Assembly: GCA_965220065.1 (NCBI GenBank) | Contig: OZ244804.1 | Span: forward strand, 4,554,431 to 4,618,430 | Direction: 5' to 3' | Length of the DNA stretch: 64,000 bases | Origin: Candidatus Poribacteria bacterium | GTDB lineage: Bacteria; Poribacteria; WGA-4E; WGA-3G | Part shown: positions 1-64,000 of the stretch, piece by piece | Numbering within the stretch: the stretch's first letter is position 1 | Layout of the letters: each line of letters opens with the position of its first letter | Notes under the pieces: model-generated | Told to the model about the DNA's origin: nothing | The model's input: only the letters and a program-made list of their open reading frames with translations | Databases searched by the model: none | Position numbers and translations under genes: made by a program

Positions 1-2019
1 TACTGGATTATTACCAGAGTTTAACTGTTTCAGTTTTGTCAATCCTGAAAATGGGGAGAAATCAGATATCTGAGTGTTCCAAATAAATACCTCGATAAGA
101 TTTGTCAATCCTGCGAGTGGTGATAGATCCGATAGTGGATTATTTGAAATCCATAACTCTTCCAGATTTATAGCGTGCTCAATGCCCGTCAAATCTTTAA
201 TATCCCTGTTACTTGCTCTTATAATTGTTAATGTTGCCATCTCTTGAAGCGTAATCGGAACAGTCTCCTCTTTCCCAAGTGCGTCTGCGATTACTGCACG
301 CAGGTTCGGGTCGGAAATGTATACACCCGTACCGGGGATCCGCTCTGGACGCTCTTCAGTTGGCAGAAGAACCCTATCAGGGGTATCCAACACAGAAAGC
401 ACTCGGTCAAAATTAGATCTCCACGCATCCCGTTTCATAGTACTATCTTCCAACACCTGCAATCCTAAGTTTTGTAGACTCGCATTTTCACGAACTTTTT
501 CGAGGAACACCTCGGTCTCTAATCCGACAGCGGCAGCAGCGTGCGCCGCATCAAGAGGTCTCTGAAACGCCTCGTAGAACCGTTGAACGGGTTCAATCCC
601 ACCAAAGACACCGCCCGTTGCTTCAAGTGCCTGTCTATAACGGGCAGTATCTTCGCTTACCAAACGATCCATCGTCCCTTGGTTTGTATAGAGTTGCAAC
701 GCTCTGTCTTTATTAAAGGGTGGATTCGCGTTCCGTTGAATAACAGTCCGAACCGTATCTTGAAAATCTTTCATCCCTTCGGTGTGGCATCCAATACAGG
801 ACAATCCATTGCGGACGGTCGGATCACTCGCCGCCGGATTGGAAACGATGTTTATCGGTGCTTCATTAAGGCGATTACCGCTAGCATCTACCAACAGATA
901 TGCCTGCAATCCATTCGGCAAATTAAAGATAATTTCGCCACCGTCATGAGTGAAGGAGAGCGGATGTGTAAAGATGTTCTTTGTCCCAACGCTCCCAGCA
1001 AAGTCGTAACTTTTCCAATACGCGCCATATCGAGAGGTATGACGCTCCACAACACGGTTGTGATTCGACACGCCGGAATCGTTGAAACCTGCACGCCAAA
1101 CGCGTTTGCCTGCCGCATTTCGGAGATTGCTGACGACATCCACATCAAGTTCTGCCTCTAACTCCCGATCGGTTTCAGGAAGATTCAGAATGTCGTGATA
1201 GAGTGGGGGCAATGAGGCAGTCGCAAGAAACCAATCGACATGAACGAATGGCACCTCACAATCCATTGCTTCGCGCAGATTCGTTAATTTTTTATTCAGT
1301 CCTGTCTGTGTTGGGGCGTTGAATTCAATCTCATAAGGATATTCCGCCTCAATCAACGTCCACCGATTGGTTCCAATCTCCCATTCGTAGTCACGGAGGT
1401 CGATATGGAAAATCGTCTCTTCGGGATCAATGGGCTGTGGTTTGATAACCTCGCGTCCCCAAGAAAGACTGTTCACGAGTTTCGAGAGTGCCCGTTGATA
1501 GGCGTGGAGTGCCTCTGCACTTTCACCCGCGTTATAGAGATGTGTGAGTGTAAAATAGCGTGCGAAGGTGCGGTCGAACCGAGAAAGCGAGTTGACATGC
1601 TTCTCAATGGTATCGAGCATCTTCTTGGGCGTGATGAAGGAGATATCTGTCGCAGAGGTGCCTTCCCAACTCGGTGCGCCTGCTTGAATCCAATTACCAA
1701 TCGTCAGAATCGCCGCCGGTGGGAGTTGCGGTTGACCCAACGGCATCCGTTTTGCCGGATCCTTTACAAATAACCGCCTATAGAGTTCAGATTCAATCGG
1801 TTTCCTCGGAACGACTGTGCCTGTTTCGATGAGTGCCGTATGCTCAATGATGATTTCCTCAGTAAACGCCCCATGTTCTCCATGGCAGTTGAGGCAGTTT
1901 TGCTCAAAGATCGCATACGCCTGTTGTGCAAGATTCTGCTGTGCATCAACACTGTGAGAGTTGCCCAGAATGACGGTTAACAGAGAGATGAATGCGATAA
2001 AAATTTTCCAGTTTTTCAT
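1..2019 (-). CDS. N-terminal part of a giant secreted PSCyt-cytochrome / LRR / cohesin-dockerin / T9SS-CTD paralog (copy 1); C-terminal part lies beyond the window start.
   Basis: Reverse complement of 1997..2019 reads ATGAAAAACTGGAAAATTTTT (MKNWKIF), the same N-terminus as the 2661..6686 and 9601..13662 proteins. Plus-strand shadow ORF 541..1161 parallels shadow ORFs 5226..5825 and 12145..12753 of the two full copies at a constant offset. LRR-like sequence runs into position 1. Frame continuity was not verified base by base. Confidence 0.6.
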   Translation of the reverse strand, partial: MKNWKIFIAFISLLTVILGNSHSVDAQQNLAQQAYAIFEQNCLNCHGEHGAFTEEIIIEHTALIETGTVVPRKPIESELYRRLFVKDPAKRMPLGQPQLPPAAILTIGNWIQAGAPSWEGTSATDISFITPKKMLDTIEKHVNSLSRFDRTFARYFTLTHLYNAGESAEALHAYQRALSKLVNSLSWGREVIKPQPIDPEETIFHIDLRDYEWEIGTNRWTLIEAEYPYEIEFNAPTQTGLNKKLTNLREAMDCEVPFVHVDWFLATASLPPLYHDILNLPETDRELEAELDVDVVSNLRNAAGKRVWRAGFNDSGVSNHNRVVERHTSRYGAYWKSYDFAGSVGTKNIFTHPLSFTHDGGEIIFNLPNGLQAYLLVDASGNRLNEAPINIVSNPAASDPTVRNGLSCIGCHTEGMKDFQDTVRTVIQRNANPPFNKDRALQLYTNQGTMDRLVSEDTARYRQALEATGGVFGGIEPVQRFYEAFQRPLDAAHAAAAVGLETEVFLEKVRENASLQNLGLQVLEDSTMKRDAWRSNFDRVLSVLDTPDRVLLPTEERPERIPGTGVYISDPNLRAVIADALGKEETVPITLQEMATLTIIRASNRDIKDLTGIEHAINLEELWISNNPLSDLSPLAGLTNLIEVFIWNTQISDFSPFSGLTKLKQLNSGNNPV

Positions 2020-2149
2020 GTATTTTTCCTCCTTGTCCTAAGGCTTTGATTCGCAATCTTTAAAGATATCCGCAAGCCTTGCGAATTGAAATCTTCTGGA
2101 GAGCGATAGCACGTCATAAGTTTAAATTCACATGATAGTATGTTAAAAT

Positions 2150-2302
2150 AACCCAAGTTGCCAGTTGTAGCACAAACTTTCCAGTTTGTGTCTGTGGATG
2201 CGCAAACTGAAAGTTTACGCTACAAACATCAGCGAAGCCGCCACGATTTGCGAGGCAAACGCGGCACATAAGCCTAAAATCTTATAAGTAGCAACTTGGG
2301 TT
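2150..2302. promoter_or_regulatory. Structured upstream region of copy-1 gene. Outer 12-bp inverted repeat (aacccaagttgc / gcaacttgggtt) enclosing two oppositely oriented copies of the palindromic motif TGTAGCACAAACT-N4-AGTTTGTG.
   Basis: Motif at 2166..2190 (tgtagcacaaactttccagtttgtg). At 2200..2224 gcgcaaactgaaagtttacgctaca is its reverse-orientation copy. Outer repeat arms at 2150..2161 and 2291..2302. Confidence 0.5.
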
Positions 2303-2439
2303 AAAATATTAAGACACAATTTTTAGGCAAAACCTTACATCATGGAAAAAAAGGACTGGATCAGACGGGGATATACTCGTAAGGGAGGGCACTCTTCAAT
2401 AGAGAAATACTGAATTCAGGGCATTCACTTGAGAATATG

Positions 2440-2586
2440 TTACTCAAAAGCATTTGCGACAGCAACGAGATCGAGGACATTGACGATGCCGTCACCATTG
2501 ACAGCTGGTTCAACTTTGCCGAAAGCATTTGCGACGGCGACGAAATCCAAAATGTTCACTGCCCCATCGCTGTTAACATCGTCAAC
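2440..2586 (-). pseudogene. Orphan dockerin-pair coding fragment with no start codon, lying downstream of the T9SS-CTD gene 2661..6686.
   Basis: Reverse-complement translation gives VDDVNSDGAVNILDFVAVANAFGKVEPAVNGDGIVNVLDLVAVANAFE followed by a stop, preceded by an in-frame TGA and containing no Met. Plus-strand ORF 2437..2658 is its shadow. Matches the in-frame dockerin tails of genes 13699.. and 19309.. Confidence 0.65.
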
Positions 2587-2660
2587 TCAACCCATTCATC
2601 CGCGATGACTAGGAGATCCAATGAACATCAGCATCCTAGCCATCATAAGGTCATTTGATA

Positions 2661-5600
2661 CTATTTTACGATAACCATTCTCCGCGAATACGATAAACCC
2701 TCCGCCTGCAGTTGGTAGAAATAGACACCACTGGCAACGCGCTCACCGACAGCGTTTCTGCCATCCCAATAGGCGGCGCGACTCCGACCTGTATAATAGC
2801 CTTCATGCTGGTGTCCGAGATTCAGTTGGTGGACGATGGTCCCCCGCATGTCATAGATAGTGATTGTCACCTCACTGGGATTTGCCAAATGATACGGTAT
2901 CCATGTCTCTGGGTTGAACGGATTCGGATAGTTCGGGAGTAGTGCTGTCTCTGCAGGAATTAGTGATGCTAAGAGGCGTTGAAGGTTGGCGATACCTTCT
3001 TGGAAGGCAATGGAGCCGTCATCTTCAAGTTGTGCTTGTTTGATCCACGCTTGTATCATCGCAGGGTTCAATTCGTCCATGCTATCCATAGCAAGAATAG
3101 AAGGCGAAGCTGAAGCTGTTGATTTACCCATGTTCTGCGAGACAAGAATGAGATCCAAGATGTTAACAATTCCATCGCCATTTAGGTCAACATCTGAGTT
3201 GGCGGGGACGGTTTTTCCAAGGTGGCGAGCCACAAGCACCATATCCAGAATGCTCACCTGACCATCCCGATTCACATCTCCAGTAACCTGTTTCCCCTTT
3301 ACAGTAATGACGACCTCATGCGGTCCTGCCTCGATCAGTTTGCCGGTAATAGAAGCGAGTTGAAGGTTATCGAGTCGCAATTGCGTTTGTCCAGCAGTTT
3401 TTGCCGTAAATGTTACTGACAACAGAGCACCTGTGCCACTGACCCCGTCTTCGCTGAGCCTTGCTGAACTCAGCCCCTTAATCTTACCCGATCGATTCTC
3501 AATCGTTCCCCTCTGAAAGAAGGTCGCTCCGCCTTGTGTTTTCAGGAAATTGCCTTCGTTGACCTCAACGGCTTCAAGCACAGCGGAGTCATAAGCAATA
3601 TCAAATTGCCATCCCGCTAAATTGTAGATATCCTCTGCCCTAATTTCGAGCGTAAACGTATTCCCGGCATCGATGATAGGTTGGGAAAATACGTATCCGA
3701 CACGCGGGTTTAACACGGTATACTCTGCCTCTGGGTTAAATCCCCAAAAACCGTTACCCGTCGTTGCTGTTGCAACTAACAAGACATTTGCTCCCTCTTT
3801 GAGCGTAACAGGGACGAAATGTTGGTAATCCGATCCGCTTAAACCCCGTTTCTCATGAACCAAAGCACCGTTGAGCCAGGCTTTACCACCGTCGCTATTC
3901 CCTACACACAGCGTCACCTCTTGTTCCCGGGGTGCATACAAAACAACACATCCATAAATAACACCATGCCGAATAGGAGGCATTAACACCTCCTCGCTAA
4001 TTTCACCCCGCCCCGTAGGCGATATTTTGTCGGAATACCAGAGGTTATCTCCAACAGGATTCCCTTCGGTCGCGCCATGGGTTGAAACCTTTACTTCTGT
4101 CACCGAGCCACCACTCGCTTCTGCAAGGTAATCTATTCGACCTTCAGGATTAAAATTTATCCCCGGCAGTAGCACCCATAACCAGGGACCCTCTATTTTA
4201 GGTCCCCCCTGAGGGAAACCCGGATTTTGGTGCCAGATGATTTTTAGATCCTCTCGTAATCCATCTAAAGGCGAAAAGTCAGATATCATATTTTCGCCAA
4301 CGTGCAACCATGTCAACTGCTTTAATTGGGCAAGGGGCGACACGTCCGATATTTCGTTTTTTGGAAGTTCTAACCATTTCAGGTTGGTTAGTTTCGCTAA
4401 GGGCGATATATCCGATATACCATTGCCAGTAAGATCTAAACGCGTTAACCCCATCAATTTCGCCACAGGTGTGACATCCGATACCCTGGAAAAGCGAAGA
4501 TACAGTTGTTTCAAATTTCTTGCCCCCTCCAGGGTTGATACATCAGGCTCCCCCCCACAAATATCTATAGTTTCAAGCCCTACGAGTGGTGATAGATCAG
4601 ATAATGGATTCCCCCAAGAATCAAACCTTTCCAGATTCGATAAACCCACCAAAGGTGAGAGATTCGATATATTGTTATGGCTAACCTTCAGAAGTTGAAG
4701 ATTCTTTAATCCCGTCAGCGGCGATAAGTCACTTATTTCATTGCTACTAATATCTAAGAGATCCAGTTTTGTTAATCCCTCTATAGGGGATATGTCGGAT
4801 ATTTGGTTTCCCTGAATTTCTAACCGTTCCAGATTTGTTGCGAACTCAAGTCCCGCCAAATCGCTGATGTCCTTGTCTGCAGCAGTAAGCCGCTCCAACA
4901 TCATCATCTCTTCCACTGTAATTGGGGTGTTTGGTGTTTTTCCGATTTCTTCTTCAATGACCGCACGCAAATTCGGGTCGGGGATGTAAACAGATGCCCC
5001 AGGGATGCGTTCCGTCTGCGGATCAACTGAAATCACTACATCCGGGAAATCCAACGCAAACACAATTTCACTGAACTTCGATGTCCATGTATCCCTTTTC
5101 ATCGTGCCATTTTCTAAGACTAACACCCCTAAACTCTTCAAATTCGCGGAGGCACGAATCCTCTTCAGAAACGCCTCGGTCTCCAACCCAACGGCGGCAG
5201 CGGCATACGCCGCATCCACCGGTCTTTGAAATGCCTCGTGGAACCGTTGGACGGGTTCAATCCCACCAAACACATCGCCGGTCGCTTTCAGTGCTTGTTT
5301 GTAGCGATCGGTATCCTCCGCGAGGAGTCCCGCCATCGTCACTTTGTCTGTATAGAGTTGCAACGCCCGGTCTTTGTTAAAGGGTGGATTCGGGTTCTTC
5401 TGAACAACGCCACGCACCTGATCTTCAAAATCCTTCATCCCCTCGGTGTGGCAACCGATACAGGAGAGTCCGTTACGGACAGTCGGATCACTTGCAGCCG
5501 GATTGCGAACGATATTTATGGGTGCCTCATCAAGTCGTCTGCCGCCGGCATCCGAGAGATAGTATGCCTGCAAACCGTTGGGCAGGTTGAAGATAACCTC

Positions 5601-6686
5601 GCCGCCATCATGGGTGAAAGAGAGTGGATGTGTAAAGATGTTCTGTGTGCCGACACTCCCGGCGAAGTCGTAACTCTTCCAATACGCACCGTATCGAGAG
5701 GTATGGCGCTCAACGACGCGGTTGTGATTGGATACACCCGAATCGCTGAAACCTGCACGCCAGACGCGCTTTCCTGCTGCATTCCGAAGATTTTCAACAA
5801 CATTTACCTCAAGTCGTTCCTCTAATTCTCGATCGGTTTCTGGAAGGTCTAAGATGTCATGATAAAGTGGCGGCAAGGAGGCGGTCGCAAGAAACCAATC
5901 GACATGAATGAACGGCACCTCACACGCCATCGCTTCGCGTAGATTCCTCAGTTTTTCACGTAGACTCGTTTGTGTGGGTGCGTTGAATTCAATCTCGTAA
6001 GGATATTCCGCCTCAATCAATGTCCACCGATTGGTTCCGATTTCCCATTCGTAATCCCGGAGGTCAATATAAAAGATGGTTTCTTCCGGATCAATAGGCT
6101 TTGGGACGATAACGTTGCGTCCCCAGGAGAGACTGTTCACGAGTTTCGAGAGTGCTCGCTGATAGGCATGGAGTGCTTCCGCACTCTCACCCGCATTATA
6201 GAGATGTGTGAGTGTAAAATAGCGTGCGAAGGTGCGGTCGAACGGAGAAAGGGAGCTGACGTGCTTCTCAATGGTATCAAGCATCTTCTTGGGCGTGATG
6301 AAGGAGCCATCTGTCGCAGAGGTGTCCTCCCAATCCGGTGCCCCTGCTTGAATCCAATTTCCGATGGTTACAATCGCGGCACCGGACAGTCGAGGTTGAC
6401 CCAATGGCATCCGTTTGGCAGGATCATCTACAAGCAACCGCCGATAGAGTTCGGATTCAATCGCGGGTTTCCCCGGAACAACTGCGCCTGTTTCGATGAG
6501 TGCTGTGTGATCAATGATGATTTCTTCAGTAAATGCGCCGTGTTCGCCATGGCAATTAAGACAACTTTGCTCAAAAACCGCATACGTCTGTTGGGCGAGA
6601 TTTTGCTGTGCATTAACAGTGTGAGAGTTGCCCAAAATGAGGGTCAATAGGGAAACGAATGTGATAAAAATTTTCCAGTTTTTCAT
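2661..6686 (-). CDS. Giant secreted multidomain protein (copy 2). Signal peptide, c-type cytochrome domain with CLNCH plus a second CIGCH motif (Planctomycete-cytochrome-like), large uncharacterized domain, internalin-type LRRs, beta-sandwich region, type-I-like cohesin, dockerin pair, T9SS type-A C-terminal sorting domain.
   Basis: N-term MKNWKIFITFVSLLTLILGNSHTVNA. CXXCH motifs CLNCHGEHG and LSCIGCHTEG. LRR repeats ISDLSPLxGLxNL. Cohesin-like WQFDIAYDSAVLEAVEVNEGNF. Dockerin DVNRDGQVSILDMVLVARHLGK...DLNGDGIVNILDLILV. C-term LLPNYPNPFNPETWIPY...IYDMRGTIV...WDGRN..GERVASGVYFYQLQA....MVIVK matches the Por_Secre_tail consensus. RBS caaggaggaaaaacacATG. Confidence 0.8.
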   Translation of the reverse strand: MKNWKIFITFVSLLTLILGNSHTVNAQQNLAQQTYAVFEQSCLNCHGEHGAFTEEIIIDHTALIETGAVVPGKPAIESELYRRLLVDDPAKRMPLGQPRLSGAAIVTIGNWIQAGAPDWEDTSATDGSFITPKKMLDTIEKHVSSLSPFDRTFARYFTLTHLYNAGESAEALHAYQRALSKLVNSLSWGRNVIVPKPIDPEETIFYIDLRDYEWEIGTNRWTLIEAEYPYEIEFNAPTQTSLREKLRNLREAMACEVPFIHVDWFLATASLPPLYHDILDLPETDRELEERLEVNVVENLRNAAGKRVWRAGFSDSGVSNHNRVVERHTSRYGAYWKSYDFAGSVGTQNIFTHPLSFTHDGGEVIFNLPNGLQAYYLSDAGGRRLDEAPINIVRNPAASDPTVRNGLSCIGCHTEGMKDFEDQVRGVVQKNPNPPFNKDRALQLYTDKVTMAGLLAEDTDRYKQALKATGDVFGGIEPVQRFHEAFQRPVDAAYAAAAVGLETEAFLKRIRASANLKSLGVLVLENGTMKRDTWTSKFSEIVFALDFPDVVISVDPQTERIPGASVYIPDPNLRAVIEEEIGKTPNTPITVEEMMMLERLTAADKDISDLAGLEFATNLERLEIQGNQISDISPIEGLTKLDLLDISSNEISDLSPLTGLKNLQLLKVSHNNISNLSPLVGLSNLERFDSWGNPLSDLSPLVGLETIDICGGEPDVSTLEGARNLKQLYLRFSRVSDVTPVAKLMGLTRLDLTGNGISDISPLAKLTNLKWLELPKNEISDVSPLAQLKQLTWLHVGENMISDFSPLDGLREDLKIIWHQNPGFPQGGPKIEGPWLWVLLPGINFNPEGRIDYLAEASGGSVTEVKVSTHGATEGNPVGDNLWYSDKISPTGRGEISEEVLMPPIRHGVIYGCVVLYAPREQEVTLCVGNSDGGKAWLNGALVHEKRGLSGSDYQHFVPVTLKEGANVLLVATATTGNGFWGFNPEAEYTVLNPRVGYVFSQPIIDAGNTFTLEIRAEDIYNLAGWQFDIAYDSAVLEAVEVNEGNFLKTQGGATFFQRGTIENRSGKIKGLSSARLSEDGVSGTGALLSVTFTAKTAGQTQLRLDNLQLASITGKLIEAGPHEVVITVKGKQVTGDVNRDGQVSILDMVLVARHLGKTVPANSDVDLNGDGIVNILDLILVSQNMGKSTASASPSILAMDSMDELNPAMIQAWIKQAQLEDDGSIAFQEGIANLQRLLASLIPAETALLPNYPNPFNPETWIPYHLANPSEVTITIYDMRGTIVHQLNLGHQHEGYYTGRSRAAYWDGRNAVGERVASGVYFYQLQAEGLSYSRRMVIVK

Positions 6687-6839
6687 GTGTTTTTCCTCCT
6701 TGTACGACTAAGGGTTTGATTAATAAGTTATAGTAGATTTCTATGACTTTAGCTTTTTTCCAGAGGTATTCGCGACGATAACGAGATTCAGGACATTCAT
6801 AATCCATTACCGTATAACAGTTGGAGATGAAATCACCTT

Positions 6840-9056
6840 CTATTTCAGATAAATCTCACCGTCTAAATCAGAAAGGGTGTGATTCACACCAGTAACTCCA
6901 CTTGTGACAGCGGATGCCTGCTCCGGTAAACGAATCTTCTGTTGCTTTCCGCTACGGTTGTAGACTGCCCAACCGTTGGTGAACTCACGGATGAATACAC
7001 CCTCGCTGTCGTCGTAAAGTTGACCCTTCGTTTCATCACCTCCGATCGGACGACCCAAGGGAGCGTCATAGAACCGGTAGTAGTATTTGGAGTGGTGATC
7101 AACATTTTCAAGACGGGCATGTCCCTCTAACTGTGCTTCAGTGCGTCCAACGCTAAATAAAACATAACCATCAGAATGTGTGAGAGTGAGGGTGGTAGTA
7201 ACACGCATCATTTGCTTATTGAGTGGAGAATCTAATGGTTCAGTCGGTACTGCGAAAACTTCAAGAGCATTTATTTGAGGTTCGCGCAGGTTTTTCTCTG
7301 ACCATAACAAGGTACTTTCTATTTCTTGGAGTCCAGCATGAGTCAAATAACCATCCTCATTGTCCCACAAACTTCCTATGAAGGCACCATTGATGTACGG
7401 AGCAGAACACCGAGCTTTAGACTGGTTCGTGTTAACAATAATCAGAAAATCGTCGCCAACGGCTTCACGCATACGACGGAGCATAGAAATTCTCGCTTCC
7501 CACTCATCATAGGTATAATTTAGATGAGGATTTGTACTATTTTCGTTCCACCAATTCAGGAACATACCATCATAGATACCACTCTTGGCAATAGCAACGG
7601 CTTGTTGGACGAAATGATTTTGAGCACTGGGATACGTCCAGTCTATGAGAAGTTCACCCCAACCTACGTCTTGAATTCTATCTCCATTTTCATCCCTTAA
7701 CCAATATGGCCAATCCTCTGGATAAACTTCTGGTGGTGCCCCATAATAGTATATTGCCGCAAGCAGTAAATGATTTGGATTTAGTTTCTGTACCTCACTT
7801 CTTTCATTCTGAATATGCTCTCCTTCTGCTACAAGCAACTGAGATCCATCAGGTGTAAAGTGCCACTGGGCACTGCGGAATGACCCTACTACAAACAGAT
7901 CATGATAACTCAACATCTCTTTATGATACGACCATTCCCATATATTATCGGGTCTTGGATAGTTTAGTAGTTGATGATCCCACATTCCAAAAACAGAAGG
8001 ATATGTTCTGTTTTCAACGCGTTCTACGATGCTCGGTCTATCGGACAGTCTAAGTGAATTCTCCGATGTATTGGGGGTTGAGACCTTCTCAGAAACCTGT
8101 AAACCGGCACTATTGCTTTTACTGATGGTCGTAACTTGCCCAATCTGATTTCGCACGGAGGGTTTTGCGTCAGTCTCAAGGACGATAGGGGCATCAATAA
8201 TTTCAACGGTAGGTTCGGATTCAGCCTCGAAGCTGTAAGGTTTTTGAAAATGTGCGAGGTATTGGTTGCTAACACTGAGCATCAATAGGGTTACTAAAAC
8301 CACAGCTGTCCCAAAAGCCGCCCAGGGGAGCAACGGTTTCGTAGCCGAGGGTGGGGTCAGTTTCAGATCAGCGACTTGCTGCATGACGTTCTGGGTTAAA
8401 TTCGCCGATATCTGCACACTGCCCAGAACCTCTTGAACCAAGGCTTCTTCTTTCTCCCGTAAACGTTTACGTGCCCGACTCAGACGACTACTGATCGTCT
8501 TTACGGAAACGCCCAAGAACTTACTAATCTCCTTCATTGTCATTTCGCCGAGATAGAAAAGCGTCATGACGGTGCGTTCACTCTCCGGCAGTTTTTCAAG
8601 AAGTTTTTTCACGACTTCACGCCGGCGTTCCTCGGCTTCTGCCTCGCGGTGCTCCGACAAATAGTGAGTATAGGAGAGTTTTTCTACTTCATCCACGCGT
8701 GTATCCTCCAGCGATTGCATCGTAGATTTTTGTTTTCGCAGCCAATCCAGGCAACGCCGATTCGCCATGACATAGAGCCATCCGGCAAATTGATAGGGAT
8801 CTCTGAGGGTCGGGAGTTTTTTATAGACTTGGAGGAAGGTGTCTTGGGTAATCTCTTCAGCATAGTGAAAATCGCCAATCTTTCGCCATACAAGCGCATG
8901 AACGCTCTTCTGGTACTTGTCGACCAAGATGCTGAACGCTACATCATCACCTGATAAAATTCTCTGTATCAATTGAACATCGTCTTCTCTTTCCATCAGG
9001 ATTCTCCATGATTCATGAATAGATTTCGCAGCTTTGAACGTTCCCTTTTCTGGCAA
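6840..9056 (-). CDS. ECF sigma-70 factor fused in one polypeptide to a transmembrane helix and a large extracytoplasmic glycoside-hydrolase-like (GHL) TIM-barrel-type domain.
   Basis: N-terminal sigma-70 region 2 (HALVWRKIGDFHYAEEITQDTFLQVYKKL) and region 4 (ERTVMTLFYLGEMTMKEISKFLGVSVKTISSRLSRARKRL). Hydrophobic segment LLPWAAFGTAVVLVTLLMLSV. C-terminal approx 430 aa shared with genes 13699, 16242, 19309 and 21678 (YPSVF..YHDLF..NPNLLLL..YPEDWPYWLRD..IDWTYP..AVAIAKSGIYDGMFLNWW..DDFLIIVNT..YINGAF..REPQIN..THSDGYVLF..FIREFTNGWAVYNRSG..DLDGEIYLK). The xDFTHPxVQxxIIQQxxEVAKCGIFDGIxxDxW stretch resembles the active-site region of GHL10/DUF187-type hydrolases (inference). Confidence 0.8.
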   Translation of the reverse strand: MPEKGTFKAAKSIHESWRILMEREDDVQLIQRILSGDDVAFSILVDKYQKSVHALVWRKIGDFHYAEEITQDTFLQVYKKLPTLRDPYQFAGWLYVMANRRCLDWLRKQKSTMQSLEDTRVDEVEKLSYTHYLSEHREAEAEERRREVVKKLLEKLPESERTVMTLFYLGEMTMKEISKFLGVSVKTISSRLSRARKRLREKEEALVQEVLGSVQISANLTQNVMQQVADLKLTPPSATKPLLPWAAFGTAVVLVTLLMLSVSNQYLAHFQKPYSFEAESEPTVEIIDAPIVLETDAKPSVRNQIGQVTTISKSNSAGLQVSEKVSTPNTSENSLRLSDRPSIVERVENRTYPSVFGMWDHQLLNYPRPDNIWEWSYHKEMLSYHDLFVVGSFRSAQWHFTPDGSQLLVAEGEHIQNERSEVQKLNPNHLLLAAIYYYGAPPEVYPEDWPYWLRDENGDRIQDVGWGELLIDWTYPSAQNHFVQQAVAIAKSGIYDGMFLNWWNENSTNPHLNYTYDEWEARISMLRRMREAVGDDFLIIVNTNQSKARCSAPYINGAFIGSLWDNEDGYLTHAGLQEIESTLLWSEKNLREPQINALEVFAVPTEPLDSPLNKQMMRVTTTLTLTHSDGYVLFSVGRTEAQLEGHARLENVDHHSKYYYRFYDAPLGRPIGGDETKGQLYDDSEGVFIREFTNGWAVYNRSGKQQKIRLPEQASAVTSGVTGVNHTLSDLDGEIYLK

Positions 9057-9544
9057 TAATCAAAAAAGGCCACTCCGTATGATACACGCTTTCGTGACAG
9101 ACTGCCTCTGCCGAGAGGTTCCCGATCGAACGTAGTAAATACGCATCCGATACACTGTTTTCATTTTGAAGGATCGCGTTGCCAATATCTATAGGCAGAG
9201 GTCGTTTATGTGCCGCATTTGCAGTTGTAGCACGTAGAATTCAAAGACCGCACCATTTGATATGGGATCTTCCCTTCCCCTGTTGTTAAAGACGCAATTT
9301 TTTTATTAAAAGTCTGCACTAATTTAACGAATACCAATTCTGATTGATGACTTCTTTTAAAGAGCGTTTCCTGTTTTCGGAGCATGTCCGGTGCGGTTAG
9401 GGGATTTAGTCTGGGGAGAGACTGGATTTAGTCTGGGAATAGACTAAATCCGTTCCTTGTATTACATTCCGCACCTACCGGGCCTGAGTAGATAGTGTGG
9501 TTGAAGTAGCATTCGTAACTCTCAAACGAGCCGTTAAAGATAGA

Positions 9545-9581
9545 AGGGTGGAAGTCCTCTAACTTCCACCCTACTTTTTTG
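9545..9581. terminator. Rho-independent terminator-like hairpin, possibly bidirectional, downstream of gene 9601..13662.
   Basis: agggtggaagt-cctcta-acttccaccct is a perfect 11-bp stem, followed by ACTTTTTTG on the plus strand and preceded by a T-rich tract on the minus strand. Lies 20..56 bp past the stop of the minus-strand gene. Confidence 0.55.
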
Positions 9582-9600
9582 TAACCTTACCAATGCCTTT

Positions 9601-12600
9601 CTATTTCCGTATCAGCATCTTCCGCGTTGCCGTGAAATCACCCGCAGTGAGCGTGTAGAAGTAGAGACCACTCGCTACGGACTCACCTATGTCGTTTCTG
9701 CCATCCCAATAGGCGGCGCGACTCCGACCTGTATAATAGCCTTCATGCTGGTGTCCGAGATTCAGTTGGTGGACGATGGTCCCCCGCATGTCATAGATAG
9801 TGATTGTCACCTCACTGGAGTTTGCCAAGTGATACGGTATCCATGTCTCTGGATTGAACGGATTTGGATAGTTCGGAAGCAGTGCTGTCTCTTTTGGAAT
9901 CAACACCACTAAAAGGCTTTGAAGGAAAGCAATACCCTCTCGGAAGGCAATAGAACCGTCATCTTCAATTTGTGCCTGTTCGATCCATGCCTGTATCATC
10001 GCAGGGTTCAATTCGTCCATGCTATTCATAGCAAGAATAGAAGGCGAAGCTGAAGCTGTTGATTCACCCATGTGCTGAGAGACAAGAATGAGATCCAGGA
10101 CATTGATGACTCCATCACCATTTAGGTCAACTTCCGAGTTAGCAGACGCAGTTTTTCCGAAATTCCGAGCAACAAGCACCAAATCCAGAATGCTCACCTG
10201 ACCGTCCCGGTTCACATCTCCAGTCGTGAGTCGTCCCGCTACGGTAATGACGACCTCATGTGATTCTGCAGTGATGGAATTACCGGTAATAGAAGCGAGT
10301 TGAAAGTTATCGAGTCTCAATCGCGTGTGTCCTGCTGATTTTGCTGTAAATGTTACTGACAACAGGGCACCCGTGCCACTGACCCCGGTTTCACTGAGTC
10401 TTGCTGAACTGAGACCTGCAATCTTACCCGACCGATTCTGAATCGTTCCCCTTTGAAAGAAGGTCGCTCCGCCTTGTGTTTTCAGGAAATTCCCTTCGTT
10501 TACCTCAACGGCTTCAAGCATAGTGTGGTCAAAGGCAATATCAAATTGCCATCCCCCTAAATTGTGGATATTTTCTACGTTGAGGTCGAGAGTAAATGTA
10601 TCACCGAGATAGATGAGGGGTTTAGAGAAAGTGTATCCAATACGGGGATCTACGGATACCGAATACTCCGTGCCTTCTTCAAAACTGAAATAACCGCTCC
10701 AACCGCCATCAAATTCATAAACACCCACTAATAAAAAATTTACCCCTTGTTTCAGCGTGACGGGAAAAGCCCTTGGAACCCCGCGGAAAGTGCCATCCAC
10801 TTTCTGTCCATTGAGCCAGGCCTTGCCCACATTATCAGCCTCAGCAAATAAGAATATATCCTGCTCCCGGGGCGAAATCACACGAACTGAACCATAGGCA
10901 ATATGGTTGTTTATATCGCCTTTTCCCAGTCCAGTGGCGTTTGCCATGTCATTCATATTATTATCTGTCGAGGATATTTTGTGAGATTTCCATACACTGC
11001 TTCCAACAAGCGCGCCTTTGGTTGCACCATGGGTCGCAATTTTTAACTCCGTTACCTCACCGCTACTCATCTCTGCAAGAAAATCTGTATCCAGTGACCT
11101 ACCCTCTGTTGGTGTAATTACCCATAACCACGGTCCCTCTATTTTCGGACCTTCCTTTACTGAGGACCCTGGGTTGAATAAGTCAAAAATCTTTGTCGTC
11201 TCAGGCAAGTCATCTAAGGGTGAGAAGTCGGATATATTGTTGTTCTCAAGATCTATCCATTTAAGATTTGTTAACCCGGATAACGGGGATATATCAGATA
11301 TATTGCATTCTCTGAGATTCAGCCATTCGAGGGTGGTTAACCCTGCCAAAGGGGATATATCCGAAAGCCGTCCATTCGCGGCAACACTCAGATGCGTCAA
11401 ATTCGTCAAGTTCGCCAAGGTTGAAAGGTCTGTATCCGACACACCGCAGAAATTTAGATAGAGTTCTTTCAAATTTTTGGCATCCTTCAGCACAGATATA
11501 TCTGGATCTCCACCACATATATCTATATTCCAAAGGTTCGGAAGTTTCATCAGGGGTGATAGGTCAGATAAGAAATTGTTCCAAGACTTAAAATATTCCA
11601 GGTTTTTTAATTCTTCCAGAGGTGAAAGATCGGATATTTTGTTGTTACCTATGTTGATCTTCGCCAAGTTTGTCAATCCTGCCACAGGTGAGAGATCTGA
11701 AACCGAATTATGACCAATATCTAAGGCCCATAAGTTATGTAGTCCAGCAATCGGCGACAGGTCAGAAATGTGCTTGTTACCCTTAAGCCATAGATCTCGC
11801 ATATTTGTTGCAAACTCAAGTCCTGTTAAATCGCGGATGCCTTTGGCATCCGCAAGTGTCTCAAAAGTTTCCAAAGTTGCCATCTCGTCTGCTGTGATCG
11901 TGGCCCCCGGTGCTTTGCCGAGTACTTCTTCAATGACCGCCCGCAGGTTCGGATCAGGAATGTAGACAGATTCTCCAGGGATGCGTTCCGTCCGAGAATC
12001 AACTGACGCTCCACCACTTTTCGATGGGAAATCCAGCGCAAACACGATTTCACTAAACCGATCTGTCCATGTGTCCCGTTTCATTGTGTCGTTCTCTAAC
12101 ACCAATAAGCCTAAATTCTGTAAACTCGCGTTCGCACGAATCTTTTGGAGAAACGTCTCGGTTTCCAAACCGACAGCGGCGGCAGCATACGCCACATCAA
12201 GCGGTCTTTGGAATGCCTCATGGAACCGTTGGACCGGTTCAATCCCACCAAAGACACCCCCCGTTGCTTCAAGTGCCTTCCGATAACGGGCGGTATCCTC
12301 CGCCACAAGCGTATCCATCGTTCCCTTGTCTGTATAGAGTTGCAACGCTCTGTCCTTGTTAAAAGGTGGATTCGCGTTGCGTTGAATAACACCCCGAACC
12401 GTATCTTGAAAATCTTTCATCCCTTCGGTGTGGCATCCAATACAAGACAATCCGTTGCGGACGGTCGGGTCGCTCGCCGCCGGATTGGAAACAATGTTTA
12501 TCGGTGCCGCATCAAGTCGTCTACCGCCGGCATCCGCGAGGTAGTACGCCTGCAAACCGTTGGGCAGGTTGAAGATTATTTCACCCCCATCATGTGTGAA

Positions 12601-13662
12601 AGACAGCGGATGCGTAAAGATGTTCTGTGTCCCGACACTCCCCGCAAAGTCATAACTTTTCCAATACGCCCCGTATCGAGAATCATGACGTTCCACAACG
12701 CGATTGTGATTCGACACACCGGAATCGTTGAAACCCGCACGCCAAACACGTAATCCCGCTGCGTTGCGAATATTTTCGACCACATTCACCTCAAGCCGTG
12801 CCTCTAATTCCCTATCGGTTTCTGGAAGGTCTAAGATGTCATGATAGAGTGGCGGTAAGGAGGCAGTCGCAAGAAACCAATCCACATGAACCAATGGCAC
12901 CTCACAATCCATCGCTTCGCGCAGATTCATTAGTTTTTCACGGAGTGCTGTCTGCGTTGGCGCGTTGAATTCAATCTTGTATGGATATTCCGCCTCAATC
13001 AACGTCCACCGATTGGTTCCGATCTCCCATTCGTAGTTTCGGAGGTCGATATAGAAGATCGTTTCTTTCGGATCAATGGATCGTGGGTTAATAACCTTAC
13101 GCCCCCAAGAGAGACTGTTCACGAGTTTCGAGAGTGCCCGTTGATAGGCGCGGAGTGTCTCAGTCGTCTCACCGGCGTTATAGAGATGTGTCATCGTAAA
13201 ATAGCGGGCGAAGGCACGGTCAAACGGTGCGAGTGAGTTCACATGCTCCTCAATCGTGTCAAGCATCGCCTTGGGTGTAATGAAGGCGGTGTCTCGTTCT
13301 GGCATCTGCCAATCCGGTGCGCCCCTTTGAATCCAATTCCCAATCGTCAGAATTGCGGCGGGAGGCAGTTGGGGTTGACCCAACGGCATCCGTTTTGCCG
13401 GATCGTTTGTGAGGAGTCGCTTATAGAGTTCAGATTCTATCGGTTTCCTCGGAACGACTGTGCCTGTTTCGATGAGTGCCGTATGCTCAATGATGATTTC
13501 CTCAGTAAACGCCCCATGTTCTCCATGGCAGTTGAGGCAGTTTTGCTCAAAGATCGCATACGCCTGTTGTGCAAGATTCTGCTGTGCATCAACACTGTGA
13601 GAGTTGCCCAGAATGAGGGTCAACAGCGAAATAAATATAATAAAAATTTTCCAGTTTTTCAT
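9601..13662 (-). CDS. Giant secreted multidomain protein (copy 3), same architecture as 2661..6686: cytochrome c, LRR, cohesin, dockerin, T9SS CTD.
   Basis: N-term MKNWKIFIIFISLLTLILGNSHSVDA. CLNCHGEHG and CIGCH. LRRs. WQFDIAFDHTMLEAVEVNEGNF cohesin. DVNRDGQVSILDLVLVARNFGK...DLNGDGVINVLDLILV dockerin. LLPNYPNPFNPETWIPY... CTD ending MLIRK. Long stretches nucleotide-identical to copy 2 (e.g. approx 9700-9820 vs approx 2760-2880). Confidence 0.8.
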   Translation of the reverse strand: MKNWKIFIIFISLLTLILGNSHSVDAQQNLAQQAYAIFEQNCLNCHGEHGAFTEEIIIEHTALIETGTVVPRKPIESELYKRLLTNDPAKRMPLGQPQLPPAAILTIGNWIQRGAPDWQMPERDTAFITPKAMLDTIEEHVNSLAPFDRAFARYFTMTHLYNAGETTETLRAYQRALSKLVNSLSWGRKVINPRSIDPKETIFYIDLRNYEWEIGTNRWTLIEAEYPYKIEFNAPTQTALREKLMNLREAMDCEVPLVHVDWFLATASLPPLYHDILDLPETDRELEARLEVNVVENIRNAAGLRVWRAGFNDSGVSNHNRVVERHDSRYGAYWKSYDFAGSVGTQNIFTHPLSFTHDGGEIIFNLPNGLQAYYLADAGGRRLDAAPINIVSNPAASDPTVRNGLSCIGCHTEGMKDFQDTVRGVIQRNANPPFNKDRALQLYTDKGTMDTLVAEDTARYRKALEATGGVFGGIEPVQRFHEAFQRPLDVAYAAAAVGLETETFLQKIRANASLQNLGLLVLENDTMKRDTWTDRFSEIVFALDFPSKSGGASVDSRTERIPGESVYIPDPNLRAVIEEVLGKAPGATITADEMATLETFETLADAKGIRDLTGLEFATNMRDLWLKGNKHISDLSPIAGLHNLWALDIGHNSVSDLSPVAGLTNLAKINIGNNKISDLSPLEELKNLEYFKSWNNFLSDLSPLMKLPNLWNIDICGGDPDISVLKDAKNLKELYLNFCGVSDTDLSTLANLTNLTHLSVAANGRLSDISPLAGLTTLEWLNLRECNISDISPLSGLTNLKWIDLENNNISDFSPLDDLPETTKIFDLFNPGSSVKEGPKIEGPWLWVITPTEGRSLDTDFLAEMSSGEVTELKIATHGATKGALVGSSVWKSHKISSTDNNMNDMANATGLGKGDINNHIAYGSVRVISPREQDIFLFAEADNVGKAWLNGQKVDGTFRGVPRAFPVTLKQGVNFLLVGVYEFDGGWSGYFSFEEGTEYSVSVDPRIGYTFSKPLIYLGDTFTLDLNVENIHNLGGWQFDIAFDHTMLEAVEVNEGNFLKTQGGATFFQRGTIQNRSGKIAGLSSARLSETGVSGTGALLSVTFTAKSAGHTRLRLDNFQLASITGNSITAESHEVVITVAGRLTTGDVNRDGQVSILDLVLVARNFGKTASANSEVDLNGDGVINVLDLILVSQHMGESTASASPSILAMNSMDELNPAMIQAWIEQAQIEDDGSIAFREGIAFLQSLLVVLIPKETALLPNYPNPFNPETWIPYHLANSSEVTITIYDMRGTIVHQLNLGHQHEGYYTGRSRAAYWDGRNDIGESVASGLYFYTLTAGDFTATRKMLIRK

Positions 13663-13698
13663 GTATTTTCCTCTTGCGTTATTTTATTTCAGGATATG

Positions 13699-15954
13699 CT
13701 ACTCAAAAGCATTGGCGACGGCGACGAGATCCAGAACATTGACTGTTCCATCGCCATTGACATCTGGGGTATCCTTGCCAAAAGCATTTGCGACAGCAAC
13801 GAGGTCAAGGATATTGACAATCCCATCCGCATTGACATCCGTTGTGGGAGGGGTTTCTAAACCCGATTCCGATTTCAGATAGATTTCACCATCTAAATCA
13901 GGTAGAATGTGCAGGGTGTTGCGTAAACTACTTTCTACACCTGTTGCTTGTTCTATTAGGCGAATAACTTGGGGGGCACCACTGCGGTTATAGACCGCCC
14001 AGCCATTGGTGAACTCTCGGATAAACAACCCCTCTCGGTTCTCATAAAGCTGCGCTTTGGTTTCATCGCCACCAACCGGTTGACCGAGAGGAGCATCATA
14101 GAAGTCGTACCAGTACTTCGTGTTTTGGTGAGTGTGCCGCTTGCCCTGTGCATGAAGATCCGTATGACCTGGCCAAAATTCAAAAGGGTGGGCGGGATGG
14201 TCAAGGGCACCTCCCATGGTAAACATGACATAACCATCGGAATGCGTCAAACTCATCGTCGTCCATAGACGCATCCATTGTAGATTTCTCGAGCTATCCA
14301 GCAGTTCGTTCCTCACGCCCCTGCCTGCTAAACAGTTGATTTGAGGTTCTCGAAGGTTTTCTTCAGCCCACGACAGCGTGCTTTCAATTTCGGAAAGTCT
14401 TGCGTAGGTATAACCGCCCTCATAATCTTCATAAGTTTCCATGAAAACGCCATTGATATATTCCGCATGCCTCGGAATAGTTGTACCAATCGTGTTAGTC
14501 GTCGTTACCAGTATCAAGAAATCCTCACCAACAGCATCACGAATCCCTTGTATGATACGATCCTTTGCGGTATTGGCTTCTTCTACGGTTATATATCCTT
14601 CAAGTGCCTTCGCCCAATGATCTATGGCAATTCCGTCGAAAATCCCACACTTTGCAACTTCAATCGCCTGTTGGATAATCCACTCTTGCGCAGCAGGACG
14701 TGTGAAGTCTATTATATATTCATCCCATGTCGGAATTTCTAATATATTTCCCGATTCATCTCTGAGCCAATATGGCAAATCCTCTGGGTATTCGAGGCGA
14801 GACGCAGCATAGTAATGTATGCCTGTCAGGAGAATCAGATTTGGATTCTGAGCGCGCATCCGATCTATTATTTGCATGGAATCCTCAAGGTTTCCTGTTA
14901 ATTTCCAGCCGTCTGGTGTTGAATTCCAAGCCCACCCGAAACTTACAGCGCAGAAAAACAGATCGTGATATGCTATCCCCTCTTCCCTTGAAAGTTTTGG
15001 GAGGTTCACTATATCCCCACATGCTTGAAAAACCGACGGATGCGCCCTATTTTCAATACGAGGCAGTATAGGGGCTCTCTCTATATCGCAAGTAACTAGA
15101 CGGTGTGTCTTTAGTATCTGAAGGACTTCTGAATCTAATGATATACGTCCCAAAGTTAAGACTTCTATCCCGGCAAGCCCATAAATCGGTGTAAAGTCAA
15201 TGATTTTATTTCTGCTGAGATGCAATTCTTTCAGATTCACCAAGCCTTGTAGCGGTGATATATCTGCTATCTGATTACTTTCAAGTGCCAATCCTTTTAA
15301 GTTGACGAGTCCAGTGAGTGATGAAATATCTTCTATCTGATTTGCTTCAAGTTGCAATTCTTTCAGGTTCACCAAGCCTTGTAGCGGTGATATATCCGTC
15401 AGAAGATTGGCGTTCAGTTCAAGAACCTGTAGTCCCACAAGTCCCGCGAGTGGTGAAATATCTGCTATCTGGTTACGTCCCAATACCAAAACTTCCAGAT
15501 TTATCAAACCTGCAAAGGGCGTTATATCCGAAATTCGATTCTCATACAACTTTAAAACCCGTAAGTTCTCAAGCCCCACGAGCGGTGTTAAATCCGACAC
15601 TTGACTTTTAATAATAGACAAGGATTCTAAGTTCTCAAGTCCCGCAAGTGGCGTTAAATCTGAGACTTCACTTCTGTCAATAACCAAAACTTTAAGATTC
15701 ACGGCATGCTCAAGTCCTTTTAAACTCCTAATATCGGGTTCTATTTTTATTAAGAGAAGATTTTGTAATCTTGCCATGTCGCCAGGGTGTATCGGTATTG
15801 TGTCCGGAACTGCGAGTTCTTCACGGATAGCTTGCTGTAGATTCGGGTCAGGCATCCAGTCTTCTTTGTCTTGGGCGTGTGTGATGTCTCCGAGTGAGGT
15901 AATTAGTAGCAATCCGATCAACATAACTGTAGATATGAATCCATTGATTTTCAT
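13699..15954 (-). CDS. Secreted LRR + GHL-domain protein with C-terminal dockerin pair. True start is the MKINGF signal peptide; the ORF-track extension to 16350 is spurious.
   Basis: MKINGFISTVMLIGLLLITSLGDITHAQ signal peptide, matching the start of gene 19309..21546. Reverse complement of CAT at 15952..15954. LRRs VSDLTPLAGLENL. GHL domain. C-term DVNADGIVNILDLVAVANAFGKDTPDVNGDGTVNVLDLVAVANAFE. Only 36 bp from the upstream gene, so probably co-transcribed. Confidence 0.75.
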   Translation of the reverse strand: MKINGFISTVMLIGLLLITSLGDITHAQDKEDWMPDPNLQQAIREELAVPDTIPIHPGDMARLQNLLLIKIEPDIRSLKGLEHAVNLKVLVIDRSEVSDLTPLAGLENLESLSIIKSQVSDLTPLVGLENLRVLKLYENRISDITPFAGLINLEVLVLGRNQIADISPLAGLVGLQVLELNANLLTDISPLQGLVNLKELQLEANQIEDISSLTGLVNLKGLALESNQIADISPLQGLVNLKELHLSRNKIIDFTPIYGLAGIEVLTLGRISLDSEVLQILKTHRLVTCDIERAPILPRIENRAHPSVFQACGDIVNLPKLSREEGIAYHDLFFCAVSFGWAWNSTPDGWKLTGNLEDSMQIIDRMRAQNPNLILLTGIHYYAASRLEYPEDLPYWLRDESGNILEIPTWDEYIIDFTRPAAQEWIIQQAIEVAKCGIFDGIAIDHWAKALEGYITVEEANTAKDRIIQGIRDAVGEDFLILVTTTNTIGTTIPRHAEYINGVFMETYEDYEGGYTYARLSEIESTLSWAEENLREPQINCLAGRGVRNELLDSSRNLQWMRLWTTMSLTHSDGYVMFTMGGALDHPAHPFEFWPGHTDLHAQGKRHTHQNTKYWYDFYDAPLGQPVGGDETKAQLYENREGLFIREFTNGWAVYNRSGAPQVIRLIEQATGVESSLRNTLHILPDLDGEIYLKSESGLETPPTTDVNADGIVNILDLVAVANAFGKDTPDVNGDGTVNVLDLVAVANAFE

Positions 15955-16241
15955 AAGGCGTATTCTCCTTCTATTAGATAGTAGAAATTGGTTTGTTTTT
16001 CTGGTGTTAGAACTATTTGGGATGGCAACAAGGTCCAAAATGTTGACGCTTTCATCGCTATTGACATCTGCAGGCGATGTGCTTATTTTATAAAAATCTC
16101 GCCGTCTAAATCCGGGATGGTGTGTGATGTGCTGCTGATACGACTCGCAACACCTGTGGCTTGGATCGGCAACTGGATCTGCTATTCTTTGCCGCTGCGA
16201 TTGCAGACCACCCGTCCGAGTTATCATAAGGTCATTTGATA
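15955..16241 (-). pseudogene. Untranslated fossil of a GHL-domain 3' end plus one dockerin repeat, between the T9SS-CTD gene 16242..19211 and gene 13699..15954.
   Basis: Nucleotide homology to the 3' ends of genes 6840.., 13699.. and 21678.. (ttataaaaatctcgccgtctaaatccggg...). Translation gives a remnant like AVYNRSGKE*QIQLP...IPDLDGEIFIK with an internal stop, then FYKISTSPADVNSDESVNILDLVAI (decayed dockerin). Plus-strand ORF 15988..16239 is its shadow. Confidence 0.6.
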
Positions 16242-19211
16242 CTATTTTACGATAACCATTCTCCGCGAATACGATAAACCATCCGCCTGGAGTTGGTAGA
16301 AATAGACACCACTGGCGACGCGTTCGCCGACAGCATTTCTGCCATCCCAATAGGCGGCACGACCCTGACTCGTGTAGTAGCCTTCATGTTGATGTCCGAG
16401 ATTCAGTTGTCGGACAAGGGTACCCCGCATGTCATAGATAGTGATTGTCACCTCACTGGGGTTTGCCAAGTGATAAGGTATCCATGTCTCTGGATTGAAC
16501 GGATTCGGGTAGTTGGCAAGCAACTGCGTTTGTTCAACAACCGTCGTTATCGCAGCAGGCGCAGCAGCAACACCCATCTCTCCTACAGAATCAATCCCTA
16601 AGCCAAGGTCAGCAAGTTCACCTAACCCTGTAATGACATCTTCGATGTTCTCACCGTTGAGGTCGACACGCCGCAGTTTTTCTTTCTCCGCCCAATAGAG
16701 TTTACCGCCTACCCTATCCACGACAACTTGACCCGGAGACGCCAAACCTGTGATGAAATTCGGCTGAAAGTCGGAACCATTGAGGTTCATGCGTTGAAGT
16801 TTTCCCCATGCGTTGGTTAGGTAAAGTTTCCTGTTTACAGCATCAAGCACCATGCCGCGGGGCACACTCGTTAGTTTCTTGACTAATTGCACATTGGATC
16901 CATCAAGATTGGCACGCTGGATCTTTCCAGTTGTCTTACCGGTTTGCTCCGTCCAATAGAGTTGACGATTCGTTGTATCTAAGACGAGGTTCTGCGGAGA
17001 CTTCAAGTCTGTAACAAGGTTGGGTTGAAAGTTTGATCCATCGAGATTCATACGTTGGATTTTCCCCCAGGCGTTGGTCAAGTAGAGTTTTCCATTTGCC
17101 ATATCAAGTGCGATGTCGAGGGGTGTGCTTGTCAACTCTCTAACGATTTGGATGTTTCTGCCGTCAAGATTTGCGTTTTGGATTTTCCCGGTTCGCTGGC
17201 TTGTTTGTTCCGTCCAATAGAGTTTTCCACCTGCTGCATCCACGGCGAGACGGGTCGTCTTTTGCACACCTACCTTTAGGTTTTCCACTTTATCAGCACT
17301 GAGTCGTTGGAGTGTGCTTGTTTGGGCATCTACCCAATACAGGGGTAGGTATTTTCCGGGTGCGACCTGCGGAATAGTTTTCAGATAAATCTCGCCATCT
17401 AAATCTGCCAACGTATGCCGGCGTTGATTCTCCACACCGCTGTCCCAGCCAGAGACTTTCCGCGGAAGTTCTATCTCCTGTGCCGTGCCAGAGCGGTTAT
17501 ACACCGCCCACCCGTTGGTGAACTCACGGATGAATAAACCGTCAATCGTCTCGCCAGCGCGGTTGATGTAGCGTTGACCTTTCGTTTCATCACCGCCAAC
17601 CGGACGACCAAGTGGTGCCTCAAAGAAATTATCCCAATAGTGCTGCTTTGAGTGAACATGGCGCTCGCCCCGTGCGTGTAAATCTGCATGACCTGGCCAA
17701 AATTCAAAATGATGGACAGGATGGTCAAGGTGGCTACCCATCGTAAATAGGACATAGCCATCTGAATGTGTCAGACTTAGTGTTGTCCATAGGCGCATCC
17801 ATTGAATATTTCGGGGGCTATCAAGTAGTTCGCTCCGAACACCCCTACCTTCCAAACAGTTGATTTGCGGCTCTCGGAGATTTTTTTCTGCCCATAACAG
17901 CGTGCTTTCGAGACGAGCGAGTTCTGCGTGGGTATAACCCCTTTCATGATTTTCAATCGTTTCCATATAAAGTCCATTAATGTATTCTGTATGCTTTGAT
18001 GAAATCTTATCACCAGTAGTTGTTACCAATATCAAAAAATCATCACCAACAGCTTCACGGATACCTTCTATGATACGATCCTTTGCATTCGCAGCGGCTT
18101 CATAGGTTATAGGTCCTATTCCTTCATTAGTCCACTGATCCATGTGAATTCCATCAAAAATTCCACACTTTGCAACTTCGGTAACTTCTTGGATAATCTT
18201 TTCTTGTACAGCAGGATGTGCAAAGTCTATGACATATTGATCCCATGCTTGAAATTTAAATCTCTTTCCCGCAGCATCTCTGAGAAAATATGGCCAATCA
18301 TCTGGATAGTCGTCGAAACCTGCAACATAGTAATCTACACCTGTAAGGAGAATAATATTTGGATTCAGATCGCGTATCTGACGTGCTGATATCCCATCCT
18401 CCTCGGGGTCGCCTATGATTTTCCTACCGTTTGCTGTGTGTGTCCAAGTCCACCCAAATGTTTCACCGCACCTAAATAGGTCGTGATAGGCTATTCCCTC
18501 CACCCACGAGAGTCCTGGCAGGTTGATTATATCCCCACAGGCTTGAACAAATGCAGGATATGTTATATTTTCAAGACGAGAACCTATCGGTTCTCGTGCA
18601 ATTTCACAAACAACTGGACCGTCTACTGGATTCAGTCTCTGCAGGACTTCTGCGTCTAAAGGTATCCCTGATCTTGCCAGACCCAACCGTAATGTTTCTA
18701 TGCCGGTAAGCCCATAAATCGGTGTAAAATCGACGATCTGATTTTCTGCTAAGTCCAATATTTTGAGGTTTACCAACCCTTTAAGCGGCGAAATATCTGA
18801 AATCTGGTTATGTCCCAAGTTCAACTCTTCCAGATCTATCAACCCTGCGAGGGGTGTTATATCCGTAATCCTATTATAACCCAACCCTAAGCCGCGTAAA
18901 TTTTCGAGTCCCGCAAGCGGTGTTAAATCCGACACTTTCGTAAAATTGATGGCTAAGAATTTAAGATTGATGGCGTGTTCCAACCCTTTAAGACTCTGAA
19001 TTTTTTTAAGATCAGCCTTGAATTTACCATCAGCCACAAAGCGATAGAGGCGTTGCATATCCGCAATCGTCAGTGTTTCAATCCCCAACTTCTCCGATAT
19101 GGCGTGGCGGAGGGTCGGATCCGGCATCCAATCCGCTGCGTGCGCCAGCGAGCAGACGATGGAGAAAAAAATCAGTCCCACAAATACAAATCTATGAAGT
19201 TTCATTTTCAA
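16242..19211 (-). CDS. Secreted LRR + GHL-domain + YWTD (LDL-receptor class B) beta-propeller repeats + T9SS type-A C-terminal domain protein.
   Basis: Signal peptide MKMKLHRFVFVGLIFFSIVCSLAHA. LRRs ITDITPLAGLIDLEEL. GHL domain IDFAHPAVQEKIIQEVTEVAKCGIFDGIHMDQW. Repeated GGKLYWTEQT..GKIQRANLDGSN..LYLTNAWGKIQRMNLDGS units (YWTD-type). C-term LLANYPNPFNPETWIPY...YFYQLQADGLSYSRRMVIVK. Confidence 0.8.
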   Translation of the reverse strand: MKMKLHRFVFVGLIFFSIVCSLAHAADWMPDPTLRHAISEKLGIETLTIADMQRLYRFVADGKFKADLKKIQSLKGLEHAINLKFLAINFTKVSDLTPLAGLENLRGLGLGYNRITDITPLAGLIDLEELNLGHNQISDISPLKGLVNLKILDLAENQIVDFTPIYGLTGIETLRLGLARSGIPLDAEVLQRLNPVDGPVVCEIAREPIGSRLENITYPAFVQACGDIINLPGLSWVEGIAYHDLFRCGETFGWTWTHTANGRKIIGDPEEDGISARQIRDLNPNIILLTGVDYYVAGFDDYPDDWPYFLRDAAGKRFKFQAWDQYVIDFAHPAVQEKIIQEVTEVAKCGIFDGIHMDQWTNEGIGPITYEAAANAKDRIIEGIREAVGDDFLILVTTTGDKISSKHTEYINGLYMETIENHERGYTHAELARLESTLLWAEKNLREPQINCLEGRGVRSELLDSPRNIQWMRLWTTLSLTHSDGYVLFTMGSHLDHPVHHFEFWPGHADLHARGERHVHSKQHYWDNFFEAPLGRPVGGDETKGQRYINRAGETIDGLFIREFTNGWAVYNRSGTAQEIELPRKVSGWDSGVENQRRHTLADLDGEIYLKTIPQVAPGKYLPLYWVDAQTSTLQRLSADKVENLKVGVQKTTRLAVDAAGGKLYWTEQTSQRTGKIQNANLDGRNIQIVRELTSTPLDIALDMANGKLYLTNAWGKIQRMNLDGSNFQPNLVTDLKSPQNLVLDTTNRQLYWTEQTGKTTGKIQRANLDGSNVQLVKKLTSVPRGMVLDAVNRKLYLTNAWGKLQRMNLNGSDFQPNFITGLASPGQVVVDRVGGKLYWAEKEKLRRVDLNGENIEDVITGLGELADLGLGIDSVGEMGVAAAPAAITTVVEQTQLLANYPNPFNPETWIPYHLANPSEVTITIYDMRGTLVRQLNLGHQHEGYYTSQGRAAYWDGRNAVGERVASGVYFYQLQADGLSYSRRMVIVK

Positions 19212-19308
19212 CTTTGACTCCTACAATAAGGAAAAGAAGTCCTCCTAATAAGGGGACTTCTGTACTGACCGCTGACGGCTGATAGCCGTCAGCCATCAAC
19301 AGCCATCA

Positions 19309-21546
19309 TTAGAAACTATTCGCCACCAGCACAAGGTCTAAGACATTCACCGTGCCATCGCCGTTGACATCTGGGGTATCCTTGCCAAAAGCATTTGCGA
19401 CAGCAACGAGGTCAAGGATATTGACAATCCCATCCGCATTGACATCCGTTGTGGGAGGGGTTTCTAATCCCGATTCCGATTTCAGATAGATTTCACCATC
19501 TAAATCAGGTAGAATGTGCAGGGTGTTACGTAAACCACTTTCTACACCTGTTGCTTGTTCTGGTAGGCGAATAACTTGGGGGGCACCACTCCGATTGTAA
19601 ACCGCCCAACCGTTAGTGAACTCGCGAATGAACAGCCCCTCGCGATTCTCATAAAGCTGCGCTTTGGTTTCGTCGCCACCGATTGGGCGACCCAAAGGCG
19701 CATCCCAAAAATCGTACCAAAGCGTCCTAATATCGGGGTGACCCGAACTCACATTGACATACCCATCTGAATGCGTGAGGCTGAGCGTTGTAAACTGACG
19801 CACCGTGCGTTGGCTTGTTAGAGGTTTATGATCAACTTGACCCCATAAAAGCGTAAAAGTCGGTTCTCGCAAGTTCGATTCATACCACTTTATAATGTTC
19901 TCAAAATGATACAAAGTTTTATGTGTGTAGATTGGTTTTGGACCAGCTTCTATAAAAACACCGTTGATATACGGCGCAGACTGTGGAAGTTCTTCCGTTG
20001 AATTAACCATAATCAAAAAATCATCTGGGACATTCGCCCGGATCCCTTGAAGTATTTGGAGCCTTGCATTCAGTTCATCTTCTTTCGTTACGAGATGGCT
20101 GAGTTCACCCCGAAAATCACCCTCCAACTCCTTCCAGCGATCCAGCCAGATACCATCATATAGTCCACACTTTGCAATCGCAACAGTTTGTTGAATTATT
20201 ATTTCGATAACATCGGGATGTGTAAAATTGAGAAGGGGTTCCGAATACTTGTTACCGAGACGATCTACTTTCCATATACGACGTGCTATTGAACCGTCCT
20301 TATTTCGGAACCAATAAGGCGAGTCTTCAGGAATATTGAAGAAACCCCCATCGAAATATCCAATCGCAACAATAAATATCATATTCGGATTTTCACGGAT
20401 CGCCTCCCTATGGACGTGCGAGAGATGTGCTATCGTTTCACGCGATCCAGTCCGTACCGCACCACCAAATGGAGAATTAAAGGTACGTGGATGAACAAGT
20501 GGATGGAACGGCTCGAACATGAAAGAGAAATCGTAGTGGACCAACTGATTGAATGGATCCGGATCTTCTTCATAGTTGCTCCTTTTATGTGTCAGAAAAA
20601 CAGATGGATAGTCGCGATTCTTAATTCGTTCTGCCACAGTGGCGGTATCGGAAGGTCTTGGGTGTTCACAGATAAAATTTTCTTCTGCTGCCTCAAGATG
20701 CGATGCGTCTATACCTATAAATTGGTTCCCTAATGGAATCGGATTCGGATAGATAACAAGGGTTTTTAAATTCGTTAGACGCACAAGGGGCGTGAAATCT
20801 GAGATGGCGTTATTCTCTAAAATAAGTTCCTGTAGCCCTACCAATTCCGCAAGGGGTGAAACATCTGAAATCTGATCGCCCTGTAGACTTAACACTCTGA
20901 GGTTTTGTAAGTTTACCAGCGGTGTCAAATCCGAGATCAAACTACTCCCTAAACGAAGTTCCTGTAGCCCTATCAATCCCACAAGCGGTGTAATATCTGA
21001 AATCTGATTGTCATGTAATTTCAAGCATTGTAGGTTTACCAACCCAGAAAGGGGTGAAATATCCACAACTTCATTGCTTTTCATTCGTAAGTCTTGTAGC
21101 CCTATCAATCCTGCGAGCGGTGAAATGTCTACAATTTGATTGTTATGTAATTCCAAGCGTTGTAGGTTCACCAACCCAGAAAGGGGTGAAATATCCGTGA
21201 TGCGATTATAATTCAACTTCAAGACCTGTAAATTCTCAAGTCCCGCAAGGGGGGCTAAATCTGAGACTTCACTTCTAATAACAAACAAGCCCCGAAGGTT
21301 CACGGCATGTTCGAGCCCTTTCAAACGCTGAATATCGTGTTCTACTATTAGATGGTTTAATCCCGCCATATCTGTGGGATGTATCGGTATTGTGTCGGGA
21401 ATTCCTAAATTCTCACGGACCGCCCGCTCTAAGTAGGGATCCGGCATCCAGTCTTCTTTGTCTTGGGCGTGTGTGATATCTCCGAGTGTAACTATCAGTA
21501 GCAATCCAGTCAACATAACTGTAGATATGAATCCATTAATTTTCAT
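19309..21546 (-). CDS. Secreted LRR + GHL-domain protein with C-terminal dockerin pair (paralog of 13699..15954).
   Basis: MKINGFISTVMLTGLLLIVTLGDITHAQDKEDWMPDP. LRRs. Divergent GHL domain (LNFTHPDVIEIIIQQTVAIAKCGLYDGIWLDRW). Tail identical to gene 13699..: DVNADGIVNILDLVAVANAFGKDTPDVNGDGTVNVLDLVLVANSF. Confidence 0.75.
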   Translation of the reverse strand: MKINGFISTVMLTGLLLIVTLGDITHAQDKEDWMPDPYLERAVRENLGIPDTIPIHPTDMAGLNHLIVEHDIQRLKGLEHAVNLRGLFVIRSEVSDLAPLAGLENLQVLKLNYNRITDISPLSGLVNLQRLELHNNQIVDISPLAGLIGLQDLRMKSNEVVDISPLSGLVNLQCLKLHDNQISDITPLVGLIGLQELRLGSSLISDLTPLVNLQNLRVLSLQGDQISDVSPLAELVGLQELILENNAISDFTPLVRLTNLKTLVIYPNPIPLGNQFIGIDASHLEAAEENFICEHPRPSDTATVAERIKNRDYPSVFLTHKRSNYEEDPDPFNQLVHYDFSFMFEPFHPLVHPRTFNSPFGGAVRTGSRETIAHLSHVHREAIRENPNMIFIVAIGYFDGGFFNIPEDSPYWFRNKDGSIARRIWKVDRLGNKYSEPLLNFTHPDVIEIIIQQTVAIAKCGLYDGIWLDRWKELEGDFRGELSHLVTKEDELNARLQILQGIRANVPDDFLIMVNSTEELPQSAPYINGVFIEAGPKPIYTHKTLYHFENIIKWYESNLREPTFTLLWGQVDHKPLTSQRTVRQFTTLSLTHSDGYVNVSSGHPDIRTLWYDFWDAPLGRPIGGDETKAQLYENREGLFIREFTNGWAVYNRSGAPQVIRLPEQATGVESGLRNTLHILPDLDGEIYLKSESGLETPPTTDVNADGIVNILDLVAVANAFGKDTPDVNGDGTVNVLDLVLVANSF

Positions 21547-21593
21547 AGAGCGTATTCTTTTCCTATATTAGGTCGTAGAAATTCGTTTGTCTT

Positions 21594-21677
21594 TCTGGTG
21601 TTAGAAACGATTTGCGATAGCAACGCGATCAAAAATGTTGACGCTTTCATCGCTATTAACATCCGCAGGTGGTGTGC
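21594..21677 (-). pseudogene. Out-of-frame decayed dockerin repeat immediately 3' of the sigma-fusion gene 21678..24425.
   Basis: Frame +1 relative to the gene reads RDLYKISTPPADVNSDESVNIFDRVAIANRF then a stop. In the dockerin-tailed paralogs the same junction is in frame (DLDGEIYLKSESGLETPPTTDVNADG...). Plus-strand ORF 21598..21801 is its shadow. Confidence 0.55.
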
Positions 21678-24425
21678 TTATTTTATAAAGATCTCGCCAT
21701 CTAAATCCGGGACGACGTGTGATGTGCTGGTGATACGACTCGCGACACCGGTCACAGGTTCTGGAAGTTGGATCTTCTGTGCTTTCCCACTTCGGTTATA
21801 GACTGCCCAGCCATTGGTGAACTCCCGGATAAACACCCCCTCGCGATCCTCATAAAACTGCGCTTTGGTTTCATCGCCACCAACCGGTTGACCGAGAGGA
21901 GCGTCATAGAAGTCGTACCAGTACTTCGTGTTTTGGTGAGTGTGCCGCTTGCCCTGTGCATGCAGATCTGCATGACCTGGCCAAAATTCAAAAGGGTGGG
22001 GGGGATGGTAAAGGTGACCACCCATGGTAAATAGGACATAACCATCAGAATGCGTCAGGCTCAGTGTTGTCCATAGACGCATCCATTGTAGATTTCTCGG
22101 ACTATCCAGCAGTTCGCTCCGAACGCCCCTGCCTGCCAAACAGTTGATTTGCGGTTCTCGGAGATTTTCTTCAGCCCATAACAGCGTACTTTCGATGTGA
22201 GAGAGTCCTGCGTAGGTATAACCGCCCTCATAATCTTCGGTAGTTTGTATGAAAAGTCCATTAATATATTCCGCATGCCTCGGAATAGTCGTGTCGGTAG
22301 TCGTTATCAGAATCAAGAAATCATTACCTACGGCATCACGAATACCTTTTATGATACGATCCCGTGCGGCATGCTCTTCTTCCACGGTTTTATTATATCC
22401 TTCAAATTCGTGCCCTTTCGTCCAATGATTTATGGCAATTCCGTCAAAAATTCCACACTTTGCAACTTCAATTGCCTGTTGGATAACCATCTCTTGCACA
22501 GCAGGATGCGTGAAGTCCAGGAAAGAGTGATCCCATCCTTGAGATCTAAGTCTATTTCCCGATCCATCTCTGAGAATATATGGCGAATCCTCTGGATACG
22601 CATCGTCGTCTGCAGCATAGTATTCTATGCTTGTAAGGAGAATCAGATTTGGATTCTGAGCGCGCATCCGATCTGGCGCGCTCCTGGCCTCCTCAAGGTC
22701 CCCTATTAATCTCAGGTTTCCGTCCGGTGTTGGAGTCCAAGTCCACCCGAATGTTTCACCACAAAAAAACAGATCATGATAGGCTATTTTCTCCTCCCGC
22801 GAGAGTCTTGGCATATTGATTATATCCCCACATGCTTGAAAAACCGACGGAAGTACCCTGTTTTCTATACGAGGACGTATAGGTGCTCTCGCTATTTCAC
22901 AAATAACTGGAGGATCTACTGGTTTCAGTCTCTGAAGAATTTCTGGGTCTATCGGTATATCTCCCAGATCCAATCTTTCTAGCCCGACAAGCCCGTGAAG
23001 AGATGTAAAGTCAATGATCTGATTTCCTCTCAGAAGCAACACTTTGAGGTTTACAAACCCATCAAGGGGTGTAATATCTGAAATGTTGTTGTGAGATAGG
23101 TTTAAGTCTGTGAGGTTCACAAGTCCAGCGAGCGGTGTTAAGTCTGAAATGTTGTTGTGGGATAGGTTTAAGTCTGTGAGATTCACAAGTCCAGCGAGCG
23201 GTGTTAAGTCTGAAATGTTGCTGTCATAAAATTTCAAAACCCTGATATTCTGTAACCCGGCAAGGGGTGTTAAGTCTGAAATGTTTGCTCTAAGGATATC
23301 AAGGAATTCTAAGTTCACCGCGTGTTCGAGACCCTGAAGATTTGTGATGATGCCTTCGGCACGTATCTCTATATCTGTCAAACGCAACAGATCACGAGGG
23401 GTCATAGGGATATTGTCTGGAATCTCAAGACGTTCTCGAACAAACCACCGGAGATTCGGATCCGGCATCCATGTCTCAACAGTTTCGGGATGCACCGGTA
23501 ATCCAGTTGTTGAGACAGTTTCAGATCCCTGTGAGCCAGTACCAGTGTTTTTATCTAACGCTGTAGCCTGTCCCACTTGATTTCGCAGGGCGGGTTTCAC
23601 ATCAGTCTCAAGAACGACGGGTGCGTCAATGATTACAACGGTCGGTTCGGATTGTGCCTCGAAACTGTAGGGTTTCTGGAATCGGGCGAGGTATTGATTG
23701 CTCGTGCCAAGGAGTAATGCGAGCAGAAGAAAAGCCGTACCGAAAGCGATCCATGGAATAACCGGTTTTGGCGTTGTTTGCGGCATTGACTTTATGTCAG
23801 CGACCCGCTGCATAATGTTTTGGCTGACACTCACCGGTATCTGCACGCCACCGAGGACTTCTTGAACAAGGAGTGCTTCTTCCTCTTGTAACCGCTTGCG
23901 TGCCCGATACAACCGATTATGAACTGCGCTTGCAGAGACACCCAAGAACTTACTAATTTCTTTCACCGTCATTTCGCCAAGATAGAAAAGCGTCATGACG
24001 GTCCGCTCACTCTCCGGGAGTTTTTCGAGAAGTGTTTTGACGATAGCACGGCGACGCTCGGTGATTTCTGTCTGCTGTTGTTCCGATACGTGATGAGTAT
24101 AAGAGGATTTCTCTATTTCTTCCACGGGTGTGTCCTCCAACGATTGTATCGTAAGATTTTTCTGACGCATCCGATCAATACAAAGCCGATTTGCAATGAC
24201 ATACAGCCACCCAGCAAATTTATAGGGGTCCTTAAGCGTCGCGAGTCTTTTATATACCTGAAGGAACGTATCTTGTGTAATCTCCTCGGCATCGTGGAAA
24301 TCGCCGATCTTCCGCCACGCGAGGGCGTGGACACTTTTCTGGTGCCTGTGGACCAAGACATCAAACGCCGCTTCATCGCCTGATAATATTCTTTGTATGA
24401 GTTGAACATCGCTTTCTTTTTCCAC
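21678..24425 (-). CDS. Second ECF sigma-70 factor / transmembrane helix / LRR + GHL ectodomain fusion protein.
   Basis: Sigma region 2 (HALAWRKIGDFHDAEEITQDTFLQVYKRL) and region 4 (ERTVMTLFYLGEMTVKEISKFLGVSASAVHNRLYRARKRL). TM segment VIPWIAFGTAFLLLALLLGT. Linker FQKPYSFEAQSEPTVVIIDAPVVLETD shared with gene 6840... LRRs ISDLTPLAGLVNLTDL. GHL domain LDFTHPAVQEMVIQQAIEVAKCGIFDGIAINHW...FIREFTNGWAVYNRSG...DLDGEIFIK. Confidence 0.8.
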   Translation of the reverse strand: MEKESDVQLIQRILSGDEAAFDVLVHRHQKSVHALAWRKIGDFHDAEEITQDTFLQVYKRLATLKDPYKFAGWLYVIANRLCIDRMRQKNLTIQSLEDTPVEEIEKSSYTHHVSEQQQTEITERRRAIVKTLLEKLPESERTVMTLFYLGEMTVKEISKFLGVSASAVHNRLYRARKRLQEEEALLVQEVLGGVQIPVSVSQNIMQRVADIKSMPQTTPKPVIPWIAFGTAFLLLALLLGTSNQYLARFQKPYSFEAQSEPTVVIIDAPVVLETDVKPALRNQVGQATALDKNTGTGSQGSETVSTTGLPVHPETVETWMPDPNLRWFVRERLEIPDNIPMTPRDLLRLTDIEIRAEGIITNLQGLEHAVNLEFLDILRANISDLTPLAGLQNIRVLKFYDSNISDLTPLAGLVNLTDLNLSHNNISDLTPLAGLVNLTDLNLSHNNISDITPLDGFVNLKVLLLRGNQIIDFTSLHGLVGLERLDLGDIPIDPEILQRLKPVDPPVICEIARAPIRPRIENRVLPSVFQACGDIINMPRLSREEKIAYHDLFFCGETFGWTWTPTPDGNLRLIGDLEEARSAPDRMRAQNPNLILLTSIEYYAADDDAYPEDSPYILRDGSGNRLRSQGWDHSFLDFTHPAVQEMVIQQAIEVAKCGIFDGIAINHWTKGHEFEGYNKTVEEEHAARDRIIKGIRDAVGNDFLILITTTDTTIPRHAEYINGLFIQTTEDYEGGYTYAGLSHIESTLLWAEENLREPQINCLAGRGVRSELLDSPRNLQWMRLWTTLSLTHSDGYVLFTMGGHLYHPPHPFEFWPGHADLHAQGKRHTHQNTKYWYDFYDAPLGQPVGGDETKAQFYEDREGVFIREFTNGWAVYNRSGKAQKIQLPEPVTGVASRITSTSHVVPDLDGEIFIK

Positions 24426-24760
24426 GAGGGGTCCTCCTAATGAACAGTTGGGGTGTGTCCGTGTTCGCCAAAAGGCTTAATCAGATGCCGAGTCTTTTGA
24501 AATTGCACAGGGCGATACGGTTCATACCCTCTATTATTAAAGACGAAGTTTTGGGCAGGAAATTCGCATAATTTGAAAAAATAAGAGAAATCAGGATTTT
24601 TTAGAAGTCGTTCTGCGGATATCGGGTTCTGAACACGGGATAAAGTCCGATTGTGGAGGGAAAATACAGGGTGGATGTCCTTGAAAGGATTTTTCGAGAG
24701 ACAGGAGTGGTTACAGGGATGCTCCTTATGTGTCAATTTTAGAAAAATTTATGTGACCTC

Positions 24761-25001
24761 GTAGGTTGGGTTGAGCGGAATTGAGACAGACAACGTGGGT
24801 GCCCCAAGCACATTTCATCCGCCTATCCCATCACATCAATCAAGGAGATAGCGAAACCCAACGCCATCCCGCTCCCTATGTAGAATCTGAGAAGGAATAT
24901 GTTGGGTTTCACTGCGTTTTTGGAGCTATATGTGGGTCTGTCAGATTTGATGTATTTTCAAACCATGGCGTTTTATGCCAATCCCGTTCAACCCAACCTA
25001 C
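24761..25001. repeat. MITE-like element copy A: 18-bp terminal inverted repeats with a nested internal inverted repeat.
   Basis: Left arm gtaggttgggttgagcgg at 24761. Right arm ccgttcaacccaacctac at 24984..25001. Internal gcgaaacccaacgc ... gttgggtttcact pair. Same termini and inner arms as copy B at 26850..27078; the middle sequence diverges. Confidence 0.6.
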
Positions 25002-25188
25002 GTTCCTGATTATCGGTTATGGTGGGGTGTGGACAATTCTCATCCCTCTGAAATGCAATCCATACTCTATAGGATGGACGCACTGCCTCTTAAAGTCCCC
25101 TGATAAGGGGGTTTAGGGAGTTAAATCGCTAAACAACGGCTTTTTTTCGGAAATATATCGCCTTTTCACGCAATTTGCGCCCGTCCTA

Positions 25189-25947
25189 TTAGAAATAGGT
25201 CTCTAATTGCGCGCGTGCGTTTGCGACCCCGTCAATAATCGGTTGTGGTGTTTCCGCTTTCAACCCCAAATAGATGAGCATAATCTCCTCGGTGTAGCCG
25301 ACACGGTCTATCTCCTGACAGATAGCAGGAAAATCCATCTCTGGTGCCCAGAATGGCTCGCTGCCTGTCTGTGAATCCACACCACAGTTGAAATAGACGC
25401 TGATCAACCGCTCCGACAAGGTGCGTAAAGCGACGACTGGATCGTCTCCGGCGCGATGGAAATGAAACGGACTGTAGTAGAAACCGAAGTTTTCGGCGGA
25501 GATCGCATTGAGGATGTGTTGCGTGCGTTCCAGATTGTAAGCCATGCTCCCTTCGTGGGCGTAGAGCATAAGGGTTAGATTACGAGCCTGTGCCTCTTCG
25601 GTAACCGTTTGGAGATGATCAATAATCGTTTCAATCTCGCGGGCGGTGGCTTCTTCTTTGCCACCACTCGCGATGCTGACGAGTGGAATGGAAAGCCTTT
25701 GGGCAGTATCAAGAATTTCGATTAACGCCTCGAGTCCGTCTGGCGCGTCAACCGCCACAGTACTCAACATAGATTTAAAACGGAGCCCGGTCTCCTCTCG
25801 GAGTGCGGCGATCGTTTCGGCTTCCACAACCGAATAGTGAGTTTGGGCGAGTTCAATCGCGGATACGCCCTTTTGGGATAACCCACCTACAAATTCCGTC
25901 AATTGGTAAGGGGAAAATGGGAGGGTGCTTGCACAATAGGTTCTCAT
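25189..25947 (-). CDS. Sugar phosphate isomerase/epimerase (xylose-isomerase-like TIM barrel, AP endonuclease 2 fold).
   Basis: Family-typical length and composition (…YAHEGSMAYN…FYYSPFHFHRAGDD…). Start chosen at MRTYCAS (reverse complement ATG ending at 25947), which makes an ATGA 4-bp start/stop overlap with the upstream gene 25944..26720. The ORF-track start at 25977 is also possible. Confidence 0.6.
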   Translation of the reverse strand: MRTYCASTLPFSPYQLTEFVGGLSQKGVSAIELAQTHYSVVEAETIAALREETGLRFKSMLSTVAVDAPDGLEALIEILDTAQRLSIPLVSIASGGKEEATAREIETIIDHLQTVTEEAQARNLTLMLYAHEGSMAYNLERTQHILNAISAENFGFYYSPFHFHRAGDDPVVALRTLSERLISVYFNCGVDSQTGSEPFWAPEMDFPAICQEIDRVGYTEEIMLIYLGLKAETPQPIIDGVANARAQLETYF

Positions 25948-26720
25948 TTTCCCATCTCCTTCAGCGCACTCAGGCAACGTTCAACAGCCTCAAGTGGTGG
26001 GAAGGCATCACTTTCATATTCAACGATGTACCATTTCGTGCCACCGGTGGTTTCACAGACTCGGAAAATCTCGTCCCATGGCACACTGTCTTCGCCGATA
26101 ACCGGACGGAAACCGGCGTGTCTATCTACCTCACCCAGTGATTCGGTGTAGGGTTTGAGATGAACGGTGCCAGCGCGTCCCGGGTATCTCTCCAGAATGC
26201 CGACGAGATCCGCACCACCAGATAACGCATTGCCCATATCCAGTTGCATCACAACGCCTTCATTGGTGTTCCCAAAGAAAGTATCCCACGGGAGCTCGCC
26301 ATCGAGCGGCGAAAATTCGACGTGATGGTTGTGATAACCCGTTACCATACCGTGTGCGGCGAGTTTATCCGCGATTCCATTGAAAGTCTCTGCTAACTTC
26401 AACCAGTCTGCCCGCGATTGACGCAGTTCCCCCGGGATACCCGGAACGATAACATACGGGTTTTCCAGGACCTTGTTAAATTCGATTGTTTCATCAAGGG
26501 TATCCTCTTGGACGAGGTTGAAGGGGGTGTGCCAACCACAACAGATCAAGCCGAACTCGTCAAGCAAGCCTTTCAACTCCTGTGCGGAGTGTTGCGGTGG
26601 ACCCGCGAATTCAACACCTTCATATCCCATCTCGGCGACCGCTTTTATCGTGCCTCGGACATCTTCTGCCAACTCATTTCGGACGGAGAACAGTTCTAAA
26701 CCAATCGGTATTCTGGACAT
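25944..26720 (-). CDS. Sugar phosphate isomerase/epimerase (xylose-isomerase-like TIM barrel), second of a tandem pair.
   Basis: MSRIPIGLELFSVRNELAEDVRGTIKAVAEMGYEGVEFAG... is a typical family N-terminus. Start at 26720 with RBS gaaaggaaaattATG. The ORF-track extension to 26939 runs into the MITE copy-B inverted repeat (IPFNPTYDT is a translation of the repeat arm) and is rejected. Confidence 0.7.
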   Translation of the reverse strand: MSRIPIGLELFSVRNELAEDVRGTIKAVAEMGYEGVEFAGPPQHSAQELKGLLDEFGLICCGWHTPFNLVQEDTLDETIEFNKVLENPYVIVPGIPGELRQSRADWLKLAETFNGIADKLAAHGMVTGYHNHHVEFSPLDGELPWDTFFGNTNEGVVMQLDMGNALSGGADLVGILERYPGRAGTVHLKPYTESLGEVDRHAGFRPVIGEDSVPWDEIFRVCETTGGTKWYIVEYESDAFPPLEAVERCLSALKEMGK

Positions 26721-26849
26721 AATTTTCCTTTCTTTTCTACTGGAAATTTGTATCGTAAAGCCTACAATTAAGGCATACTTCGTGTGCCTACTACACAACA
26801 GTTGTCTGTAAGAAATCTTTGTATTCTTATCTGTGAAAACATAAGTGTC

Positions 26850-27078
26850 GTAGGTTGGGTTGAACGGAATCTTACTGAAAATCGCATAGAGAAGATAATT
26901 TTCCAGTTCATCAAGAAACCTGAAATCACCAAGGGACAAGTGAAACCCAACGCATTTTCACACCGATAGTGTTGGGTGTTGGGTTTCACTATCTCTATCT
27001 ACAGGGACAATTCATCGAAAATCGGCATTCTCCGTATAAACCGGAGGGTTTTGGTCTTTACCGCTCAACCCAACCTAC
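26850..27078. repeat. MITE-like element copy B, same orientation as copy A.
   Basis: gtaggttgggttgaacggaat at 26850. ccgctcaacccaacctac at 27061..27078. Internal agtgaaacccaacgc ... gttgggtttcact pair. Confidence 0.6.
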
Positions 27079-27095
27079 GGTCACATCTATATTTT

Positions 27096-27215
27096 GGACT
27101 TACGCAGGTTCCTCTTTTGTAGCACAAACTGTTAGTTTGTGTCAGAAGACCGGCTGCTTTTTTTCAAAATTCCCATCTAACAGAACATACCACGATCAAA
27201 ATTGCGTAAGTCCTG
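27096..27215. repeat. Small palindromic element bounded by 11-bp inverted repeats (ggacttacgca / tgcgtaagtcc) and carrying the TGTAGCACAAACT-N3-AGTTTGTG motif, abutting MITE copy B.
   Basis: ggacttacgcagg at 27096. Motif ttgtagcacaaactgttagtttgtgtc at 27118..27142. tgcgtaagtcc at 27203..27213. Related unit at 58242..58286. Confidence 0.5.
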
Positions 27216-27245
27216 TATATTGTTATTATCAAGCTCAAATCTTTG

Positions 27246-28685
27246 TTATCGTGCTGTGTAATTGGGCGCGAGTGGACATATCCGAGAAAGTGCCAACAGT
27301 GCGACGCGTGCCAACCCGTGAATCAGGTACGCCGCTCCCATTTGCGACTCATACCAGTCAATCCCGGATGCGCCGAAGGGGAGCGTCTCTGGAAAATAGA
27401 CCTCCAACACCGTTTCTGCCAATTCAATGCCGCCTTCCAGCCACACCGACTCACCCGTGATGTCGTAGAGATCCGCAAACAGCTCAAGCGTAAGACCGGC
27501 ATCGGATGCTGGAATCTTAAATCCTTCTGTGTGAACACGATCGATTGGGAATTTCTCTGCAAGATAAGTATTGCCAACCACGCGTGCCCATTCCATTAAC
27601 TTCTCATTCTGTGTCAATCGCCAGCCACCGAGACACAGCACCGCAGTGCCGCACACGGTTCCTGCACCGTAAACGCTGCCCCACGTTGACATGCGCTCAA
27701 AAATCCGATGCGTCTCACACTCGCAGAGACTGACGAATTCGCGGGTTTCAAGGTTGTGTGGTGCAGCGAGAAATCCGTCAATGTAGACCAAGCCGTAGTG
27801 CCGCATCTGGTCCGCCAATTCCGGTAGGAGCGATTCTAACAACGCGGCGGATTCAAGGAGACTCATCCCTAACGAGAACGTCTGTGTCGGAGCGTTCTTC
27901 TCAAAAAACCGTTCGTCCTCTTTCGGCGAGCGACTCTCAATACGCAAAAGTCCACGCGCATCCCGTTTCTCCCACCAATAGCTGGTATAGTTCTGAATCT
28001 GTTGGAGGGTTTCAGGACGTTGATCTTGCGTATACGCGAACGCCAAATCGAAGATGTAAAAACCTGAATGACGTGGAAAATCGCAGGCACGGGCACCGCG
28101 AGCGAGATGTGCTTTTGTGTCAATATTCGCATGGCGGATGTATTCAAGTCCGTTCCCTTCTGTCCAATGATAATCCAATCCGTCTGCGAAACTCTGTACA
28201 CAGGCAGGGTTAAAGATATTCAGTTTTTGCCAGATCCAGAGCGGAACCTTGCGCAGATGGTCGTGAATTGCAGTACCCCCTGCTGGGTTTCGTGAACATC
28301 CAACCCGTTCCTCAATGAGTTGCCAGAAGGCGTGTTCACCCCAAGGGAATAATCCTGTTGTCGTATTTGTGCAATTCTGGGCAAAGTGCTTCAGGTATCG
28401 ATCTACAGTTTCAGCATATTCCGGTTTCGATTGGCTTTCAGCGAGTGCGTTCATCGTGGCAAGTAATGGTTCATCATGAATCAAATTGGAGCCGAGATGT
28501 GCTCTGTCGCCGTCCCGTTGTCCCGGAATCTTGGTTGGTTTCTCCGTGAGCATATCGCCGGTTTGTGGATCCAGAATTGACGGGAACAGACCTTTGTATG
28601 GCTCACTGCTTTCGATAAGTTGGTCGATAGCATGGCATATTTTCGTTAGAATGACTTCTGGGTTCATCGCAAATAAGGCCTCCAC
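27246..28685 (-). CDS. Hypothetical 479-aa protein of unknown function, embedded among sugar isomerase/epimerase genes.
   Basis: Long uninterrupted ORF with no recognisable motif. The start could be the internal MNPEVIL at 28667. Confidence 0.5.
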   Translation of the reverse strand: MEALFAMNPEVILTKICHAIDQLIESSEPYKGLFPSILDPQTGDMLTEKPTKIPGQRDGDRAHLGSNLIHDEPLLATMNALAESQSKPEYAETVDRYLKHFAQNCTNTTTGLFPWGEHAFWQLIEERVGCSRNPAGGTAIHDHLRKVPLWIWQKLNIFNPACVQSFADGLDYHWTEGNGLEYIRHANIDTKAHLARGARACDFPRHSGFYIFDLAFAYTQDQRPETLQQIQNYTSYWWEKRDARGLLRIESRSPKEDERFFEKNAPTQTFSLGMSLLESAALLESLLPELADQMRHYGLVYIDGFLAAPHNLETREFVSLCECETHRIFERMSTWGSVYGAGTVCGTAVLCLGGWRLTQNEKLMEWARVVGNTYLAEKFPIDRVHTEGFKIPASDAGLTLELFADLYDITGESVWLEGGIELAETVLEVYFPETLPFGASGIDWYESQMGAAYLIHGLARVALLALSRICPLAPNYTAR

Positions 28686-28868
28686 CTCTGCTGAATGATG
28701 TAATCATAGCATAATCTTCTGAAAAATGTAATTTTTTTCAAATGAATGTGTTACCCCCTATGAGTCCTATTTTTTCTTGCTATCTGACGTTTTGTGTTGT
28801 ATAATCATCCTGTTTTTTTATTCTTCAGACTAAACCTACGACAAACCCTTATTTTACAGGAGAAACTT

Positions 28869-29669
28869 ATGCACGTTGGACTTATGGGAGGAACGATTCG
28901 GCGGGAAACGCTCAATGAAACGCTGGACGCTATTGTGGAACACGATGTCCACCATTTACAATATCATGTGCCTGCAGGACTGTCACTTGCGGAGGTTCGC
29001 AAGGGGATGGACGACCGACAGATCACAATCTCAGCACTTGGAGGCACCTACAACATGATTGATCCCGATGTTGAGAAACGGCATGCCGGATTGCAGATGT
29101 TGCGTTCTGTTGCGGAGCAGTGTGCGCCGATGGGTACATCCGTGATTACCATCTGTACCGGCTCGCGTAACCCGGACAGTATGTGGCGCGCACATCCTGA
29201 TAACAATACACCAGAGGCGTGGCGCGATCTCATTGAATCTACGAAGCAGGCACTGGAGGTTGCCGAGGAATACGAGGTGACACTCGCATTTGAACCTGAA
29301 GTCGCGAACGTGGTCGATTCTGCACAGAAGGCGCGTCGTTTTCTCGATGAGATGCAATCGCCGTATCTGAAAGTTTGTATGGACGGCGCGAATATCTTCC
29401 ACAAGGGTGAACTCCCGAAGATGCGTGAGATCCTTGATGAGGCGTTCGCATTGCTTAAGGACGATATTGCATTGGCGCACGCGAAGGACCTGGATCGCGA
29501 TGGAGAGGCGGGCCATCTCGCTGCTGGAACGGGATTGCTGGACTACGATCAGTATCTGGGTCTGTTAAAGGAGAGCGGTTATGACGGCGCGGTCGTATTG
29601 CACGGGCTGTCGGAAGAACAGGTGCCTTTCTGTACGGGATTTTTGCGAGAGAAGATCGCTGCACTGTAG
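28869..29669 (+). CDS. Sugar phosphate isomerase/epimerase (xylose-isomerase-like TIM barrel).
   Basis: MHVGLMGGTIRRETLNETLDAIVEHDV...VTLAFEPEV...HAKD is the typical metal-binding layout of this family. RBS aggagaaacttATG. The ORF-track start at 28794 lacks an RBS. Confidence 0.7.
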   Translation: MHVGLMGGTIRRETLNETLDAIVEHDVHHLQYHVPAGLSLAEVRKGMDDRQITISALGGTYNMIDPDVEKRHAGLQMLRSVAEQCAPMGTSVITICTGSRNPDSMWRAHPDNNTPEAWRDLIESTKQALEVAEEYEVTLAFEPEVANVVDSAQKARRFLDEMQSPYLKVCMDGANIFHKGELPKMREILDEAFALLKDDIALAHAKDLDRDGEAGHLAAGTGLLDYDQYLGLLKESGYDGAVVLHGLSEEQVPFCTGFLREKIAAL

Positions 29670-29699
29670 AAGTTATCAGATTTTTAACTGTTATCTAAA

Positions 29700-31248
29700 A
29701 CTTCGGTTCTAAAACCTCGCTCTTTAGAGCGGGGATACAGAACCGCCCTCTTGGAAAGGACTCAACCGTTGTTTGAAAAAGATATTTTTCCCTTGACAAA
29801 ACAGGATAAAAACTGCTATAATTAAGCGTATCAGGTTGGCAGACATGCTTAGCGTTACCGTTTGGTAACGTGTCTGCCTCCCACTAAGCAGGGGATAAAG
29901 CCTGATACCTGAGAGTCCATGCGAAACACGACCCATAAACTTTTTCACGATAAACAGTTGCGCCACTTGCACAACGACTTGAATATCATAGGCGTTGTTA
30001 GGAATCATTTCAATGCGCTTGCGCGCCGGTATTACCGCCGCTATGGTAAAGGTCTTTCGTATGCCAAAATGTCGAAACACCTGACGAAACTCAAGAAACT
30101 TGAGAAATACGCGTATTGGAATATCCCGTACTCGTGGGCATTGCAAAACATGCTCAAACGTTTGGCACAATCCTTTAGAGAAATGCGAACCCTTGGACGT
30201 GGACACCCGCAATTCAAGTCGTGTAAGAAACACAAGGGAATGACGTTTGACGGCACCCAAGCACCGCTTGAAAAAGTTTTGGAGAAACAAAAACAGAAAA
30301 GAAATCATCCGACGTATCGTATCCGCTTGAATGAGCGTTGGTATCGTTTCGCATTGCATCGTGAGATACAAGGCGAAATCACGCGCGTTCAAGTTACCAG
30401 AGACGCACTTGGAGATATGTATATCACCCTTACTGAAGATTACTCGGAAATCAAATATGAACCCAAGACAGGTAAAGCTGAAGGGTTCGATTTCGGTATC
30501 ACAGAAGATTTCCTGATAGGCAGTAACGGGAAAACCTACCCGTCTCTGATGTTTTACAAACTCAATGCCAAGCGGTTGGCAGCAGCACAAAAGGTGTATT
30601 CTCGGAAGGTCAAAGGGTCTAACAATCAGGAACGCGAACGCAAGAATGTTGCCCGTATCCACAAAAAGACGGCAAATCAACGAACCGACCACCATTGGAA
30701 ACTGGCGATAGACCTCTGCCGTGACTTTGATATTCTATTCTTTGAAGACCTGAATCTTGAAGGTATGAAACGGTTGTGGGGAAAACAGGTCTCTGATCTG
30801 GGATTTGGTGAGTTCCTGCGAAAACTCAAACACCAGTCTCAGAAGCGTATCCGTTGTGTGCTGAAGATTGGGCGGTGGACTCCCACGACAAAGTGCTGCT
30901 CTGTTTGTGACTATAAAAATGAAAATCTGACGTTAGCAGATAGAGACTGGACGTGTCCTGAATGTCATACCCATCTGGACCGCGACCATAACGCTGCTAT
31001 GAATATTCTTAAGGAAGGGATAGCTTCCTTTGGGTTAGGAGAAGTAAATCCTATTGTTCTGTTCAACAAAATCGTAGGTATCTCTGTCGCATCGTCCTAT
31101 CCGTTGCTGAATTCCACAAACGCTTCTGCGTAACGTATTGCAGAAGCCTCCTGCTTTAGCAGGAGGTCTATCACAACTCCAGTTAAGAATTAACCAGAAA
31201 CCACCGCGAAACATAGTGGAGCGGTGACCAGATTTAATCGTTTAAAAA
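29700..31248 (+). mobile_element. IS200/IS605-family element carrying only tnpB (IS1341-like, no tnpA), with structured left and right ends. The boundaries are approximate.
   Basis: Nested hairpins at 29820..29920 (ggcagaca...tgtctgcc enclosing gttaccg/tttggtaac; tatcaggt...acctgata). Two hairpins after the tnpB stop (cctcctgc-tttag-caggagg at approx 31153..31175 and caccgc-N14-gcggtg at approx 31203..31228), consistent with a right end / omega-RNA scaffold. The element abuts the stop of the convergent gene at 31249. Confidence 0.6.
29919..31133 (+). CDS. tnpB: TnpB (IS605 OrfB family RNA-guided endonuclease, Cas12 ancestor) with an intact RuvC triad and C-terminal zinc finger.
   Basis: RuvC-I GFDFGI (D). 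RuvC-II LFFEDLNLEG (E). RuvC-III DRDHNAAMNI (D). Zn finger CSVCDYK...CPECH. N-terminal YNHF/LSYAKMSKHLTKLKK region typical of the TnpB WED/REC portion. Antisense ORF 29724..30695 rejected as a shadow. Confidence 0.85.
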   Translation: MRNTTHKLFHDKQLRHLHNDLNIIGVVRNHFNALARRYYRRYGKGLSYAKMSKHLTKLKKLEKYAYWNIPYSWALQNMLKRLAQSFREMRTLGRGHPQFKSCKKHKGMTFDGTQAPLEKVLEKQKQKRNHPTYRIRLNERWYRFALHREIQGEITRVQVTRDALGDMYITLTEDYSEIKYEPKTGKAEGFDFGITEDFLIGSNGKTYPSLMFYKLNAKRLAAAQKVYSRKVKGSNNQERERKNVARIHKKTANQRTDHHWKLAIDLCRDFDILFFEDLNLEGMKRLWGKQVSDLGFGEFLRKLKHQSQKRIRCVLKIGRWTPTTKCCSVCDYKNENLTLADRDWTCPECHTHLDRDHNAAMNILKEGIASFGLGEVNPIVLFNKIVGISVASSYPLLNSTNASA

Positions 31249-32889
31249 TTAGATTTTCCCTGACATCCGTTCCGCCAATCGAGCGAGCGCCGGTGAAGTA
31301 TCCAATTTTTCAAGTTCCGCTTCAATCAGGGTAAAGTGTTGCGTCTCGGCGAGTGCGGCTTTAATGGCTTCGTCAAATTCACCTTCGGTTCGGACATAGT
31401 AGCCGCGTCCTGTCCCAAAGAGTGTTGGCATACAACTGTAGTTCCAACTTCCTATGTCGTTAAAGGAGCCATCGAGGAGGTGCCGTTCGGTGCCGTACCC
31501 GTGGTTATTGAGTACCAGAACAATTGGATTGAGTCCGTAACGAACGGTCGTTGAGAGTTCGGTGCCTGTCATTTGGAAGGCACCATCCCCGACGATAACG
31601 AGACACCGAGTGTCCGGCATACTCATTTGCGCCCCAACGGACGCTGGCACTGCAAACCCCATTGTGGTGTAGTAGGCAGGACTGATAAAGTTGGTATGTT
31701 GATGGATGCGCAACTCCGCCGCCCCGAAGAGGCTGTCGCCGACATCAGCGATAACTGTCAGTTCGTCGTTTATGAATTCGTTGAGGTGTTGGAACAATCG
31801 GGAAGTTGTTAAAGGTTTATCGGGTTCGACTTTGAACGGGTCCTTATCTGGAGATGCCCATCCCAAATTCGGCTTCCGCCGTCTTCGGAGTTTCGACGAA
31901 TTGAGACCGTCAATGAAATCGTCAAACATCACCTCTTCGTAGTTGTGGTAGCGGACTGTAATTTTTTCTGAGGTGGCGTAGATTGAGCGTGCTCGGTCGA
32001 GGTTTGCGGTATAAATCCCAAGGTTCACATCCGTCATAAATGCGCCGAGGATGATGACGCAATCCGACTCTTCAACGAATTGTCGGACCTCCTGTCTCCC
32101 CATTGCCCCCTCGTATATCCCCAAGTAAAGCGGATGGGATTCTGGCACCACTGACTTTCCAAGGAGTGTTGCCACCACTGGAATCCGTTTTTCTTCTATG
32201 AGTGTGAGTAATTTGTTCTGATAACCGAATCTGTGGAGTTCTACGCCCGCGAGAATGACAGGTCTTTTACTGTGGTTGATGAAATCAATGGCTTCTTCAA
32301 CAGCGACGTCCAATGTTTCTGGATCGCTGAGATGTCCGCCCGTTGTGGGACGTTGGTAAAGTGTGCCGCGGGCATCGACCATGTCACGTGGGAGTTCAAT
32401 GTATCCCGGACGTTTGTAGCGGTAGACGGCATCGAGTACCCGATCGATTTCATTGAAGGCAGTGAAAGGTTCGTCAAGTAGTGCCGTTGCGACGGTGATC
32501 TCGTCGTAAATCCGTTGTTGGGTATGGAAATCTCTGACTTTATGGTGAAGGAGTGCATCTTTTCCGTGTTCTCTGATACCGGGGGCACCACTGATAACAA
32601 CAACGGGGGATTTCTCGGCGTAGGCACCTGCGACAGCGTTCACCATTGATAACCCACCGACGCAATAGGTGACACACGCGGCACCCATGCCTTTTATCCG
32701 AGCGTAGGCATCCGCGGCGTAGCCTGCTGCGTCCTCACGGGTCATACCGATATGCTGAATTGAACTCTGCTCGATAAGGTCATAGAACCGCAGAACGTAA
32801 TCGCCGGGAACGCCGAAGATGTGTTCAATGTTATAGCCTTCCAGTTTTCTGAGTAGGTATTCGCCGATTGTTGGAGGTCTGTTGTGCAT
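31249..32889 (-). CDS. Thiamine-pyrophosphate-dependent alpha-keto acid decarboxylase (indolepyruvate/pyruvate decarboxylase family).
   Basis: TPP-binding motif GDGAFQMTGTELSTTVRYGLNPIVLVLNNHGY. N-terminal pyrimidine-binding domain GVPGDYVL. 546 aa, typical of IPDC/PDC. Confidence 0.75.
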   Translation of the reverse strand: MHNRPPTIGEYLLRKLEGYNIEHIFGVPGDYVLRFYDLIEQSSIQHIGMTREDAAGYAADAYARIKGMGAACVTYCVGGLSMVNAVAGAYAEKSPVVVISGAPGIREHGKDALLHHKVRDFHTQQRIYDEITVATALLDEPFTAFNEIDRVLDAVYRYKRPGYIELPRDMVDARGTLYQRPTTGGHLSDPETLDVAVEEAIDFINHSKRPVILAGVELHRFGYQNKLLTLIEEKRIPVVATLLGKSVVPESHPLYLGIYEGAMGRQEVRQFVEESDCVIILGAFMTDVNLGIYTANLDRARSIYATSEKITVRYHNYEEVMFDDFIDGLNSSKLRRRRKPNLGWASPDKDPFKVEPDKPLTTSRLFQHLNEFINDELTVIADVGDSLFGAAELRIHQHTNFISPAYYTTMGFAVPASVGAQMSMPDTRCLVIVGDGAFQMTGTELSTTVRYGLNPIVLVLNNHGYGTERHLLDGSFNDIGSWNYSCMPTLFGTGRGYYVRTEGEFDEAIKAALAETQHFTLIEAELEKLDTSPALARLAERMSGKI

Positions 32890-32916
32890 GGTGTCACCTC
32901 GTTGTGTGTTGATCTG

Positions 32917-33582
32917 CTAGAAGTTCTGGGTGGCAACAATGGCAGCATCTGGAACTTTCCGGATGTTTACCGTAACTTTCTCGCGTCTTGGGCTACCATC
33001 AGCATTTCTAAAACCTTTCTGGAATGAACCACCACATTGTCCTAGCGTTTCAGTATCAAAACAGACAAAGTGGATTTCCGATAAGATAAACTCTGTTTTA
33101 CGCCTTCTTGACATGGCCCCTCTGTTTATCCGGTTTACTTCATATTTGCTTATTCCCTCTTTCAGTTCATCATGCCACCTTTTAAAGGTTCTTTCTTCAT
33201 CGTTGTATTCTACTTCACCGATCGCGAGAATCACTCCGTAGTGACCATAATCGCTTATTGTATTTGCTATCGCTTCAGCATCATTTGTAATAACTGTATG
33301 GTTTGTTGTATTTGCCGCATGTGCCTTAAAGTCCCACGAAATTTCACGAAACGCGTCGAATTCTGTGTTGCGATATTTCTTCCCGGGCATATCAATTATG
33401 TCATCAAAATGAGTTTCGCATAAAAATTCAAAGTAGAAACCCATCCATTCCATCTGCCGCCACTGTGTTGAACCGCCCTCTTTCATTTCAAGGATGGAAC
33501 TTCTGCCATCCCAAACTTTCGGCATGTTTCGAGAGGCGGTTTGCAGTTTTTCAACTGTGTCAACTATCTTTTGATTTATCAT
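32917..33582 (-). CDS. Candidate type II restriction endonuclease partner of the adjacent methyltransferase. No recognisable catalytic motif.
   Basis: 221-aa ORF lying 7 bp downstream of the MTase on the same strand in an AT-rich block. Assignment rests on gene-neighbourhood logic only. Confidence 0.4.
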   Translation of the reverse strand: MINQKIVDTVEKLQTASRNMPKVWDGRSSILEMKEGGSTQWRQMEWMGFYFEFLCETHFDDIIDMPGKKYRNTEFDAFREISWDFKAHAANTTNHTVITNDAEAIANTISDYGHYGVILAIGEVEYNDEERTFKRWHDELKEGISKYEVNRINRGAMSRRRKTEFILSEIHFVCFDTETLGQCGGSFQKGFRNADGSPRREKVTVNIRKVPDAAIVATQNF

Positions 33583-33589
33583 AGTAAAA

Positions 33590-34405
33590 TTATGTTTCCT
33601 TACTGAATAAGTCCCATACAGGTTCTTCTTCCGTTTTCTGAATTAAGTATTTCCCTGACTCAATCCGGTCAAGTGCGAATTCATAATACGCTGGGACAAT
33701 CTCAAAGCCTATGTAATGTCGTTCCTTCATTTTGCTGACAACAGCAACCTGTCCAGAACCTAAAAATGGATCCAAAACAACATCACCTTTTTGACTAGAA
33801 TAGTCAAGAATTTTCTCAATCAGTTCAGCAGGTAATTTCGTTGGTGTTTTGACTGCTCCTTGCCAATACTCCCTTTTGATTTCCCAGACATCTTCCTTGT
33901 CTTTGTAGTGGGCAGACCCACCGCTTTCAGTTTTCGCATCCTTGCTAAATCGGCGATAAGGATAAAATTTTCGTTTTTTGTCATTTTTACACAAGAAAAG
34001 ACAGTGGTAGTGAGACGTTACGTACTTACGCTTGGTGACAACACCAAACTGATATTTCCAAATAAGGTGATTAACTGTAATGAGTTGACATTGATCGATT
34101 GCTATCAGAAGGTCTTTTAGATAGTTCCATCCTGAAAAGATGTACATACTACCAGAGTCTTTTAGCACTTTTGTTGCTGCTGAAAGCCAGTCAAGCGTAA
34201 AGGCAAGATAGTCGCTGCCTGCGATTTCATTGTAACCTTCAAGAACTCGACTCTCTGTTCGGTTGTAGTTGTGACGAGTCGCTTTGAAGTCAATGGCAAA
34301 AGGCGGATCTGTTATAACAAGGTCAACACATTCATCCGGCATTTCGGACATCAACTTAATACAGTCCCCTTGTTTGATGATATCAATGTATTCAGGATGT
34401 TTCAT
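33590..34405 (-). CDS. DNA methyltransferase, beta-class amino-MTase (probably N6-adenine), type II R-M system.
   Basis: Motif IV VITDPPF precedes motif I VLDPFLGSGQ (beta permutation). N-terminus MKHPEYIDIIKQGDCIKLMSEMPDECVDLV is the classic small-MTase start (DpnA/HinfI-like architecture). Visibly lower GC than its flanks. Confidence 0.85.
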   Translation of the reverse strand: MKHPEYIDIIKQGDCIKLMSEMPDECVDLVITDPPFAIDFKATRHNYNRTESRVLEGYNEIAGSDYLAFTLDWLSAATKVLKDSGSMYIFSGWNYLKDLLIAIDQCQLITVNHLIWKYQFGVVTKRKYVTSHYHCLFLCKNDKKRKFYPYRRFSKDAKTESGGSAHYKDKEDVWEIKREYWQGAVKTPTKLPAELIEKILDYSSQKGDVVLDPFLGSGQVAVVSKMKERHYIGFEIVPAYYEFALDRIESGKYLIQKTEEEPVWDLFSKET

Positions 34406-34540
34406 TCTCTTACCTTTTCTGAATTACGCACGTTGCAATTGATTTTCTGAACTTTCAGTTTCTATTCTCAAGTCACGTGCCGAGAGCACCTAATATTATA
34501 TCAAAGGATGTTGCCGCGCGTTCCAAAAATCATATCCAAG

Positions 34541-35506
34541 TTACGTTGCCATTAGGATTTCAAGGAATGCTGTCATGTACCCGATAGCGTACGCTCGACC
34601 GCGGTGTCCCCAATCTGTGTCATCAACAACGTGTGGCACATGATCAGTAATCATGAAGCCTGTAAAACCGACCTCTTTCAGCGTGCGCATTACCTCAAAC
34701 ATATCACAGTTGCCGTTGTTAACAAAGGATTCAGCGAATTTTGGGACATGCCCTTGGACATCTCGGAAATGGACGTAGAAAATCTTGTCGCGTTCTCCGA
34801 AATAACGGATCGCATCTGTGACCCCGGGTCCCATTTCGGACCAAGAACCGACACAGAAATCGAGTCCATGTATTGGACTGTCGGCGATTTCCATCCCGCG
34901 TTTGAAGCCTTCAAAGTTACGGAACAGACGTGGCACACCCGCAAGGGATTCCACAGGCGGATCGTCTGGATGAAGCGCGAGTTTAACGCCTGACTCTTCG
35001 GCAACGGGCAAAATGGCGTTCATGTAATATTCGTAATTTTCCCATATTTCGTCTTCAGTGAAAACACGACCATGCGTTAAGGGGGCGTCCTTGACCTGTT
35101 CCATATCGAAACTGGTAACAGCCGCACCGCCTCTACCGAGCGTGGTTCGGGAGGTCCGCCAGACTTCGTTGGGCATCCAGTGGTACCCGAATATTTCCAC
35201 ACCAGCCTTGCCGAGGTTGCGAATCGTTGTTGCCATGTTCTCGATTTGTTCGTCGCGTCCGGGCAGACCGAGCATCGCTTTGTCATAAAATGAGACAGGC
35301 ACGTTCTCAAGTGCCGCTAACCGTAACCCCGCATTTTCTATCTCTGTCCGGAGATGAAGGATGTCCATAAATTCCCAGCGTTCTGTGCCGGGGAGTTGTG
35401 GTGTGTTGAGCAGCACATCTTCAACCCCAAGTTGCTTGATGAATTTCAGCCGTTCTTCACTGAGTTCACTGAATTGACCTAAACCGAGACGCATTTTCTG
35501 TGCCAT
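34541..35506 (-). CDS. uxuA: D-mannonate dehydratase (UxuA family).
   Basis: VAEESGVKLALHPDDPPVESLAGVPRL...CVGSW...IFYVHFRDV...DHVPH closely matches E. coli UxuA motifs (VAEEVGVRMAVHPDDPP...CTGSYG...IYFTHLR...DHGH). Confidence 0.8.
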   Translation of the reverse strand: MAQKMRLGLGQFSELSEERLKFIKQLGVEDVLLNTPQLPGTERWEFMDILHLRTEIENAGLRLAALENVPVSFYDKAMLGLPGRDEQIENMATTIRNLGKAGVEIFGYHWMPNEVWRTSRTTLGRGGAAVTSFDMEQVKDAPLTHGRVFTEDEIWENYEYYMNAILPVAEESGVKLALHPDDPPVESLAGVPRLFRNFEGFKRGMEIADSPIHGLDFCVGSWSEMGPGVTDAIRYFGERDKIFYVHFRDVQGHVPKFAESFVNNGNCDMFEVMRTLKEVGFTGFMITDHVPHVVDDTDWGHRGRAYAIGYMTAFLEILMAT

Positions 35507-35594
35507 CGTTTTCTCCTATAGACATGTCAAGCCGAAGAAAGTGCTTTTTAAGGAAGACTTTTTAAGGAAGAATTGATTGATAAACCTATGCGGG

Positions 35595-36044
35595 TTAAAA
35601 ATTTTTGTCGCTATCCAGTAAGATGGTGACGGGACCGTCGTTAATGAGTTGGACATCCATCATCGCTTGAAAGGTGCCGCCTTGTGTTGGGACGTTTAGT
35701 TTCTCTAAAGCGGTGATGAACTGTTCATATAGCGCATTCGCGGCTTCGGGACGAGCGGCGTCGATAAAACTGGGGCGTCGTCCTTTACGGCAATCCCCGT
35801 AAAGCGTGAATTGCGAGACAACGAGTGCCGCCCCTCCTGTTTCAAGAAGCGAACAATTCATTTTACCCTCTGCGTCCTCAAAGATACGCAGATTCGCGAC
35901 CTTATTGGCGATATATTCTAATTCTGTTGTCGTATCATCATGGGCAACGCCGAGGAAAACGAGCACGCCTGCCCCGATTTCAGAAACCAGTTCGCCGCCT
36001 ACCTTAACACTCGCGGATTTGACGCGTTGAACAACTGCTCGCAT
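35595..36044 (-). CDS. dtd: D-aminoacyl-tRNA deacylase.
   Basis: [33 protein letters not shown]...[15 protein letters not shown]...NDGPVT is collinear with Dtd. 149 aa. Confidence 0.9.
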
Positions 36045-36256
36045 TTTTTTAATTTTTCCTTGCGGGTAAGTAACGGGGTTTAAGACCTTGACGTTTTCTG
36101 TGTTCGAGCCGTCCTCCTATCGCAAGCCTATATAGGCTTGCGGGACAATGTTACGGACGACTGATTAGTTCATATTGGACGGGGAGGCACTCTGATTGTG
36201 GGATACTGCTTGCATCTTTATTAATTTTCCCTCGATAATTCTTTCAATTTCTATCG

Positions 36257-37294
36257 CTAAAAGAGCAAATTTTCACCGTCAAATGTCTGTATATCCTCAC
36301 CGCCGAATGTTAGGTTAAACTGGAATCCTGGCTGGCTGTTAAATCCGAGTTGGAACGCAAGCGTATTCGATATTTCATAGCGGAATCCCATCCCGATGAG
36401 GTTCGTTACGTGTATACCGGCATACGGGAGTTCACGCGAAAAGTCGGCTATCAACCACATGCTATCTGAAACGGCGATCTCACCGCCGACTTGCCAATTG
36501 AGTGTAAAAAAGTCGGTCGTTTTGAGTGCCTTTGATGTCAAGAAGACGCCGACACCGGCGTGAAGTTTAAAGAGACTCCCGAATCTTTGTGTGCCAACGA
36601 GATAGGTGTTGATTCCGACAAACGGAAATCCATCGGCAGGGCTATGGTCGAGGAATTCGTTGTCTGAATTGAGACGGTCATCAGCAGTGAACCCGAATTG
36701 CGCGTCGCCACCCACAGAAATACTCGGTAAATTATCGTTTCGGTCGGGTTTGATGTTATATTTCAGTCCAATGCTACCGTCGAAGAGCGGTTGATCGTAG
36801 ACGCGACGATTGATGTTTGGATCGTCAGCCGTCTCAGTAGCAGTGTTGTAGAAATCGTGGACGACTTTCCGGACGCCACCTGTCGAGAATGTACCGCCGA
36901 GCACGAGATCGAGTTCGTCGCTTAAACCGTAAGCGAATTTGACAGGGATAAGGAAGGTCTCGATCTCCAGGCTTACGATGTGGGATTCCTCAAATCCGCC
37001 AATATCGACCCTCTGACTGAAATCCGGTAGCAAATCTACTTTGGAGTATTGAAAGAGTCCAAACGTCGTACTGGTGCCTCCCTTACCCATTGGTTCAGCG
37101 GTTTGGATGGTGCTGAGATGTGAAATGGGAGGGAGTTGTGCCCACAGGGGTGTTGTTATGCCTGTGAGAAGCAGTAAAGTACAAATAATATAAATAAAGG
37201 TTTGTGTGTTGTGTTGTCTCTTTTTCGGGGCATAACGGGTAAGCCCGAAATTTGCTTTGGAAAAGTTAGCGTGCATGGATTTATCCTTTAGCAT
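36257..37294 (-). CDS. Hypothetical outer-membrane beta-barrel protein.
   Basis: Signal-like segment TFIYIICTLLLLTGITTPLWAQ. Alternating amphipathic strands. C-terminal aromatic residue (…GENLLF). The start may be MHANFSK at 37276. Confidence 0.5.
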   Translation of the reverse strand: MLKDKSMHANFSKANFGLTRYAPKKRQHNTQTFIYIICTLLLLTGITTPLWAQLPPISHLSTIQTAEPMGKGGTSTTFGLFQYSKVDLLPDFSQRVDIGGFEESHIVSLEIETFLIPVKFAYGLSDELDLVLGGTFSTGGVRKVVHDFYNTATETADDPNINRRVYDQPLFDGSIGLKYNIKPDRNDNLPSISVGGDAQFGFTADDRLNSDNEFLDHSPADGFPFVGINTYLVGTQRFGSLFKLHAGVGVFLTSKALKTTDFFTLNWQVGGEIAVSDSMWLIADFSRELPYAGIHVTNLIGMGFRYEISNTLAFQLGFNSQPGFQFNLTFGGEDIQTFDGENLLF

Positions 37295-37332
37295 TGTGTT
37301 GTCATTCGAGATTCTTTGCGAGAGTCTTGTAG

Positions 37333-38481
37333 TTATCGCGATTTCGCCTCCACAAGCGCGCTTTCGTCGCGTCGTCCGTCAGGTCCGGGTGTATCGTCAT
37401 AGGCGGTGATGTAGTACTTCTTGAATTCTAATGATTGACCGACAAGAATGGGGTCTTCACCGGGGATAGTGAAAGTGCGCTCCTTGGGTCCGACTGCTGG
37501 GCGCGGGAGGAGTTTTCCAGCGGCGTCTCTGGTGTAGAGTTGATACCCAGCGAGATCGGGTTCGGTGTTCGGTGTCCATGAGATAACCGCATCGTATTTT
37601 GTATTAAAAAGGGAACGTGGTAAGTAACGGACCCGAACGTCTTTTGGAGGCGCAGGCGGCACATTTGGCACTGCGGCAGTAATCGTTGTGATTGCTTCTG
37701 CGCCGAATTCATCAACACCCGCAACGCGGTAAACCTTTCGGGTGCCATCGACTTGGAAATCGTGGTCGAAATAGTAGAGTCGATCTCGCTTCGGTTCGGC
37801 AATTAACTCGAAACGTAACGGTTTGTCATCTTGGGTGTCGAGTGCGGCATAAACGCGGAAGATAGAAAAGTCGTCAGGGAATTCATAGCCGTCCCAAAAG
37901 AGTTTGATGGTGAGGTCGGTCGGGTCACCGAGTGTTACATTCGGCGCCGGAGGTGGCACACTTGGGGTCGCCAAAGCAGTTTTCCAGATGCGGCGTGGGT
38001 CTTCATTCTCAGCAGGAGGATTGGCTGGGTCCGGCGTTTCAACACCGTTGGCGTCAACATAACTGATGCGGTATTCGTAGGCGAGGAGCCGTCCAGACGT
38101 ATCAAGTCGATCGTTTTCAAGATTTTGGGTGTCAATAAATTCGTTTGCGGGTGCATCGACAGATCCGACTTGCTGGAATTCTGCGTCTGCCCCACCTGTG
38201 GAACGTCTGTAGATGCGATATGCTTTGATGCCTTCCTGTCCTGTGTCGTCCCACGTGACCCGGACCTGCTTATCGCCTGCGAAAAGTATGAGACCATCAG
38301 GCGCACCAGATGTCCGTAAGTTCTCAGGGTCAAGTGGATTCGCAAAGTCTTCGCTACTTGTGCAAGCATTAAAGAAAACCAGTGCAGACAACATGGAAAA
38401 GCTCAGTAGAAAAATAATCTTACTGGTGGATCGTCTGCTGAAAAAGTCTGAACTATGATTTTTATGATTCATGTGATTCAC
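37333..38481 (-). CDS. Hypothetical lipoprotein with fibronectin-III-like repeats.
   Basis: Lipobox LSALVFFNAC. Repeated units containing W..P...DLAGY/IKAYRIYRR patterns typical of FN3-like modules. Confidence 0.5.
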   Translation of the reverse strand: MNHMNHKNHSSDFFSRRSTSKIIFLLSFSMLSALVFFNACTSSEDFANPLDPENLRTSGAPDGLILFAGDKQVRVTWDDTGQEGIKAYRIYRRSTGGADAEFQQVGSVDAPANEFIDTQNLENDRLDTSGRLLAYEYRISYVDANGVETPDPANPPAENEDPRRIWKTALATPSVPPPAPNVTLGDPTDLTIKLFWDGYEFPDDFSIFRVYAALDTQDDKPLRFELIAEPKRDRLYYFDHDFQVDGTRKVYRVAGVDEFGAEAITTITAAVPNVPPAPPKDVRVRYLPRSLFNTKYDAVISWTPNTEPDLAGYQLYTRDAAGKLLPRPAVGPKERTFTIPGEDPILVGQSLEFKKYYITAYDDTPGPDGRRDESALVEAKSR

Positions 38482-38539
38482 CCCTACGGGTTTGAAGAAT
38501 ACCTCTTTACTGATGGTTTCCGATGGAAACTAACGGCTA

Positions 38540-39067
38540 TTAAAAAAAGTGCCGAAGGCTTAGACCTGCGCGCCGAGTCTGGAAATCGTAGTGCGGATGT
38601 AACTGGAACGATGTCCTCGGAAGTAATAGGTTCGTATTTTCGGAGAAGCGATTTGGGAAACCTCTGAGGCGCGTTAACGGGATTTCCATATCAGTTGAAG
38701 ATACTGAATCCTCTACAAGTTCTGGTGTATCAAGTTGACTATAGATTGAGAAAAGCACAGCGAGTCCCACAAATCCGAAACCTACACGAGACATAATCGT
38801 GCTGGCATTCCGTCTGACAAGGAAAGCGTCTTTGTGGGTTTGGATGTCTGCTTGAATTGCGGCGTTGAGATAGGTATCGTAATGGTTCTGGGCAGAGGCT
38901 TTGAGAAAGCTGCTTCCAAACTGTAGACCCATGCCTGAAGCGAAAAGTACAAGGGGTAGAACGCGTGAGCGACGCGCAGCATCTGCGTGCTGACCCGTTA
39001 GGATAAAAATGAAGACACAACTGAACGCAAATGCGATGTATTTCTGAGTGATACTACGGCATTTCAT
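38540..39067 (-). CDS. Hypothetical small membrane/secreted protein.
   Basis: 175-aa ORF with N-terminal hydrophobic segment AFAFSCVFIFILTG and a second TM-like segment. No motif. Confidence 0.35.
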   Translation of the reverse strand: MKCRSITQKYIAFAFSCVFIFILTGQHADAARRSRVLPLVLFASGMGLQFGSSFLKASAQNHYDTYLNAAIQADIQTHKDAFLVRRNASTIMSRVGFGFVGLAVLFSIYSQLDTPELVEDSVSSTDMEIPLTRLRGFPNRFSENTNLLLPRTSFQLHPHYDFQTRRAGLSLRHFF

Positions 39068-39418
39068 GTCGAATTTATTCCTTTGTTGGGAGATCCATTT
39101 CCATAAAGTTTACCCTATTTTTTGTCGAAAGTCAATGCTTTTTGTTATGATACAGGTGTCGCGATTTGTGGGGTGTTCCTATTGGAACGGTGGGGCATTT
39201 CGTTCCCGGTTCTTAGTAACGGAAAATCTCTGTTTCCAGTTTACGTTAAAGTCGAACTGAATGCCCTGCAGGAATGACGAATTCTATTGACATACGATGA
39301 AATGCATAGTAAAATTAAAGAGAACCTTTTTGAAACTGAGATTGTCTTAATCATTAATAGATATAATAAACGGGCAGGCACGTATGTACGCTTTCCGAAA
39401 GTTCAACGGAGAAGAGTC

Positions 39419-40267
39419 ATGAAATCAAAAATCGTCAACAATCGAAGAAGCATCATGGCGAAGTTAGGGATCGGTTGTGTCGTATGTCTACTTCTCGGGT
39501 TTGGAATTTTGCTTTACGCGCAAGATAAGGCGAAAGTGGAGCTTATTGCCACAAAGCCGGAGATAAGTCCGGTCAAAAAACCAGAAATGGACTCGGCTAA
39601 AATACAAGCAATGATGAAAATGAAGGAGCAAGCCACTGTACAAGCCAATAGGTCCCGTGGACGTCAGAATCGAGGGGGAATTGATTTCGGAGAGAATGCG
39701 GCGTTCTACAAAGTGATTATTGACAACAATCTCTTTCGTCCCCTTGGGTGGACCCCACCGAATAATGAACCTGCCTATAGTTTAATCGGTACTGCCGTTG
39801 GTGCAGAGAGTGCCGTATCACAGGCAACGCTGCTCGAAAAAAGATCCAATCGGTATCACTTTGTGACGATAGGGACAAAACTCGGCGATATGACGGTAAA
39901 GGACATCCAAGCGAAGCAGGTAATCTTAGACAACGCTGGAAAACCGATTACACTGAAATCAGGTGAGTTACAGTTCCTGACCACCAGTCGGGGACGCGAG
40001 GCTGGTAAAGCTGCGCAAACCAGTGAAGGTCAGTCCGGGACGGAGGGAAGTAATTCGTCAAGAAACCAAGCGAATGCTAAGATGGACGCTGAAAAACGTA
40101 GACAAATGGAGATGGGAGAGCAGGCTGCAGCCTGGGGAATGAAACCGAATGAATTAGCAGAGAAAATCAGGAATGCGTCTCCAGAGGAACGGCGAGAGAT
40201 AATGCAAAAAATGCGAGCAGAACGTGGAGAACGCGGTGGTAGAAGGGGTCGGAATCGCGATCGGTAG
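39419..40267 (+). CDS. Hypothetical membrane-anchored protein with a Lys/Arg/Glu-rich C-terminus (possibly PilP/GspC-like; weak).
   Basis: RBS ggagaagagtcATG. TM segment LGIGCVVCLLLGFGILLYA. The ORF-track start at 39287 lacks an RBS. Followed by a terminator. Confidence 0.45.
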   Translation: MKSKIVNNRRSIMAKLGIGCVVCLLLGFGILLYAQDKAKVELIATKPEISPVKKPEMDSAKIQAMMKMKEQATVQANRSRGRQNRGGIDFGENAAFYKVIIDNNLFRPLGWTPPNNEPAYSLIGTAVGAESAVSQATLLEKRSNRYHFVTIGTKLGDMTVKDIQAKQVILDNAGKPITLKSGELQFLTTSRGREAGKAAQTSEGQSGTEGSNSSRNQANAKMDAEKRRQMEMGEQAAAWGMKPNELAEKIRNASPEERREIMQKMRAERGERGGRRGRNRDR

Positions 40268-40297
40268 TCTATTGCCTATGCATATTAATCTTGTTTC

Positions 40298-40330
40298 AAG
40301 GCGCGGTTTGTAACCGCGCCTTTCTTTGTT
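40298..40330 (+). terminator. Rho-independent terminator of gene 39419..40267.
   Basis: aaggcgcgg-tttgta-accgcgcctt stem-loop followed by tctttgttta. Confidence 0.7.
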
Positions 40331-40441
40331 TATAGTAAAACCGAAAAATAAATAGACATTCCTCCCTCCCCTGGTAGGCGAGGTTTCTAACCTCGCCGGT
40401 GCGGAGTGTCAATTAATTCTAAACTTTACTATAGTGAGAAA

Positions 40442-41260
40442 CTACGCTGCTTCTTCGGTATTCTCTGGCATGTTTTCGAGTCGAGAGAGCCAGTAGCCGA
40501 TATCAAACGAGTCGTCGCCAGTGAGGAAGCGCCATTGCTTGATACGGTTGACGATCTCAAGTCGTACATCGTTCCCATACCATCTGTGATTTCTCCCTAA
40601 AGCACCGTGGATACCCGGTGTGTCTATATCGTCTGTGTTCCAGAGTTGACACTGACGTACCGTCGGGTTAAGGCGGAGTTTGAACATGTAGCGCGTGCGG
40701 TCTGTAAGATTCGGTTGCGCACAGTGCCACATCCCGTGATGCACCACAATCAGAGTGCCAGCATTACAAGCGATGGGCATTTGTCCGAGGAAGTTTTGAT
40801 AGCGCGCGATGTCCGTTTCACAGACACGGCGATAGTGGCTTCCCGGTAAAATCATCGTCCCTCCCATTTCGCGCGGCGTATCGTGTGAGAAATAGAAGAA
40901 TTGGATGTCGAAATGCATCCGTAGATCGATAATCGCGTCGGCATGCCAAATTTGCCCTATGTTGTTTTGGGGACGGACGATGTGAACGGCGTGATGATCG
41001 TAGAGGGGATTCTCGCCTACTAAACTTTGGATAATACCTTGGACTTCCGGTAGTCGGAAGACTTTGCCAACCGCAGATTCATCGTCCCAGACTTCGTCTA
41101 AAACCGTACCGCCGCGTCCACGCACAATAATACCCTCTTCCATTTCGGCATGTGCGGCTTCGTTTAATTCTTGGGGAATTAGGTCGTCGAAACGAAGATA
41201 ACCGTCCGCTACGAAGTTCGCCATCTGTTCTGTGTTGAGCAAATGCTTTTTGTCAATCAT
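40442..41260 (-). CDS. Phytanoyl-CoA dioxygenase (PhyH) family Fe(II)/2-oxoglutarate oxygenase.
   Basis: EQMANFVADGYLRF start. HxD facial-triad context IWHADAIID. Distal His in TLIVVHHGMWHCAQPN. Confidence 0.65.
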   Translation of the reverse strand: MIDKKHLLNTEQMANFVADGYLRFDDLIPQELNEAAHAEMEEGIIVRGRGGTVLDEVWDDESAVGKVFRLPEVQGIIQSLVGENPLYDHHAVHIVRPQNNIGQIWHADAIIDLRMHFDIQFFYFSHDTPREMGGTMILPGSHYRRVCETDIARYQNFLGQMPIACNAGTLIVVHHGMWHCAQPNLTDRTRYMFKLRLNPTVRQCQLWNTDDIDTPGIHGALGRNHRWYGNDVRLEIVNRIKQWRFLTGDDSFDIGYWLSRLENMPENTEEAA

Positions 41261-41562
41261 TAGATTTTCTCCAATTTCTCCAGGATATATTCAAACCTGA
41301 GATATGAAGTATGATATTCCATGCCGGGATAGGCAGGGAATTGTTGTGGAAACTGAATCACGCGCCAGCCATCTTGCATCGCTTCCACAACCGAGTTATA
41401 GGGGGGTGCCTCGCTGTCCCCTGTCGTATAGCGTTTTTGACCCGTACCGTCGTACATTGCCCAAGCGACAACGCCACTGTTCAAGTCAGGCGTGTGCAAA
41501 TGCAACACGAGGAGTTGTTGTCTCAATTCAGACATATTTTTACTTGTTCCTTCTGCCATCAA
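41260..41562 (-). CDS. Hypothetical 100-aa protein, translationally coupled to the downstream PhyH gene.
   Basis: Its stop overlaps the start of 40442..41260. No motif. Confidence 0.4.
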   Translation of the reverse strand: MMAEGTSKNMSELRQQLLVLHLHTPDLNSGVVAWAMYDGTGQKRYTTGDSEAPPYNSVVEAMQDGWRVIQFPQQFPAYPGMEYHTSYLRFEYILEKLEKI

Positions 41563-41581
41563 AAACTTTATCTCTTGGAAT

Positions 41582-42373
41582 CTACCGAGTCGCTTGTGCT
41601 TTAATTTGACTCCAAGTTGTCACCAGTTTCCTGCCCGGTTGAACGTCTAACGTAACGACCATCCCATCTTCGATTAATTCGTTGATTTCTTTCTCACTGA
41701 GGGCTCTGTCATAAAGTACTACCTCGTCAATAACACCTGTCATCCAGTAGTTACCGATATCGCATCCACCGATAAAAAGAAAATTATCGTGGTTATCGGG
41801 TTTCGTTCCTGGCGATACTTCGGCATCTACTTGCCCATCAAGGTAGAATTTGAAGTCAGAACCGTCATAAGTGCCTGCGGTGTGGTGCCAATCACCATCC
41901 GTTGCAACGGTTTTCGCATCGAAGGATTTCCAGCCGGAGTTTGTTGTGAAAGAGTAATGGATAACCCCGGTGTTGATGTGACCGAAAAGCCCGTAGTTTC
42001 TACCGGTCGGATTGCGGTTTTCTTTCGAAGCGATGATTTGCCATGCCCCGGAGACTTTTGGGATATTTATCCATGCGGCAATTGTGAATTCGCTCAGATC
42101 GAGCGCGTCATCATCATCGACTGTTACCATATCTGACCCGCCGAATTCCATTGCACCATCAAACTTACCTTTAACCCATTTCGGCTTACCTTGTGCGATT
42201 TTTCCATCCAACCCGTTACCGGAGGAATCCTTAACGGCTTCCCCTTTGCCTTCATCCAGTAACCACACACCGACAAGCCCATCTGTATCGAGTGCCACGA
42301 CTGGGAGTGCCATGAAATGTATTAGCACCGAGAGACTCAGTGTTAGGAATGTTAGCACTTTGTACATCAGCAA
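41582..42373 (-). CDS. Secreted LamG-like (concanavalin-A-like lectin/glucanase, Laminin_G_3) domain protein.
   Basis: Signal peptide MLMYKVLTFLTLSLSVLIHFMALPVVA. LDG..D.....H.AGTYDGS..KFYLDG....IDEVVLYDRALSEKEI is characteristic of Laminin_G_3. Confidence 0.65.
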   Translation of the reverse strand: MLMYKVLTFLTLSLSVLIHFMALPVVALDTDGLVGVWLLDEGKGEAVKDSSGNGLDGKIAQGKPKWVKGKFDGAMEFGGSDMVTVDDDDALDLSEFTIAAWINIPKVSGAWQIIASKENRNPTGRNYGLFGHINTGVIHYSFTTNSGWKSFDAKTVATDGDWHHTAGTYDGSDFKFYLDGQVDAEVSPGTKPDNHDNFLFIGGCDIGNYWMTGVIDEVVLYDRALSEKEINELIEDGMVVTLDVQPGRKLVTTWSQIKAQATR

Positions 42374-42418
42374 TGCTCCTTGTTAAGAAACCTTGATTAT
42401 GGAATTCAGGACTATGGA

Positions 42419-43711
42419 TTAGACGACGGTTTCAGGAGGTATCGTTGCATCCTTTGGAACAATAACAATTCCATCCCGAATGTAGTATTCTTCACCATCC
42501 AGATTATCCACTCCATCTCGGTTGACGAGTACAGAATTATCACCAATACGCGCATTTTTGTCAATAATTGCATTCTGAATGAGGCAATTTTGCCCAATAC
42601 CGACGTTCGGGATGCCTGCCTGTGCGTTTTCCATCCGTATTTCATCGGACTCGTAATAGTCTGCGCCCATAAGGACAGACTGGTAAATCCGACTGCGATT
42701 GGAGATGATACTTCGGATCCCGACAATAGTTCTATCGATTTCAGAATCATCAATGATAGAGCCTTCAGCGAGGATTGAGGATCGAACGCTACTGCTGTTG
42801 ACTTTGGTGCTCGGCAGATGCCGCCGGTTGGTGTAGACGGGTGCCTGTTCGTCGTAGAAATTGAACGCAGGTGAAGTGTCGGTGAGCGCGATATTCGCCG
42901 AATAGAAGGAGCGAATGGTACCTATATCCTCCCAATAGCCATCAAAAAAGTAAGCAGAAACTGGAAGCGTCTGAATGCTCTTCGGGATAATATCCTTGCC
43001 GAAGTCAACGTTTGCGTCATCTTGAAGCACGTCTTGCAAGACTGTCCTGTTAAAGATGTAGATCCCCATTGAGGCGATGTATTCTCTGCCGTGGGGTTCA
43101 ATCCCTCGAGATGTAAAGACGTCGGGTTCAACACGGAGTCGATGGAGTTCCTCTTCGGTTTGGGGTTTTTCGACGAAATCAACGATACGTCCGTTCGCGT
43201 CTGCCTGAAGAATGCCCAGCCCACTCGTGTCCTCTTTTTTCACAGGAATTACAGACACAGTGATAGCGGCGTTAGATTCAGTGTGGACTTTGAGCATCTT
43301 GCGATAATCCATCCGATAGAGATGGTCACCGGCGAGAATCAGAACGTAATCGTCTGCGAAACGTGGATTGAGGATATAAGGTTGATTGTGTTTAACTGCG
43401 TCCGCGGTTCCTTGATACCACTCTTCGCCCATCAGTGTTTGTTGTGCTGCGAGGATTTGGACGAACCCACGGCGATATGTATCAAAGCGGTAGGTCTGCG
43501 CAATATGCCGATTCAAGGAGACAGAGTTAAACTGCGTCAGAACATAGATGCGTTCCAAGCCGGAATGGAAGCAGTTGCTAATCGGTATGTCCACGAGTCG
43601 AAATTTACCTGCGATCGGGACGCTCGGTTTCGCCCTGTCGCGTGTCAGCGGAAACAGGCGTGCGCCGCGACCGCCTCCAAGAATAACTGCAATTACGTTT
43701 CCGTTACTCAT
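42419..43711 (-). CDS. glgC: Glucose-1-phosphate adenylyltransferase.
   Basis: MSNGNVIAVILGGGRGARLFPLTRDRAKPSVPIAGKFRLVDIPISNCFHSGL is the canonical GlgC N-terminus. Start at 43711 with RBS gaggagagaacgtttATG; the longer ORF-track start is rejected. Confidence 0.9.
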   Translation of the reverse strand: MSNGNVIAVILGGGRGARLFPLTRDRAKPSVPIAGKFRLVDIPISNCFHSGLERIYVLTQFNSVSLNRHIAQTYRFDTYRRGFVQILAAQQTLMGEEWYQGTADAVKHNQPYILNPRFADDYVLILAGDHLYRMDYRKMLKVHTESNAAITVSVIPVKKEDTSGLGILQADANGRIVDFVEKPQTEEELHRLRVEPDVFTSRGIEPHGREYIASMGIYIFNRTVLQDVLQDDANVDFGKDIIPKSIQTLPVSAYFFDGYWEDIGTIRSFYSANIALTDTSPAFNFYDEQAPVYTNRRHLPSTKVNSSSVRSSILAEGSIIDDSEIDRTIVGIRSIISNRSRIYQSVLMGADYYESDEIRMENAQAGIPNVGIGQNCLIQNAIIDKNARIGDNSVLVNRDGVDNLDGEEYYIRDGIVIVPKDATIPPETVV

Positions 43712-43727
43712 AAACGTTCTCTCCTCA

Positions 43728-44315
43728 TTACAAACTTCCCTTGGTAGATAGGACACCCGTAATACGTTCATCAAGACGTGTCGCAATATGCAAAGCTTTC
43801 GCAACTGCCTTAAAGATGGCTTCAATGATGTGGTGTTGATTTGTGCCGTAGGGGACGTTGATATGCAAGGTTGTCCCGCTATGATTCACAAATCCATGGA
43901 AAAATTCTTCAGTGAGTTCAATATCAAAATCGCCAACTTTCCCGGAGACAAGCGGGGTCTCGTAGTAGAGATACGGACGTCCGCAAACATCCAAGTCTAC
44001 TTTGGCGAGGGATTCGTACATAGGGATGGTGAAACTGCCGAAACGTTGCATCCCAGTTTTGTCCAGCACTGCTTTTTGGAGGGCTTGCCCTAAACAGATA
44101 CCGACATCTTCGGTCGTGTGGTGTGCATCCACGTGTAAATCACCTTCTGCTTGGATTTCCAGATCGAAAAAGCCGTGTTTGGCAAAGAGTTCCAACATGT
44201 GATCCAGGAATCCAACGCCGGTGTTAATATCGGATGCTCCGGTTCCGTCGAGGTCAAGTCGGAGTCGGATACGGGTTTCTGCTGTTTCGCGGGCGATTTC
44301 TGCTGTTCTGTCCAT
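43728..44315 (-). CDS. hisB: Imidazoleglycerol-phosphate dehydratase.
   Basis: RETAETRIRLRLDLDGTG...GFLDHMLELFAKHG...HHTTEDVGICLGQA...HHIIEAIFKAVAKAL is collinear with IGPD. 195 aa. Confidence 0.9.
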   Translation of the reverse strand: MDRTAEIARETAETRIRLRLDLDGTGASDINTGVGFLDHMLELFAKHGFFDLEIQAEGDLHVDAHHTTEDVGICLGQALQKAVLDKTGMQRFGSFTIPMYESLAKVDLDVCGRPYLYYETPLVSGKVGDFDIELTEEFFHGFVNHSGTTLHINVPYGTNQHHIIEAIFKAVAKALHIATRLDERITGVLSTKGSL

Positions 44316-44584
44316 TTTTTAATTATTCCTTGCGGTTAAACAACGTGGATTAGGACTTTGCCGTGCTTTTTTGGGAGTCGCCCTCCATTTCGTTTCAAGC
44401 TGCGTCCTTTATATTATACACTTAAAAATCGTTTTGAGCAACGCGAAAGCAAACGCTACCCTGTAGGAGCGAGTGTTTTTGCTTGGGGTTTTTGCTTGGG
44501 CGTTTTTCAATTTCCCCCTCGCTCGCGACACTTGCCGATGGCTGATGGAAACTGATTGCTGACGACTGATAACTGATGGCTCTC

Positions 44585-47194
44585 TTACGCCCAGGTGATA
44601 AGCCCAAGTTCATGCGGAGATTGAAAGTCCTCGTGATAAGGTAAGGCGCGGACGGTGTAACCGTGTAATCCCGTCTGTTTCAAGGTGAGTGTCCCTTCAA
44701 AGAGATAGGTGCCACCTCCGAGGTCGGTTTGATACTCCATTGGGCTGACACTTCCATTGTGAATTTCGCCTGCTTCGTCTAACACACCGTGGTAAATTTG
44801 GACAGCGAGTTCGTGTGGAAACAGCACGTCGGTATGAACAACCGCCTGCACCGTTGTAGATTCACCGACCCCCAACTCAGGGTTTTGAATCACAGCAGTT
44901 GTCTCATCGGCGTGTCTCTCCTCAATCCGTAGGTCGCCCCAATGATCCTGAATATGTGTTTTCCAGCGAGTTAAGGCGATGCTGCGCTTTCCACCTGCTT
45001 CATTGAGATGCTGCCAGCGGCGATGTGCCGGAAAATACAACTGCTCTGCGTACTCCGCTACCATCCGCTTCGTATTGAAAATAGGAGCGAGGTTCTGCAT
45101 CGCAGTCTTCATCCGGGCAACCCATTCATACGGCACATCGTCAACAGGGTTACGCTGGTAGAAGAGGGGCACAATCTCTTTTTCAAGAAGCTCATAAATA
45201 GCGTTGGCGTGTGCTTTGTCGGTGGACTTTGAGTCCTCAGAAGTGTCACCAGCATCGATGGTCCAGCCACCACCTAAATGATTTGCCTCTGCCCACCATC
45301 CATCCGCAATACTGAGATTGAGGGCTCCGTTCGCTGCCGCTTTCATACCGCTTGTGCCGCTCGCTTCGTTAGGACGTAGCGGATTGTTGAGCCAAATGTC
45401 CACGCCTTCAACGAGATAGCGACCCACACAGATGTCGTAGTTCTCAATGAAAACGATTTTATGATAAAATCGTGATTCTGATGCGATACGGGAGATGCGC
45501 TGAATCAGCAATTTCCCCTCATAGTCATGTGGGTGTGCCTTGCCCGCAAAAATGAGTTGTACAGGGCGTTCTGGATGGTTGAGTATCTTGTCAAGACGGT
45601 CAACATCTTGGAAGAGTAAGGTCGCACGCTTATAGGTTGCAAACCGGCGAGCAAATCCGATAGTTAATGCCGCTGAATTGAGAATTTTAGTTGCGACCCT
45701 CTCGCTTTCCTGCGAACGTTTGCCATGCAAAGAAGTTGAGGCACTTCCGAGGGCGTGTTTCTGCTCTTGTCGCTGGCGTGCGAATGTAATAAGGCGTTCG
45801 CGTCGGCGTTCATGTGTTCGCCACAACTCAGGATCCGGGATCTGTGAAATCTGTGTCCAGACTGCTTGGTTTGTAAGTTCAACGATCCAGCGAGGACCCA
45901 GGTACCTGTCAAAGAGACTCTGCATATCACCGGAGACCCAAGAACGGGTATGGATGCCATTTGTTATCGCACTAATAGGGACTTCATGCACGGGCGTCCC
46001 GGGCCAGAGATCCTTCCACATCTCACGGGAAACATCACCGTGTAATTGGCTCACACCGTTGCTCATCGCTGAGAGTCGGAGCGCGAGGAGCGCGGGACTG
46101 AATTCGCTGTGCGTATTGATCGGATTTGTTCTGCCAAGACCCAGGAAAGTATCAGCAGAAACCCCGATTTCCCTATAGTAACCGCTGAAGTAGTGATTAA
46201 CCAACTCAGGCGGAAACCAGTCAATACCGGCAGGGACGGGTGTGTGTGTTGTGAAGATGTTTCCTGATTTCGTAGCTTCGCAGGCTTCTTCAAAACGGAT
46301 TCCTGTCTCCAGCATGAGTTGTCGGATGCGCTCAATTGTGAGGAACGCCGCATGACCTTCATTCATGTGGCAGACGGTCGGTTGTATACCAAGTGCAGTC
46401 AAAGCACGGTATCCACCGATACCTAACAGAATCTCCTGTTTGATACGGAGGCGTTCGTCACCGCCGTACAGGTAGTCTGTTATGTTTCGTAGTTCCTCAC
46501 TCTGGTTTTCGGGGATATTCGTGTCGAGCAGGTATAAGGGAACGCGTCCGACTTGTGCACACCAGACTTTGGCAAATGCTTTACCTTCTGGATACATAAC
46601 TTCCACAAAAAGTGGGGTGCCATCAGCACACTTTGCTGGCTGGATGGGCATATTGTAGAAGTCATTCGTTGGGTAATCAGCCATCTGCCAGCCATCTGCC
46701 GTGAGCGTCTGGCGGAAATACCCGTGCTGATAGAGTAGTCCGACTGCAACGAAAGGCAGACCTAAGTAACTTGTGGACTTCAAATGGTCGCCTGCTAAGA
46801 CCCCTAAGCCGCCGGAATAGAGCGGCATACACTCAGTCAACCCATATTCCATTGAGAAATAAGCGATGTTCAGGTTGTTGAGCGTCTCGTCGTTGTGATT
46901 TGTTTCAAACCATGACGCAGTCTTGTGGTATTCTTTAAATTTTTTGTGGATGACTTCAAGGCGGGCGAGAAATACACTGTCTTTTGCAGCGGCATCTAAC
47001 TGTTCTTGGGAAATTTGACCGAGCATCGCAACCGGATTGTGATATGTCTTTTCCCACAATTCGGTATCAAGGTGTCGAAATAAGCCCAGGGCTTCACGAT
47101 CCCAGGTCCACCACAGATTTAAGGCAAGTTCACGCAGGGGTTCAAGATTCGGCGGCAACATTGGCACCACTGTTAACTGACGAAGTGGCTTCAT
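44585..47194 (-). CDS. glgP: Alpha-glucan (glycogen/maltodextrin) phosphorylase, GT35, long form with DUF3417-type N-terminal extension.
   Basis: LWWTWDREALGLFRHLD N-terminal signature. PLP site SGTSGMKAAANGALNLSIADGWW. 869 aa. Confidence 0.85.
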   Translation of the reverse strand: MKPLRQLTVVPMLPPNLEPLRELALNLWWTWDREALGLFRHLDTELWEKTYHNPVAMLGQISQEQLDAAAKDSVFLARLEVIHKKFKEYHKTASWFETNHNDETLNNLNIAYFSMEYGLTECMPLYSGGLGVLAGDHLKSTSYLGLPFVAVGLLYQHGYFRQTLTADGWQMADYPTNDFYNMPIQPAKCADGTPLFVEVMYPEGKAFAKVWCAQVGRVPLYLLDTNIPENQSEELRNITDYLYGGDERLRIKQEILLGIGGYRALTALGIQPTVCHMNEGHAAFLTIERIRQLMLETGIRFEEACEATKSGNIFTTHTPVPAGIDWFPPELVNHYFSGYYREIGVSADTFLGLGRTNPINTHSEFSPALLALRLSAMSNGVSQLHGDVSREMWKDLWPGTPVHEVPISAITNGIHTRSWVSGDMQSLFDRYLGPRWIVELTNQAVWTQISQIPDPELWRTHERRRERLITFARQRQEQKHALGSASTSLHGKRSQESERVATKILNSAALTIGFARRFATYKRATLLFQDVDRLDKILNHPERPVQLIFAGKAHPHDYEGKLLIQRISRIASESRFYHKIVFIENYDICVGRYLVEGVDIWLNNPLRPNEASGTSGMKAAANGALNLSIADGWWAEANHLGGGWTIDAGDTSEDSKSTDKAHANAIYELLEKEIVPLFYQRNPVDDVPYEWVARMKTAMQNLAPIFNTKRMVAEYAEQLYFPAHRRWQHLNEAGGKRSIALTRWKTHIQDHWGDLRIEERHADETTAVIQNPELGVGESTTVQAVVHTDVLFPHELAVQIYHGVLDEAGEIHNGSVSPMEYQTDLGGGTYLFEGTLTLKQTGLHGYTVRALPYHEDFQSPHELGLITWA

Positions 47195-47217
47195 CTAATC
47201 CGTTCTCCTTCCGAAAT

Positions 47218-47454
47218 CTATACGACTTCTGCGTCTGATTGTTGTGTTTTTAAAGTGATGTAGGTGCCTTGTTTCCGTTGCTCGAAATCTAATTTTCCTT
47301 CGCGGGCGAGCCAACCGACACCCATTAAAACTGTCCGTTCGGTTTCGCCAATTTCGCGTGTTAATTTTGTAATAGTGGCTTCGGTGTTATCTTCAAGATA
47401 GTGCCATATAGCACCCGCAATACTTCCAATACTTTCTAACATTTCTACCTCCAT
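47218..47454 (-). CDS. Small winged-helix-like hypothetical protein.
   Basis: 78-aa ORF ending 24 bp upstream of glgP. Pattern SIAGAIWHYLEDN...ITKLTREIGETERTVLMGVGWLAREGKL is wHTH-like. Confidence 0.45.
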   Translation of the reverse strand: MEVEMLESIGSIAGAIWHYLEDNTEATITKLTREIGETERTVLMGVGWLAREGKLDFEQRKQGTYITLKTQQSDAEVV

Positions 47455-47734
47455 AAGGGATATATAACTTCAGATATTGATTCAACACACCTTAACCAAT
47501 GTCTTGCGCGACGTGTGTCGGAATCTCTGGGAAAAGCGAGGCGTTGTCGCACGAGCCTTCATATATATTATAGTTGCTTTTGAGGAGGTTGTCAAGAGCA
47601 AAGATTTGCGGAATTTGACATCCGTTCTGATGTCATGATATAATCTTTCGTAAAGAATGCGATTTTATACTTTTTCATCCTTTTGGGCTTTGCTTTCAAG
47701 CCTGGATAAAAAACGTTAGATGAGGTAAAAAAAT

Positions 47735-49483
47735 TTGAGTATTGTTGTTCATGTGACACACGAAGCCATCCAAAAAATGGGCGGCATCGGAGCAGTTTTA
47801 GAAGGGTTACTGACAACCCGTAGTTACAACGAAGCGGTTGAACGCACCTTTCTCGTCGGGCCTCTCTTTCCTGGTGCCGACTTGGGAGAATTGGATACCG
47901 TGCTGTATCGCGCAAGTGAAGGGATAACAGACACGCCCCACGCAAAAACTCTCAGTGAGATTGAGCAGATTTATCATGTAGAAATCGTTTACGGACAGCG
48001 AGAGTTTGTAGATAAAAATAAGAACGTTACGACCCTCACGGATGTCGTCTTGGTGAACGTATCAAATAGCAATGAAGCTCAGACGAGCGAATTTAAATGG
48101 CATCTCTATGAGCATTTTGCTATCGAATCAAGTCGGTACGAGAGTGAATGGGAATATGAAGAATACGTCCGTCTTGCCGAACCCGCGTATGATGCGTTGC
48201 GTGTCCTCATCGGTGGAAAGACAAAGACGCCGGTATTCATCATTTCGCATGAATTCATGGGGATGCCGCTTGCACTCAAAACACTAATTGAACGCAAGAA
48301 CAACGAAGACGCCGTGAACATGCGCACCGTCTTCTATGCCCATGAAGTGGCAACGATACGTCCCATTGTTGAGGGGCATCCCGGACATGATATACGCTTT
48401 TACAACGTATTGGAGCAGGCAAAAGCGAAAGGAGAATCGATCCGTGAGGTGTTCGACGATCCGTTTTGGTATTTCAAGCACGCCTTGATTGATAAAGCAC
48501 ATCTCTGTGATACAATCTTCGCAGTCGGGGATCTGGTTGTAGATGAGTTGCGGTTCTTGGCAAAGCCGTTTGAGGAGTTCCCAATTAACCTCGTCTACAA
48601 CGGTATTCCAGCGTTTAAGGTGAGCCTACAGGAAAAATTAACGTCAAAGGCACTGCTCCAAAAATACGCAAAAACACTTCTGGATTATCGTCCCGATTAC
48701 ATCTTCACACATGTAACGCGGCTCGTCAAAAGTAAAGGATTGTGGCGAGATTTACAGGTGCTTATGCACTTGGACGATCTACTCGCTTCCAATGATAGAA
48801 CAGCCGTGTTGTTTATTCTCTCCACAGAGATTGCGACAGGCCGTCCCCACGAAAGTATTCACGAGATGGAGGAGGCGTATGGCTGGCCCGTGCACCACAA
48901 AATCGGTTATCCTGATCTCGTTGGTGCGGAAATCGAACTGAACAACGGTGTCTCTGCCTTTAATCTACAGTCTAAGGCGATCAAGGTCGTTTTTGTCAAT
49001 CAGTTCGGATGGAGTCAAGCCGCTTGCGGGAAACGGATGCCGATAGAGATGGAATTTATGGACATTCGCAAGGGGAGTGATGCCGAATTCGGGCAGTCTA
49101 TTTACGAACCGTTCGGGATTGCGCAGGTAGAGCCGCTGAGTTTCGGCGCGATCTGCGTCGTCAGCAATGTATGTGGGTGTTGCGGGTTCATTCAACGTGC
49201 TACCGATGACCGTGATGTCCCAAATATTGTTATTGCGGACTATACGCAGTTGAATATTCCTCCGAAGTCGTTAGAAGATGTAATTCATATCGGGTTGGCG
49301 GAACGGAATGCGATTGAGATGGAGAATAGCAGAGACATCGCAGCGAAACTCTTGGGACGCTTACCTCGCAAACCCCGTGATGTAGAAGATATGCTTCGAG
49401 AAGGTTACGATATTGCTTCCCGCATGAGTTGGGAAGTCGTTGTTAAGGATTATTTCCTGCCTGGATTGGAAAAGGCACTTTAA
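47735..49483 (+). CDS. GT3-like (eukaryotic/archaeal-type) glycogen synthase glycosyltransferase. The GT3 assignment is inference.
   Basis: N-terminal HVTHEAIQKMGGIGAVLEGL resembles the GT3 nucleotide-sugar motif (EVANKVGGIYTV) and not the GlgA KTGGL motif. 582 aa. Sits inside the glycogen cluster. Confidence 0.6.
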   Translation: MSIVVHVTHEAIQKMGGIGAVLEGLLTTRSYNEAVERTFLVGPLFPGADLGELDTVLYRASEGITDTPHAKTLSEIEQIYHVEIVYGQREFVDKNKNVTTLTDVVLVNVSNSNEAQTSEFKWHLYEHFAIESSRYESEWEYEEYVRLAEPAYDALRVLIGGKTKTPVFIISHEFMGMPLALKTLIERKNNEDAVNMRTVFYAHEVATIRPIVEGHPGHDIRFYNVLEQAKAKGESIREVFDDPFWYFKHALIDKAHLCDTIFAVGDLVVDELRFLAKPFEEFPINLVYNGIPAFKVSLQEKLTSKALLQKYAKTLLDYRPDYIFTHVTRLVKSKGLWRDLQVLMHLDDLLASNDRTAVLFILSTEIATGRPHESIHEMEEAYGWPVHHKIGYPDLVGAEIELNNGVSAFNLQSKAIKVVFVNQFGWSQAACGKRMPIEMEFMDIRKGSDAEFGQSIYEPFGIAQVEPLSFGAICVVSNVCGCCGFIQRATDDRDVPNIVIADYTQLNIPPKSLEDVIHIGLAERNAIEMENSRDIAAKLLGRLPRKPRDVEDMLREGYDIASRMSWEVVVKDYFLPGLEKAL

Positions 49484-49496
49484 GGAGAAGAAGTCA

Positions 49497-50336
49497 ATGT
49501 CAAATCAAACTCCTGTGGACGCACCGGTGCTAATGACACCTGAGCAAAAATTTTTCTTCGATCTCCGCGGTTGGATTCTGTTACCGTCAGTATTATCTGA
49601 GCCAGAAATTGAAGAGATGAAAGCAGAGGTCTATGACGGTGCGAAACAGAGTTATCAAGGGGCACTCCAAACGCTCCTCGACCATCCCGCAATCGTAGGC
49701 ATCCTGAATGAGATTCTATCCGAAGATCCTTTTGTGATGGATGATTGCTATGGATTTCGGTGTGAAGGCTCGTTCACGACTGTGAGATCCCCGGGTTGGG
49801 GTGTGTCGGAACGTGGCGATAACGGTCTGCCGCACGTTGTGCGTCCACCGCAGCAGGCAAATGCGATGCGGTATCAGGTCGCTGGTGGGAAGATTTTCGC
49901 AGGGTTAACGCGCGTCGTCTGGGAATTGGAGGAGGTCAAGTCAGGACAAGGTGCTACCTCTTTTCTCAGTGGTTCACACAAAGCGCACTTCAATTACGGA
50001 GGTCCTGACCGGTATCGTCCGAATATTAGTGAGTCACCGTGGGAAGCGAATATGCGCGAGGTGATGGATGATTATAGTTGCCCACCCGGTTCTGTTGTCA
50101 TTTTTACTGAGAGCCTCGTCCATGCGGCGAATGATTGGACGAATCCATCGAACCCTCGATGTGCGGTCTTCAATTGTTATAACTCCATCTGGGCACAATG
50201 GCATCGACTTAACCTGAGCCACGAGATTATTGAAACGATGCCACCGAGGCGGCAGTCATTGTTCCGAGGCACATGGGCAATTGGTGGCGGTCCCGGTGGA
50301 AACCGTGCGTATTCGTTGGATAATAATACCACGTGA
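49497..50336 (+). CDS. Phytanoyl-CoA dioxygenase-like Fe(II)/2OG oxygenase (second copy in the window).
   Basis: RBS aaggagaagaagtcaATG. LMTPEQKFFFDLRGWILLPSVLS is the typical PhyH N-terminus. The longer ORF-track start is rejected. Confidence 0.6.
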   Translation: MSNQTPVDAPVLMTPEQKFFFDLRGWILLPSVLSEPEIEEMKAEVYDGAKQSYQGALQTLLDHPAIVGILNEILSEDPFVMDDCYGFRCEGSFTTVRSPGWGVSERGDNGLPHVVRPPQQANAMRYQVAGGKIFAGLTRVVWELEEVKSGQGATSFLSGSHKAHFNYGGPDRYRPNISESPWEANMREVMDDYSCPPGSVVIFTESLVHAANDWTNPSNPRCAVFNCYNSIWAQWHRLNLSHEIIETMPPRRQSLFRGTWAIGGGPGGNRAYSLDNNTT

Positions 50337-50372
50337 TGACAAGCGAATTGATGCGGAGGTGTCAGTGGGTTT

Positions 50373-52434
50373 CTAATCTTTTTCCCTAACCGCTAATACC
50401 TGTGCGCTTCGGGCGGGGACATACAGTTGGATGGATTGTGTATGTCCCTCTATGGCTACATCTTGCCATGGATAATGCCTACCCTCTACGGCACCATAGC
50501 CACCGTAAGCGGTATCGTCGGTATTGAGAATAAGGCGATAATCCTTTTTCTGAGGCACGGGGATACGCCAATCTGTGACCGATGCAGTCGGATGGAAGTT
50601 GAAGGCGAAGATAAGTCCACCCCGTTCATAGACGATCTGTTTCGCTGTCCTCGTGAATAAATAAAAGATAGATGTTTTCATCAGAAAGCAGATGGTAAGT
50701 TGCGTCGAGGTGTTGCATGGCGCGATCAAAAGCGTTGAGATGTTGGTAGCGGAGGGTATCATCATCGACGAGATGCCACTGCCTGCGCGCATACCAGTAA
50801 GAATTGTTGTTCCCCGCGCGCGGAAAGTCAATCCACTCAGGGTGTCCAAATTCATTCCCTATGAAGTTGAGGTACCCGTCGCCACCTAAACTAAAGGTCA
50901 GCAATCGGATGAGTTTGTGGAGTGCTGTGCCGCGAGCGATGCGATGGTTTGTTGTGGAGACGCTCATGTTCGTGTAAAGTTCAGTGTCCATGAGTTGCAT
51001 AGCAAGTGTCTTATCGCCAACGATGGCTTGGTCGTGACTCTCGACATAGGCGATGTGTTTCTCGCCGGTCCGGCGGTCACGCAACATGCCGTAAATCTCG
51101 CCGATGTGCCAATCTTCATCTTGTTTCTCTTTCAATAACTGGATCCAATAATCCGGGATGCCCATTGCGAGTCGGTAATCGAAACCGAGTCCGCCTTCCT
51201 CAATGGGACGCGCGAGACCAGGCATTCCACTCATATCTTCAGCAATTGAAATTGAGGTAGAGTTGACGGCGTGAAGGACCTCGTTTGCTAACATTAGATA
51301 GGCAATAGCGTCGAGTTCAACTCGATCATCGAAATAGTCCGCGTAACCATCGAAGTTCCGATTTAACCCGTGGTCGCTATAGAGCATGCTTGTGATGCCG
51401 TCAAATCTGAATCCGTCAAACCGATAGGTCTCCAGCCAATAACGAATATTGCTAAGAAGAAAGCGTTGCACTTCGTATTTGCTGTAATCAAAACAACGCG
51501 AATCCCATGCGATATGCTCACCTTTCTCACCAGCGTGAAAATAGTGGTATGCTGTGCCGTCAAAGCAATTCAATCCTTCATTCAGGTTTTTGACGGCATG
51601 GCTGTGTACCAGGTCCATGATAACCAAGATCCCCATACCGTGTGCGGTATCAATGAGTGCTTTGAGTTCTTCCGGTGTCCCGAAACGACTTGAGACGGCG
51701 AAGAAATTGCTTACGTGGTATCCGAAACTCGCATAATAGGGATGTTCCATGACCGCCATCAGTTGCACGGCGTTATAGCCCAAATTTGCAATTCGGGGTA
51801 GCACATTTTGCGTGAACTCATCGAACGTTCCCACCTTTTCCGCTTCCTGCGCCATACCGACGTGTGCCTCGTAGATCCGTAAGCCCTCGGTGCCAACATC
51901 CAAACGAGGGACGCGATGTTTCCACTGATATGGGAACGGTGATGCCCAATACTGTCCGGTGAAATCGGCGTCCCCTTCCTGAACAACACGTTGAATATAT
52001 GCTGGAATCCGATCGAGTCCACCGAGTTCTGATACAACATGCACCTTGACTCGGCTTCCGTGTGTAAGTCGATCGGCGTAGTCTCTATCGGGCAGGAAGA
52101 TATGCCATACACCACGATCATCGACAGACATCGGGTGTGCCCCGCGATCCCAGTCGTTAAAGTCGCCGATAAGAGCAAGGGTGTGTGCCTCGGGTGCCCA
52201 TTCGCGATACCAAACCCCGGTCTCACCGTCATTTTCCCCGCGATTGAGGCCGAAATATTGATGTCCCCGGCTGATCTCGCCTAAGATACCACCGGTTTTC
52301 TCAATCTCTGTCTTGAAACGTTGATAGTGTATGAACCGCTCGCGAAGTTGTGCTGTATACGGCTTTAGTAGAGGGTCTGCCTTGATGAGGGCGGTGCCAT
52401 CAACCGTTTTTGACATGGAATGTTGTTTCTTCAT
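50373..52434 (-). pseudogene. glgB: 1,4-alpha-glucan branching enzyme glgB interrupted by a single-base frameshift near 50640..50660. Either a pseudogene or a sequencing error.
   Basis: ORF 50626..52434 encodes the GlgB N-terminal/CBM48 and GH13 catalytic regions (RFDGFRFDGITSMLY; ...IHEDSETDRL then stop). ORF 50373..50855 in the +1 frame continues with the GlgB C-terminal beta-domain (LIFAFNFHP..YRIPVP..ILNTD..). The two frames align to a single GlgB; the junction is in gaaacagatcgtctatgaacgggg. Confidence 0.8.
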
Positions 52435-52739
52435 TCTTTAATTATACCTTGCGGTTCGGTCAGGGGTTTAGCATTTAACCTTCTTTTTTGTATATCCGCC
52501 TGCGTGTTTTTGCGAATCAACGCTGAATGCGCGTGTGGCATTCATCGGGGTGTTTCTGCGTATTGTTGCAGGCTAACGGTAATGGGTCCATAATTGGAGG
52601 AGCCTGTTGTGCTCGCGAATTCCTACTTAACCAGAAACCTGCGCGTAAGCGTAGCGGAGCGCAGTCCAAGAGCCTATCAATTAAGAATTTAGCACAAGAC
52701 GGCTTGCAATGCAAGTCGGATGTATGCTACTCTGTGGGC

Positions 52740-53804
52740 ATGCGAATTCCCTTCTATCCAACAACAATATATTTCATATTGATGGTGCTGCTGATATGGC
52801 ACACTTTAGAAGCTACGGCGGTTGAGGACCTGTTTGAAATTCGGGTGTTTGATGGTCACGTAGAAGTGATACGACCCTATAGGCTGGTTTCTGGGAAACG
52901 CTACCGACTTCAGGCGGTCTCCGCGGATAAGAAAGTGCTTACGGCACAGTGGTTCCTCGCCGGGAATTTAGGTGGCGTTACGACAGATAATCAACCAATG
53001 CTAACGGCTGTTTTTGTAGGGGAAGGAGATCTTATCTGTCGTGTGAACGGGGTGGAACAGCGTGTAAGGTTAAGCGTCATTCCAGCAACACGCACCATCG
53101 GAAGCCGTGGTGGAACACTCAAGAGTCCAGCAGGCGTGGAAATCATACTGCCCGAAGGCGCGCTCACAATCGAAAAACAAATTGGGATAGAAATTGTAGC
53201 ATCACCCGGGTTACCGCCAACAGCCCGGCAGTTCATCCGTGTCATTCAAATCTCACCCGCGCGACTTGTCCTGAAACGACCAACACAGCTTACGTTTCTC
53301 TTTCGAGAGGATGCGTTTCGAGATGCAAAACCACAACTCTATTTTTGGGAGGTGTTTGGGAAACGGTGGATACCCTTGCGAAGTCGCGTGAACGCTATTC
53401 AGGGGAGTGTGACCGCTTCTATTAACCACTTCGGTATTTATACATTGATGGTGCTTCCTCCCGCAGATTTGGAACGCACCGATCGGCTACAGATCCAGAA
53501 CGTCAAGCTTTCGCCGCGTGTATTTTTCGCACCCGATAGGAATCGACTGACGATAGTGTATCAACTCAATGCCCCGGATGTGGGACAAGCGTTTGTAACG
53601 ATGGATATCTTCGATCTTCGGGGGAGACGGGTCCGACGACTTCTTGAGGACGCTCCGCACTACATCGGTCCTCACGTTGCACAGTGGGATGGATTGGCAG
53701 ATGATGGGGTACTTGTCCGTAATGGACGCTATTTTCTTGTAATTCGTGCCAGGATAGGTTCACAGCGCACAGCATACCGGAAGTTAGTCGTGGTTTTTAA
53801 ATAG
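52740..53804 (+). CDS. Hypothetical secreted protein with a FlgD-Ig/T9SS-like C-terminal beta-sandwich.
   Basis: Start at MRIPFYPTTIYFILMVLLIW (the 52527 start lacks a signal). C-terminus ...IFDLRGRRVRRLL...WDGLADDGVLVRNGRYFLVIRA resembles FlgD-Ig-like sorting domains. Confidence 0.5.
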   Translation: MRIPFYPTTIYFILMVLLIWHTLEATAVEDLFEIRVFDGHVEVIRPYRLVSGKRYRLQAVSADKKVLTAQWFLAGNLGGVTTDNQPMLTAVFVGEGDLICRVNGVEQRVRLSVIPATRTIGSRGGTLKSPAGVEIILPEGALTIEKQIGIEIVASPGLPPTARQFIRVIQISPARLVLKRPTQLTFLFREDAFRDAKPQLYFWEVFGKRWIPLRSRVNAIQGSVTASINHFGIYTLMVLPPADLERTDRLQIQNVKLSPRVFFAPDRNRLTIVYQLNAPDVGQAFVTMDIFDLRGRRVRRLLEDAPHYIGPHVAQWDGLADDGVLVRNGRYFLVIRARIGSQRTAYRKLVVVFK

Positions 53805-53812
53805 TAATCCAT

Positions 53813-54649
53813 CTATTTCAATGAAAACAACTTTTCAATTTCCACCGACATATCCTTCCTATTGAGAGTTGAGAGCCTTTGAAACGCTGCGTCGGTAAGC
53901 TGCGCAAAAAGTTGATCGATTTCTGTATACAATTCGGATGTACCCTCTGTTATATCAGTGTCTGTAGGAGTATCAAGGTCAACCGTATACTCGGTTCCAT
54001 AAGTATCAGTGATATGGACGACCCCTCGTCTTCCGCCTTCTGGGAATACCAATGAACCATCCGCTTCTAAGATCCATTGATCTTCCCCTCTGGTTCCAGC
54101 AGACCCAATTCCAAAGCGCATTGTCGGAAGTTTTTGCCTCGGACGAAACGGTAAGTTTTTGACTTCTCGAATATATATCTCAACACTGTTTTTGGTGAGA
54201 CGTTTTGTGAGCGTGTCAAGATGCGAGATTATTGACGCTCTGCTACTGGGGGGCAAATCTGCTAACTTGGTTTTCGCTATCAGTGCAAGGATACCGAAGT
54301 GTCGTATATATGGCTCTACATCAGTGTCAGTCGTAAGAGAACCATGACCGATGAACAGCACCGGATTGTCCCGATATAAGGTCATACTATGTGCTTTGAG
54401 TTCAAGCCGCTCGCGTTCAGGTAACGCGTATCCTGTTTGGTCTAAAGTCTTGAGTTCTATCGAATGAATAAGTTCTGAAAAGGATTTTTGCTCCGCTGCC
54501 GTGAGCCTTCCTGAATACTTGTAGAGAGGTGCGAAAAGTTCTCGGGTTTTTGCATAGTTGGCTTGGCGTTGGGTGTACCAGTAGAAAACCCCCGCACATA
54601 AAAGTGCAATGCCAAGTATACCTATAAAAAAGATCCGTTTTCTGCTCAT
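53813..54649 (-). CDS. Hypothetical membrane-anchored protein.
   Basis: N-terminal TM IFFIGILGIALLCAGVFYWY. No motif. Convergent with gene 52740..53804. Confidence 0.45.
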   Translation of the reverse strand: MSRKRIFFIGILGIALLCAGVFYWYTQRQANYAKTRELFAPLYKYSGRLTAAEQKSFSELIHSIELKTLDQTGYALPERERLELKAHSMTLYRDNPVLFIGHGSLTTDTDVEPYIRHFGILALIAKTKLADLPPSSRASIISHLDTLTKRLTKNSVEIYIREVKNLPFRPRQKLPTMRFGIGSAGTRGEDQWILEADGSLVFPEGGRRGVVHITDTYGTEYTVDLDTPTDTDITEGTSELYTEIDQLFAQLTDAAFQRLSTLNRKDMSVEIEKLFSLK

Positions 54650-54921
54650 ATGTTTATTTTTTCCTCATATAATAACCTAAATTGCCACTTTTGTAGCATA
54701 GTCTGTTGGATTGGGTTTCCCGTGAATCCGCAAACCAACAAGTTGCGCTACGAAACCCCCACGGATAATGAACGACCTTGAATAAAAAGCGAGGTCTGCC
54801 TATCTAAAGTCTCATGCGTGGGAGTTTGAGTCATAATAGTATATTTCGTCTAAAAATTCAAACTTATTTCTTATTTAACATAATGGATGGACACCACAAG
54901 TATATCGTTCCTCAAAGTCAT

Positions 54922-54988
54922 AGAAAAAAAGAACTCTCTTTGGTACAGGTTCTGAATACTCCATTATACCTTAGAGAGTTCTCTTTTC
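54922..54988 (-). terminator. Possible terminator of gene 55112..56218: a 13-bp-stem hairpin followed on the minus strand by a T7 run.
   Basis: aagaactctct ... agagagttctt inverted repeat with an unusually long 27-nt loop. gaaaaaaag on the plus strand equals a T-run after the hairpin on the minus strand. Confidence 0.3.
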
Positions 54989-55111
54989 GTTTCCACAGTG
55001 TTTTATTTTATACCGGATTTATCTGAGTTTATTGCGTGCCAAATGCCGGACGTACATTCGACACGCTAACATCTCTGTTTGAAACTGCCGCGTCCGTTTT
55101 CTGAGATGACA

Positions 55112-56218
55112 TCAGTTGTTTGACTCTTCCCAACGTGCATATCTCTGAAGCGTTCGGATGTCAATATCTAACGATTCAGCCGCCTCACGGAGCGAGCCGT
55201 ATTGCTCTACACGCTTTCGGGCAACTGCGCTTAAAATCTGATGTTGGTTCATGTTTCTTATGTTGAGAAACTCCCCTTTTCCGCTCATCCCGGGTATGCC
55301 TGGAACCTGCAAACCACCGCAAGGTGCCGAAGACTGCGTCGAGAGTTCATGCATCATTGTGTGTTGAGTTTCCGGATGCAGTGTTTCCCATATTGCGTTT
55401 TGTGTCTCCGGCGGCAGTGTCTGCCATATAGAGGTAAGAGTTGCGATAAACTCTGGATAGATATCCGGAAAATCTTTGGTTTCCAGTTTGTCGGTTGTTG
55501 CGAGTGCGACAGCCGCTTGAATGGTGCTCCTCAACTGACGAATGTTCCCGGGCCACGCCGCCTGCTCAAGACGAGTCAGTGCCTCCGGCGTAATCCCTGT
55601 AATATTTTTCCTATATTCAGCACTGAACTCATTAATAAAAGTTGCGACTAAGGGCGCGATGTCCTCTGGACGCTCGCGTAGCGGTGGGAGGTGAAACATC
55701 ATTCCCTTGAGACGGTAATAGAGATCCTCTCTGAACTCCTTTTCCGCAACGGCATTCTCAATGTCTCGATTCGTTGCGGTGATGATATGAACATCTACCG
55801 CCAACTGTTCGTTCCCACCGAGGCGTGTGAATGTGGCTGTATCCAAGACGCGGAGTAGCATTTTCTGTGCGTCCAAAGACATTTCAGGGACTTCATCGAG
55901 AAAGAGGATACCCCCATTTGCCATTTCAAACGCCCCTCGCCGCTGTCGGATTGCGCTTGTGAACGCTCCGGCTTCGTGTCCGAAGAGTTCACTTTGCAAG
56001 AGTTCAGCGGAGAAGCGTCCACAGTTGATGGCAATAAACGGTTTATCTCGTCGGGGACTGGTTTCGTGAATGTATCTTGCGATGCCTTCCTTACCGACAC
56101 CAGTTTCGCCAGTAATGAAGAATGGAATGTTTGATTTTACTATCTCCTGAGTTGTTTTGTAAATCGTCTGCATCTGTGCCGATGGCAGTTGTATGAAGAT
56201 TGACTGCCGGTTCATCAT
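55112..56218 (-). CDS. Sigma-54-interaction-domain AAA+ transcriptional activator lacking an N-terminal sensor/receiver domain, with a variant GAFTSA motif and C-terminal Fis-type HTH.
   Basis: Walker A GETGVGKE. GHEAGAFTSA in place of the GAFTGA signature. Walker B GGILFLDEV. R-finger region. HTH SLREAAESLDIDIRTLQRYA. Confidence 0.8.
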   Translation of the reverse strand: MMNRQSIFIQLPSAQMQTIYKTTQEIVKSNIPFFITGETGVGKEGIARYIHETSPRRDKPFIAINCGRFSAELLQSELFGHEAGAFTSAIRQRRGAFEMANGGILFLDEVPEMSLDAQKMLLRVLDTATFTRLGGNEQLAVDVHIITATNRDIENAVAEKEFREDLYYRLKGMMFHLPPLRERPEDIAPLVATFINEFSAEYRKNITGITPEALTRLEQAAWPGNIRQLRSTIQAAVALATTDKLETKDFPDIYPEFIATLTSIWQTLPPETQNAIWETLHPETQHTMMHELSTQSSAPCGGLQVPGIPGMSGKGEFLNIRNMNQHQILSAVARKRVEQYGSLREAAESLDIDIRTLQRYARWEESNN

Positions 56219-56533
56219 GTGCTCCTTAAAGTATATTGTAAATTAGGACGAAGAATATATTTAAGTTTGGGCAGTTTTAGTCCCTAAAAGCGAATCGCAG
56301 CACAGTGCGTCATTACCATGTGCAATCCTTATTTGGCTCATAGGGAAAATAACTGCGCGGTCCAAAACCGGTTTTCCATAGCACATTGTGGTTTTTTTTC
56401 GTTAACGCCAGATTCAATTTTTAGTTTACCTCATATCCGTGATTTTGTAGTAGATAGGAACAGCGAGTGTTTTAGACGCGCATATATTGTCTGTATTCTA
56501 AAGGAAACTTGTATGTTATTTTCCAAACTGACT

Positions 56534-57628
56534 TTAGTCGTTCGGTTCCTTCCATTGTGCGTATCTCTGTAGCGTTCGGATGTCAATATCTAACGATTTA
56601 GCTGCCTCGCGTAGGGACGGATACTCCTTAATGCGCCTCTGGGCAACTGCGCGTAGGATTTGATTCTGGTTCATATCCCTTATATTGAGAAATTCTCCTT
56701 CTTCAACCATGTGTGGAATATGAAAGTTACGCCAAGATTCTGTCGCCTGTCTTGGAAGTTCGTGCCCAATTGTGTGTTGTATCTCTAAAGGGAGTGTTTC
56801 CCATATCGCTTGGCGCGTCTCCAACGGGAGTGCTTGCCATATAGAGATGAGTGCTTGGGCAAGTTCTGAATACAGATCCAAAAAATCTTTAGGTTCAAGT
56901 TGGTCGGTTGTTGTGAGTGCGACAGCCGCTTGAATGGTGCTCCTCAACTGACGGATGTTCCCGGGCCATGCCGCCTGCTCAAGACGAGTCAGTGCTTCTG
57001 GCGTAATCCCAGTAATGTTTTTTTCGTATTCAGTACTGAATTCACTAATAAAGGTTGCGACTAAAGGTGCGATGTCCTCTGGACGCTCGCGTAGCGGTGG
57101 GATATGAAACATCATCCCTTTGAGACGATAGTAGAGATCCTCTCTGAACTCCTTTTCCGCAACGGCTTTCTCAATGTCTCGATTCGTCGCGGCGATGATG
57201 TGGACATCCACCGTTAACTGTTCATTCCCACCGAGGCGTGTGAATGTGGCTGTATCCAAGACGCGGAGTAGCATTTTCTGTGCGTCCAAAGACATTTCAG
57301 GGACTTCATCGAGAAAGAGGATGCCCCCATTTGCCATTTCAAACGCACCTTGTCGCTGTCGGATTGCGCTTGTGAACGCTCCGGCTTCGTGTCCAAAGAG
57401 TTCGCTTTGCAGGAGTTCAGCGGAAAATCGTCCACAGTTGATGGCAATGAACGGTTTATCTCGTCGGGGACTGGTTTCGTGAATGTATCTTGCGATGCCT
57501 TCCTTACCGACACCGGTTTCGCCAGTAATGAAAAACGGGATATTTGATTGGACAACTTGCTGAATTGTTTTATAAATCGTCTGCATCGGTGCCGATGGCA
57601 GTTGGATAAATACCGATTGTTGTTGCAT
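56534..57628 (-). CDS. Tandem paralog of the sigma-54-type AAA+ activator (same architecture, GAFTSA).
   Basis: AAA core nearly identical to 55112..56218 (GETGVGKE, GAFTSA, GGILFLDEV). Divergent linker. HTH SLREAAKSLDIDIRTLQRYA. Confidence 0.8.
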   Translation of the reverse strand: MQQQSVFIQLPSAPMQTIYKTIQQVVQSNIPFFITGETGVGKEGIARYIHETSPRRDKPFIAINCGRFSAELLQSELFGHEAGAFTSAIRQRQGAFEMANGGILFLDEVPEMSLDAQKMLLRVLDTATFTRLGGNEQLTVDVHIIAATNRDIEKAVAEKEFREDLYYRLKGMMFHIPPLRERPEDIAPLVATFISEFSTEYEKNITGITPEALTRLEQAAWPGNIRQLRSTIQAAVALTTTDQLEPKDFLDLYSELAQALISIWQALPLETRQAIWETLPLEIQHTIGHELPRQATESWRNFHIPHMVEEGEFLNIRDMNQNQILRAVAQRRIKEYPSLREAAKSLDIDIRTLQRYAQWKEPND

Positions 57629-58241
57629 AGTGGCTCCTTTAACCCAGAAGCAATCGTTCTTAATTTATTAAGCAAATTTCGTGCCAATTCTTTTGATAAA
57701 ATACGGTGTTCTATGCTAAAATTCTAAACATATTATTCATCAGGATACCTCCACGAACACAGGTAGGGATTGGGTTTGTAAAAGAAAACAGATCTGTCCG
57801 ATTTTCCTTTAAGAAACTCTGTAGTTGCGCGAATATGAGCCATTTGGAAGCCTTTTTTTGTCATTGAGGCACAAAAATTGAGGGATTCGGTGCAGAAATT
57901 GTTTAGTTCTCAATTTCTTCAAAAGATGTCATGTTATAGCGTAAAAGGCGCACAATTTCCTATTAAAACTCTGATTACCCACTTAAACTGATAAAGCGGA
58001 TTGCGTTGTTGGAAACCATATCAGGACGACTCTATTTTTCAATGTAAACTATTAATTTTTATTGTCTCATTATAGATTAATGGTAAGAAAGTGGGAATAA
58101 ATCAAGATGAACGCAATGTCATCCAATCGAGTACAGCAGGTTTTGCAGGATATGACACATTTTATGCATTGAAAAATACTATTTTTGTGTATTAATGATA
58201 GAGAGTAGCATGCAACAGGTCCTGTTCCTTTCATTTAAGTA

Positions 58242-58286
58242 GGGCTTACGCACTGTAGCATAAACTGTCAGTTTGCGTAAGTCCTG
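58242..58286. repeat. Palindromic promoter-region unit: cttacgca / tgcgtaag arms flanking GTAGCATAAACTGTCAGTTTGCG, about 90 bp upstream of gene 58376.
   Basis: gggcttacgcactgtagcataaactgtcagtttgcgtaagtcctg. Same core as 2166..2190, 2200..2224 (reverse) and 27118..27142. Related arms at 27096 and 27203. Confidence 0.5.
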
Positions 58287-58375
58287 TTAAGATAGTATTT
58301 TAGAAATGATAACGGAACGTCTACATCCCATTCGGTAAATCTGGTGATTGCTTAGGGGGGAATGGATAAATATCT

Positions 58376-58993
58376 ATGGTAGATCAGCGGATGTCTCAGA
58401 ACGAATTCGCAGCGTACATCGCTCAGAGGGTCAGGACAGGTTATTCGCGATCTCGGACACCACAATTGATCGCACTGAGCGGACCTGATTGTGCAGGAAA
58501 GTCGACGCTCGCTGTTGATGTGCGGGAGCAGTCGAATCGTCTCGGTTTAGATATAACCTTGCTCTCAATAGATGCGTTTCTAATTCCACACTCTCTCAGG
58601 ACATCGAATGCGTCTGAATCTATTGCGTACTTTGAGAATGCTTTCGATTACGCTGCGCTTGTGCAGACACTTGAAACCACCAAGAGCAGGTCATCTGCAG
58701 TTTCTTCAAACCCGCCGGAGATTGTTCTCGTTGAAGGTGTGTTCCTACTACGCAGTGAGTTTTGTCATTTATGGGACCTTACGATCTGGATAGACGTGGA
58801 TACTTCTGTAATTATGAATCGGGCAGTTAAGCGTGATAAGGAGTACTTTGGTGATGAAGAGACCGTGCGGCATGTTTACCAGAATCGGTGCCTTCCTGCA
58901 CAGGATTACCATATACGTCGAGATTTACCGAAGCAAAAGGCTGACGTCACCGCCACATTCGAGAAAGAGTTGTGGACTGTACACGCTTTATGA
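58376..58993 (+). CDS. P-loop nucleoside/nucleotide kinase (uridine kinase / phosphoribulokinase-like family).
   Basis: Walker A LSGPDCAGKSTLA. 205 aa. Family fold pattern. Confidence 0.6.
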   Translation: MVDQRMSQNEFAAYIAQRVRTGYSRSRTPQLIALSGPDCAGKSTLAVDVREQSNRLGLDITLLSIDAFLIPHSLRTSNASESIAYFENAFDYAALVQTLETTKSRSSAVSSNPPEIVLVEGVFLLRSEFCHLWDLTIWIDVDTSVIMNRAVKRDKEYFGDEETVRHVYQNRCLPAQDYHIRRDLPKQKADVTATFEKELWTVHAL

Positions 58994-59013
58994 GTGAAAG
59001 AGGATTGAGACAA

Positions 59014-60273
59014 TCAGAAATAGACACGAAATGAAGAAGAGAAAAGATTTGGATAACTGCCAAATTCCGATTGAAATTGCGTAGAATCGCCGTTCTTCGG
59101 TCGTTTTCCGATGCTGATGAAACCGCCGACGGAGAGATGAATATCCTCTGCGATGTTATAGGTAATCTGGGGTGCGATCCAGGTCGATGGGTCAGATAGA
59201 TTGAATAGAATTTGCCCACTAAAACTAATGAGCGGTGTCAGTTGATGGGTGAATCCGGGCGCAAGGTAGTGGACACCCAGCAAGTAAACACCGCCGCGGG
59301 TGTACGCCGGTTTATCTAAATTGGTAAGTAAATTTTCAGGTTTCTTCGTACCTGCTCCGTTGAAATGATATTCGATGAATGTGTAAGTCTCTCCACCGAA
59401 ACTATAGTCGAAACCAACAGAGGTACGTAGGTAATTATTCAAGGCATTGGAGTCGTTGTTAAATGGTTCGGTGAATACATAAGCCGTTTCCAGCCAAAAT
59501 CCGGCACCCCCTATACCGCGTGCTATATCGAAACCGACGAGTACATCTCTTTGAAATTCCAATAATAGAATTGAAAAGTCTGTTTCTACGGCATTCAATT
59601 GCGTTCGGAGGAAGACAGCACTTTTATCAAAATTAAATTTGTTGCCGAAAATGTATCCTGTATCTATTTCTCCCATGACGCCTATTGGGATACGGACCCG
59701 AATTGTATCTACACCCACCCGGTCTTCAGTATCAAGTTGATCGTAGGTGTAAGGAGCAATAATGTCGGTTGGGTTTATGATCCGTGCACTACCCCACGCG
59801 ATTGCGTCTCGACCGATGGAGAAATCGGCGAAATCTGTGCTAAACTGAACAGAAGCGCGATCAAGATTGTGGTAGATGCCGACACTGCCCACAGACGCAT
59901 CCTTTCTGGGGTAGATCGGTGAGTCCAGATCTGCAACTCGGTAGCGGGACGAAGCGATACCAACGGCAATCGGAGATTGGAAAAAGAGCAAAGGGTCTTG
60001 AACCCGTGGTGTAAAGTCGTAGGCGAAGTCAAATGAAAGTGAATCTGTGGCTGTATAAGAGAGGTTGAGACGGAGTCGGTTGACCACGACTCCCATCATT
60101 GATGTGTCTGGAAGCGGCGAATTGAATGCCGTGGAGAAGTTTTTGTAGTAACCACCGGCTTGGAATTCGGCATGGATGATGCCTACAAATGGTGTTGTCA
60201 TCAAATAGGTGATGAGCACGAGAACTTTTCTCATCAGGAACCTCTTAACCGACAACCGGTAACTGATAACCAT
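59014..60273 (-). CDS. Hypothetical outer-membrane beta-barrel protein, translationally coupled to the upstream ABC ATPase.
   Basis: Start ATG overlaps the TAA of gene 60273..60965 by 1 nt. Signal-like VLVLITYLMTTPFVGIIHA. C-terminal ...SFRVYF aromatic terminus. Alternative start MRKVLVL at 60234. Confidence 0.5.
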   Translation of the reverse strand: MVISYRLSVKRFLMRKVLVLITYLMTTPFVGIIHAEFQAGGYYKNFSTAFNSPLPDTSMMGVVVNRLRLNLSYTATDSLSFDFAYDFTPRVQDPLLFFQSPIAVGIASSRYRVADLDSPIYPRKDASVGSVGIYHNLDRASVQFSTDFADFSIGRDAIAWGSARIINPTDIIAPYTYDQLDTEDRVGVDTIRVRIPIGVMGEIDTGYIFGNKFNFDKSAVFLRTQLNAVETDFSILLLEFQRDVLVGFDIARGIGGAGFWLETAYVFTEPFNNDSNALNNYLRTSVGFDYSFGGETYTFIEYHFNGAGTKKPENLLTNLDKPAYTRGGVYLLGVHYLAPGFTHQLTPLISFSGQILFNLSDPSTWIAPQITYNIAEDIHLSVGGFISIGKRPKNGDSTQFQSEFGSYPNLFSSSFRVYF

Positions 60274-60965
60274 TACTTCGTTTCATCGCTGTCTATTTGT
60301 CCGTCGCGAAGCGTAATCAGACGTTGGGCACTCTCCATCACCATCGGATCATGGGTTGAGAATATGAACGTCATACCGGTTTCGGCGTTAAGGCGATGCA
60401 TCATTTCGAGTAGGTCGGCACCTGTTTTCGAGTCGAGGTTCGCGGTCGGCTCATCGGCAAGGATGATTGTAGGTTCAGAGACCATAGCCCGCGCGATAGC
60501 AACACGTTGCTGCTGCCCACCTGAAAGTTGCGTCGGTTTCCGGTTGGCAACACCCTCTAATCCGACTGCCTTGAGCATTGCGATAACCCGATCGTGCCGT
60601 TCTGTTTTCGGGACACCTGCCAAGAGCATTATATACTCAACGTTTTCTTCGACTGACAGGACAGGAATCAGGTTGTAAGCCTGAAAGATGAACCCGATAT
60701 TATCCCGTCGAAAGTCGGAGAGTTCGTTGCCGCTCATCTCTGATAGCACCTTGCTGGCAAGCCACACTTTTCCTGCTGTGGGACTGTCCAACCCAGAGAT
60801 GATGTTGAGAAAGGTCGTTTTGCCCGAACCAGAGGGACCTACCACTGCCGTGAATTCTCCCGATTGGATGGTTAAATCGATCCCGTTAAGAGCGTTGACG
60901 GGGATTCCATCTGCCGCATACACCTTTGTTACACCTTCTGTGACGATAACATCTGTCTTCTGCAT
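60273..60965 (-). CDS. ABC transporter ATP-binding protein (LolD/MacB-type).
   Basis: Walker A GPSGSGKTT. Signature LSGGQQQRVAIARA. Walker B ILADEPT. 230 aa. Confidence 0.9.
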   Translation of the reverse strand: MQKTDVIVTEGVTKVYAADGIPVNALNGIDLTIQSGEFTAVVGPSGSGKTTFLNIISGLDSPTAGKVWLASKVLSEMSGNELSDFRRDNIGFIFQAYNLIPVLSVEENVEYIMLLAGVPKTERHDRVIAMLKAVGLEGVANRKPTQLSGGQQQRVAIARAMVSEPTIILADEPTANLDSKTGADLLEMMHRLNAETGMTFIFSTHDPMVMESAQRLITLRDGQIDSDETK

Positions 60966-61160
60966 TTTTTAATTATTCCTTGCGGTTCGGTCAGGTGGGT
61001 TTGATACATAAAGTGTCTTTCCGTATATCCGTTCTCCATTTCATTACGAACTATGTGCTCTGGTTTACCCAAGACAGCGGTTTCCTGCAACAACGGCGCA
61101 GGCGAATTTGATAAACGTGCTTCAAAGTTCAAACGCATGTTATTACTCCACAAGGTAAAA

Positions 61161-62390
61161 TTAAAAGCTTCGGCGCATTGCGTCTACAGGCGCCATTTTC
61201 GCTACGTACCGAGCCGGATACAGCCCAGCAATGATGGTAGAAATAAAAACCCATATAGGATAAATGATGAACTGTTGAATCTCCAGTACCGGATAGATGA
61301 ACTCCTGCATCGTCACGCCCATCATTTCGATGCCGGTATAATCAATACCGATATGTGCGAGTACTGCTGTCAGAACGAAACCGAGTATTGCTCCCAGCCC
61401 AATACTCACGATCGCCAAGGCACCCGCCTCAAATAGGATAACCCGCGCCATCCCGAAAGGACGGGTTCCGACAGCGCGTAACACGCCAAACTCGAACATC
61501 CGTTCATACAACGACATGAAAAGCGTATTGATAATTCCAAAGATAACCACTCCGAACAGTATAACGCCCATGATGTATTTAGTATATTTCGTCATTTCTA
61601 ACACGACGGTCAGTTGTGACATCAGTTCTGTCCAGCTTAATGCTTCGTTACCGTGCTCGGAATAGGTATCCCAAAAGGATAGTGTCGTATCCTGAGAGTA
61701 GGCGATGGAAGTGAATTTAATCGCGATTTCATGGACATCATTGCCGATAGCAAGCATCTCTTGCGATTTTTCGATCCGGACGAATGCCATGCCGCTGTTC
61801 ATCGCTTCGTCGGCAAAGTGATAGATACCCGAAATGCGGAACATCTCTTGGGAAAGTTCTCCAGTCCCAGCCTGTGCTACCGTCACGACCACGCGGTCCC
61901 CAAGCCCGATTTCTAAGATTTCGGCGAGTTTTGCACCGATGACAATATCGCGGCTATTATCGCCTTCAAAATAGACGCCTTCCGTTATCGCATCATCAAT
62001 CAGGGACAAGAATTTCTCTGTCGGCGGATGAACACCGACGAGGTGAATCGCGCTGACATTCGCTGGAGACGTAATCATACCCGAAACGAGCACTCTTTGC
62101 GTAAAATGCTGGACGATGGTTTCTTCAGCAAGACTCGCGGTCACCGCATCGAGTGCCTGAATCGTCATAGAGGCTTCCTGTTCGTCTCGGAATCCTTCAC
62201 GATGAATCTGCGCATCGCCGAGGAAAGAAGCGGTTGCTGTCCGAATCATCGTCTCTTCCATTCCTATCATGAAGGCATCAATAAAAATAAGAGCAGTCAG
62301 ACCGATACCGATCGCTGTCGCGGCGATAATCGTGCGACGTTTATTCCGAAAGATATTCCGCCAAGCTAATTTTGCTAAAATCAGGAACAT
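61161..62390 (-). CDS. ABC transporter permease, FtsX-like (LolC/LolE/MacB family).
   Basis: 409 aa. N-terminal TM, then large periplasmic domain, then 3 C-terminal TM helices, with the FtsX-type motif around RYVAKMAPVDAMR. Confidence 0.8.
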   Translation of the reverse strand: MFLILAKLAWRNIFRNKRRTIIAATAIGIGLTALIFIDAFMIGMEETMIRTATASFLGDAQIHREGFRDEQEASMTIQALDAVTASLAEETIVQHFTQRVLVSGMITSPANVSAIHLVGVHPPTEKFLSLIDDAITEGVYFEGDNSRDIVIGAKLAEILEIGLGDRVVVTVAQAGTGELSQEMFRISGIYHFADEAMNSGMAFVRIEKSQEMLAIGNDVHEIAIKFTSIAYSQDTTLSFWDTYSEHGNEALSWTELMSQLTVVLEMTKYTKYIMGVILFGVVIFGIINTLFMSLYERMFEFGVLRAVGTRPFGMARVILFEAGALAIVSIGLGAILGFVLTAVLAHIGIDYTGIEMMGVTMQEFIYPVLEIQQFIIYPIWVFISTIIAGLYPARYVAKMAPVDAMRRSF

Positions 62391-62540
62391 TTTTCTAATT
62401 TTCCTTGCGATTCGATCAGGTCAATTAAAGGTTGAGAGTGTTTTCCCGTAGATCCGCTTTCCACTTCGTTCCAAGCTGCGCGCTTTTGAAAAAGGGTTGT
62501 GATATACCTAATGCCTTTTTGCTGACTGCTGAAAGCCGTA

Positions 62541-63755
62541 CTAATGTGTCCGCATCGCTTTTGCAGGCATAATTCGAGCGGCTTTTATCGCAGGAAATAG
62601 ACTGACGACCGCCGCTGATAACATAACGGTGATCGCTGGAATCATCAGACATCGGACGTTGACTTCAGCATATAACGTCTTGAATTTCATACCACCGTAA
62701 CTAATTTCCTCGGGATATGTAATGCCGTATATAGATAGCAAATAATTGACGAAGACGCCGAGCAGGACACCAACACAGATGCTGCCAAGTGCTATAACCA
62801 CCACTTCGCAGATGACGAGCCAAAAGATTTGCGTTGGTTTCGTCCCGACTGCCTTCAATACACCGTATTCACGCGTTCGTTCGAGTACCGACATGAGCAC
62901 CGTATTCAGTACCCCAATAGCCACAATGAGCATAATCACCCAGCGTGCGATCGCATCTCCCTGTTGATCGGCTTTCATAGCGCGATAAAAGGATTTGGCG
63001 ATCACTTGCCACGGAGCGACATCAAGGGTCGGATCGTTGAGACTCGCTTCGATGGCGTTCCTAACTTTGTCCACCTGATTGATATTTGAGACAATTACAA
63101 CGATTTCGTGGGCACGTCCCTGAAGTACAAACAATTCCTGAGCATCTTCAATGTGTAAATAACATGCCGTTCGATCTGTTGAATCGTCGCCACTCTCTGT
63201 GATCCCAACAATTGTATACACGTCATTCGCAAGTGAACCATCGGCACCCTGTGAAAAAATCACAATCGCACTCCCGACCTCCGCTGAAAGAATCTTCGCC
63301 AAACCTTTCCCAATAACCGCTTCATGCGAAGCGATTTCCGCGAATACCTTGCCGTCAATTACTTTGTTATCAAATCGAGTCGCTTGGATCTCTCGTGCTA
63401 CGTCGATGCCAACGATTTGTACAGCCGTGCTCTTTTCACCAACTGAACCGAGTCCAGCGGCGTACACTCGCGGTGTCCACGCCGCAACGCCCGCAGTACT
63501 CTGAATCGTCTCACCGATAGTGGCATAGCCATCGATCGTCTCGTAGAGCGACGGCTTCTCAAGGTACCCAGCGCGGTGCACCTGAATATGCCCCGTGCGA
63601 TTTCGTGTGAACATTTCGATAATACCGCCATACGCTCCATCAGACAATCCGATGGTTAACGACAGGAGCGTAAAACCGACAATCATTGCGAGGGCAGTGA
63701 GAATTGTCCGCCGCTTTTGGCGGAAGATGTTACGAAACGCAATTTTAAATATCAT
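62541..63755 (-). CDS. ABC transporter permease, FtsX-like (second permease of a LolCDE-like set).
   Basis: 404 aa. Same topology as 61161..62390. AARIMPAKAMR C-terminal motif. Confidence 0.8.
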   Translation of the reverse strand: MIFKIAFRNIFRQKRRTILTALAMIVGFTLLSLTIGLSDGAYGGIIEMFTRNRTGHIQVHRAGYLEKPSLYETIDGYATIGETIQSTAGVAAWTPRVYAAGLGSVGEKSTAVQIVGIDVAREIQATRFDNKVIDGKVFAEIASHEAVIGKGLAKILSAEVGSAIVIFSQGADGSLANDVYTIVGITESGDDSTDRTACYLHIEDAQELFVLQGRAHEIVVIVSNINQVDKVRNAIEASLNDPTLDVAPWQVIAKSFYRAMKADQQGDAIARWVIMLIVAIGVLNTVLMSVLERTREYGVLKAVGTKPTQIFWLVICEVVVIALGSICVGVLLGVFVNYLLSIYGITYPEEISYGGMKFKTLYAEVNVRCLMIPAITVMLSAAVVSLFPAIKAARIMPAKAMRTH

Positions 63756-64000
63756 GAGTTAGTGTGCATAGTAGTAGGCACACGCCGTGTGCCGTAACTC
63801 GCTTGCTGTATAATCTATCTTCTTCTCTGAAGGTTGCGACGGGTGAAGATTTTGTCGTCAACATCTGAATCAAACGTAGCGTTTGTCCATCGAACGACCG
63901 TCTTGTGTCCCTCTTTGTTTTGGGGGATCATTTCCATCACAGAAGGAACGGTTTTGCCACTGAAGGTTCTAATTTCTTTGAGATTCATAACCCGCATCAG

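Follow-up and report, generated by a model that had tools for sequence, protein, structure and literature searches.

The untranslated gene ends found in this array of Candidatus Poribacteria genes quite probably have two origins, namely the in-situ loss of a dockerin tail behind two genes (g2 and g7) and rearrangement junctions behind two others (g5 and g1), and the C-terminal T9SS-type sorting domains (CTDs) of the array would be ancestral gene parts that have undergone gene conversion. This reading is drawn from homologies, breakpoints and colinearity observed directly, as well as from a transposon end behind the CTD genes and from conservation in other genomes.

The window, which is the whole 64,000-nucleotide stretch of DNA that was analysed, belongs to the genome of a sponge symbiont. 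Every long gene from position 1 to position 24425 lies on the minus strand; together they form an array of paralogous surface-protein genes (Table 1). The architectures were assigned by Pfam and NCBIfam profiles and by comparison of the paralogs within the window. The GHL15 domain (PF14885) scored 29-45 bits in g2, g4, g5 and g7 against a cut-off of 27, and 23.2 bits in g6, which is under the cut-off but clearly paralogous nonetheless; the Dockerin_1 and Cohesin domains exceed the Pfam cut-offs. Genes g1 and g3 are homologous over their entire length, and the 5' part of g0 shares 84% identity with g3 and 80% with g1. The repeats of the array share 75-96% identity. Moreover, g4 is a mosaic of g6-like and g7-like segments, so that a model of simple unit duplication leaves part of the array unexplained. 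All of the closest relatives belong to Candidatus Poribacteria, among them a closed genome (locus L004) that is syntenic, with a flank 87-92% identical to the window. Within 2661..13662 and 13699..21546, large PSCyt1/LRR/cohesin/dockerin/CTD genes adjoin GHL15-dockerin genes and fusions of an ECF sigma factor to a GHL15 ectodomain, which points to a cohesin-dockerin assembly at the surface that would have a dedicated sensor, the binding partners being putative.

Table 1. Genes, domains and gene-end remnants of the array, with their positions in the window
Feature	Position	Strand	Architecture, evidence or remark
g7	24425..21678	-	ECF sigma factor, transmembrane stretch, LRR, GHL15
g7 TAA (21678..21680), then one dockerin repeat in the -1 frame	21604..21680	-	same tail in L002
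g6	21546..19309	-	LRR-GHL15-dockerin
g5	19211..16242	-	LRR-GHL15, YWTD-type propeller, CTD
g5 CTD	16245..16523	-	TIGR04183 match
g5 TAG and 27-nt End A remnant of the DUF1670 element	16215..16244	-	aligned to full-length elements
Last 44 codons of a sigma-GHL15-type gene with internal stop (GRVVCNRSGKE*QIQ...DLDGEIFIK)	16086..16217	-	tblastn, nhmmer
TAA, 17-nt linker, dockerin repeat (16068..16012), spacer, ribosome-binding site	15961..16085	-	layout as behind g7
g4	15960..13699	-	LRR-GHL15-dockerin
g3	13662..9601	-	PSCyt1-LRR-cohesin-dockerin-CTD
g3 CTD	9604..9882	-	end type YFYTLTAGDFTATRKMLIRK; followed by neither a transposon end nor a fossil
g2	9056..6840	-	ECF sigma / transmembrane / (LRR) / GHL15
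g2 TAG (6840..6842), decayed linker, one dockerin repeat (WIMNVLNLVIVANTSGKK), second stop	6754..6842	-	same frame as g2
g1	6686..2661	-	PSCyt1-LRR-cohesin-dockerin-CTD, architecture as g3
g1 CTD (T9SS type A sorting domain)	2664..2942	-	TIGR04183, 39 bits against a cut-off of 23
g1 TAG (2661..2663) and ~82-nt End A remnant of the DUF1670 element	2581..2663	-	aligned to full-length elements
Inverted-repeat core TATCAAATGACC behind g1 TAG	2660..2649	-	End A remnant
Startless dockerin pair and stop (2440..2442)	2440..2580	-	5'-truncated tail of a GHL15-dockerin gene
Nested inverted repeat, upstream region of g0	2149..2303	.	not part of the g1 fossil
g0	2019..1, continues past the window edge	-	third PSCyt paralog

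A sequence-only reading of this DNA had proposed four untranslated remains of dockerin or GHL 3' ends behind genes of the array. All four exist and are homologous to in-frame dockerin or GHL15 3' ends, as seen with tblastn and nhmmer. The decayed repeat placed at 6740..6839 was recovered at 6839..6754 (nhmmer E 1e-12), and the GHL end with internal stop and dockerin repeat placed at 15955..16241 was recovered at 16217..16086 and 16068..16012. Two of the proposals required correction. The startless dockerin pair at 2440..2586 holds for 2440..2580, but its first two 'codons' (2586..2581) are a transposon-end remnant and not dockerin, and the repeat at 21594..21677 does lie out of frame, at 21681..21604, with an offset of -1/+2 rather than +1.

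Only g2 and g7 appear to have lost their own dockerin. The single decayed repeat behind g2 is colinear with the tails of g4 and g6, and nhmmer scores 6869..6754 at 43.3 bits, whereas the 30-nt GHL end that is shared gives 16.9 bits by itself. Behind g7, a profile of GHL15-dockerin tails matches 21707..21606 with an E-value of 1e-11. With regard to the protein profile Dockerin_1, the single repeats behind g7 and g5 reach 16.1 and 19.9 bits, under the cut-off of 22.9, and the one behind g2 gives no match; they are remnants rather than domains, with a homology that is carried by the nucleotide profile. The codon that follows the GHL15 domain is TCG in g4 and g6 and TAG in g2. In g7, in the fossil downstream of g5 and in L002, a locus of another species, this codon is TAA and is followed by a linker 16 nt shorter, which shifts the frame, and a fragment in L005 has TAG at the same codon. 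The g2 remnant is still in frame behind its TAG, and the stop falls on one and the same codon in g2, g7, L002 and L005. The first lesion was therefore most likely a nonsense mutation at the domain boundary, which in the sigma-GHL15 tail most likely predates the species split. The sigma-fusion genes had been proposed to have lost their dockerins by frameshift; they do seem to have carried a dockerin once, but the frameshift was probably not the first lesion.

The fossil behind g5 has another source. Its coding part, 16217..16086, is 73% identical at the amino acid level to the end of g7 (tblastn) and matches a GHL15-end profile from profile position 112 onwards (nhmmer E 1e-33), and the GHL15-dockerin tail profile matches 16112..16015 (E 1e-9). 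Furthermore, 16208..15628 is 79% identical over 585 nt to 21803..21229, a segment that comprises the end of g7, the spacer and the start of g6, and the colinearity of the fossil extends up to the start codon of g4 at 15960. It carries the private marks of the sigma-GHL15 genes, with a TAA after ...FIK and a linker 16 nt shorter than in g4 and g6, followed by the single repeat DVNSDESVNI, a spacer and then a gene that begins with MKINGFISTVML; this arrangement recurs behind g7 and behind the sigma-GHL15 gene of L002. Gene g5 keeps its own complete GHL15 end in frame (17639..17379), of which the fossil duplicates 44 codons, and hence nothing was inserted into g5. The fossil would either be left over from a sigma-GHL15 gene once located between g5 and g4 or mark the place where a copied segment began, inside such a gene. 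Additionally, the frame of g4 has no stop over the 390 nt that precede its real start, a stretch that takes in the fossil, the transposon remnant and the end of the g5 CTD, so that ORF callers give a false gene of 883 codons (13699..16350).

The fragment behind g1 likewise appears to derive from a neighbouring gene type. Read in its frame, 2580..2443 translates to DVNSDGAVNILDFVAVANAFGKVEPAVNGDGIVNVLDLVAVANAFE and then a stop, with 85% amino acid identity to the dockerin of g4 (tblastn E 2e-21) versus 57% to the dockerin of g1 itself. In an nhmmer search of the whole window with the profile of in-frame GHL15-dockerin tails, 2581..2441 was matched with an E-value of 2e-33, and 2443..2580 also meets Pfam Dockerin_1 (PF00404) with 35.0 bits against 22.9, in two stretches with DVNSDG and VNGDG loops. 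Its 5' side has neither an ATG nor a ribosome-binding site, and stops lie just upstream. On the other side, the 11 nt past the fossil stop (2439..2429) match the flank behind the g4 stop, and 2429..2543 matches 13688..13802. The order of the g1 fossil and g0 mirrors that of g4 and g3, with the 5' part of g0 matching the 5' part of g3. Locus L078 carries an ortholog of g1 with 82.8% identity over 4.1 kb; there, the PSCyt gene comes after an intact GHL15-dockerin gene, and the 3' flank of the ortholog is homologous to the window only up to 2582. The fossil differs from g4 with a pN/pS of 0.17 and a pS of 0.66; this mostly synonymous divergence points to a long-separate functional paralog that was truncated fairly recently. 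The sequence-only reading, which took the fossils behind g5 and g1 for the former tails of these genes, is therefore not upheld, the former being the end of a sigma-GHL15-type gene and the latter a GHL15-type dockerin.

Further downstream of g1, the nested inverted repeat in the upstream region of g0 has 21-nt arms 113 nt apart, with 17-nt arms within, and is missing from the orthologous spacer of L004. An 18-nt piece of it (2210..2227) has one further copy only, in L012 (11435..11452), behind a CTD gene.

The tail and spacer of the sigma-GHL15 genes are 83-86% identical between paralogs and species, compared with 75-80% for the adjoining GHL15 coding sequence (regions compared: 21547..21680, 15961..16085 and L002:3092-3225). 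This conservation hints at a function, perhaps as a promoter or leader for the next gene. It also bears on the idea that the fragments are functional in general, as silent 3' cassettes for tail switching, through a -1 slip at A-AAA-TAA behind g7, or as promoters or leaders, which we hold to be unlikely. The g5 fragment does open with a stretch homologous to the pre-tail region of g5 itself, and the dockerin frame behind g7 is the -1 frame, after AAA-TAA. Nevertheless, the g5 fragment has an internal stop and a tail that is already of the dead sigma-GHL15 type, the g2 copy has two stops, and the repeats behind g7 and in the g5 fossil have E in place of a conserved G, a single repeat not making a dockerin. 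Moreover, no slippery heptamer of the X-XXY-YYZ type is present behind g7, and no sigma-70-type promoter was found in the fossils on the gene (minus) strand, in a scan that does not cover ECF-type promoters.

Chimeric joins between paralogs, introduced during the assembly of a metagenome-assembled genome, could in principle produce such fragments, given array repeats of 75-96% identity and a transposon end that breaks many short-read assemblies. This seems most improbable, as every fossil is 14-25% diverged from all other copies in the window and thus cannot have been pasted from another locus. Additionally, the same tail structure or similar junctions are found in the independent genomes of L002, L001, L005 and L078.

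Fragments of GHL15 ends were found directly behind CTD stops once in L001 and twice in L005, and such scars therefore appear to be common in these arrays. Their junctions are at GHL15 profile position 74-76, versus 112 in the window. The pieces in question (PEGLFIRE...) lie 10-15 nt behind the CTD stops, at L001:5772-5842 and at L005:1687-1765 and 3735-3760, and the L005 fragment is fused to ...EIYLK-TAG-ESELETPPT. All three junction types, that is, the two in the window and that of L001 and L005, fall within the last 10% of the truncated gene, a clustering that is mildly unexpected for random deletions. Exact matching of g5 against public assemblies gave no record, a protein-based metagenome scan with the GHL15 domain of g7 gave no confirmed relative, and a literature search for Poribacteria together with dockerin or cohesin found nothing specific.

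With regard to the CTDs, the domains of g1, g3 and g5 match TIGR04183 with 39-41 bits against a cut-off of 23, the match reaching the last residue. Over the whole domain, nucleotide identity is 89.2% between g1 and g5, 85.3% between g1 and g3 and 79.9% between g3 and g5, figures at odds with the identical block of about 280 nt that had been described for the three genes. The g5 CTD is about 90% identical to the CTDs of g1 and of its ortholog in L078. In a three-way alignment, the g1 CTD is itself a mosaic. From its start at 2942 to 2754 it is g3-like (96.3% identity, informative sites 20:2), and from 2752 through the stop to 2634 it is g5-like (94.4%, 44:3), a contrast of 20:2 versus 3:44 with a Fisher p of 3e-12. 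The crossover at ~2753 places the exchange point in the middle of the domain and not at LLxNYPNPF, and g3 departs from g1 and g5 already about 90 nt ahead of its stop.

Among 25 CTD genes of Poribacteria there are two types of CTD end, ...YFYQLQA..LRKMVILK and ...YFYTLTAGDFTATRKMLIRK, which are spread independently of gene family; for instance, the L004 ortholog of g5 carries the other type than g5. A swap of end types between orthologs (QLQA...LRKMVILK versus TLTAGDFTATRKMLIRK) was also seen in the segments 9604..9693, 2664..2753 and 16245..16334 when compared across L001-L014. This distribution indicates that the last 30 codons of the CTD are frequently converted. The propeller-CTD end of g5 and the cohesin-dockerin-CTD ends of g1 and g3 recur in L001-L005, L010 and L078, and the presence of CTDs in both gene families of other Poribacteria makes the CTD an ancestral part of both. 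Moreover, a dockerin and a CTD occur together in frame in g1, g3, L005 and L137, and in-frame GHL15-dockerin-CTD genes exist, so that the two modules do not exclude each other. In g1, g3 and g5 the CTDs thus appear to be ancestral gene parts homogenised within the genome by gene conversion.

It is very unlikely, by comparison, that a mobile cassette consisting of the CTD and 19 nt beyond it was grafted onto genes that ended in a dockerin, with the old tail pushed out downstream, as the sequence-only reading had it. The CTDs of g1, g3 and g5 are 80-96% identical by segment, versus 76% for the gene body of g5 and its L004 ortholog, and this higher identity means that CTD sequence does move between genes; a recent exchange among the three, which had also been proposed, is borne out by the g1 mosaic. 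Furthermore, the 19 nt after the stop are the same in g1 and g5 (19/19). Against the grafting of a cassette stand the CTDs found in orthologs of both families in other species, where both architectures are present, and the in-frame combinations of dockerin and CTD, which are likewise incompatible with a swapping of one module for the other. The g5 fossil repeats 44 codons that g5 retains and has sigma-GHL15-specific features, and the dockerin left behind g1 is of the type that goes with GHL15, a domain that g1 lacks. Nor is there a common breakpoint, since g3 lacks the 3' part (8/19 matches past its stop), g1 has its crossover in mid-CTD and the remnants behind g5 and g1 measure 27 and 82 nt. 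Homology does start at LLxNYPNPF between g5 and the pair g1/g3, which have different upstream domains, but g1 and g3 are homologous throughout. Finally, the 19 nt are the end of a transposon that is present behind many unrelated CTD genes in more than 120 contigs.

The flank of g1 aligns, up to ~2581, with one end (End A) of the full-length elements in L137, L135 and L048 and with the flank in L078. About 82 nt of End A are retained behind g1, about 93 nt behind its ortholog in L078 and 27 nt behind g5, which sets the junctions of g1 and g5 with their fossils at different positions of the element; what the two genes have in common is a transposon end and not a cassette edge. A homology of the first 50 nt behind the g1 stop to GHL15 ends was considered and dropped, as nhmmer does not support it and the stretch is the transposon end.

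A metagenome scan with the last Lys codon, the TAG and the next 12 nt retrieved more than 120 contigs from very different environments, and in at least 77 of them the motif lies behind a CTD-type C-terminus, the sequences of these being quite different. The element family, observed here in loci L015-L158, therefore appears to be widespread. The motif is either present or absent, with no intermediates, and distinct CTD genes within one sample have identical flanks. In 24 loci, two paralogous genes in convergent orientation come next, each of ~280 codons and with a match to Pfam DUF1670, and inverted repeats TATCAAATGACC lie at both ends of the element, 1883-2006 bp (~1.8-2.0 kb) apart, for a total element length of 1.9-2.0 kb. 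One closed genome has five copies and a single contig of 6.3 Mb has four, and internally deleted and miniature copies exist as well. With its terminal inverted repeats, multiple copies at different sites and defined length, the DUF1670 element appears to be insertion-sequence-like.

For the analysis of insertion sites, copies were fetched via the DUF1670 protein and not via the motif. A complete CTD gene adjoins 23 of these 24 protein-fetched copies, its TAG lying directly against the element end that is closest to the second DUF1670 gene, and the flanked genes belong to families as varied as cohesin-dockerin, GHL15-dockerin, peptidase C39, cadherin-like, 5'-nucleotidase and PSCyt. When read in the orientation of the CTD gene, the three bases just outside the far end are a stop codon in 26 of 28 cases (14 TAA, 10 TAG and 2 TGA), and the two copies without it are the two that do not lie beside a CTD gene. 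Most simply, insertion would place the element directly after the last codon and ahead of the original stop, with a TAG supplied by the element itself and no target duplication. We regard it as rather more probable than otherwise that this is a barely described family of site-specific elements that homes to T9SS-CTD genes in one orientation, at the last Lys/stop, where a new TAG would be provided and the old stop displaced, and that its remnants become sites of rearrangement.

The element evidently breaks assemblies behind CTD genes. Of 120 contigs or loci, 23 terminate within 160 nt downstream of the motif, versus 7 upstream of it. Among L134 (2200-2240), L019, L055, L116, L033 and L132, there are many short-read contigs that end 90-155 nt past the motif, as well as a scaffold in which the junction shows NN and AAATAG is duplicated.

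The element proteins have only DUF1670 and weak helix-turn-helix matches and are annotated merely as 'DUF1670 domain-containing protein'. Profile and structure searches with them retrieved no recognisable transposase domain, no NCBIfam model and no solved relative, and an AlphaFold2 model from a shallow alignment was unusable (pLDDT 48). An Rfam search of 18 loci with the post-stop motif gave no match at E <= 1, and literature searches on the motif, DUF1670, PF07900 and ISA1214, within one library of papers, found nothing relevant. Several other identities for the motif were tried and rejected. An integron attC site would have its paired boxes in another order, and the tail of a convergent gene does not agree with downstream sequences that are unrelated. 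A conserved -1-frame peptide, IVSNDHRxx (nine codons, 36 of 77 cases), was abandoned once both inverted repeats and the DUF1670 genes had been found, and an indel in L102 breaks its frame. Target duplication of TA, as in the IS630 type, does not fit the two copies with TGA at the far end.

From these observations we infer the order of events and, for each junction, an origin by deletion or by duplication. The sigma-fused GHL15 genes would descend from dockerin-bearing genes, and they may have acquired a stop at the first codon after the GHL15 domain before the species split, after which the untranslated dockerin behind the new stop would have decayed. In g5 and g1, the stop codon would have been the site of a mobile-element insertion. 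Subsequently, rearrangement may have left the 5'-truncated 3' end of a neighbour, of a sigma-GHL15 gene behind g5 and of a GHL15-dockerin gene behind g1, with both junctions apparently inside the remnants of the element at these stops. The truncated ends, still colinear with the next gene, would be the product of a deletion or would mark where a segmental duplication ended; the two models give an identical final sequence. The stepwise history is not reconstructable. Gene conversion, with a crossover in g1 at ~2753, would have homogenised the three CTDs.

The array shows how a sponge symbiont may diversify its surface proteins, with paralogs duplicated, truncated and patched by gene conversion, and with membrane-bound sigma-factor fusions that seem to be derived from dockerin-bearing, enzyme-like genes. 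It also calls for caution, as a downstream fragment is not necessarily the former tail of the gene that it follows. The fossils as such are ordinary, if instructive, array evolution, and the unexpected part is the identity of the shared 19 nt. If the proposed behaviour of the element is true, recognition of the coding end of a sorting signal, with harmless insertion, would be a new kind of 'safe-site' strategy; DUF1670 would gain a function, and assembly breaks behind T9SS-tagged genes would be explained.

In tandem arrays of paralogs, gene fragments occur at the edges of segmental duplications or deletions, together with gene conversion between paralogs. The array resembles such cases in its 5'-truncated 3' ends colinear with the next gene, its mosaic paralogs and a sharp conversion breakpoint, and differs from them in that two junctions lie inside mobile-element remnants at a stop codon. 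The rhs and cdiA genes of polymorphic toxins have orphan C-terminal cassettes downstream. The g5 fragment is similar to these orphans in that it starts with a conserved pre-tail, has an alternative C-terminal module and lies behind a full-length gene. Conversely, it has an internal stop, a dead module and no paired immunity gene, and it comes from a neighbouring gene of different architecture. As in cellulosome-type families, the enzyme-like dockerin genes adjoin large cohesin-bearing proteins; unlike in these, the host is a sponge symbiont and the cohesin proteins, whose partners are putative, also carry a dockerin, PSCyt1, LRRs and a T9SS-type CTD.

With regard to the mobile element, Tn7 inserts at attTn7 behind glmS and leaves the gene undisrupted, and the IS200/IS605 and IS110/IS1111 families are insertion sequences without target duplication. 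The DUF1670 element is comparable to them in its single orientation, its exact position at a coding end, the intact gene and the lack of a target duplication. Unlike Tn7, it targets the multicopy end of T9SS-type CTDs and not a single housekeeping gene. Moreover, in contrast to Tn7 and to these families, it appears to land between the last codon and the stop, supplying a new TAG, and it encodes two DUF1670 helix-turn-helix proteins in which no transposase domain is recognisable.

Follow-up and report, generated by a model that had tools for sequence, protein, structure and literature searches.

Adaptor and anchoring scaffoldins of the Clostridia (C. thermocellum CipA/ScaA and SdbA/OlpB, A. cellulolyticus ScaB) unite cohesin and dockerin in one secreted polypeptide, and in C. 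thermocellum the cellulosome genes are regulated by the sigma-I/RsgI system, which couples alternative sigma factors across the membrane to an extracellular CBM or GH domain carried by a separate anti-sigma factor. In Candidatus Stygibacter (Cloacimonadota) a scaffoldin-like protein joins cohesins in tandem to a T9SS C-terminal domain (PMC8542988). For Poribacteria, eukaryote-like repeat proteins with TIGR04183 domains have been described and, despite the many such domains, no Por/T9SS structural genes were found in the poribacterial single-cell genomes (Kamke et al. 2014, PMC3909097).

The 64-kb stretch of Candidatus Poribacteria DNA analysed here (‘the window’) contains an intact and uninterrupted ORF, 2661..6686 on the minus strand, whose product of 1341 aa combines cohesin, dockerin and a TIGR04183 tail with two c-type haem motifs. 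The original prediction, made from the letters alone, was that heme-c, cohesin, dockerin and a T9SS sorting signal are present in a single polypeptide, a combination not known from characterised cellulosome or T9SS cargo proteins. All four are genuine domains, and the literature searched neither describes such a combination nor yields anything relevant on cohesins or dockerins in Poribacteria. We find the combination to be real, conserved and multi-copy in this phylum, and previously uncharacterised. In order, the protein has a signal peptide, a module of ~520 aa with two CXXCH motifs, ~8 leucine-rich repeats (LRRs), a beta module, a cohesin, a dockerin, a helical linker and a T9SS type A C-terminal domain:

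2661..6686, minus strand: whole gene, 1341 aa, with all the parts listed below
6609..6686, minus strand: Sec signal peptide, aa 1-26, read from the sequence; putative cleavage between MKNWKIFITFVSLLTLILGNSHTVNA and QQ
5046..6608, minus strand: two-haem module, aa 27-547; no Pfam model except for the PSCyt1 part
6324..6608, minus strand: class I cytochrome c domain (PSCyt1/FoxE-like), aa 27-121; CLNCH at aa 42-46 (nt 6549-6563); invariant Met93-Pro94, the likely axial ligand
5409..5780, minus strand: beta-sheet sub-domain, then the second haem motif, CIGCH, at aa 409-413 (nt 5448-5462); fold resembles cytochrome P460/c'-beta
4227..4991, minus strand: internalin-type LRRs in 22-residue units, aa 566-820; LRR_4 (E 3e-28) and LRR_8, with internalin models also matching
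3702..4214, minus strand: beta module, probably beta-rich, aa 825-995; the part most divergent between paralogs (45% identity)
3312..3701, minus strand: cohesin (PF00963), aa 996-1125
3117..3290, minus strand: dockerin (PF00404) of an internal, ‘scaffold-borne’ class, aa 1133-1190, beginning ~10 residues past the cohesin
2937..3101, minus strand: conserved helical linker, aa 1196-1250; distant members of the family keep ~72% identity
2664..2936, minus strand: T9SS type A C-terminal sorting domain (FlgD-Ig-like), aa 1251-1341; TIGR04183, PF13860

Curated HMM cut-offs are exceeded by the cohesin, the dockerin and the C-terminal tail. The cohesin segment, which might have failed cohesin models, passes them, with a PF00963 match over aa 1007-1101 at 37.7-39.8 bits against a cut-off of 24.1, and its family profile matches the solved cohesins 3l8q (5e-9) and 5g5d (1.3e-7). 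The dockerin was equally well called: PF00404 (Dockerin_1) matches aa 1136-1185 at 37.8-42.3 bits against 22.9, both calcium-binding F-hand repeats, DVNRDGQVSILD and DLNGDGIVNILD, are canonical, and there is a PDB counterpart in 2y3n_B (E 3.4e-7 and 4e-9). Where the original wording overreached was in ‘scaffoldin-like’, since there is usually one cohesin (two are present in just 1 of 90 related ORFs), the haem module and LRRs make up the bulk of the protein, and no CBM model was matched, whereas a cellulosomal scaffoldin has several cohesins in tandem, usually together with a CBM, and organises dockerin-bearing enzymes.

Candidate partners are encoded close by, together with two paralogs and a pair of membrane-spanning ECF sigma factors:

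1..2019: third paralog, cut off by the window edge
6840..8996, minus strand: fusion of an ECF sigma factor, one membrane helix and an extracytoplasmic GHL15 domain
9601..13662, minus strand: paralog B, 1353 aa, built alike and with an overall identity of 71%
13699..15954, minus strand: LRR-GHL15 protein with compact C-terminal dockerin, a candidate cohesin ligand; its true start is that of the MKING... signal peptide
16242..19211, minus strand: LRR-GHL15-YWTD/LDL-B propeller protein with the same C-terminal sorting domain
19309..21546, minus strand: second LRR-GHL15 protein with compact C-terminal dockerin
21678..24425, minus strand: ECF sigma factor, membrane helix, LRR and GHL15; outer part 63% identical to the dockerin-bearing protein of 13699..15954

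The dockerins fall into two classes conserved across genomes, one internal and accompanied by a sorting tail, the other compact and C-terminal on GHL15 proteins, and the dockerin-bearing GHL15 proteins adjoin cohesin genes. The outer domains of the sigma-fused sensors have 46-63% identity to the dockerin-bearing cargo. A cluster with GHL15, dockerin and sigma neighbours recurs at 13 related loci, though this linkage is confined to those 13 of the 78 loci, and GHL15 or dockerin genes do not adjoin the more distant paralogs. Chain or lattice assembly through cohesin-dockerin contacts, also envisaged in the original prediction, is speculation from these domain assignments.

The original prediction was silent on the LRR block of ~255 aa, on the beta module and on the third paralog. 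Neither Pfam nor the PDB has a counterpart of the beta module, also when searched with a family profile; in relatives the module is conserved as a unit and occurs in 1-3 copies. The helical linker always precedes the sorting domain, even in family members that have no cohesin. Paralogs differ strikingly by region, identity being 84.5% in the haem module, 77% in the cohesin, 58% in the LRRs and lowest in the beta module. Several copies of the family are present per genome, and the full architecture is kept in 63 of the ~75 complete homologous ORFs from independent Candidatus Poribacteria genomes, closed long-read chromosomes included, a retention which indicates that the domain combination is under selection.

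How does such a protein reach its destination, and is that the cell surface? The sorting signal is there as had been claimed: TIGR04183 matches aa 1253-1339 of the 1341 at 33.9 bits against 23, at the extreme C-terminus, and with an N-terminal Sec signal peptide as read from the sequence this is the make-up of T9SS type A cargo. T9SS export is predicted from the sorting domain. As an alternative, the protein could be periplasmic, or reside on the inner face of the outer membrane, with its TIGR04183-like tail a beta-sandwich anchoring or interaction domain in place of a T9SS signal, its haem head an ordinary periplasmic redox or sensory module as in Planctomycetota, and cohesin, dockerin and LRR assembling a periplasmic complex. 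The 2014 failure to find Por secretion structural genes fits this, as do the periplasmic location of the haem module in planctomycete TPR, WD40 and kinase fusions and the tail itself, which scores better with FlgD_ig (PF13860; 33.1 bits against 27) than with Por_Secre_tail (PF18962). No match to the T9SS components SprA, PorV, PorU or PorK-N was obtained among the scanned ORFs of the window (beyond 24 kb, all but three of those with at least 150 aa), and the literature searched yielded nothing relevant on Poribacteria with T9SS, or on T9SS with c-type cytochromes and extracellular electron transfer. However, the 2014 genomes were incomplete single-cell assemblies, the tail lies past a conserved linker at the very C-terminus like that of true cargo, and above the TIGR04183 cut-off, and ‘T9SS type A sorting domain-containing protein’ is the name given to relatives by NCBI. 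An extracellular location is, moreover, typical of cohesin-dockerin systems and of internalin-type LRRs. We regard a periplasmic residence as unlikely. The export route of the many poribacterial proteins with TIGR04183 tails, a question left since 2014, is hereby reopened.

The two CXXCH motifs, said to be ~370 aa apart, lie at a distance of 367 residues. With 8 Cys in the whole protein its composition predicts ~0.001 such motifs. Both are present in 69 of 71 long poribacterial ORFs and in 130 of 150 cluster representatives at 50% identity (spacing 347-401 aa; the remaining 20 are mostly fragments), and the pair, together with Met93-Pro94, is invariant down to 39% identity. A non-cytochrome fold, which would have undone the haem assignment, is not what is seen. 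The first motif is within a FoxE-like His/Met class I cytochrome c fold of PSCyt1 type, with CXXCH and distal Met ligand, though by Pfam the PSCyt1 match (aa 42-94) is marginal at 21.1-23.6 bits against a cut-off of 22. The second follows a beta-sheet whose sole structural matches are to the cytochrome P460/c'-beta family. An AlphaFold2 model of the module built on only 40 sequences, none below 66% identity, had a pLDDT of 40, which became 92.9 once relatives of ~40% identity were added. Foldseek against the PDB, in the search for the fold of the haem module, gave nothing with E < 0.5; as a single sequence the module has no PDB match, and its profile matches the cytochrome c part only. P460 membership by sequence was tried and rejected, 20 domain sequences having no P460 match at E<=10 and the domain profile no match in the PDB. 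Fatty acid cis/trans isomerase (CTI, PF06934) was also rejected, because the weak signal, 13-15 bits against 25, spans only ~80 profile positions (75-153 of 692) beside the cytochrome domain; 9 of 60 relatives match CTI, the best at E 1.6e-4. Nearly invariant His276, His328 and Tyr275 could include a sixth ligand of haem 2.

The module is not confined to scaffolds. As a periplasmic module of planctomycete type it is widespread and has many fusion partners, and ~2000 (1966) cluster representatives at 50% identity (E<=1e-30) are found in Poribacteria and Planctomycetota. Pfam covers only the cytochrome c part of this very large family, which makes the confident structural model and the hint at its fold worth having as a basis for further work. 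It is extracytoplasmic in relatives, as in the order kinase, membrane helix, module of P0250, and protein-interaction repeats (TPR, WD40, LRR) are usually downstream of it. These very features invite the thought that the haem head is mainly a sensor and not an enzyme, the ligand or redox state of haem 2 shifting its conformation and gating LRR, cohesin or dockerin contacts, such that surface assembly or adhesion responds to oxygen, NO or redox in the sponge mesohyl: relatives have the module as the extracytoplasmic domain of membrane-spanning Ser/Thr kinases, and some members of the P460/c'-beta fold, the cytochromes c'-beta, are gas-binding haem proteins. Yet the 1341-aa protein is without an output domain, the abundance of invariant polar residues (Arg, Asn, Asp, Glu, His, Tyr) and the pairing with an electron-transfer haem are more suggestive of a catalytic site, and the FGE-sulfatase fusions in 11 of 60 relatives point to an enzyme context. 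A principally sensory head is, to us, a doubtful proposition.

A conductive surface lattice for extracellular electron transfer is much harder to entertain. It would have c-type haems on a protein that possibly reaches the surface and possibly self-associates, and a cytochrome c domain resembling that of FoxE, deposited as a putative iron oxidase. Two haem motifs per 1341 residues is, however, a meagre endowment, and because >400 residues of LRR and beta modules separate the haems from the cohesin and dockerin, the haem-to-haem distance between neighbours would be far too long for electron hopping. No genes for multihaem partners were found within the window, and the lack of any T9SS link to extracellular electron transfer in the literature searched also weighs against the idea, which we consider very improbable. 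That the long ORF is an assembly chimera or fusion of adjacent genes, and the combination an artefact, as might be thought from the many family database entries that are 500-900 aa halves on the same contig, some ‘partial’ (most likely because short-read assemblies break up within the LRR repeats), is refuted by the 1341-aa product, called identically on a pair of ENA contigs from a single assembly (5.39 Mb in one case), and by the 63 complete same-order ORFs of independent genomes, none with N runs.

The reading we prefer, at a probability of about 0.5 for the whole account of export, assembly and redox function, places the 2661..6686 product in a family of modular envelope proteins that has expanded in Candidatus Poribacteria. 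Sec would export it, and a cytochrome c maturation system would attach both haems in the periplasm. The C-terminal domain would then bring the folded protein to the outer face of the outer membrane and anchor it there with the haem head distal. The cohesin would capture dockerin-tagged partners, most plausibly the neighbouring LRR-GHL15 proteins. The protein's own dockerin begins so soon after the cohesin that fold-back onto it is probably impossible; plugging in trans into the cohesin of a paralog, to form small oligomers or chains, is more likely. The LRR and beta modules, the fastest diverging between paralogs, probably bind sponge-matrix or host ligands, and the haem head may be a redox unit reactive with small molecules, its electron-transfer haem feeding a ligand-binding or catalytic haem; NO, hydroxylamine, peroxide and O2 are candidate substrates.

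A bolder extrapolation, one for which we would give rather long odds, has Poribacteria coated by a self-assembling cohesin-dockerin layer with outward two-haem catalytic tips, electron-transfer haem to P460/c'-beta-like reactive haem. This would be a surface array of redox enzymes detoxifying or sensing NO, hydroxylamine or peroxide derived from host or nitrifiers, exported by a T9SS-like route in a phylum without a described one and regulated by single-chain sigma factors with cargo-mimicking sensors. If cohesin and dockerins bind as predicted, there would be a non-cellulolytic cohesin-dockerin system in a Gram-negative animal symbiont with covalent haem at its cell surface. Were this true, the range of uses of such systems would be wider, and surface building by the dominant sponge symbionts, like their encounter with host chemistry, would become open to concrete study.

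Among known systems the planctomycete ‘c-type cytochrome domain-containing’ proteins (PSCyt1 N-terminus with TPR, WD40, kinase or FGE-sulfatase) share the ~520-aa module, at ~40% identity, with its CXXCH pair ~360 aa apart and its invariant residues; their downstream partners are other ones, with cohesin, dockerin and sorting tail in 0 of the 120 relatives listed. To cytochrome P460/c'-beta (8brk, 6hiu, 7s5o, 6amg, 2je3) sequence similarity is not detectable. The poribacterial domain, of putatively similar fold, sits within a much larger helical module and is paired with a class I cytochrome c; a Lys cross-link and five-coordination would be hypothetical for it. With the proteins of PMC3909097 the phylum is shared, as are LRRs, signal peptides and the Por-type C-terminal sorting domain, and a neighbouring gene in the window has LDL-receptor class B repeats; the haem module and cohesin-dockerin pair are not described there, since ‘cohesin’, ‘dockerin’ and ‘cytochrome’ each have 0 occurrences in its main text. 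The Stygibacter protein (PMC8542988) is likewise a cohesin protein with predicted Gram-negative surface attachment via a conserved C-terminal domain and with dockerin-tagged enzymes in the same genome, but it has many cohesins and CBM2/CBM3, and neither haem, LRR nor a dockerin of its own; both systems are known from genomes only.

With the clostridial scaffoldins, besides the union of cohesin and dockerin, there are in common dockerin-tagged glycoside-hydrolase-like proteins encoded nearby, two dockerin classes and a cohesin whose profile picks out adaptor and anchoring cohesins of solved structure (3l8q, 5g5d, 2bm3). The poribacterial protein differs in its one cohesin in place of many, its binding only predicted, and in having no recognised CBM, a TIGR04183 tail for anchoring instead of SLH or sortase, and a Gram-negative sponge symbiont as its source. 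The two-haem module and LRRs that form more than half of it are carried by no characterised scaffoldin. As in sigma-I/RsgI, an alternative sigma factor is linked across the membrane to outer domains related to the cargo presumably regulated, but here a single chain holds both the sigma factor, one of ECF type, and an LRR-GHL15 sensor, where C. thermocellum has a CBM or GH domain borne by an anti-sigma factor of its own.

The open reading frame at 2661..6686 on the minus strand is intact and encodes 1341 aa. The two CXXCH motifs, cohesin, dockerin and T9SS sorting signal of the original prediction are all present, with the following layout.

aa 42-46: CLNCH, first haem-binding motif
aa 42-94: PSCyt1, score right at the cut-off
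aa 409-413: CIGCH, second haem-binding motif
aa 566-820: LRR_4, E 3e-28
aa 1007-1101: cohesin, 37.7 bits against a cut-off of 24.1
aa 1136-1185: Dockerin_1, 37.8 bits against a cut-off of 22.9
aa 1253-1339: T9SS type A sorting domain TIGR04183, 33.9 bits against a cut-off of 23

Composition predicts about 0.001 CXXCH motifs in a protein with only eight cysteines, so the pair is not due to chance. Both calcium-binding repeats of the dockerin are canonical, and the family profile of the C-terminal half matches solved structures of cohesins (3l8q, 5e-9; 5g5d, 1.3e-7) and of a dockerin (2y3n_B, 4e-9). The large LRR block and a module at aa 825-995 that has no Pfam or PDB match (the beta module) had gone unremarked. 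What does not stand is the label ‘scaffoldin’, the protein having one cohesin and no CBM; despite this it may act as a small adaptor.

For this protein the identities of the domains, their order, their conservation and their gene neighbourhood are established. As to location, export by Sec would be accompanied by haem attachment in the periplasm, and the sorting domain would deliver the protein to the outer surface with its haem head distal. Kamke et al. 2014 (PMC3909097) reported numerous TIGR04183 domains among the repeat proteins of Poribacteria, did not find the structural genes for Por secretion and left the export route open. The sorting domain is the one piece of evidence for the export step. 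Residence in the periplasm is a serious rival, and the Por genes missing from that survey speak for it.

The first ~520 mature residues (aa 27-547, the haem module) are a single conserved unit, of which Pfam covers the cytochrome c part only. Among 1.84 billion cluster representatives searched with a profile, 1966 have the module at E<=1e-30; 130 of the best 150 have both CXXCH motifs, 347-401 residues apart, and most of the other 20 are fragments. In an alignment extending to 39% identity (numbering is that of the protein, i.e. alignment position + 26) Cys42, Cys45, His46, Met93, Pro94, Cys409, Cys412 and His413 are invariant, as is a polar set comprising Arg155, Asn184, Asp263, Tyr275, Ser316, Asn322, Arg323, Asp340, Glu363, Asn370 and Arg531. 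Distant members are in Planctomycetota (Gemmataceae, Pirellulales), with TPR repeats, WD40 repeats or FGE-sulfatase (the last in 11 of 60 sampled relatives) downstream of the module, and two relatives, P0204 and P0250, are membrane-spanning Ser/Thr kinases that have it as their extracytoplasmic part. These two are presumably planctomycete, the named relatives of the P0250 module being Planctomycetota. Because relatives join it to TPR, WD40, FGE-sulfatase and kinase, the module is not an invention specific to the scaffold; judged by its fusions, it is a general periplasmic or extracytoplasmic unit habitually coupled to protein-interaction domains.

AF2 gave a pLDDT of 40 for the module with a shallow alignment, and 92.9 (pTM 0.85) once relatives at ~40% identity were added. 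Five strands (model residues 282-352) are followed by a helix carrying the second CXXCH, and strands followed by a CXXCH helix is the order in P460 and c'-beta proteins. The second-haem domain had no P460 match in Pfam and no sequence match in the PDB, and Foldseek of the module's model against the PDB found no match below E 0.5; since the link is structural only, the domain is best described as P460/c'-beta-like, with no claim to family membership. The worry that the CXXCH motifs might lie in a non-cytochrome fold is not borne out by the module as modelled.

Is the haem head a catalyst or a sensor? Its His/Met haem would serve the second, ligand-reactive haem. Given how dense the invariant polar set is, and given the fusions to FGE-sulfatase, a catalyst acting on small oxidants or nitrogen species is judged somewhat likelier than a pure sensor, for which the Ser/Thr kinase fusions speak.

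From 1 to 24.4 kb of the window every gene is on the minus strand, with modules shared among genes. Besides the protein under discussion the relevant features are these.

1..2019 (-): third paralog, first 673 aa of 1416 aa (full length in the source contig)
6840..8996 (-): ECF sigma factor, single membrane helix, outer (LRR-)GHL15 domain
9601..13662 (-): paralog B, 71% identical to the 2661..6686 protein
13699..15954 (-): signal peptide, LRR, GHL15, compact C-terminal dockerin
13699..13850 (-): compact dockerin of 13699..15954
16242..19211 (-): LRR, GHL15, YWTD propeller, same type of sorting tail as 2661..6686
19309..21546 (-): signal peptide, LRR, GHL15, compact C-terminal dockerin
19309..19450 (-): compact dockerin of 19309..21546
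21678..24425 (-): ECF sigma factor, single membrane helix, outer (LRR-)GHL15 domain

There are thus three tandem paralogs in the window, the third being missing from the ORF listing because its gene crosses the window edge. Identity between paralogs is 84.5% in the haem module, 58% in the LRR and 45% in the beta module; the two fast-diverging parts would bind ligands. Two dockerin classes are conserved across poribacterial genomes (loci L001, L003, L004, L006 and L007). Dockerins of the first class are compact, sit at the C-terminus (DVNxDGxVNILDLVxVANAFGKDxPDVNGDGxVNVLDLVxVANAF) and were seen on GHL15 proteins alone; those of the second are longer, belong to the haem-LRR-cohesin proteins and have an internal position, followed by a helical linker and the sorting tail. 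The existence of two classes suggests two binding specificities. The cohesin would capture the dockerin-tagged LRR-GHL15 proteins, and the protein's own dockerin would bind a paralog's cohesin in trans, the gap of ~10 residues between cohesin and dockerin arguing against the dockerin folding back on its own cohesin. The outer domains of the sigma fusions share 46-63% identity with the dockerin-bearing and sorting-tail-bearing proteins encoded nearby, and the fusions resemble a sigma/anti-sigma pair that senses the cargo's own ligand, here in one chain. Scaffold, GHL15 and sigma genes are linked in 13 of 78 loci, all of closer relatives.

The intergenic stretch at ~16015..16128 (-), downstream of the 16242..19211 stop and ahead of the next gene's true start at 15954, translates to a decayed GHL15 end with a dockerin-like fragment (…DFYKISTSPADVNSDESVNILDLVAI…). 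This is probably what remains of a dockerin-coding segment that was lost as the upstream gene gained its propeller and sorting tail. The window beyond the cluster is ordinary metabolism. Just past the cluster, 25189..29669 and 34541..35506 encode several xylose-isomerase-like TIM-barrel proteins, a UxuA-like dehydratase and a pectate-lyase-like protein, which fit the carbohydrate-scavenging lifestyle reported for Poribacteria.

The 78 loci come from a scan of GTDB species representatives; the title is Candidatus Poribacteria for nearly all and, for three, just ‘uncultured bacterium’; homologues with a taxon name are from Candidatus Poribacteria, sponge symbionts, and an identical protein is encoded on a metagenome contig of 5.39 Mb in ENA. 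More than one copy is present in several genomes (at least 7 in OZ242335.1). Among the scanned loci the full order of haem module, LRR, beta module, cohesin, dockerin, linker and sorting domain is present in 63 of ~75 complete ORFs, and the CXXCH pair in 69 of 71 long ORFs. An assembly chimera as its source is rejected, since no full-architecture ORF contains a run of Ns.

Most public entries for the family are N-terminal or C-terminal halves of 500-900 aa, some labelled partial. Halves such as P0001/P0272 (contigs both 106985) and P0106/P0310 (both 15756), among others, probably pair within one contig given the identical contig sizes, and probably arise where short-read assemblies or gene calls break within the LRR repeats. 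Domain surveys built on such halves would miss the full architecture.

In the literature searched we found no description of cohesins or dockerins in Poribacteria, nor of a cytochrome as T9SS cargo. The finding owes most of its value to the unexplored haem module and to the question it poses about the export route in Poribacteria. The nearest known kinds are the clostridial adaptor and anchoring scaffoldins, a T9SS-tailed scaffoldin inferred from Cloacimonadota genomes (PMC8542988) and the eukaryote-like LRR proteins of Poribacteria themselves. Unlike the present protein all three are without haem, and in none does a two-haem module joined to LRRs make up most of the protein.

Follow-up and report, generated by a model that had tools for sequence, protein, structure and literature searches.

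Sigma factor fusions and the adjoining gene array

The window, i.e., the whole 64-kb stretch of DNA that was analysed, is from the genome of a sponge symbiont (Poribacteria). It has two related fusion genes; these and all other features described here are on the minus strand. Copy 1 (positions 6840–8996) encodes 718 aa in which an ECF sigma factor, a transmembrane (TM) helix and a GHL15 pseudo-enzyme form a single chain, as seen in the open reading frame (ORF), Pfam, NCBIfam and homologs. Copy 2 (positions 21678–24425) encodes 915 aa and has, by ORF and Pfam, a leucine-rich repeat (LRR) block between the TM helix and GHL15. The ORF list and translations show frames 6840–9056 and 21678–24425 without interruption. 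The TTG at 9056 is merely the start of the longest ORF. The copy 1 start is a conserved ATG at 8996 with a GGAG Shine-Dalgarno sequence 7 nt upstream, in agreement with homologs that start at MEREDDVQLI. Copy 2 has a GTG start with an AGGAGG Shine-Dalgarno sequence, and its architecture, at about 890 aa, is the commonest in the fusion family.

Pfam finds Sigma70_r2 (52–56 bits, cut-off 24), Sigma70_r4_2 (58–59 bits, cut-off 25.7) and GHL15 (30–31 bits, cut-off 27) in both copies and LRR_4 (65.7 bits) in copy 2 alone, where LRR_8 is also matched. The first-pass annotation of this DNA had described a chain of ECF sigma, TM helix and glycoside-hydrolase-like ectodomain, with LRRs only in the second copy. 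Pfam, hydropathy and the TIGR02937 model bear out the chain, and the LRR assignment agrees with Pfam. A failure of the N-terminal region to match sigma models would have refuted the proposal; the Sigma70_r2 and Sigma70_r4_2 matches are well above the cut-offs in both copies.

The sigma core of copy 1 is at positions 8460–8927, with sigma-2 (aa 24–91) at 8724–8927 and sigma-4 (aa 128–179) at 8460–8615, as defined by Pfam, TIGR02937 and structure. The copy 2 core is at 23889–24356, with sigma-2 at 24156–24356 and sigma-4 at 23889–24044 (Pfam, NCBIfam). The score with NCBIfam TIGR02937 (sigma70-ECF) is 104 bits against a cut-off of 42.9, with 163 of 165 model positions covered, and Pfam Sigma70_ECF is also matched. 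The core (aa 1–182) meets the criterion for ECF group 4 in having sigma-2 and sigma-4 only and no sigma-3 or sigma-1. Both domains are confident in the AF2 model of copy 1. The closest solved structure to its sigma core is SigW (5wuq, E 1.6e-21), and in the PDB its relatives are SigW, SigH/AlgU-type sigmas and RpoE in the first place. Both SigW and RpoE are subject to regulated intramembrane proteolysis. Every NCBIfam subfamily and equivalog model is far under its cut-off for the sigma core.

The cytoplasmic linker of copy 1 (positions 8334–8450, aa 183–221) is conserved among paralogs and is modeled by AF2 with two short helices (aa 181–191 and 199–211, pLDDT about 80). Inspection of its sequence reveals no Cys or His and no zinc-finger motif, and Pfam has no match to zf-HC2 or to any anti-sigma domain in either fusion. 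The proposal that sigma and anti-sigma/sensor are one chain is refined for the anti-sigma part, for which no domain is recognisable. Each protein has one Kyte-Doolittle 19-mer peak, 2.2 at aa 222–242 in copy 1 and 2.26 at about aa 221–241 in copy 2. The copy 1 helix, LLPWAAFGTAVVLVTLLMLSV (positions 8271–8333), is the sole hydrophobic peak. The helix is flanked N-terminally by lysines and C-terminally by acidic residues, which fits an N-in/C-out orientation; a check of TM topology had been suggested, and hydropathy gives a single helix. A P-W-x-A-F-G motif in the helix is conserved.

The helix is followed by a 45-aa juxtamembrane motif recognised by paralog conservation, SNQYLxxFQKPYSFEAxSEPTxEIIDAPIVLxxDAKPxVRNQxGx (positions 8136–8270, aa 243–287). 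In copy 2 the TM helix and motif are at positions 23568–23762 (helix, aa about 222–241, 23703–23762; motif, aa 242–286, 23568–23702). Among 79 paralogs with differing ectodomains the motif is as conserved as the sigma core. AF2 predicts the motif alone to be unstructured, and it carries no known cleavage signature; it is a candidate for a site-1 cleavage or partner-docking segment. The linker-TM-motif segment matched 252 clusters among 1.84e9 representative proteins, nearly all at about aa 181–300, behind the sigma; what follows the sigma in the cassette rarely occurs without a sigma domain in front of it. The anatomy is an ECF core of about 182 aa, a linker of about 40 aa, one N-in/C-out TM helix, the 45-aa motif, a variable low-complexity spacer and an exchangeable ectodomain.

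Downstream of copy 2 are three genes for secreted enzymes with LRR and GHL15 domains and an intact catalytic Asp and Glu. Gene B (positions 19309–21546) and gene D (13699–15954; true start MKINGF at 15954) also have a dockerin, and gene C (16242–19211) has an LDL-receptor-B/beta-propeller and a T9SS C-terminal domain. Gene E (positions 9601–13662) encodes a secreted protein of 1353 aa, a putative scaffold with a CxxCH (PSCyt1-like) N-terminus, LRRs, cohesin, dockerin and a T9SS C-terminal domain. A strong intrinsic terminator with a 12-bp stem (positions 9545–9572) closes the copy 2 operon. Gene G (positions 2661–6686), a paralog of gene E, is 153 nt 3' of copy 1. In 33 related loci, homologs of gene E likewise lie downstream and in the same orientation. 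By Pfam, genes adjoining the fusions have GHL15 and LRR domains as in the fusions, plus dockerin, cohesin or T9SS sorting domains. Since gene B has no promoter of its own, it is presumably co-transcribed with copy 2; gene G is presumably co-transcribed with copy 1. The idea that the two fusions bracket the array was not borne out, as the promoters and the terminator after gene E place each fusion at the head of a separate transcription unit. T9SS cargo encoded in the array implies that there is an outer membrane, and the sensor domain is therefore probably in the periplasm.

A GHL15 ectodomain without its catalytic pair

The ectodomain of copy 1 (positions 6843–8036, aa 321–718) is a GHL15 TIM barrel with a C-terminal beta-sandwich, as determined by AF2 (pLDDT 90.6), Foldseek and profile comparison. 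The best Foldseek matches are GH168 endo-fucanases and PbFucA, with E values of 7e-15 to 1e-11 and TM-scores of 0.55–0.66; the top structures are 8rg5, 9nhf, 9jom and 8ya7 (E 7e-15 to 7e-12). The family profile compared with 8rg5 gives E 4e-8, and the HMM alignment places family residues Asp161 and Glu221 at PbFucA D184 and E254. A check of PbFucA against 8rg5 shows the catalytic pair 70 residues apart in both, with a constant offset of 38 between chain and published numbering. The GH168 endo-1,3-fucanases and PbFucA, which are GH114-like TIM barrels, thus have in common with the ectodomain a TIM barrel, a small beta-sandwich and aligned Asp/Glu positions, but the sigma-fused copies do not have the catalytic pair. 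The GH168 relation is distant, with 12–17% identity, and Pfam GHL15 is a hypothetical family.

Copy 1 has N481 (codon at positions 7554–7556) in place of the nucleophile Asp (PbFucA D184, Fun168A D206) and G541 (codon at 7374–7376) in place of the acid/base Glu (PbFucA E254, Fun168A E264). In the copy 2 GHL15 ectodomain (positions 21681–22883), N666 (22428–22430) and Q727 (22245–22247) replace the Asp and Glu. Both residues, the Asp at the end of beta-4 and the Glu at the end of beta-6, are retained in genes B, C and D. Of the 123 secreted paralogs, 122 have Asp at the nucleophile position and 122 have Glu at the acid/base position. The full pair is present in 121 of the 123, compared with 15 of 161 fused domains. 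Asp alone has been lost in 104 of the 161; these and the 15 with an intact pair count against the explanation favoured below. The losses arose in several separate lineages.

The change was compared with those at other conserved columns. There are 83 columns that are at least 95% conserved in the secreted enzymes, and retention at each was scored in the fused proteins. The nucleophile is the least retained of the 83 (16%); just one other column comes near it, and there the change is a conservative Leu to Ile. At 70 of the 83, retention is 90% or more. Pocket residues D156, W163, R190, Y214, N216, E240, W245, R278 and H287 are 100% conserved in fused GHL15. These alignments show the ectodomains of copies 1 and 2 to be catalytically disabled versions of a GHL15 glycosidase domain that retain the rest of the pocket. 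With Asp and Glu substituted, these two domains are members of the fold and not enzymes, and as dead copies they are taken to be sensors rather than displayed enzymes.

The first-pass annotation had noted that the ectodomain is shared with adjacent secreted proteins; that of copy 2 is indeed 78% identical to the GHL15 domain of gene D, and the DNA of the 3' ends is 93–96% identical. The LRR block of copy 2 (positions 22926–23438, aa about 330–500; Pfam LRR_4, LRR_8) aligns with the gene D LRR block. Relative to gene D, each catalytic codon of copy 2 has one base exchanged (GAT to AAT, GAA to CAA), with isosteric results, and a dockerin fossil is present immediately past the copy 2 stop codon. 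Judged by sequence, the copy 2 sensor is closest to enzyme D of its own operon, which suggests a local origin.

A sensor of this type need not have a glycan ligand. It may instead detect proteins, e.g., how far the cohesin/dockerin/LRR surface complex is assembled or occupied, or a protein of the sponge host, with GHL15 as a mere structural mimic of the enzymes. Paralogs with the same cassette do bear protein-binding modules (LRR-only, Kelch, BNR or WD-like propellers), and copy 2 retains the LRR block common to the secreted enzymes. However, the non-catalytic pocket is fully conserved where the catalytic pair is specifically lost, and the copy 2 changes (Asp to Asn, Glu to Gln) are those expected of a substrate-binding pseudo-enzyme. 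Protein sensing is considered unlikely.

ECF-like promoters in the array

An ECF-like motif, TGCAnnTTT…CGTCTTTAAT, is found 5' of both fusions and of a third array gene, so that a search for ECF-type promoters, as had been proposed, is positive. A position weight matrix (PWM) gives exactly three hits in the window, with scores of 59.9, 25.9 and 21.5; the next best is -4 and the maximum for shuffled sequence is 4.8. The highest score is that of copy 2 (positions 24533–24578; ATGCGAATTT-N-TTCGTCTTTAATAAT), 119 nt 5' of the start codon. The copy 1 promoter (positions 9282–9327; GTGCAGACTTTT ... TGCGTCTTTAAC; score 25.9) is followed by a 298-nt leader. The third promoter (positions 2304–2349; GATGTAAGGTTTT ... 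TGTGTCTTAAT; score 21.5) is 5' of a third E/G paralog with an ATG at 2019 that leaves the window; its -35 class fits a sigma paralog outside the window, and an identical 46-mer precedes the same kind of gene in a related locus (L032). No motif was found by the PWM 5' of genes B–E or G.

In related loci the motif is 5' of 72 of 92 fusion ORFs, in keeping with the ECF family, where a conserved and usually autoregulatory promoter precedes the sigma gene itself. The copy 1 promoter class recurs 5' of fusions with the same sigma-4 helix (L037, L040 and L041), and among promoter/sigma pairs the -35 box covaries with the sigma-4 helix. This covariation could simply reflect co-inheritance of a gene and its upstream region. 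There are also 30 motif hits 5' of non-sigma genes, all of which encode exported or membrane proteins. Recognition of the motif by these sigmas is an inference.

The motif may be served by another factor, either a different ECF sigma or a lineage-specific factor of the housekeeping type, in which case the fusions would not be autoregulated. The -10 region has TTTAAT/TAATAAT, which resembles a sigma-70 -10 box, and to this can be added the hits before non-sigma genes and the shared ancestry that confounds the sigma-4 covariation. Yet all three hits in 64 kb are in the array and there are none before about 30 housekeeping and metabolic genes. An invariant CGTC, a G/A-rich -35 and a spacing of about 15–16 nt fit ECF promoters and not TTGACA-N17-TATAAT; the SigW promoter, of ECF type, is TGAAAC-N16-CGTA. 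The confinement of the non-sigma targets to exported and membrane proteins also counts against it. Control by another factor is considered unlikely.

Proposed signaling, related systems and significance

The explanation favoured as a whole, with moderate confidence, is that copies 1 and 2 belong to a Poribacteria-specific, heavily duplicated family of one-component, membrane-spanning ECF sigmas, in which a pseudo-enzyme senses a ligand, regulated proteolysis frees the sigma, and the enzyme array is autoinduced. The dead GHL15 domain would bind, without cutting, the glycan or oligosaccharide acted on by the secreted enzymes. Binding would uncover the juxtamembrane motif or a nearby site to site-1 cleavage, and an RseP-type site-2 protease would then cut the TM helix, where helix-breaking residues abound (P-W-x-A-F-G). 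The freed sigma would bind RNA polymerase and fire its own ECF-type promoter, whose -35 box is matched to the sigma-4 helix of that paralog. Induction of the sensor together with the enzyme/scaffold operon would give positive feedback. In this likely mechanism the autoinduced genes are the cohesin/dockerin/T9SS enzyme array; proteolysis and ligand are inferred.

Release by proteolysis, anticipated in the first-pass annotation, rests on analogy with IutY and RsgI. The traits compatible with it are only indirect, namely the single-pass type II topology and the presence of Pro, Gly and Ala in the TM helix. The window has no gene for a site-1 or site-2 protease, and none is conserved beside the fusions in related loci. 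With no zinc finger and too little length to form a canonical anti-sigma domain, the linker gives no assurance that a tethered sigma is held inactive. It is therefore conceivable that the sigma is never released and acts at the membrane, like ToxR and CadC, or through ligand-driven oligomerisation, with the motif used for dimerisation or partner docking. Nothing obvious in the 40-aa linker keeps the sigma inactive, and neither a linked protease gene nor a known cleavage signature speaks for cutting. On the other side, IutY, the only characterised sigma with a fused TM extension, is freed by Prc and RseP, and the helix here has a conserved helix-breaking Pro and Gly and an Ala-rich face as in RseP substrates. 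With its sigma-4 domain just 40 residues from the membrane, a tethered sigma would also need to bring RNA polymerase to DNA right at the membrane surface. Permanent tethering is judged improbable, and release by proteolysis remains the preferred reading.

IutY of Pseudomonas putida (ECF243), a sigma/anti-sigma hybrid freed by site-1 Prc and site-2 RseP, is the only experimentally shown case. It likewise combines an ECF sigma with one TM helix and a periplasmic portion in the same chain, but the sigma is FecI-type, the anti-sigma FecR-type and the signal comes from a TonB-dependent siderophore receptor, whereas the fusion sensor is glycosidase-like. The fusions have no Pfam match to FecR, and there is no TonB-dependent receptor in the window. 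ECF cores with TM and carbohydrate-active extensions, which the first-pass annotation had placed mainly in Actinobacteria, correspond in the literature to the actinobacterial ECF52 and ECF53 (e.g., SCO4117 of Streptomyces coelicolor). These have one or more C-terminal TM helices and a long extracytoplasmic extension that may hold carbohydrate-binding or predicted glycosyl-hydrolase domains, and proteolytic activation has been proposed. The fusions share the TM and long carbohydrate-related extension, with one helix followed by GHL15, and by LRRs in copy 2. Unlike ECF52, with its zinc-finger (ZAS-like) anti-sigma segment and proline-rich region, they have no HxxxCxxC zinc finger between sigma-4 and the TM helix and no Cys/His motif. 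They also differ from both groups in being from Poribacteria, in the 45-aa motif and exchangeable ectodomains, and in a GH domain that is stripped of catalytic residues and derived from co-transcribed enzymes.

The closest system in logic is SigI-RsgI of Clostridium thermocellum, where paralogous sigma/sensor pairs with carbohydrate-binding or GH-type sensors control cohesin/dockerin (cellulosome) enzyme genes through paralog-specific promoters, and RsgI is processed by juxtamembrane autocleavage and then RseP. That system, from Firmicutes, consists of two polypeptides, a SigI-type sigma and RsgI, the latter with an RsgI_N anti-sigma domain and a folded periplasmic domain that cleaves itself at Asn-Pro. 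In contrast, the fusions are single chains with a generic SigW/RpoE-like ECF sigma and an unrelated juxtamembrane motif. They have no RsgI_N match, and the motif is predicted to be disordered, without the fold of the RsgI periplasmic domain.

The fusion is present in at least 120 clusters at 90% identity among the matches listed, from independent assemblies, and at 78 loci of species-representative genomes; nearly all bearers of the architecture are named Candidatus Poribacteria. Orthologs of copy 1 (P0001–P0003) have identical architecture, and an independent 452-kb contig has fusion genes in syntenic order, with the position of copy 1 syntenic. A stop or frameshift between sigma and ectodomain, which would have refuted the single chain, is absent; both ORFs are intact and the frame is kept across independent assemblies. 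The array is rich in recombining repeats and module fossils, but mis-assembly or a frameshifted sigma gene running into an adjacent enzyme gene is ruled out for practical purposes, because more than 100 protein clusters and 78 genomic loci have the fusion, and hundreds of clusters keep the frame, TM helix and juxtamembrane motif although their assemblies, some of them closed chromosomes, are independent.

ECF sigmas with fused TM extensions are widely predicted, and to our knowledge only IutY has been characterised mechanistically. The dead-enzyme fusion looks like a single-protein sensor for the substrate of that enzyme, and like a new variant alongside ECF52/53, IutY and SigI-RsgI. In copy 2 the sensor can be recognised as a dead version of enzyme D, whose gene is about 6 kb downstream within the operon; at the catalytic positions the two differ only in having Asn for Asp and Gln for Glu. 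The substrate of this sibling enzyme should therefore lead to the ligand. Promoter, operon and feedback loop are likewise predicted in terms of defined sequences.

Sigma, linker, TM helix and 45-aa motif are common to paralogs with LRR+GHL15, GHL15, LRR-only, Kelch, BNR/sortilin-like and Reg_prop ectodomains, and the sigma-TM-juxtamembrane cassette is found in more than 1,800 clusters. It is possible, but tentative, that the cassette is a general plug-in signaling chassis onto which nearly any extracytoplasmic binding module can be grafted, inactivated versions of its own target enzymes among them, with a single machinery that reads the invariant motif in all paralogs and a promoter specificity diversified by covariation of sigma-4 and -35. 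If so, it would represent a major undescribed signal-transduction system of a candidate phylum and a natural case of repeated, convergent conversion of enzyme to receptor. The modular cassette is also a possible source of orthogonal single-protein extracellular sensors for synthetic biology. The locus ties regulation to the cohesin/dockerin and eukaryote-like repeat proteins that have long been noted in Poribacteria. It suggests that specific glycans, possibly host-derived and sulfated, prompt the symbionts to deploy a surface enzyme complex, with the ligand being inferred.

Sigma–ectodomain fusions and their conserved cassette

Two reverse-strand genes of a Candidatus Poribacteria genome, copy 1 and copy 2, encode an ECF sigma factor, a transmembrane (TM) helix and a glycoside hydrolase-like (GHL15) ectodomain as a single chain, in agreement with the first-pass annotation. 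Translation of 6840..9056(-) and 21678..24425(-) gives open reading frames without interruption, and there is no stop or frameshift between the sigma and ectodomain parts, which would have refuted that reading. Copy 1 is 718 aa from the ATG at 8996, a start that is shared by homologs and has a GGAG Shine-Dalgarno sequence on its 5' side. Copy 2 is 915 aa and has a GTG start preceded by AGGAGG. Pfam analysis reveals Sigma70_r2, Sigma70_r4_2 and a C-terminal GHL15 domain in both copies and additional LRRs in copy 2, so the N-terminal regions match the sigma models as had been claimed. The NCBIfam ECF superfamily model is matched over its full length with 104 bits (cut-off 42.9). The nearest NCBIfam subfamily models are of the SigW, RpoE and AlgU types, each below its equivalog cut-off, and no subfamily model reaches its cut-off for either sigma core. 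SigW is the closest solved structure to the sigma core in a PDB sequence search. Each protein has a single hydrophobic segment (aa ~222-242), and the flanking charges predict an N-in/C-out topology, consistent with the one membrane span first noted.

An assembly or frameshift artefact is ruled out by conservation of the fusion across independent assemblies. A first protein search returned at least 120 clusters at 90% identity, all with sigma domains and with the fusion architecture throughout the list, and a further search, for which the query was the N-terminal 310 aa, gave 1,860 clusters at E ≤ 1e-20. Species-representative genomes contain 309 matching stretches; in the 80 listed, each closed chromosome has no fewer than 3-4 loci. 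An independent 452-kb contig has identical gene order. All source-named homologs of the sigma-bearing proteins are labelled Poribacteria, as are 76 of 78 related genomic loci, the remaining two being "uncultured bacterium". The fusion is a real, conserved feature, and its anatomy and conservation are established.

Translation of related loci shows that the first ~300 residues form one conserved cassette that carries very different ectodomains. These consist of LRR plus GHL15 (copy 2-like proteins, ~890 aa), GHL15 alone (copy 1-like, 718-755 aa), three LRR blocks (920-1000 aa), a Kelch propeller (624-649 aa), BNR/sortilin-like propellers (966-1001 aa) or a Reg_prop propeller; in proteins of ~300-330 aa there is apparently none. 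Among the last, P0398, P0399, P0435 and others, one of them on a 6-Mb contig, have the sigma domain, TM helix and juxtamembrane motif without an ectodomain. They could be fragments, or they could be minimal forms in which the signal is received through a motif-bound partner. The 45-aa juxtamembrane motif, just outside the membrane, reads SNQYLxRFQKPYSFEAxSEPTIEIIDAPIVLDxDAKPAVRNQxGR. It is as conserved as the sigma core and is followed by a variable spacer.

A 118-aa query consisting of linker, TM helix and motif was compared with 1.84 billion representative proteins. It matches 252 clusters, nearly always at residues ~181-300 and directly behind a sigma domain, and essentially no stand-alone modules are present among these clusters; matches beginning close to residue 1 are short, with the look of fragments or miscalled starts. 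There is therefore no evident free-standing anti-sigma counterpart. The linker has no Pfam match to an anti-sigma domain and no Cys/His motif, and the absence of Cys and His rules out an anti-sigma domain of the zinc-finger type. When aa 1-300 were searched against PDB sequences, the only matches were to sigma chains and never extended past about aa 194. The AF2 model of the N-terminal module is confident for the sigma-2 and sigma-4 domains and has two short helices in the linker (pLDDT about 80). For the TM helix and the juxtamembrane motif its confidence is low, and both are left unstructured.

Catalytic residues and origin of the fused GHL15 domains

The GHL15 profile matches PDB chains annotated as GH114-type TIM barrels (PbFucA) with E 4e-8. 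The AF2 ectodomain model (pLDDT 90.6) has its best structural matches in GH168 endo-1,3-fucanases and PbFucA (E 7e-15 to 1e-11, TM-score 0.55-0.66). HMM alignment places the family nucleophile and acid/base positions, Asp161 and Glu221 in the numbering of the ectodomain, on residues D146 and E216 of the 8rg5 chain. In PbFucA the published catalytic pair, D184/E254, corresponds to the nucleophile D206 and the acid/base residue E264 of Fun168A (PMC11685898). The Asp-Glu spacing is 70 residues in both numberings and the offset is a constant 38, so the catalytic mapping is consistent.

In 123 secreted GHL15 domains, Asp161 is Asp in 122 and Glu221 is Glu in 122, and both are kept in 121. The 161 sigma-fused domains have Gly (113), Asp (25), Asn (16) or another residue (7) at the first position and Glu (128) or another residue (33) at the second; only 15 keep both. 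Retention in the fused proteins was scored over 83 columns, those with conservation of at least 95% among the secreted enzymes. The nucleophile column has the lowest retention (16%), next to a conservative Leu-to-Ile column (17%), and the acid/base Glu is within the five lowest. Seventy of the 83 columns, other pocket residues included, are at least 90% retained. These counts establish catalytic loss with the pocket kept. The catalytic positions are N481/G541 in copy 1 and N666/Q727 in copy 2; the Asp and Glu are present in all three secreted LRR-GHL15 enzymes of the array, genes B, C and D.

The first-pass annotation had the ectodomain as the same domain that is displayed on neighbouring secreted proteins, and the relationships bear this out. 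The closest relative of the copy 2 GHL15 domain is that of gene D, in copy 2's own operon, at 78% identity, and near the 3' end the two genes have 93-96% DNA identity. At each catalytic codon a single base separates them (GAT in gene D is AAT in copy 2, and GAA is CAA), and both substitutions are isosteric. The copy 1 domain nests among secreted GHL15 plus dockerin enzymes (62-64% identity). In P0002 and P0003, the fused proteins closest to it, the pair is Asp/Gly as against Asn/Gly in copy 1, which implies that the loss was stepwise. Derivation from co-transcribed enzymes is established by these data. As judged from sequence, the ectodomain is a catalytically dead version of an enzyme from the regulon to which it belongs, and the catalytic losses are inferred to be independent in different lineages. 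Two proteins annotated to Chloroflexota MAGs, P0306 and P0322, have GHL15 domains about 50-52% identical to the copy 1 ectodomain; these may represent horizontal exchange among sponge symbionts, or binning errors.

Remnants of modules are present in the array, all on the reverse strand. An out-of-frame half-dockerin (21604..21663) directly follows the copy 2 stop codon, and a complete dockerin-coding remnant (2443..2586) follows that of gene G. Between genes C and D, at 16086..16202, there is a fossil 3' end of a copy-2-like gene with a dockerin remnant, which reads …NRSGK.QIQLP..ATGVASRISSTSH.IPDLDGEIFIK*. These fossils imply that the array evolves by duplication and recombination (module shuffling) and that the sensors were recruited from dockerin-bearing enzymes.

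The array also has three secreted paralogs of ~1,350 aa, genes E and G among them, at 9601..13662(-), 2661..6686(-) and 1..2019(-). The N-terminus has a CxxCH haem-binding motif with weak PSCyt1 and Cytochrome_CBB3 matches and is followed by about 450 unassigned aa; the remainder consists of LRRs, one cohesin, one dockerin, FlgD_ig and a T9SS C-terminal domain. The cytochrome-like head on a cohesin/dockerin scaffold is without explanation. A scaffold-like protein of this size is located downstream on the same strand in 33 related loci and is a conserved partner of the sigma fusions. LRR-GHL15 proteins are present in 39 related loci.

Promoters and transcription units

The 350-nt regions upstream of fusion genes have in common a long motif, TTTTTTcaaATTATGCAnnTTTtc…AAAaTTCGTCTTTAATAATAGAGGG. 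With its invariant CGTC and, about 15-16 nt before it, a G/A-rich −35 box, the motif resembles ECF promoters of the SigW-type consensus. A weight matrix from which the window sequences had been left out picks out exactly three sites across the 64 kb, all on the reverse strand: 24533..24578 upstream of copy 2 (score 59.9), 9282..9327 upstream of copy 1 (25.9) and 2304..2349 upstream of the third scaffold paralog (21.5), a CxxCH/LRR/cohesin/dockerin/T9SS gene that leaves the window at the left end. No other match exceeds −4, and five shuffles gave at most 4.8. Of 108 sites in the 78 loci, 107 are on the fusion strand, and 72 of 92 fusion ORFs in related loci have a site upstream. Thirty sites precede other genes, all of which encode exported or membrane proteins by BLAST-based classification. 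A conserved ECF-like promoter is thereby established; that it is served by another factor is not excluded. Autoregulation is common among ECFs (PMC7826278).

A search for a conserved ECF-type promoter upstream of the array genes had been proposed as a check. Such a promoter precedes both fusions and the third scaffold gene, but the scan of the 64-kb window finds none before genes B, C, D, E or G. The absence of these sites, the short intergenic gaps (131, 97, 36 and 153 nt where gene starts are clear) and a strong terminator after gene E (9545..9572) make three transcription units likely. The predicted units are promoter–copy 2–B–C–D–E–terminator, promoter–copy 1–G and promoter–third scaffold gene. 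Transcription would start a few nt downstream of the CGTCTTTAAT boxes. The leader of copy 1 is unusually long, about 298 nt vs about 119 nt for copy 2. Between the terminator and the copy 1 promoter there are three direct copies of AGACTAAATCC (9400..9460) and an inverted repeat with a 13-bp stem (9423..9452). Rfam reveals no known RNA element in the window, the long leaders included.

Paralog classes that differ in the sigma-4 recognition helix also differ in the −35 box. This covariation suggests paralog-specific recognition, although co-inheritance is a confounder. The 2304..2349 promoter has the −35 class GATGTAAGGTTTT, which matches sigma paralogs of the type in related loci L027 and L017, none of which is encoded in the window, and an identical 46-mer precedes the orthologous gene in locus L032. 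This suggests cross-regulation of scaffold genes, putatively by a sigma factor encoded elsewhere.

The regions adjoining the array (25189..29669 and 34541..35506) contain three to four xylose-isomerase-like TIM-barrel genes, a pectate-lyase-like gene (27246..28685) and a UxuA-like mannonate dehydratase gene. This cluster would fit a role in uronate/hexuronate catabolism that follows the breakdown of polysaccharides. A TnpB/IS605 OrfB-like gene at 29919..31133(+), with OrfB_IS605 and Cas12f1-like TNB domains, is overlapped by an antisense ORF (29724..30695), and an N6/N4 DNA methylase gene is nearby (33590..34405(-)). Two tandem paralogous sigma-54 activator genes, 55112..56218(-) and 56534..57628(-), encode an AAA+ domain and lid with scarcely anything else; in neither was an N-terminal receiver or sensor domain detected.

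Proposed signalling route and related systems

The T9SS sorting domains imply an outer membrane, and the sensor would therefore be periplasmic. The pseudo-enzyme is inferred to bind a glycan or, more likely, periplasmic oligosaccharide products, although sensing of a protein rather than a glycan is not excluded. Binding of a saccharide ligand would trigger cleavage in or near the juxtamembrane motif. A protease of the S2P/RseP type would then cut the TM helix, which has Pro, Gly and Ala residues, and the freed sigma factor would autoinduce the operon. There are precedents in IutY, with Prc plus RseP proteolysis, and in RsgI, with autocleavage and RseP afterwards. No protease gene linked to the fusions is present in the window or among the families recurrent around 77 loci, and a sigma factor that is tethered but active is not excluded.

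In architecture, the closest systems to these fusions are the actinobacterial ECF52/53 groups, some members of which are predicted to have glycoside hydrolase or carbohydrate-binding domains; the zinc-finger anti-sigma segment that defines these groups is absent here. IutY is closest by demonstrated mechanism, but the window fusions have no FecR domain. SigI-RsgI of the clostridial cellulosome is closest by logic, with paralogous sensors that have carbohydrate-active modules, paralog-specific promoters and cohesin/dockerin targets; it differs in consisting of two polypeptides with unrelated domains.

Several features extend beyond the first reading of this DNA: a phylum-wide plug-in cassette, the apparent repeated conversion of enzymes into receptors, an isosteric Asp-to-Asn/Glu-to-Gln pair relative to a sibling enzyme of 78% identity from the same operon, and a defined promoter with an operon model. 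Together these make the proposed mechanism directly testable.

Follow-up and report, generated by a model that had tools for sequence, protein, structure and literature searches.

Tail-to-tail doublets of long-loop GTAG-type REP units in Candidatus Poribacteria as a probable REP/REPIN-RAYT system

Two intergenic regions within a 64-kb stretch of a Candidatus Poribacteria genome (hereafter the window) harbor elements, copies A and B (Table 1), which we assign, with a probability of about 85%, to a REP/REPIN-RAYT system, as tail-to-tail (TT), REPIN-like heterodimers of a GTAG-type REP with a loop of ~73-75 nt in Poribacteria. The link to a REP-associated tyrosine transposase (RAYT), the REP anatomy and the lack of target-site duplications (TSDs) jointly lead to this assignment rather than to a MITE with terminal inverted repeats (TIRs) and TSDs or to a structured-RNA gene. 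One unit reads 5'-GTAG / GTTGGGTT GA xy - loop - y'x' GA AACCCAAC-3', with a predicted stem in which 8 Watson-Crick pairs are followed by a tandem G.A/A.G mismatch and then by 2 covarying pairs; the unstructured insert of ~73-75 nt in the loop brings the units to 100-103 nt. The initial annotation regarded the element as novel. Since RAYT-linked REPs with a GTAG head have been described in detail (PMC3733652, PMC3116915), its kind is known, and novelty seems confined to the long-loop architecture.

Table 1. Coordinates, in the window, of the two doublets, their component units and arms, and the genes that they flank
Feature	Position	Strand	Description	Length
Copy A	24760..25002	.	TT doublet, two long-loop REP units	243 bp
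Copy A outer arms	24760-24783 / 24979-25002		92% complementary	24 nt
Copy A left REP unit	24761..24862	+	GTAG head, GTTGGGTT-GA-GC ... GC-GA-AACCCAAC	102 nt
Copy A inner arms	24850-24862 / 24901-24913			
Copy A spacer	24863..24900	.	between unit tails	38 nt
Copy A right REP unit	24901..25001	-	GAAC ... AGTG type	101 nt
Flanked gene 1	25189..25947	-	AP_endonuc_2 / xylose-isomerase-like TIM barrel	252 aa
Flanked gene 2	25944..26720	-	AP_endonuc_2 family, ATG start at 26720	258 aa
Copy B	26849..27079	.	TT doublet, two long-loop REP units	231 bp
Copy B outer arms	26849-26867 / 27061-27079		95% complementary	19 nt
Copy B left REP unit	26850..26951	+	GAAC ... AGTG type	
Copy B inner arms	26939-26951 / 26978-26990		100% complementary	13 nt
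Copy B spacer	26952..26977	.		26 nt
Copy B right REP unit	26978..27078	-	GAGC ... AGTG; single G-T wobble in xy pairs	

The two MITE-like nested-inverted-repeat elements of 230-240 bp that were originally described on either side of the two genes are real and lie where they were placed. Copies A and B have in common the outer inverted arms of 19-24 nt (CGTAGGTTGGGTTGARCGG) and the 13-nt inner arms (AGYGAAACCCAAC), and almost nothing besides. The difference first noticed in the central ~100 bp is wider and extends to everything outside the four arm motifs. The 18-mer GTAGGTTGGGTTGARCGG has four exact matches in the 64-kb window, compared to 0.07 expected, and a fifth, intragenic match with 3 mismatches. 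Each element consists of a pair of ~101-nt halves of the form GTAG + GTTGGGTT-GA-xy ... y'x'-GA-AACCCAAC. All four halves start with GTAG, their arm-to-arm spacing is 78, 78, 77 and 77 nt, and the distance from xy to y'x' is 73-74 nt; in the left unit of copy A the pairing is perfect because xy:y'x' is GC:GC. The assertion that the two copies have the same orientation is not supported: the interiors align poorly in both orientations, to about the same degree (73% vs 75%), the inverted matches (I1/I4) equal or surpass the direct ones (D1/D2), and the arm variants are opposed, copy A consisting of a GAGC-half followed by a GAAC-half and copy B of a GAAC-half followed by a GAGC-half.

As the initial annotation had it, the elements occupy the two intergenic regions that flank the isomerase-like genes, and the ORF 25944-26939, with a TTG start, runs into copy B; the called gene, in three independent assemblies, starts at the ATG and yields the 258-aa product. 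These genes are bystanders, neither part of the element nor its cargo. A composite transposon with both genes as cargo was considered and rejected: strain variants without copy A still have the genes (gene 1 is kept in variants with or without it), and at many other loci ordinary genes are likewise bracketed by units, simply as a result of the high density of units in intergenic DNA. The doublets in the window are passive passengers of two intergenic regions and, taken by itself, the window is an ordinary finding, namely two selfish or domesticated repeats beside two sugar-isomerase-like genes. Copy B is identical across three assemblies, and its left unit has an interior assigned to a subfamily of 9 members that other Poribacteria genomes (L029, L026, L056, L101) also contain. 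Copy A is polymorphic between strains, being complete in L002 and reduced to the motifs O+ I+ I- in L001, which is a mosaic, while in L003 the whole intergenic region is replaced; no clean empty site for copy A was obtained from these variants, and, as a counterpoint, this polymorphism takes the form of regional replacement rather than clean insertion or excision.

A pattern scan of species-representative genome contigs detected the unit in at least 117 loci elsewhere, with the arm motifs conserved, so that the elements form a dispersed family, as the initial annotation proposed, and a local duplication is ruled out. The loci come overwhelmingly from Candidatus Poribacteria MAGs, with many loci per genome (up to 8 from one genome among the matches listed; the genome of the window was sampled through the 64-kb window, with its 4 units); among the matches listed, the REP is found in Poribacteria, cyanobacteria, Chloroflexi and Desulfobacterales. 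The GTAG was required by the scan pattern and is also present in the RAYT-flanking copies that were found independently via the protein (see below). Unit length among the matches listed peaks at 100-103 nt, and loop length in the family is bimodal (1-10 nt vs 59-83 nt), with sequence-variable loops of ~73-75 nt in Poribacteria and loops of 1-10 nt in the other phyla. Nearly all units (135/137) are extragenic, i.e., outside ORFs of at least 150 aa. No conserved interior sequence or structure was found in the units, apart from a weak in-register signal. Heterodimer types recur (L006/L052 in one genome, L077, L097, L082), with flanks partly shared; the L006/L052 doublets occupy two sites of the same genome and have part of their flanks in common, which leaves the limits of the mobile unit somewhat blurred. 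Separately, one subfamily of solo units travels within a larger MITE that bears its own 20-nt TIRs.

The basic repeat appears to be the half rather than the doublet. Among the matches listed, there are 35 tail-to-tail ('+-') doublets, with spacers of 21-44 nt, and no head-to-head ones, and in the motif maps solo units outnumber full TT doublets (56 vs 33). The arms within one unit covary (GAAC with AGTG, GAGC with AGCG, GAAT with AATG, GAGT with TACG), i.e., covariation runs within the halves. Across 148 distinct arm pairs, Watson-Crick pairing in the core stem amounts to 91-99% and about 80% retain the tandem G.A/A.G; the xy positions are paired in 73% of cases vs 53% in shuffles (the maximum of 1000 being 60%); compensatory variants, GTCGGGTT/AACCCGAC and GTCGTGTT/AACACGAC, are present as well. 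The covariation of xy with y'x' implies an imperfect hairpin stem behind the GTAG head, which is the REP layout.

These observations weigh heavily against a classical MITE, that is, a deletion derivative of an insertion sequence with a DDE transposase that recognizes the TIRs and generates TSDs. The small size, the intergenic position and the terminal inverted repeats of 19-24 nt are all compatible with this interpretation, and the TA in CGTA/GG...CC/TACG could in principle be a hidden TA duplication. However, in 42 full doublets among the matches listed, flanks match over 0-3 nt by chance, with no consistent TSD length or sequence; the repeat unit is the ~101-nt half rather than the 235-bp whole, halves without a TIR partner being commoner than doublets; and covariation couples each outer arm to the inner arm in its own half, which the TIR model does not predict. 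Furthermore, no transposase bounded by these TIRs is present in 0.9 Mb of loci, where the ORFs between outer arms are housekeeping genes, and the same motif, in the form of short hairpins, flanks the gene of a Y1/HUH REP-associated tyrosine transposase rather than that of a DDE enzyme. The classical MITE is therefore highly improbable and close to refuted. A TA-TSD model (CGTA/.../TACG) was also tried and dropped, its support being limited to a palindromic C...G extension in about half of the doublets.

The link to the RAYT comes from other Poribacteria genomes; no RAYT was found in the 64-kb window, and none could be assigned to the 5.39-Mb contig that contains it. Published RAYT sequences (supplement of PMC3733652), used as phmmer queries, identified a RAYT located 40 bp from a cluster of units in locus L050. 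This protein scores 199 bits against NF047646 (REP_Tyr_transpos; cut-off 80) and aligns over 172 residues with TnpArep of known structure (PDB 4ER8; E 1e-39), an alignment that preserves both the HUH motif (HLH) and the region of the catalytic Tyr. A RAYT adjoins units in four Poribacteria loci (L050, L201, L202, L203), and on three long Poribacteria contigs (3.1-6.8 Mb) long-form units and doublets are found on either side of the RAYT. In 40 of 80 metagenomic loci encoding relatives of the L050 RAYT, GTAGGTTGGGTTGA (with at most 2 mismatches) is present within a few kb of the gene. The usual layout there, O+I+ upstream and I-O- downstream of the RAYT gene, with short-loop units in inverted arrangement, is that of classical REPtrons. 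Homologues of the RAYT are present in Poribacteria, filamentous cyanobacteria and Anaerolineae, a distribution that overlaps the taxa with the REP.

Clustering of the ORFs near units yielded only common Poribacteria gene families plus TnpB (NF040570, 235 bits), which is encoded in 5 of the 117 loci among the matches listed; a second ORF cluster, at first suspected to be TnpB-like, turned out to be an enolase-family dehydratase. In two cases (L057, L119), the TnpB gene starts 100-300 bp from a doublet, and the units might be thought to derive from IS200/IS605-type TnpB elements (PATE-like) or to be their ends, or else to serve such elements as insertion targets. Most units, however, have no TnpB nearby, where units do lie near the gene their position relative to it varies (upstream of it, 660 bp downstream, or at a distance of 1.6 kb), and the linkage between REP and RAYT is far stronger, which renders a TnpB origin extremely improbable. 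The core and inverse-core consensus sequences of integron attC sites are GTTRRRY and RYYYAAC. As read from the sequence, GTTGGGT fits the former and ACCCAAC the latter, and the inner arm pair is in attC order, with a span of ~60 nt; yet within each half the motif order is reversed, GTT... coming first and ...AAC last, the neighbors are long ordinary genes with neither an integrase nor a cassette-like array among them, and the GTAG head and the doublet symmetry are foreign to attC. An attC-like recombination site is a negligible possibility, effectively refuted because of the RAYT linkage.

The initial annotation also considered a structured-RNA gene conserved in its stems and variable in its loop and, more generally, the units could specify a non-coding or cis-regulatory RNA with conserved stems and free loops. 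Indeed, the whole elements fold far better than shuffles (z of -5.2 to -6.7, on both strands), the stem pairs covary, with a few G-T pairs among them, and many REPs have been suggested to act as RNA hairpins when transcribed (PMC3733652). In the predicted folds, the outer and inner arms pair and about 2 x 65 nt remain unpaired. The arms, however, account for all of the folding excess: shuffling restricted to the interior leaves the energy virtually unchanged (-23.3 kcal/mol for the real sequence vs -22.7 kcal/mol), so that the loop has no excess folding energy, and no conserved interior pairing was found, leaving nothing beyond the REP stem. Comparison with Rfam yielded no hit in the window at gathering score, nor any inside the elements at E<=5. 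The two strands do not differ in how well they fold, the genes next to the units show no orientation bias, and an RNA gene does not typically exist as many divergent copies per genome next to a transposase of their own. We consider an RNA gene very unlikely.

The REP/REPIN-RAYT assignment can be compared with several characterized systems. GTAG-type REPs and REPtrons (Nunvar, 2010; Di Nocera, De Gregorio and Rocco, 2013; PMC3733652), families of which are already known from cyanobacteria, Desulfatibacillum and Chloroflexi, likewise combine a GTAG head with a mismatched palindrome, are extragenic and reach high copy numbers without TSDs, flank the RAYT gene with the same REPs, and occur as singles and as TT dimers with variable spacers of 20-100 nt, including heterodimers with differing interiors. 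Published REP stems are 5-13 bp long and enclose loops of 2-20 nt, at most 27 nt (PMC3733652), whereas the Poribacteria loop is 73-75 nt long, unstructured, and constrained in length but free in sequence; because it is far outside this range, a stem of 8+2 bp closing such a loop may not fold by itself. The Poribacteria dimers are, furthermore, exclusively TT, with none head-to-head (HH) among the matches listed. A full-text literature search for the motif returned no relevant report, nor did one for Poribacteria plus REP.

REPINs (Bertels and Rainey, 2011; PMC3116915) similarly comprise two inverted REPs and a spacer that can fold into one long hairpin, and in REPIN-RAYT systems a single-copy RAYT is found beside REPIN clusters, as here. 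Unlike REPINs, which are ~100 nt long and nearly fully paired, the doublets span 225-250 nt with two unpaired internal loops of ~65 nt, and covariation favors pairing within halves over pairing between them. The closest similarity of the Poribacteria RAYT is to E. coli RayT, a member of Group 2 (PMC5581495), and the L050 protein resembles by sequence the E. coli TnpArep/RayT (PDB 4ER8; Messing, 2012; Ton-Hoang, 2012). GTAG and a mismatched stem are reported to be required for cleavage by E. coli TnpArep (as summarized in PMC3733652) and both are features of the Poribacteria units, which would by analogy be bound and cleaved in the same way; the E. coli loop, however, is short. E. coli BIMEs, which are heterodimers of REPs Y and Z, are inverted heterodimers as well, here formed by GAAC/AGTG-type and GAGC/AGCG-type units, but no conserved spacer motifs (e.g., IHF sites) were identified in the doublets, and the unit is three times larger.

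On these grounds, the REP family appears to belong with a clade of Y1/HUH RAYTs, close to E. coli TnpArep/RayT, that are flanked by the same REPs. By homology (4ER8), the RAYT would bind the folded stem on single-stranded DNA and then cut at the GTAG head, and units or doublets would be excised, copied or rejoined into other extragenic sites without a TSD; it is from this homology that we infer mobilization by the RAYT and the site of cleavage, and effects on transcripts may be envisaged as well. The data themselves directly establish the anatomy of the units, their covariation, dispersal and extragenic placement, the lack of TSDs and the linkage of REP and RAYT.

REP and REPIN-RAYT systems have been studied mainly in Proteobacteria. 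The present data tie a specific REP sequence to a RAYT clade that is common to Poribacteria, filamentous cyanobacteria, Chloroflexi and Desulfobacterales, and show that the uncultured, sponge-associated Poribacteria are full of these REPs; the variant found there, whose long loop is constrained in length, stretches what is accepted as a REP. It is tempting, if rather doubtful, to view the Poribacteria REPs as cargo-carrying, as would be the case if the constraint on the ~75-nt length were functional (the insert might, e.g., bind proteins, act in regulation or suit the geometry that the Poribacteria RAYT demands) and not a consequence of shared descent with few indels; if so, a RAYT could mobilize hairpins whose loops are tenfold longer than in any known case. 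In practical terms, the units cause ORFs to be spuriously extended and short 'hypothetical proteins' to be annotated, and they mark sites where the intergenic regions of MAGs vary most between strains.

The two elements that the initial annotation recognised as MITE-like (copies A and B; see the table) are confirmed by direct reading and by a repeat finder, and they occupy both intergenic stretches that flank the tandem isomerase genes, as had been claimed. They are a real, non-chance feature: the 18-mer GTAGGTTGGGTTGARCGG occurs four times without mismatch across the 64 kb, where chance predicts 0.07. A fifth match, with three mismatches and located inside a gene, was dismissed as fortuitous. 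The elements belong to the GTAG-type repetitive extragenic palindromes (REP/REPIN) with a cognate REP-associated tyrosine transposase (RAYT), and we put the probability that those in the window are RAYT-associated REP doublets at roughly 85%. Within the window they are unremarkable components of the genome; as a family they are of moderate interest.

Repeat elements and associated genes (window positions, except for the RAYT gene, which is numbered within its locus)
Feature	Positions	Strand	Length	Description	Source
Copy A	24760-25002		243 bp		sequence reading (24600-27300) and repeat finder
Copy A, outer arms			24 nt	CGTAGGTTGGGTTGAGCGGAATTG / CAATCCCGTTCAACCCAACCTACG, 92% complementary	
Copy A, inner arms				AGCGAAACCCAAC / GTTGGGTTTCACT	
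Copy B	26849-27079		231 bp		sequence reading (24600-27300) and repeat finder
Copy B, outer arms			19 nt	95% complementary	
Copy B, inner arms			13 nt	100% complementary	
AP_endonuc_2 gene	25189-25947	-		xylose-isomerase-like TIM barrel	
AP_endonuc_2 gene	25944-26720	-		xylose-isomerase-like TIM barrel	
RAYT gene, locus L050	3157-3696			starts 40 bp past a cluster that combines one solo unit with one full doublet	

The same orientation originally assigned to both copies is not supported, given that their interiors align equally well directly (73%) and inverted (75%). In copy A, a GAGC-half precedes a GAAC-half and in copy B the order is reversed (repeats I1, I3 and I4 versus D1-D3), so that the arm variants suggest opposite orientations. 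The doublets, heterodimers of a GAGC/AGCG-type and a GAAC/AGTG-type half, are reminiscent of the Y/Z heterodimers in the BIMEs of E. coli. The sequence outside the left, GAGC-type arm of copy A (24744-24759, AAAATTTATGTGACC) is also inverted-similar to that outside copy B on the right (27080-27095, GGTCACATCTATATTTT), so that this inverted repeat grows to 35 nt (80%); the similarity is due to chance or to a longer common origin of both units.

In the four halves, GTAGGTTGGGTTGA and GAAACCCAAC are separated by 78, 78, 77 and 77 nt of unalignable sequence. The two cores, GTTGGGTT in the outer arm and AACCCAAC in the inner arm, are complementary, so each half can close on itself; judged from the sequence, it is the half (outer arm, loop and inner arm) and not the whole element that is the true repeat unit. 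Further copies, which the initial annotation had proposed to seek, are abundant: the pattern GTAGGTTGGGTTGA-N(65-90)-GAAACCCAAC matches at least 117 loci in representative genomes (one per species). Of the matches listed, the majority belong to MAGs of Candidatus Poribacteria, which often contribute several loci each, and Desulfobacterales, filamentous cyanobacteria and Chloroflexi account for a minority. Across these loci, the units show a sharp length peak at 100-103 nt, and there are 35 tail-to-tail ('+-') doublets with spacers of 21-44 nt and no head-to-head ones. When the motifs are relaxed, the matches listed comprise 56 solo units, 33 complete doublets and 10 forms of the type 'unit plus inner arm'. 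Nearly all units (135 of 137) are extragenic, and doublets at two sites in one genome share part of the flanking sequence too.

Within a unit, the dinucleotide after GTTGGGTT-GA of the outer arm covaries with the one before GA-AACCCAAC of the inner arm (AC:GT, GC:GC, AT:AT and GT:AC). Across 148 distinct arm pairs, these positions are paired in 73% versus 53% in shuffles (maximum of 1000, 60%), Watson-Crick pairing at the eight core positions is 91-99%, and the tandem G.A/A.G is retained in about 80%; compensatory core variants are found in L202 (GTCGGGTT/AACCCGAC) and L135 (GTCGTGTT/AACACGAC). By its covariation and core pairing, the unit consists of a GTAG head and, directly behind it, an imperfect hairpin stem, the standard arrangement of GTAG-type REPs (PMC3733652). 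Loop length is bimodal: short loops measure 1-10 nt and long ones 59-83 nt (mode 73-75 nt). In Poribacteria, 136 of 137 units are of the clean long-loop kind, and the matches outside Poribacteria are short-form arrays or nested arrangements, for example GTAGGTTGGGTTGAG-GCA-CGAAACCCAAC. In Desulfobacterales (L084, L091, L081, L009, L027, L032 and L059), a short REP sits in opposite orientation within the loop of another family member (O+ ... [I- O-] ... I+, with O and I the outer and inner arms), and L014, L066 and L094 have a 128-bp form with interleaved arms (O+ I- ... I+ O-). The loop of about 75 nt is constrained in length and otherwise free in sequence: 165 units fall into 104 interior clusters, although some subfamilies, one of which includes the left unit of copy B, are common to several Poribacteria species. 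The weak in-register identity of interiors (0.30-0.32, versus 0.25 out of register) points to shared ancestry with few indels or to a positional constraint. As far as the searchable literature shows, the long-loop architecture has not been described.

A phmmer search of six-frame ORFs of all loci, with RAYT queries from the supplement of PMC3733652, recovered two RAYT genes, in the poribacterial loci L050 and L034. The L050 protein scores 199 bits against NCBIfam NF047646, 'REP-associated tyrosine transposase' (cut-off 80), and matches Pfam PF01797 and the E. coli TnpArep structure 4ER8 (E 1e-39). The L034 gene (region 5440-6760) has another, short GTAG REP at its flanks (GTAGGGTGGGCACTGCCCACC; GTAGGGTGGGCACTGCCCACCAT), which means that a second REP-RAYT pair can exist in Poribacteria; behind this gene lies a duplicate of its 3' fragment along with the REP pair. 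In metagenomes, the L050 protein has homologues in 80 loci (47-68% identity), 40 of which contain GTAGGTTGGGTTGA with at most two mismatches, usually as a short-loop REP 30-90 bp upstream and an inverted partner 10-60 bp downstream, the layout of a classical REPtron. Long-form units and doublets lie on both sides of the RAYT in L201, L202 and L203 (3.1-6.8 Mb, Poribacteria contigs that include two closed chromosomes). Long, regular tandem arrays of REP units directly upstream of RAYT genes occupy 1265-2462 of L203 (period about 185 bp) and, in metagenomic loci, 2212-2956 of L122 and 71-973 of L123 (period about 160-250 bp). The closest homologues of the L050 protein, some already named REP-associated tyrosine transposase, belong to Poribacteria (71-94% identity), followed at 64-70% by those of filamentous cyanobacteria and Anaerolineae, taxa that overlap those with the REP. 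Genomic sequence places this linkage in other Poribacteria, with none of the genes tied to the window's own genome. TnpB genes (NF040570, a family of RNA-guided endonucleases) are present in five of the 117 REP loci listed (L057 2251-3489, L119 2852-4063, L013, L078 and L082), in two of which they start 100-300 bp from a REP doublet.

Mobilisation is inferred from homology with E. coli TnpArep (4ER8; PMC3733652 summarises Ton-Hoang 2012 and Messing 2012). On this model, the REP stem, folded as single-stranded DNA, would be bound by the RAYT and cut at the GTAG head, and units would then be excised, copied or rejoined without target duplication. A conventional MITE with terminal inverted repeats (TIRs), as first suggested, is at odds with the lack of a consistent target-site duplication in 42 doublets. 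A solo-unit subfamily is carried inside a larger MITE of about 255 bp with its own perfect 20-nt TIRs (CAGGGGAAACGCATCTAAATT ... AATTAGATGCGTTTCCCCTG), which encloses one long-loop unit and recurs at unrelated sites in several Poribacteria genomes (L018 ~5640-5900, L021, L054, L063, L065, L083, L106 and L112; twice in OZ244829.1). The other initial suggestion, a structured-RNA gene with a variable loop, might seem favoured by the way whole elements fold on either strand, much better than shuffled sequence (z -5.2 to -6.7). This excess is due to the arms, since the mean energy stays the same when interiors alone are shuffled (-23.3 versus -22.7 kcal/mol, 119 units); there is no conserved interior pairing, Rfam yields no match, and neighbouring genes show no orientation bias (137 units).

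The isomerase genes are bystanders: they are present whatever the state of copy A, which is complete in L002, half (unit plus inner arm) in L001 and replaced in L003, all strain variants covering the window site, and bracketed genes are common where units are so dense. Copy B is identical in the three variants, and the polymorphism of copy A is replacement, not clean insertion. The TTG ORF 25944-26939, whose extension the initial annotation called spurious, does enter copy B; gene callers in three independent assemblies choose the ATG at 26720 instead. The copy-A intergenic region is hypervariable among co-occurring strains (L001 4529-5235 and L003 4529-5125 versus window 24420-25192) between near-identical flanking genes: L002 matches the full doublet of the window, L001 has the unit and inner arm fused to other sequence, and L003 has a wholly different sequence.

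Other repeats are present in the window. Positions 26768-26794 (minus strand), at a distance of 54 bp from copy B, and 63771-63797 (plus strand) hold a second, unrelated hairpin with a GTAG head, GTAGTAGGCACACG-NN-GTGTGCC..., with two exact 14-mers and one with two mismatches (58738-58751) versus 0.16 expected; it is absent from all other loci examined except L001-L003 at the same site and is possibly another small REP class of this genome. The perfect hairpin CACAAAC-TAACA-GTTTGTG just outside copy B (27123-27141), with related copies at 58259-58277 and within the copy-A replacement sequence of L003 (~4720-4760), appears to be another short dispersed repeat. Finally, window positions 1-24425 contain large paralogous minus-strand genes with 66-nt (22-aa) internal repeats (for example, 2661-6686, 9601-13662, 13699-16350, 16242-19211, 19309-21546 and 21678-24425), the last of which encodes sigma-70 regions 2 and 4 joined with leucine-rich repeats (Pfam).
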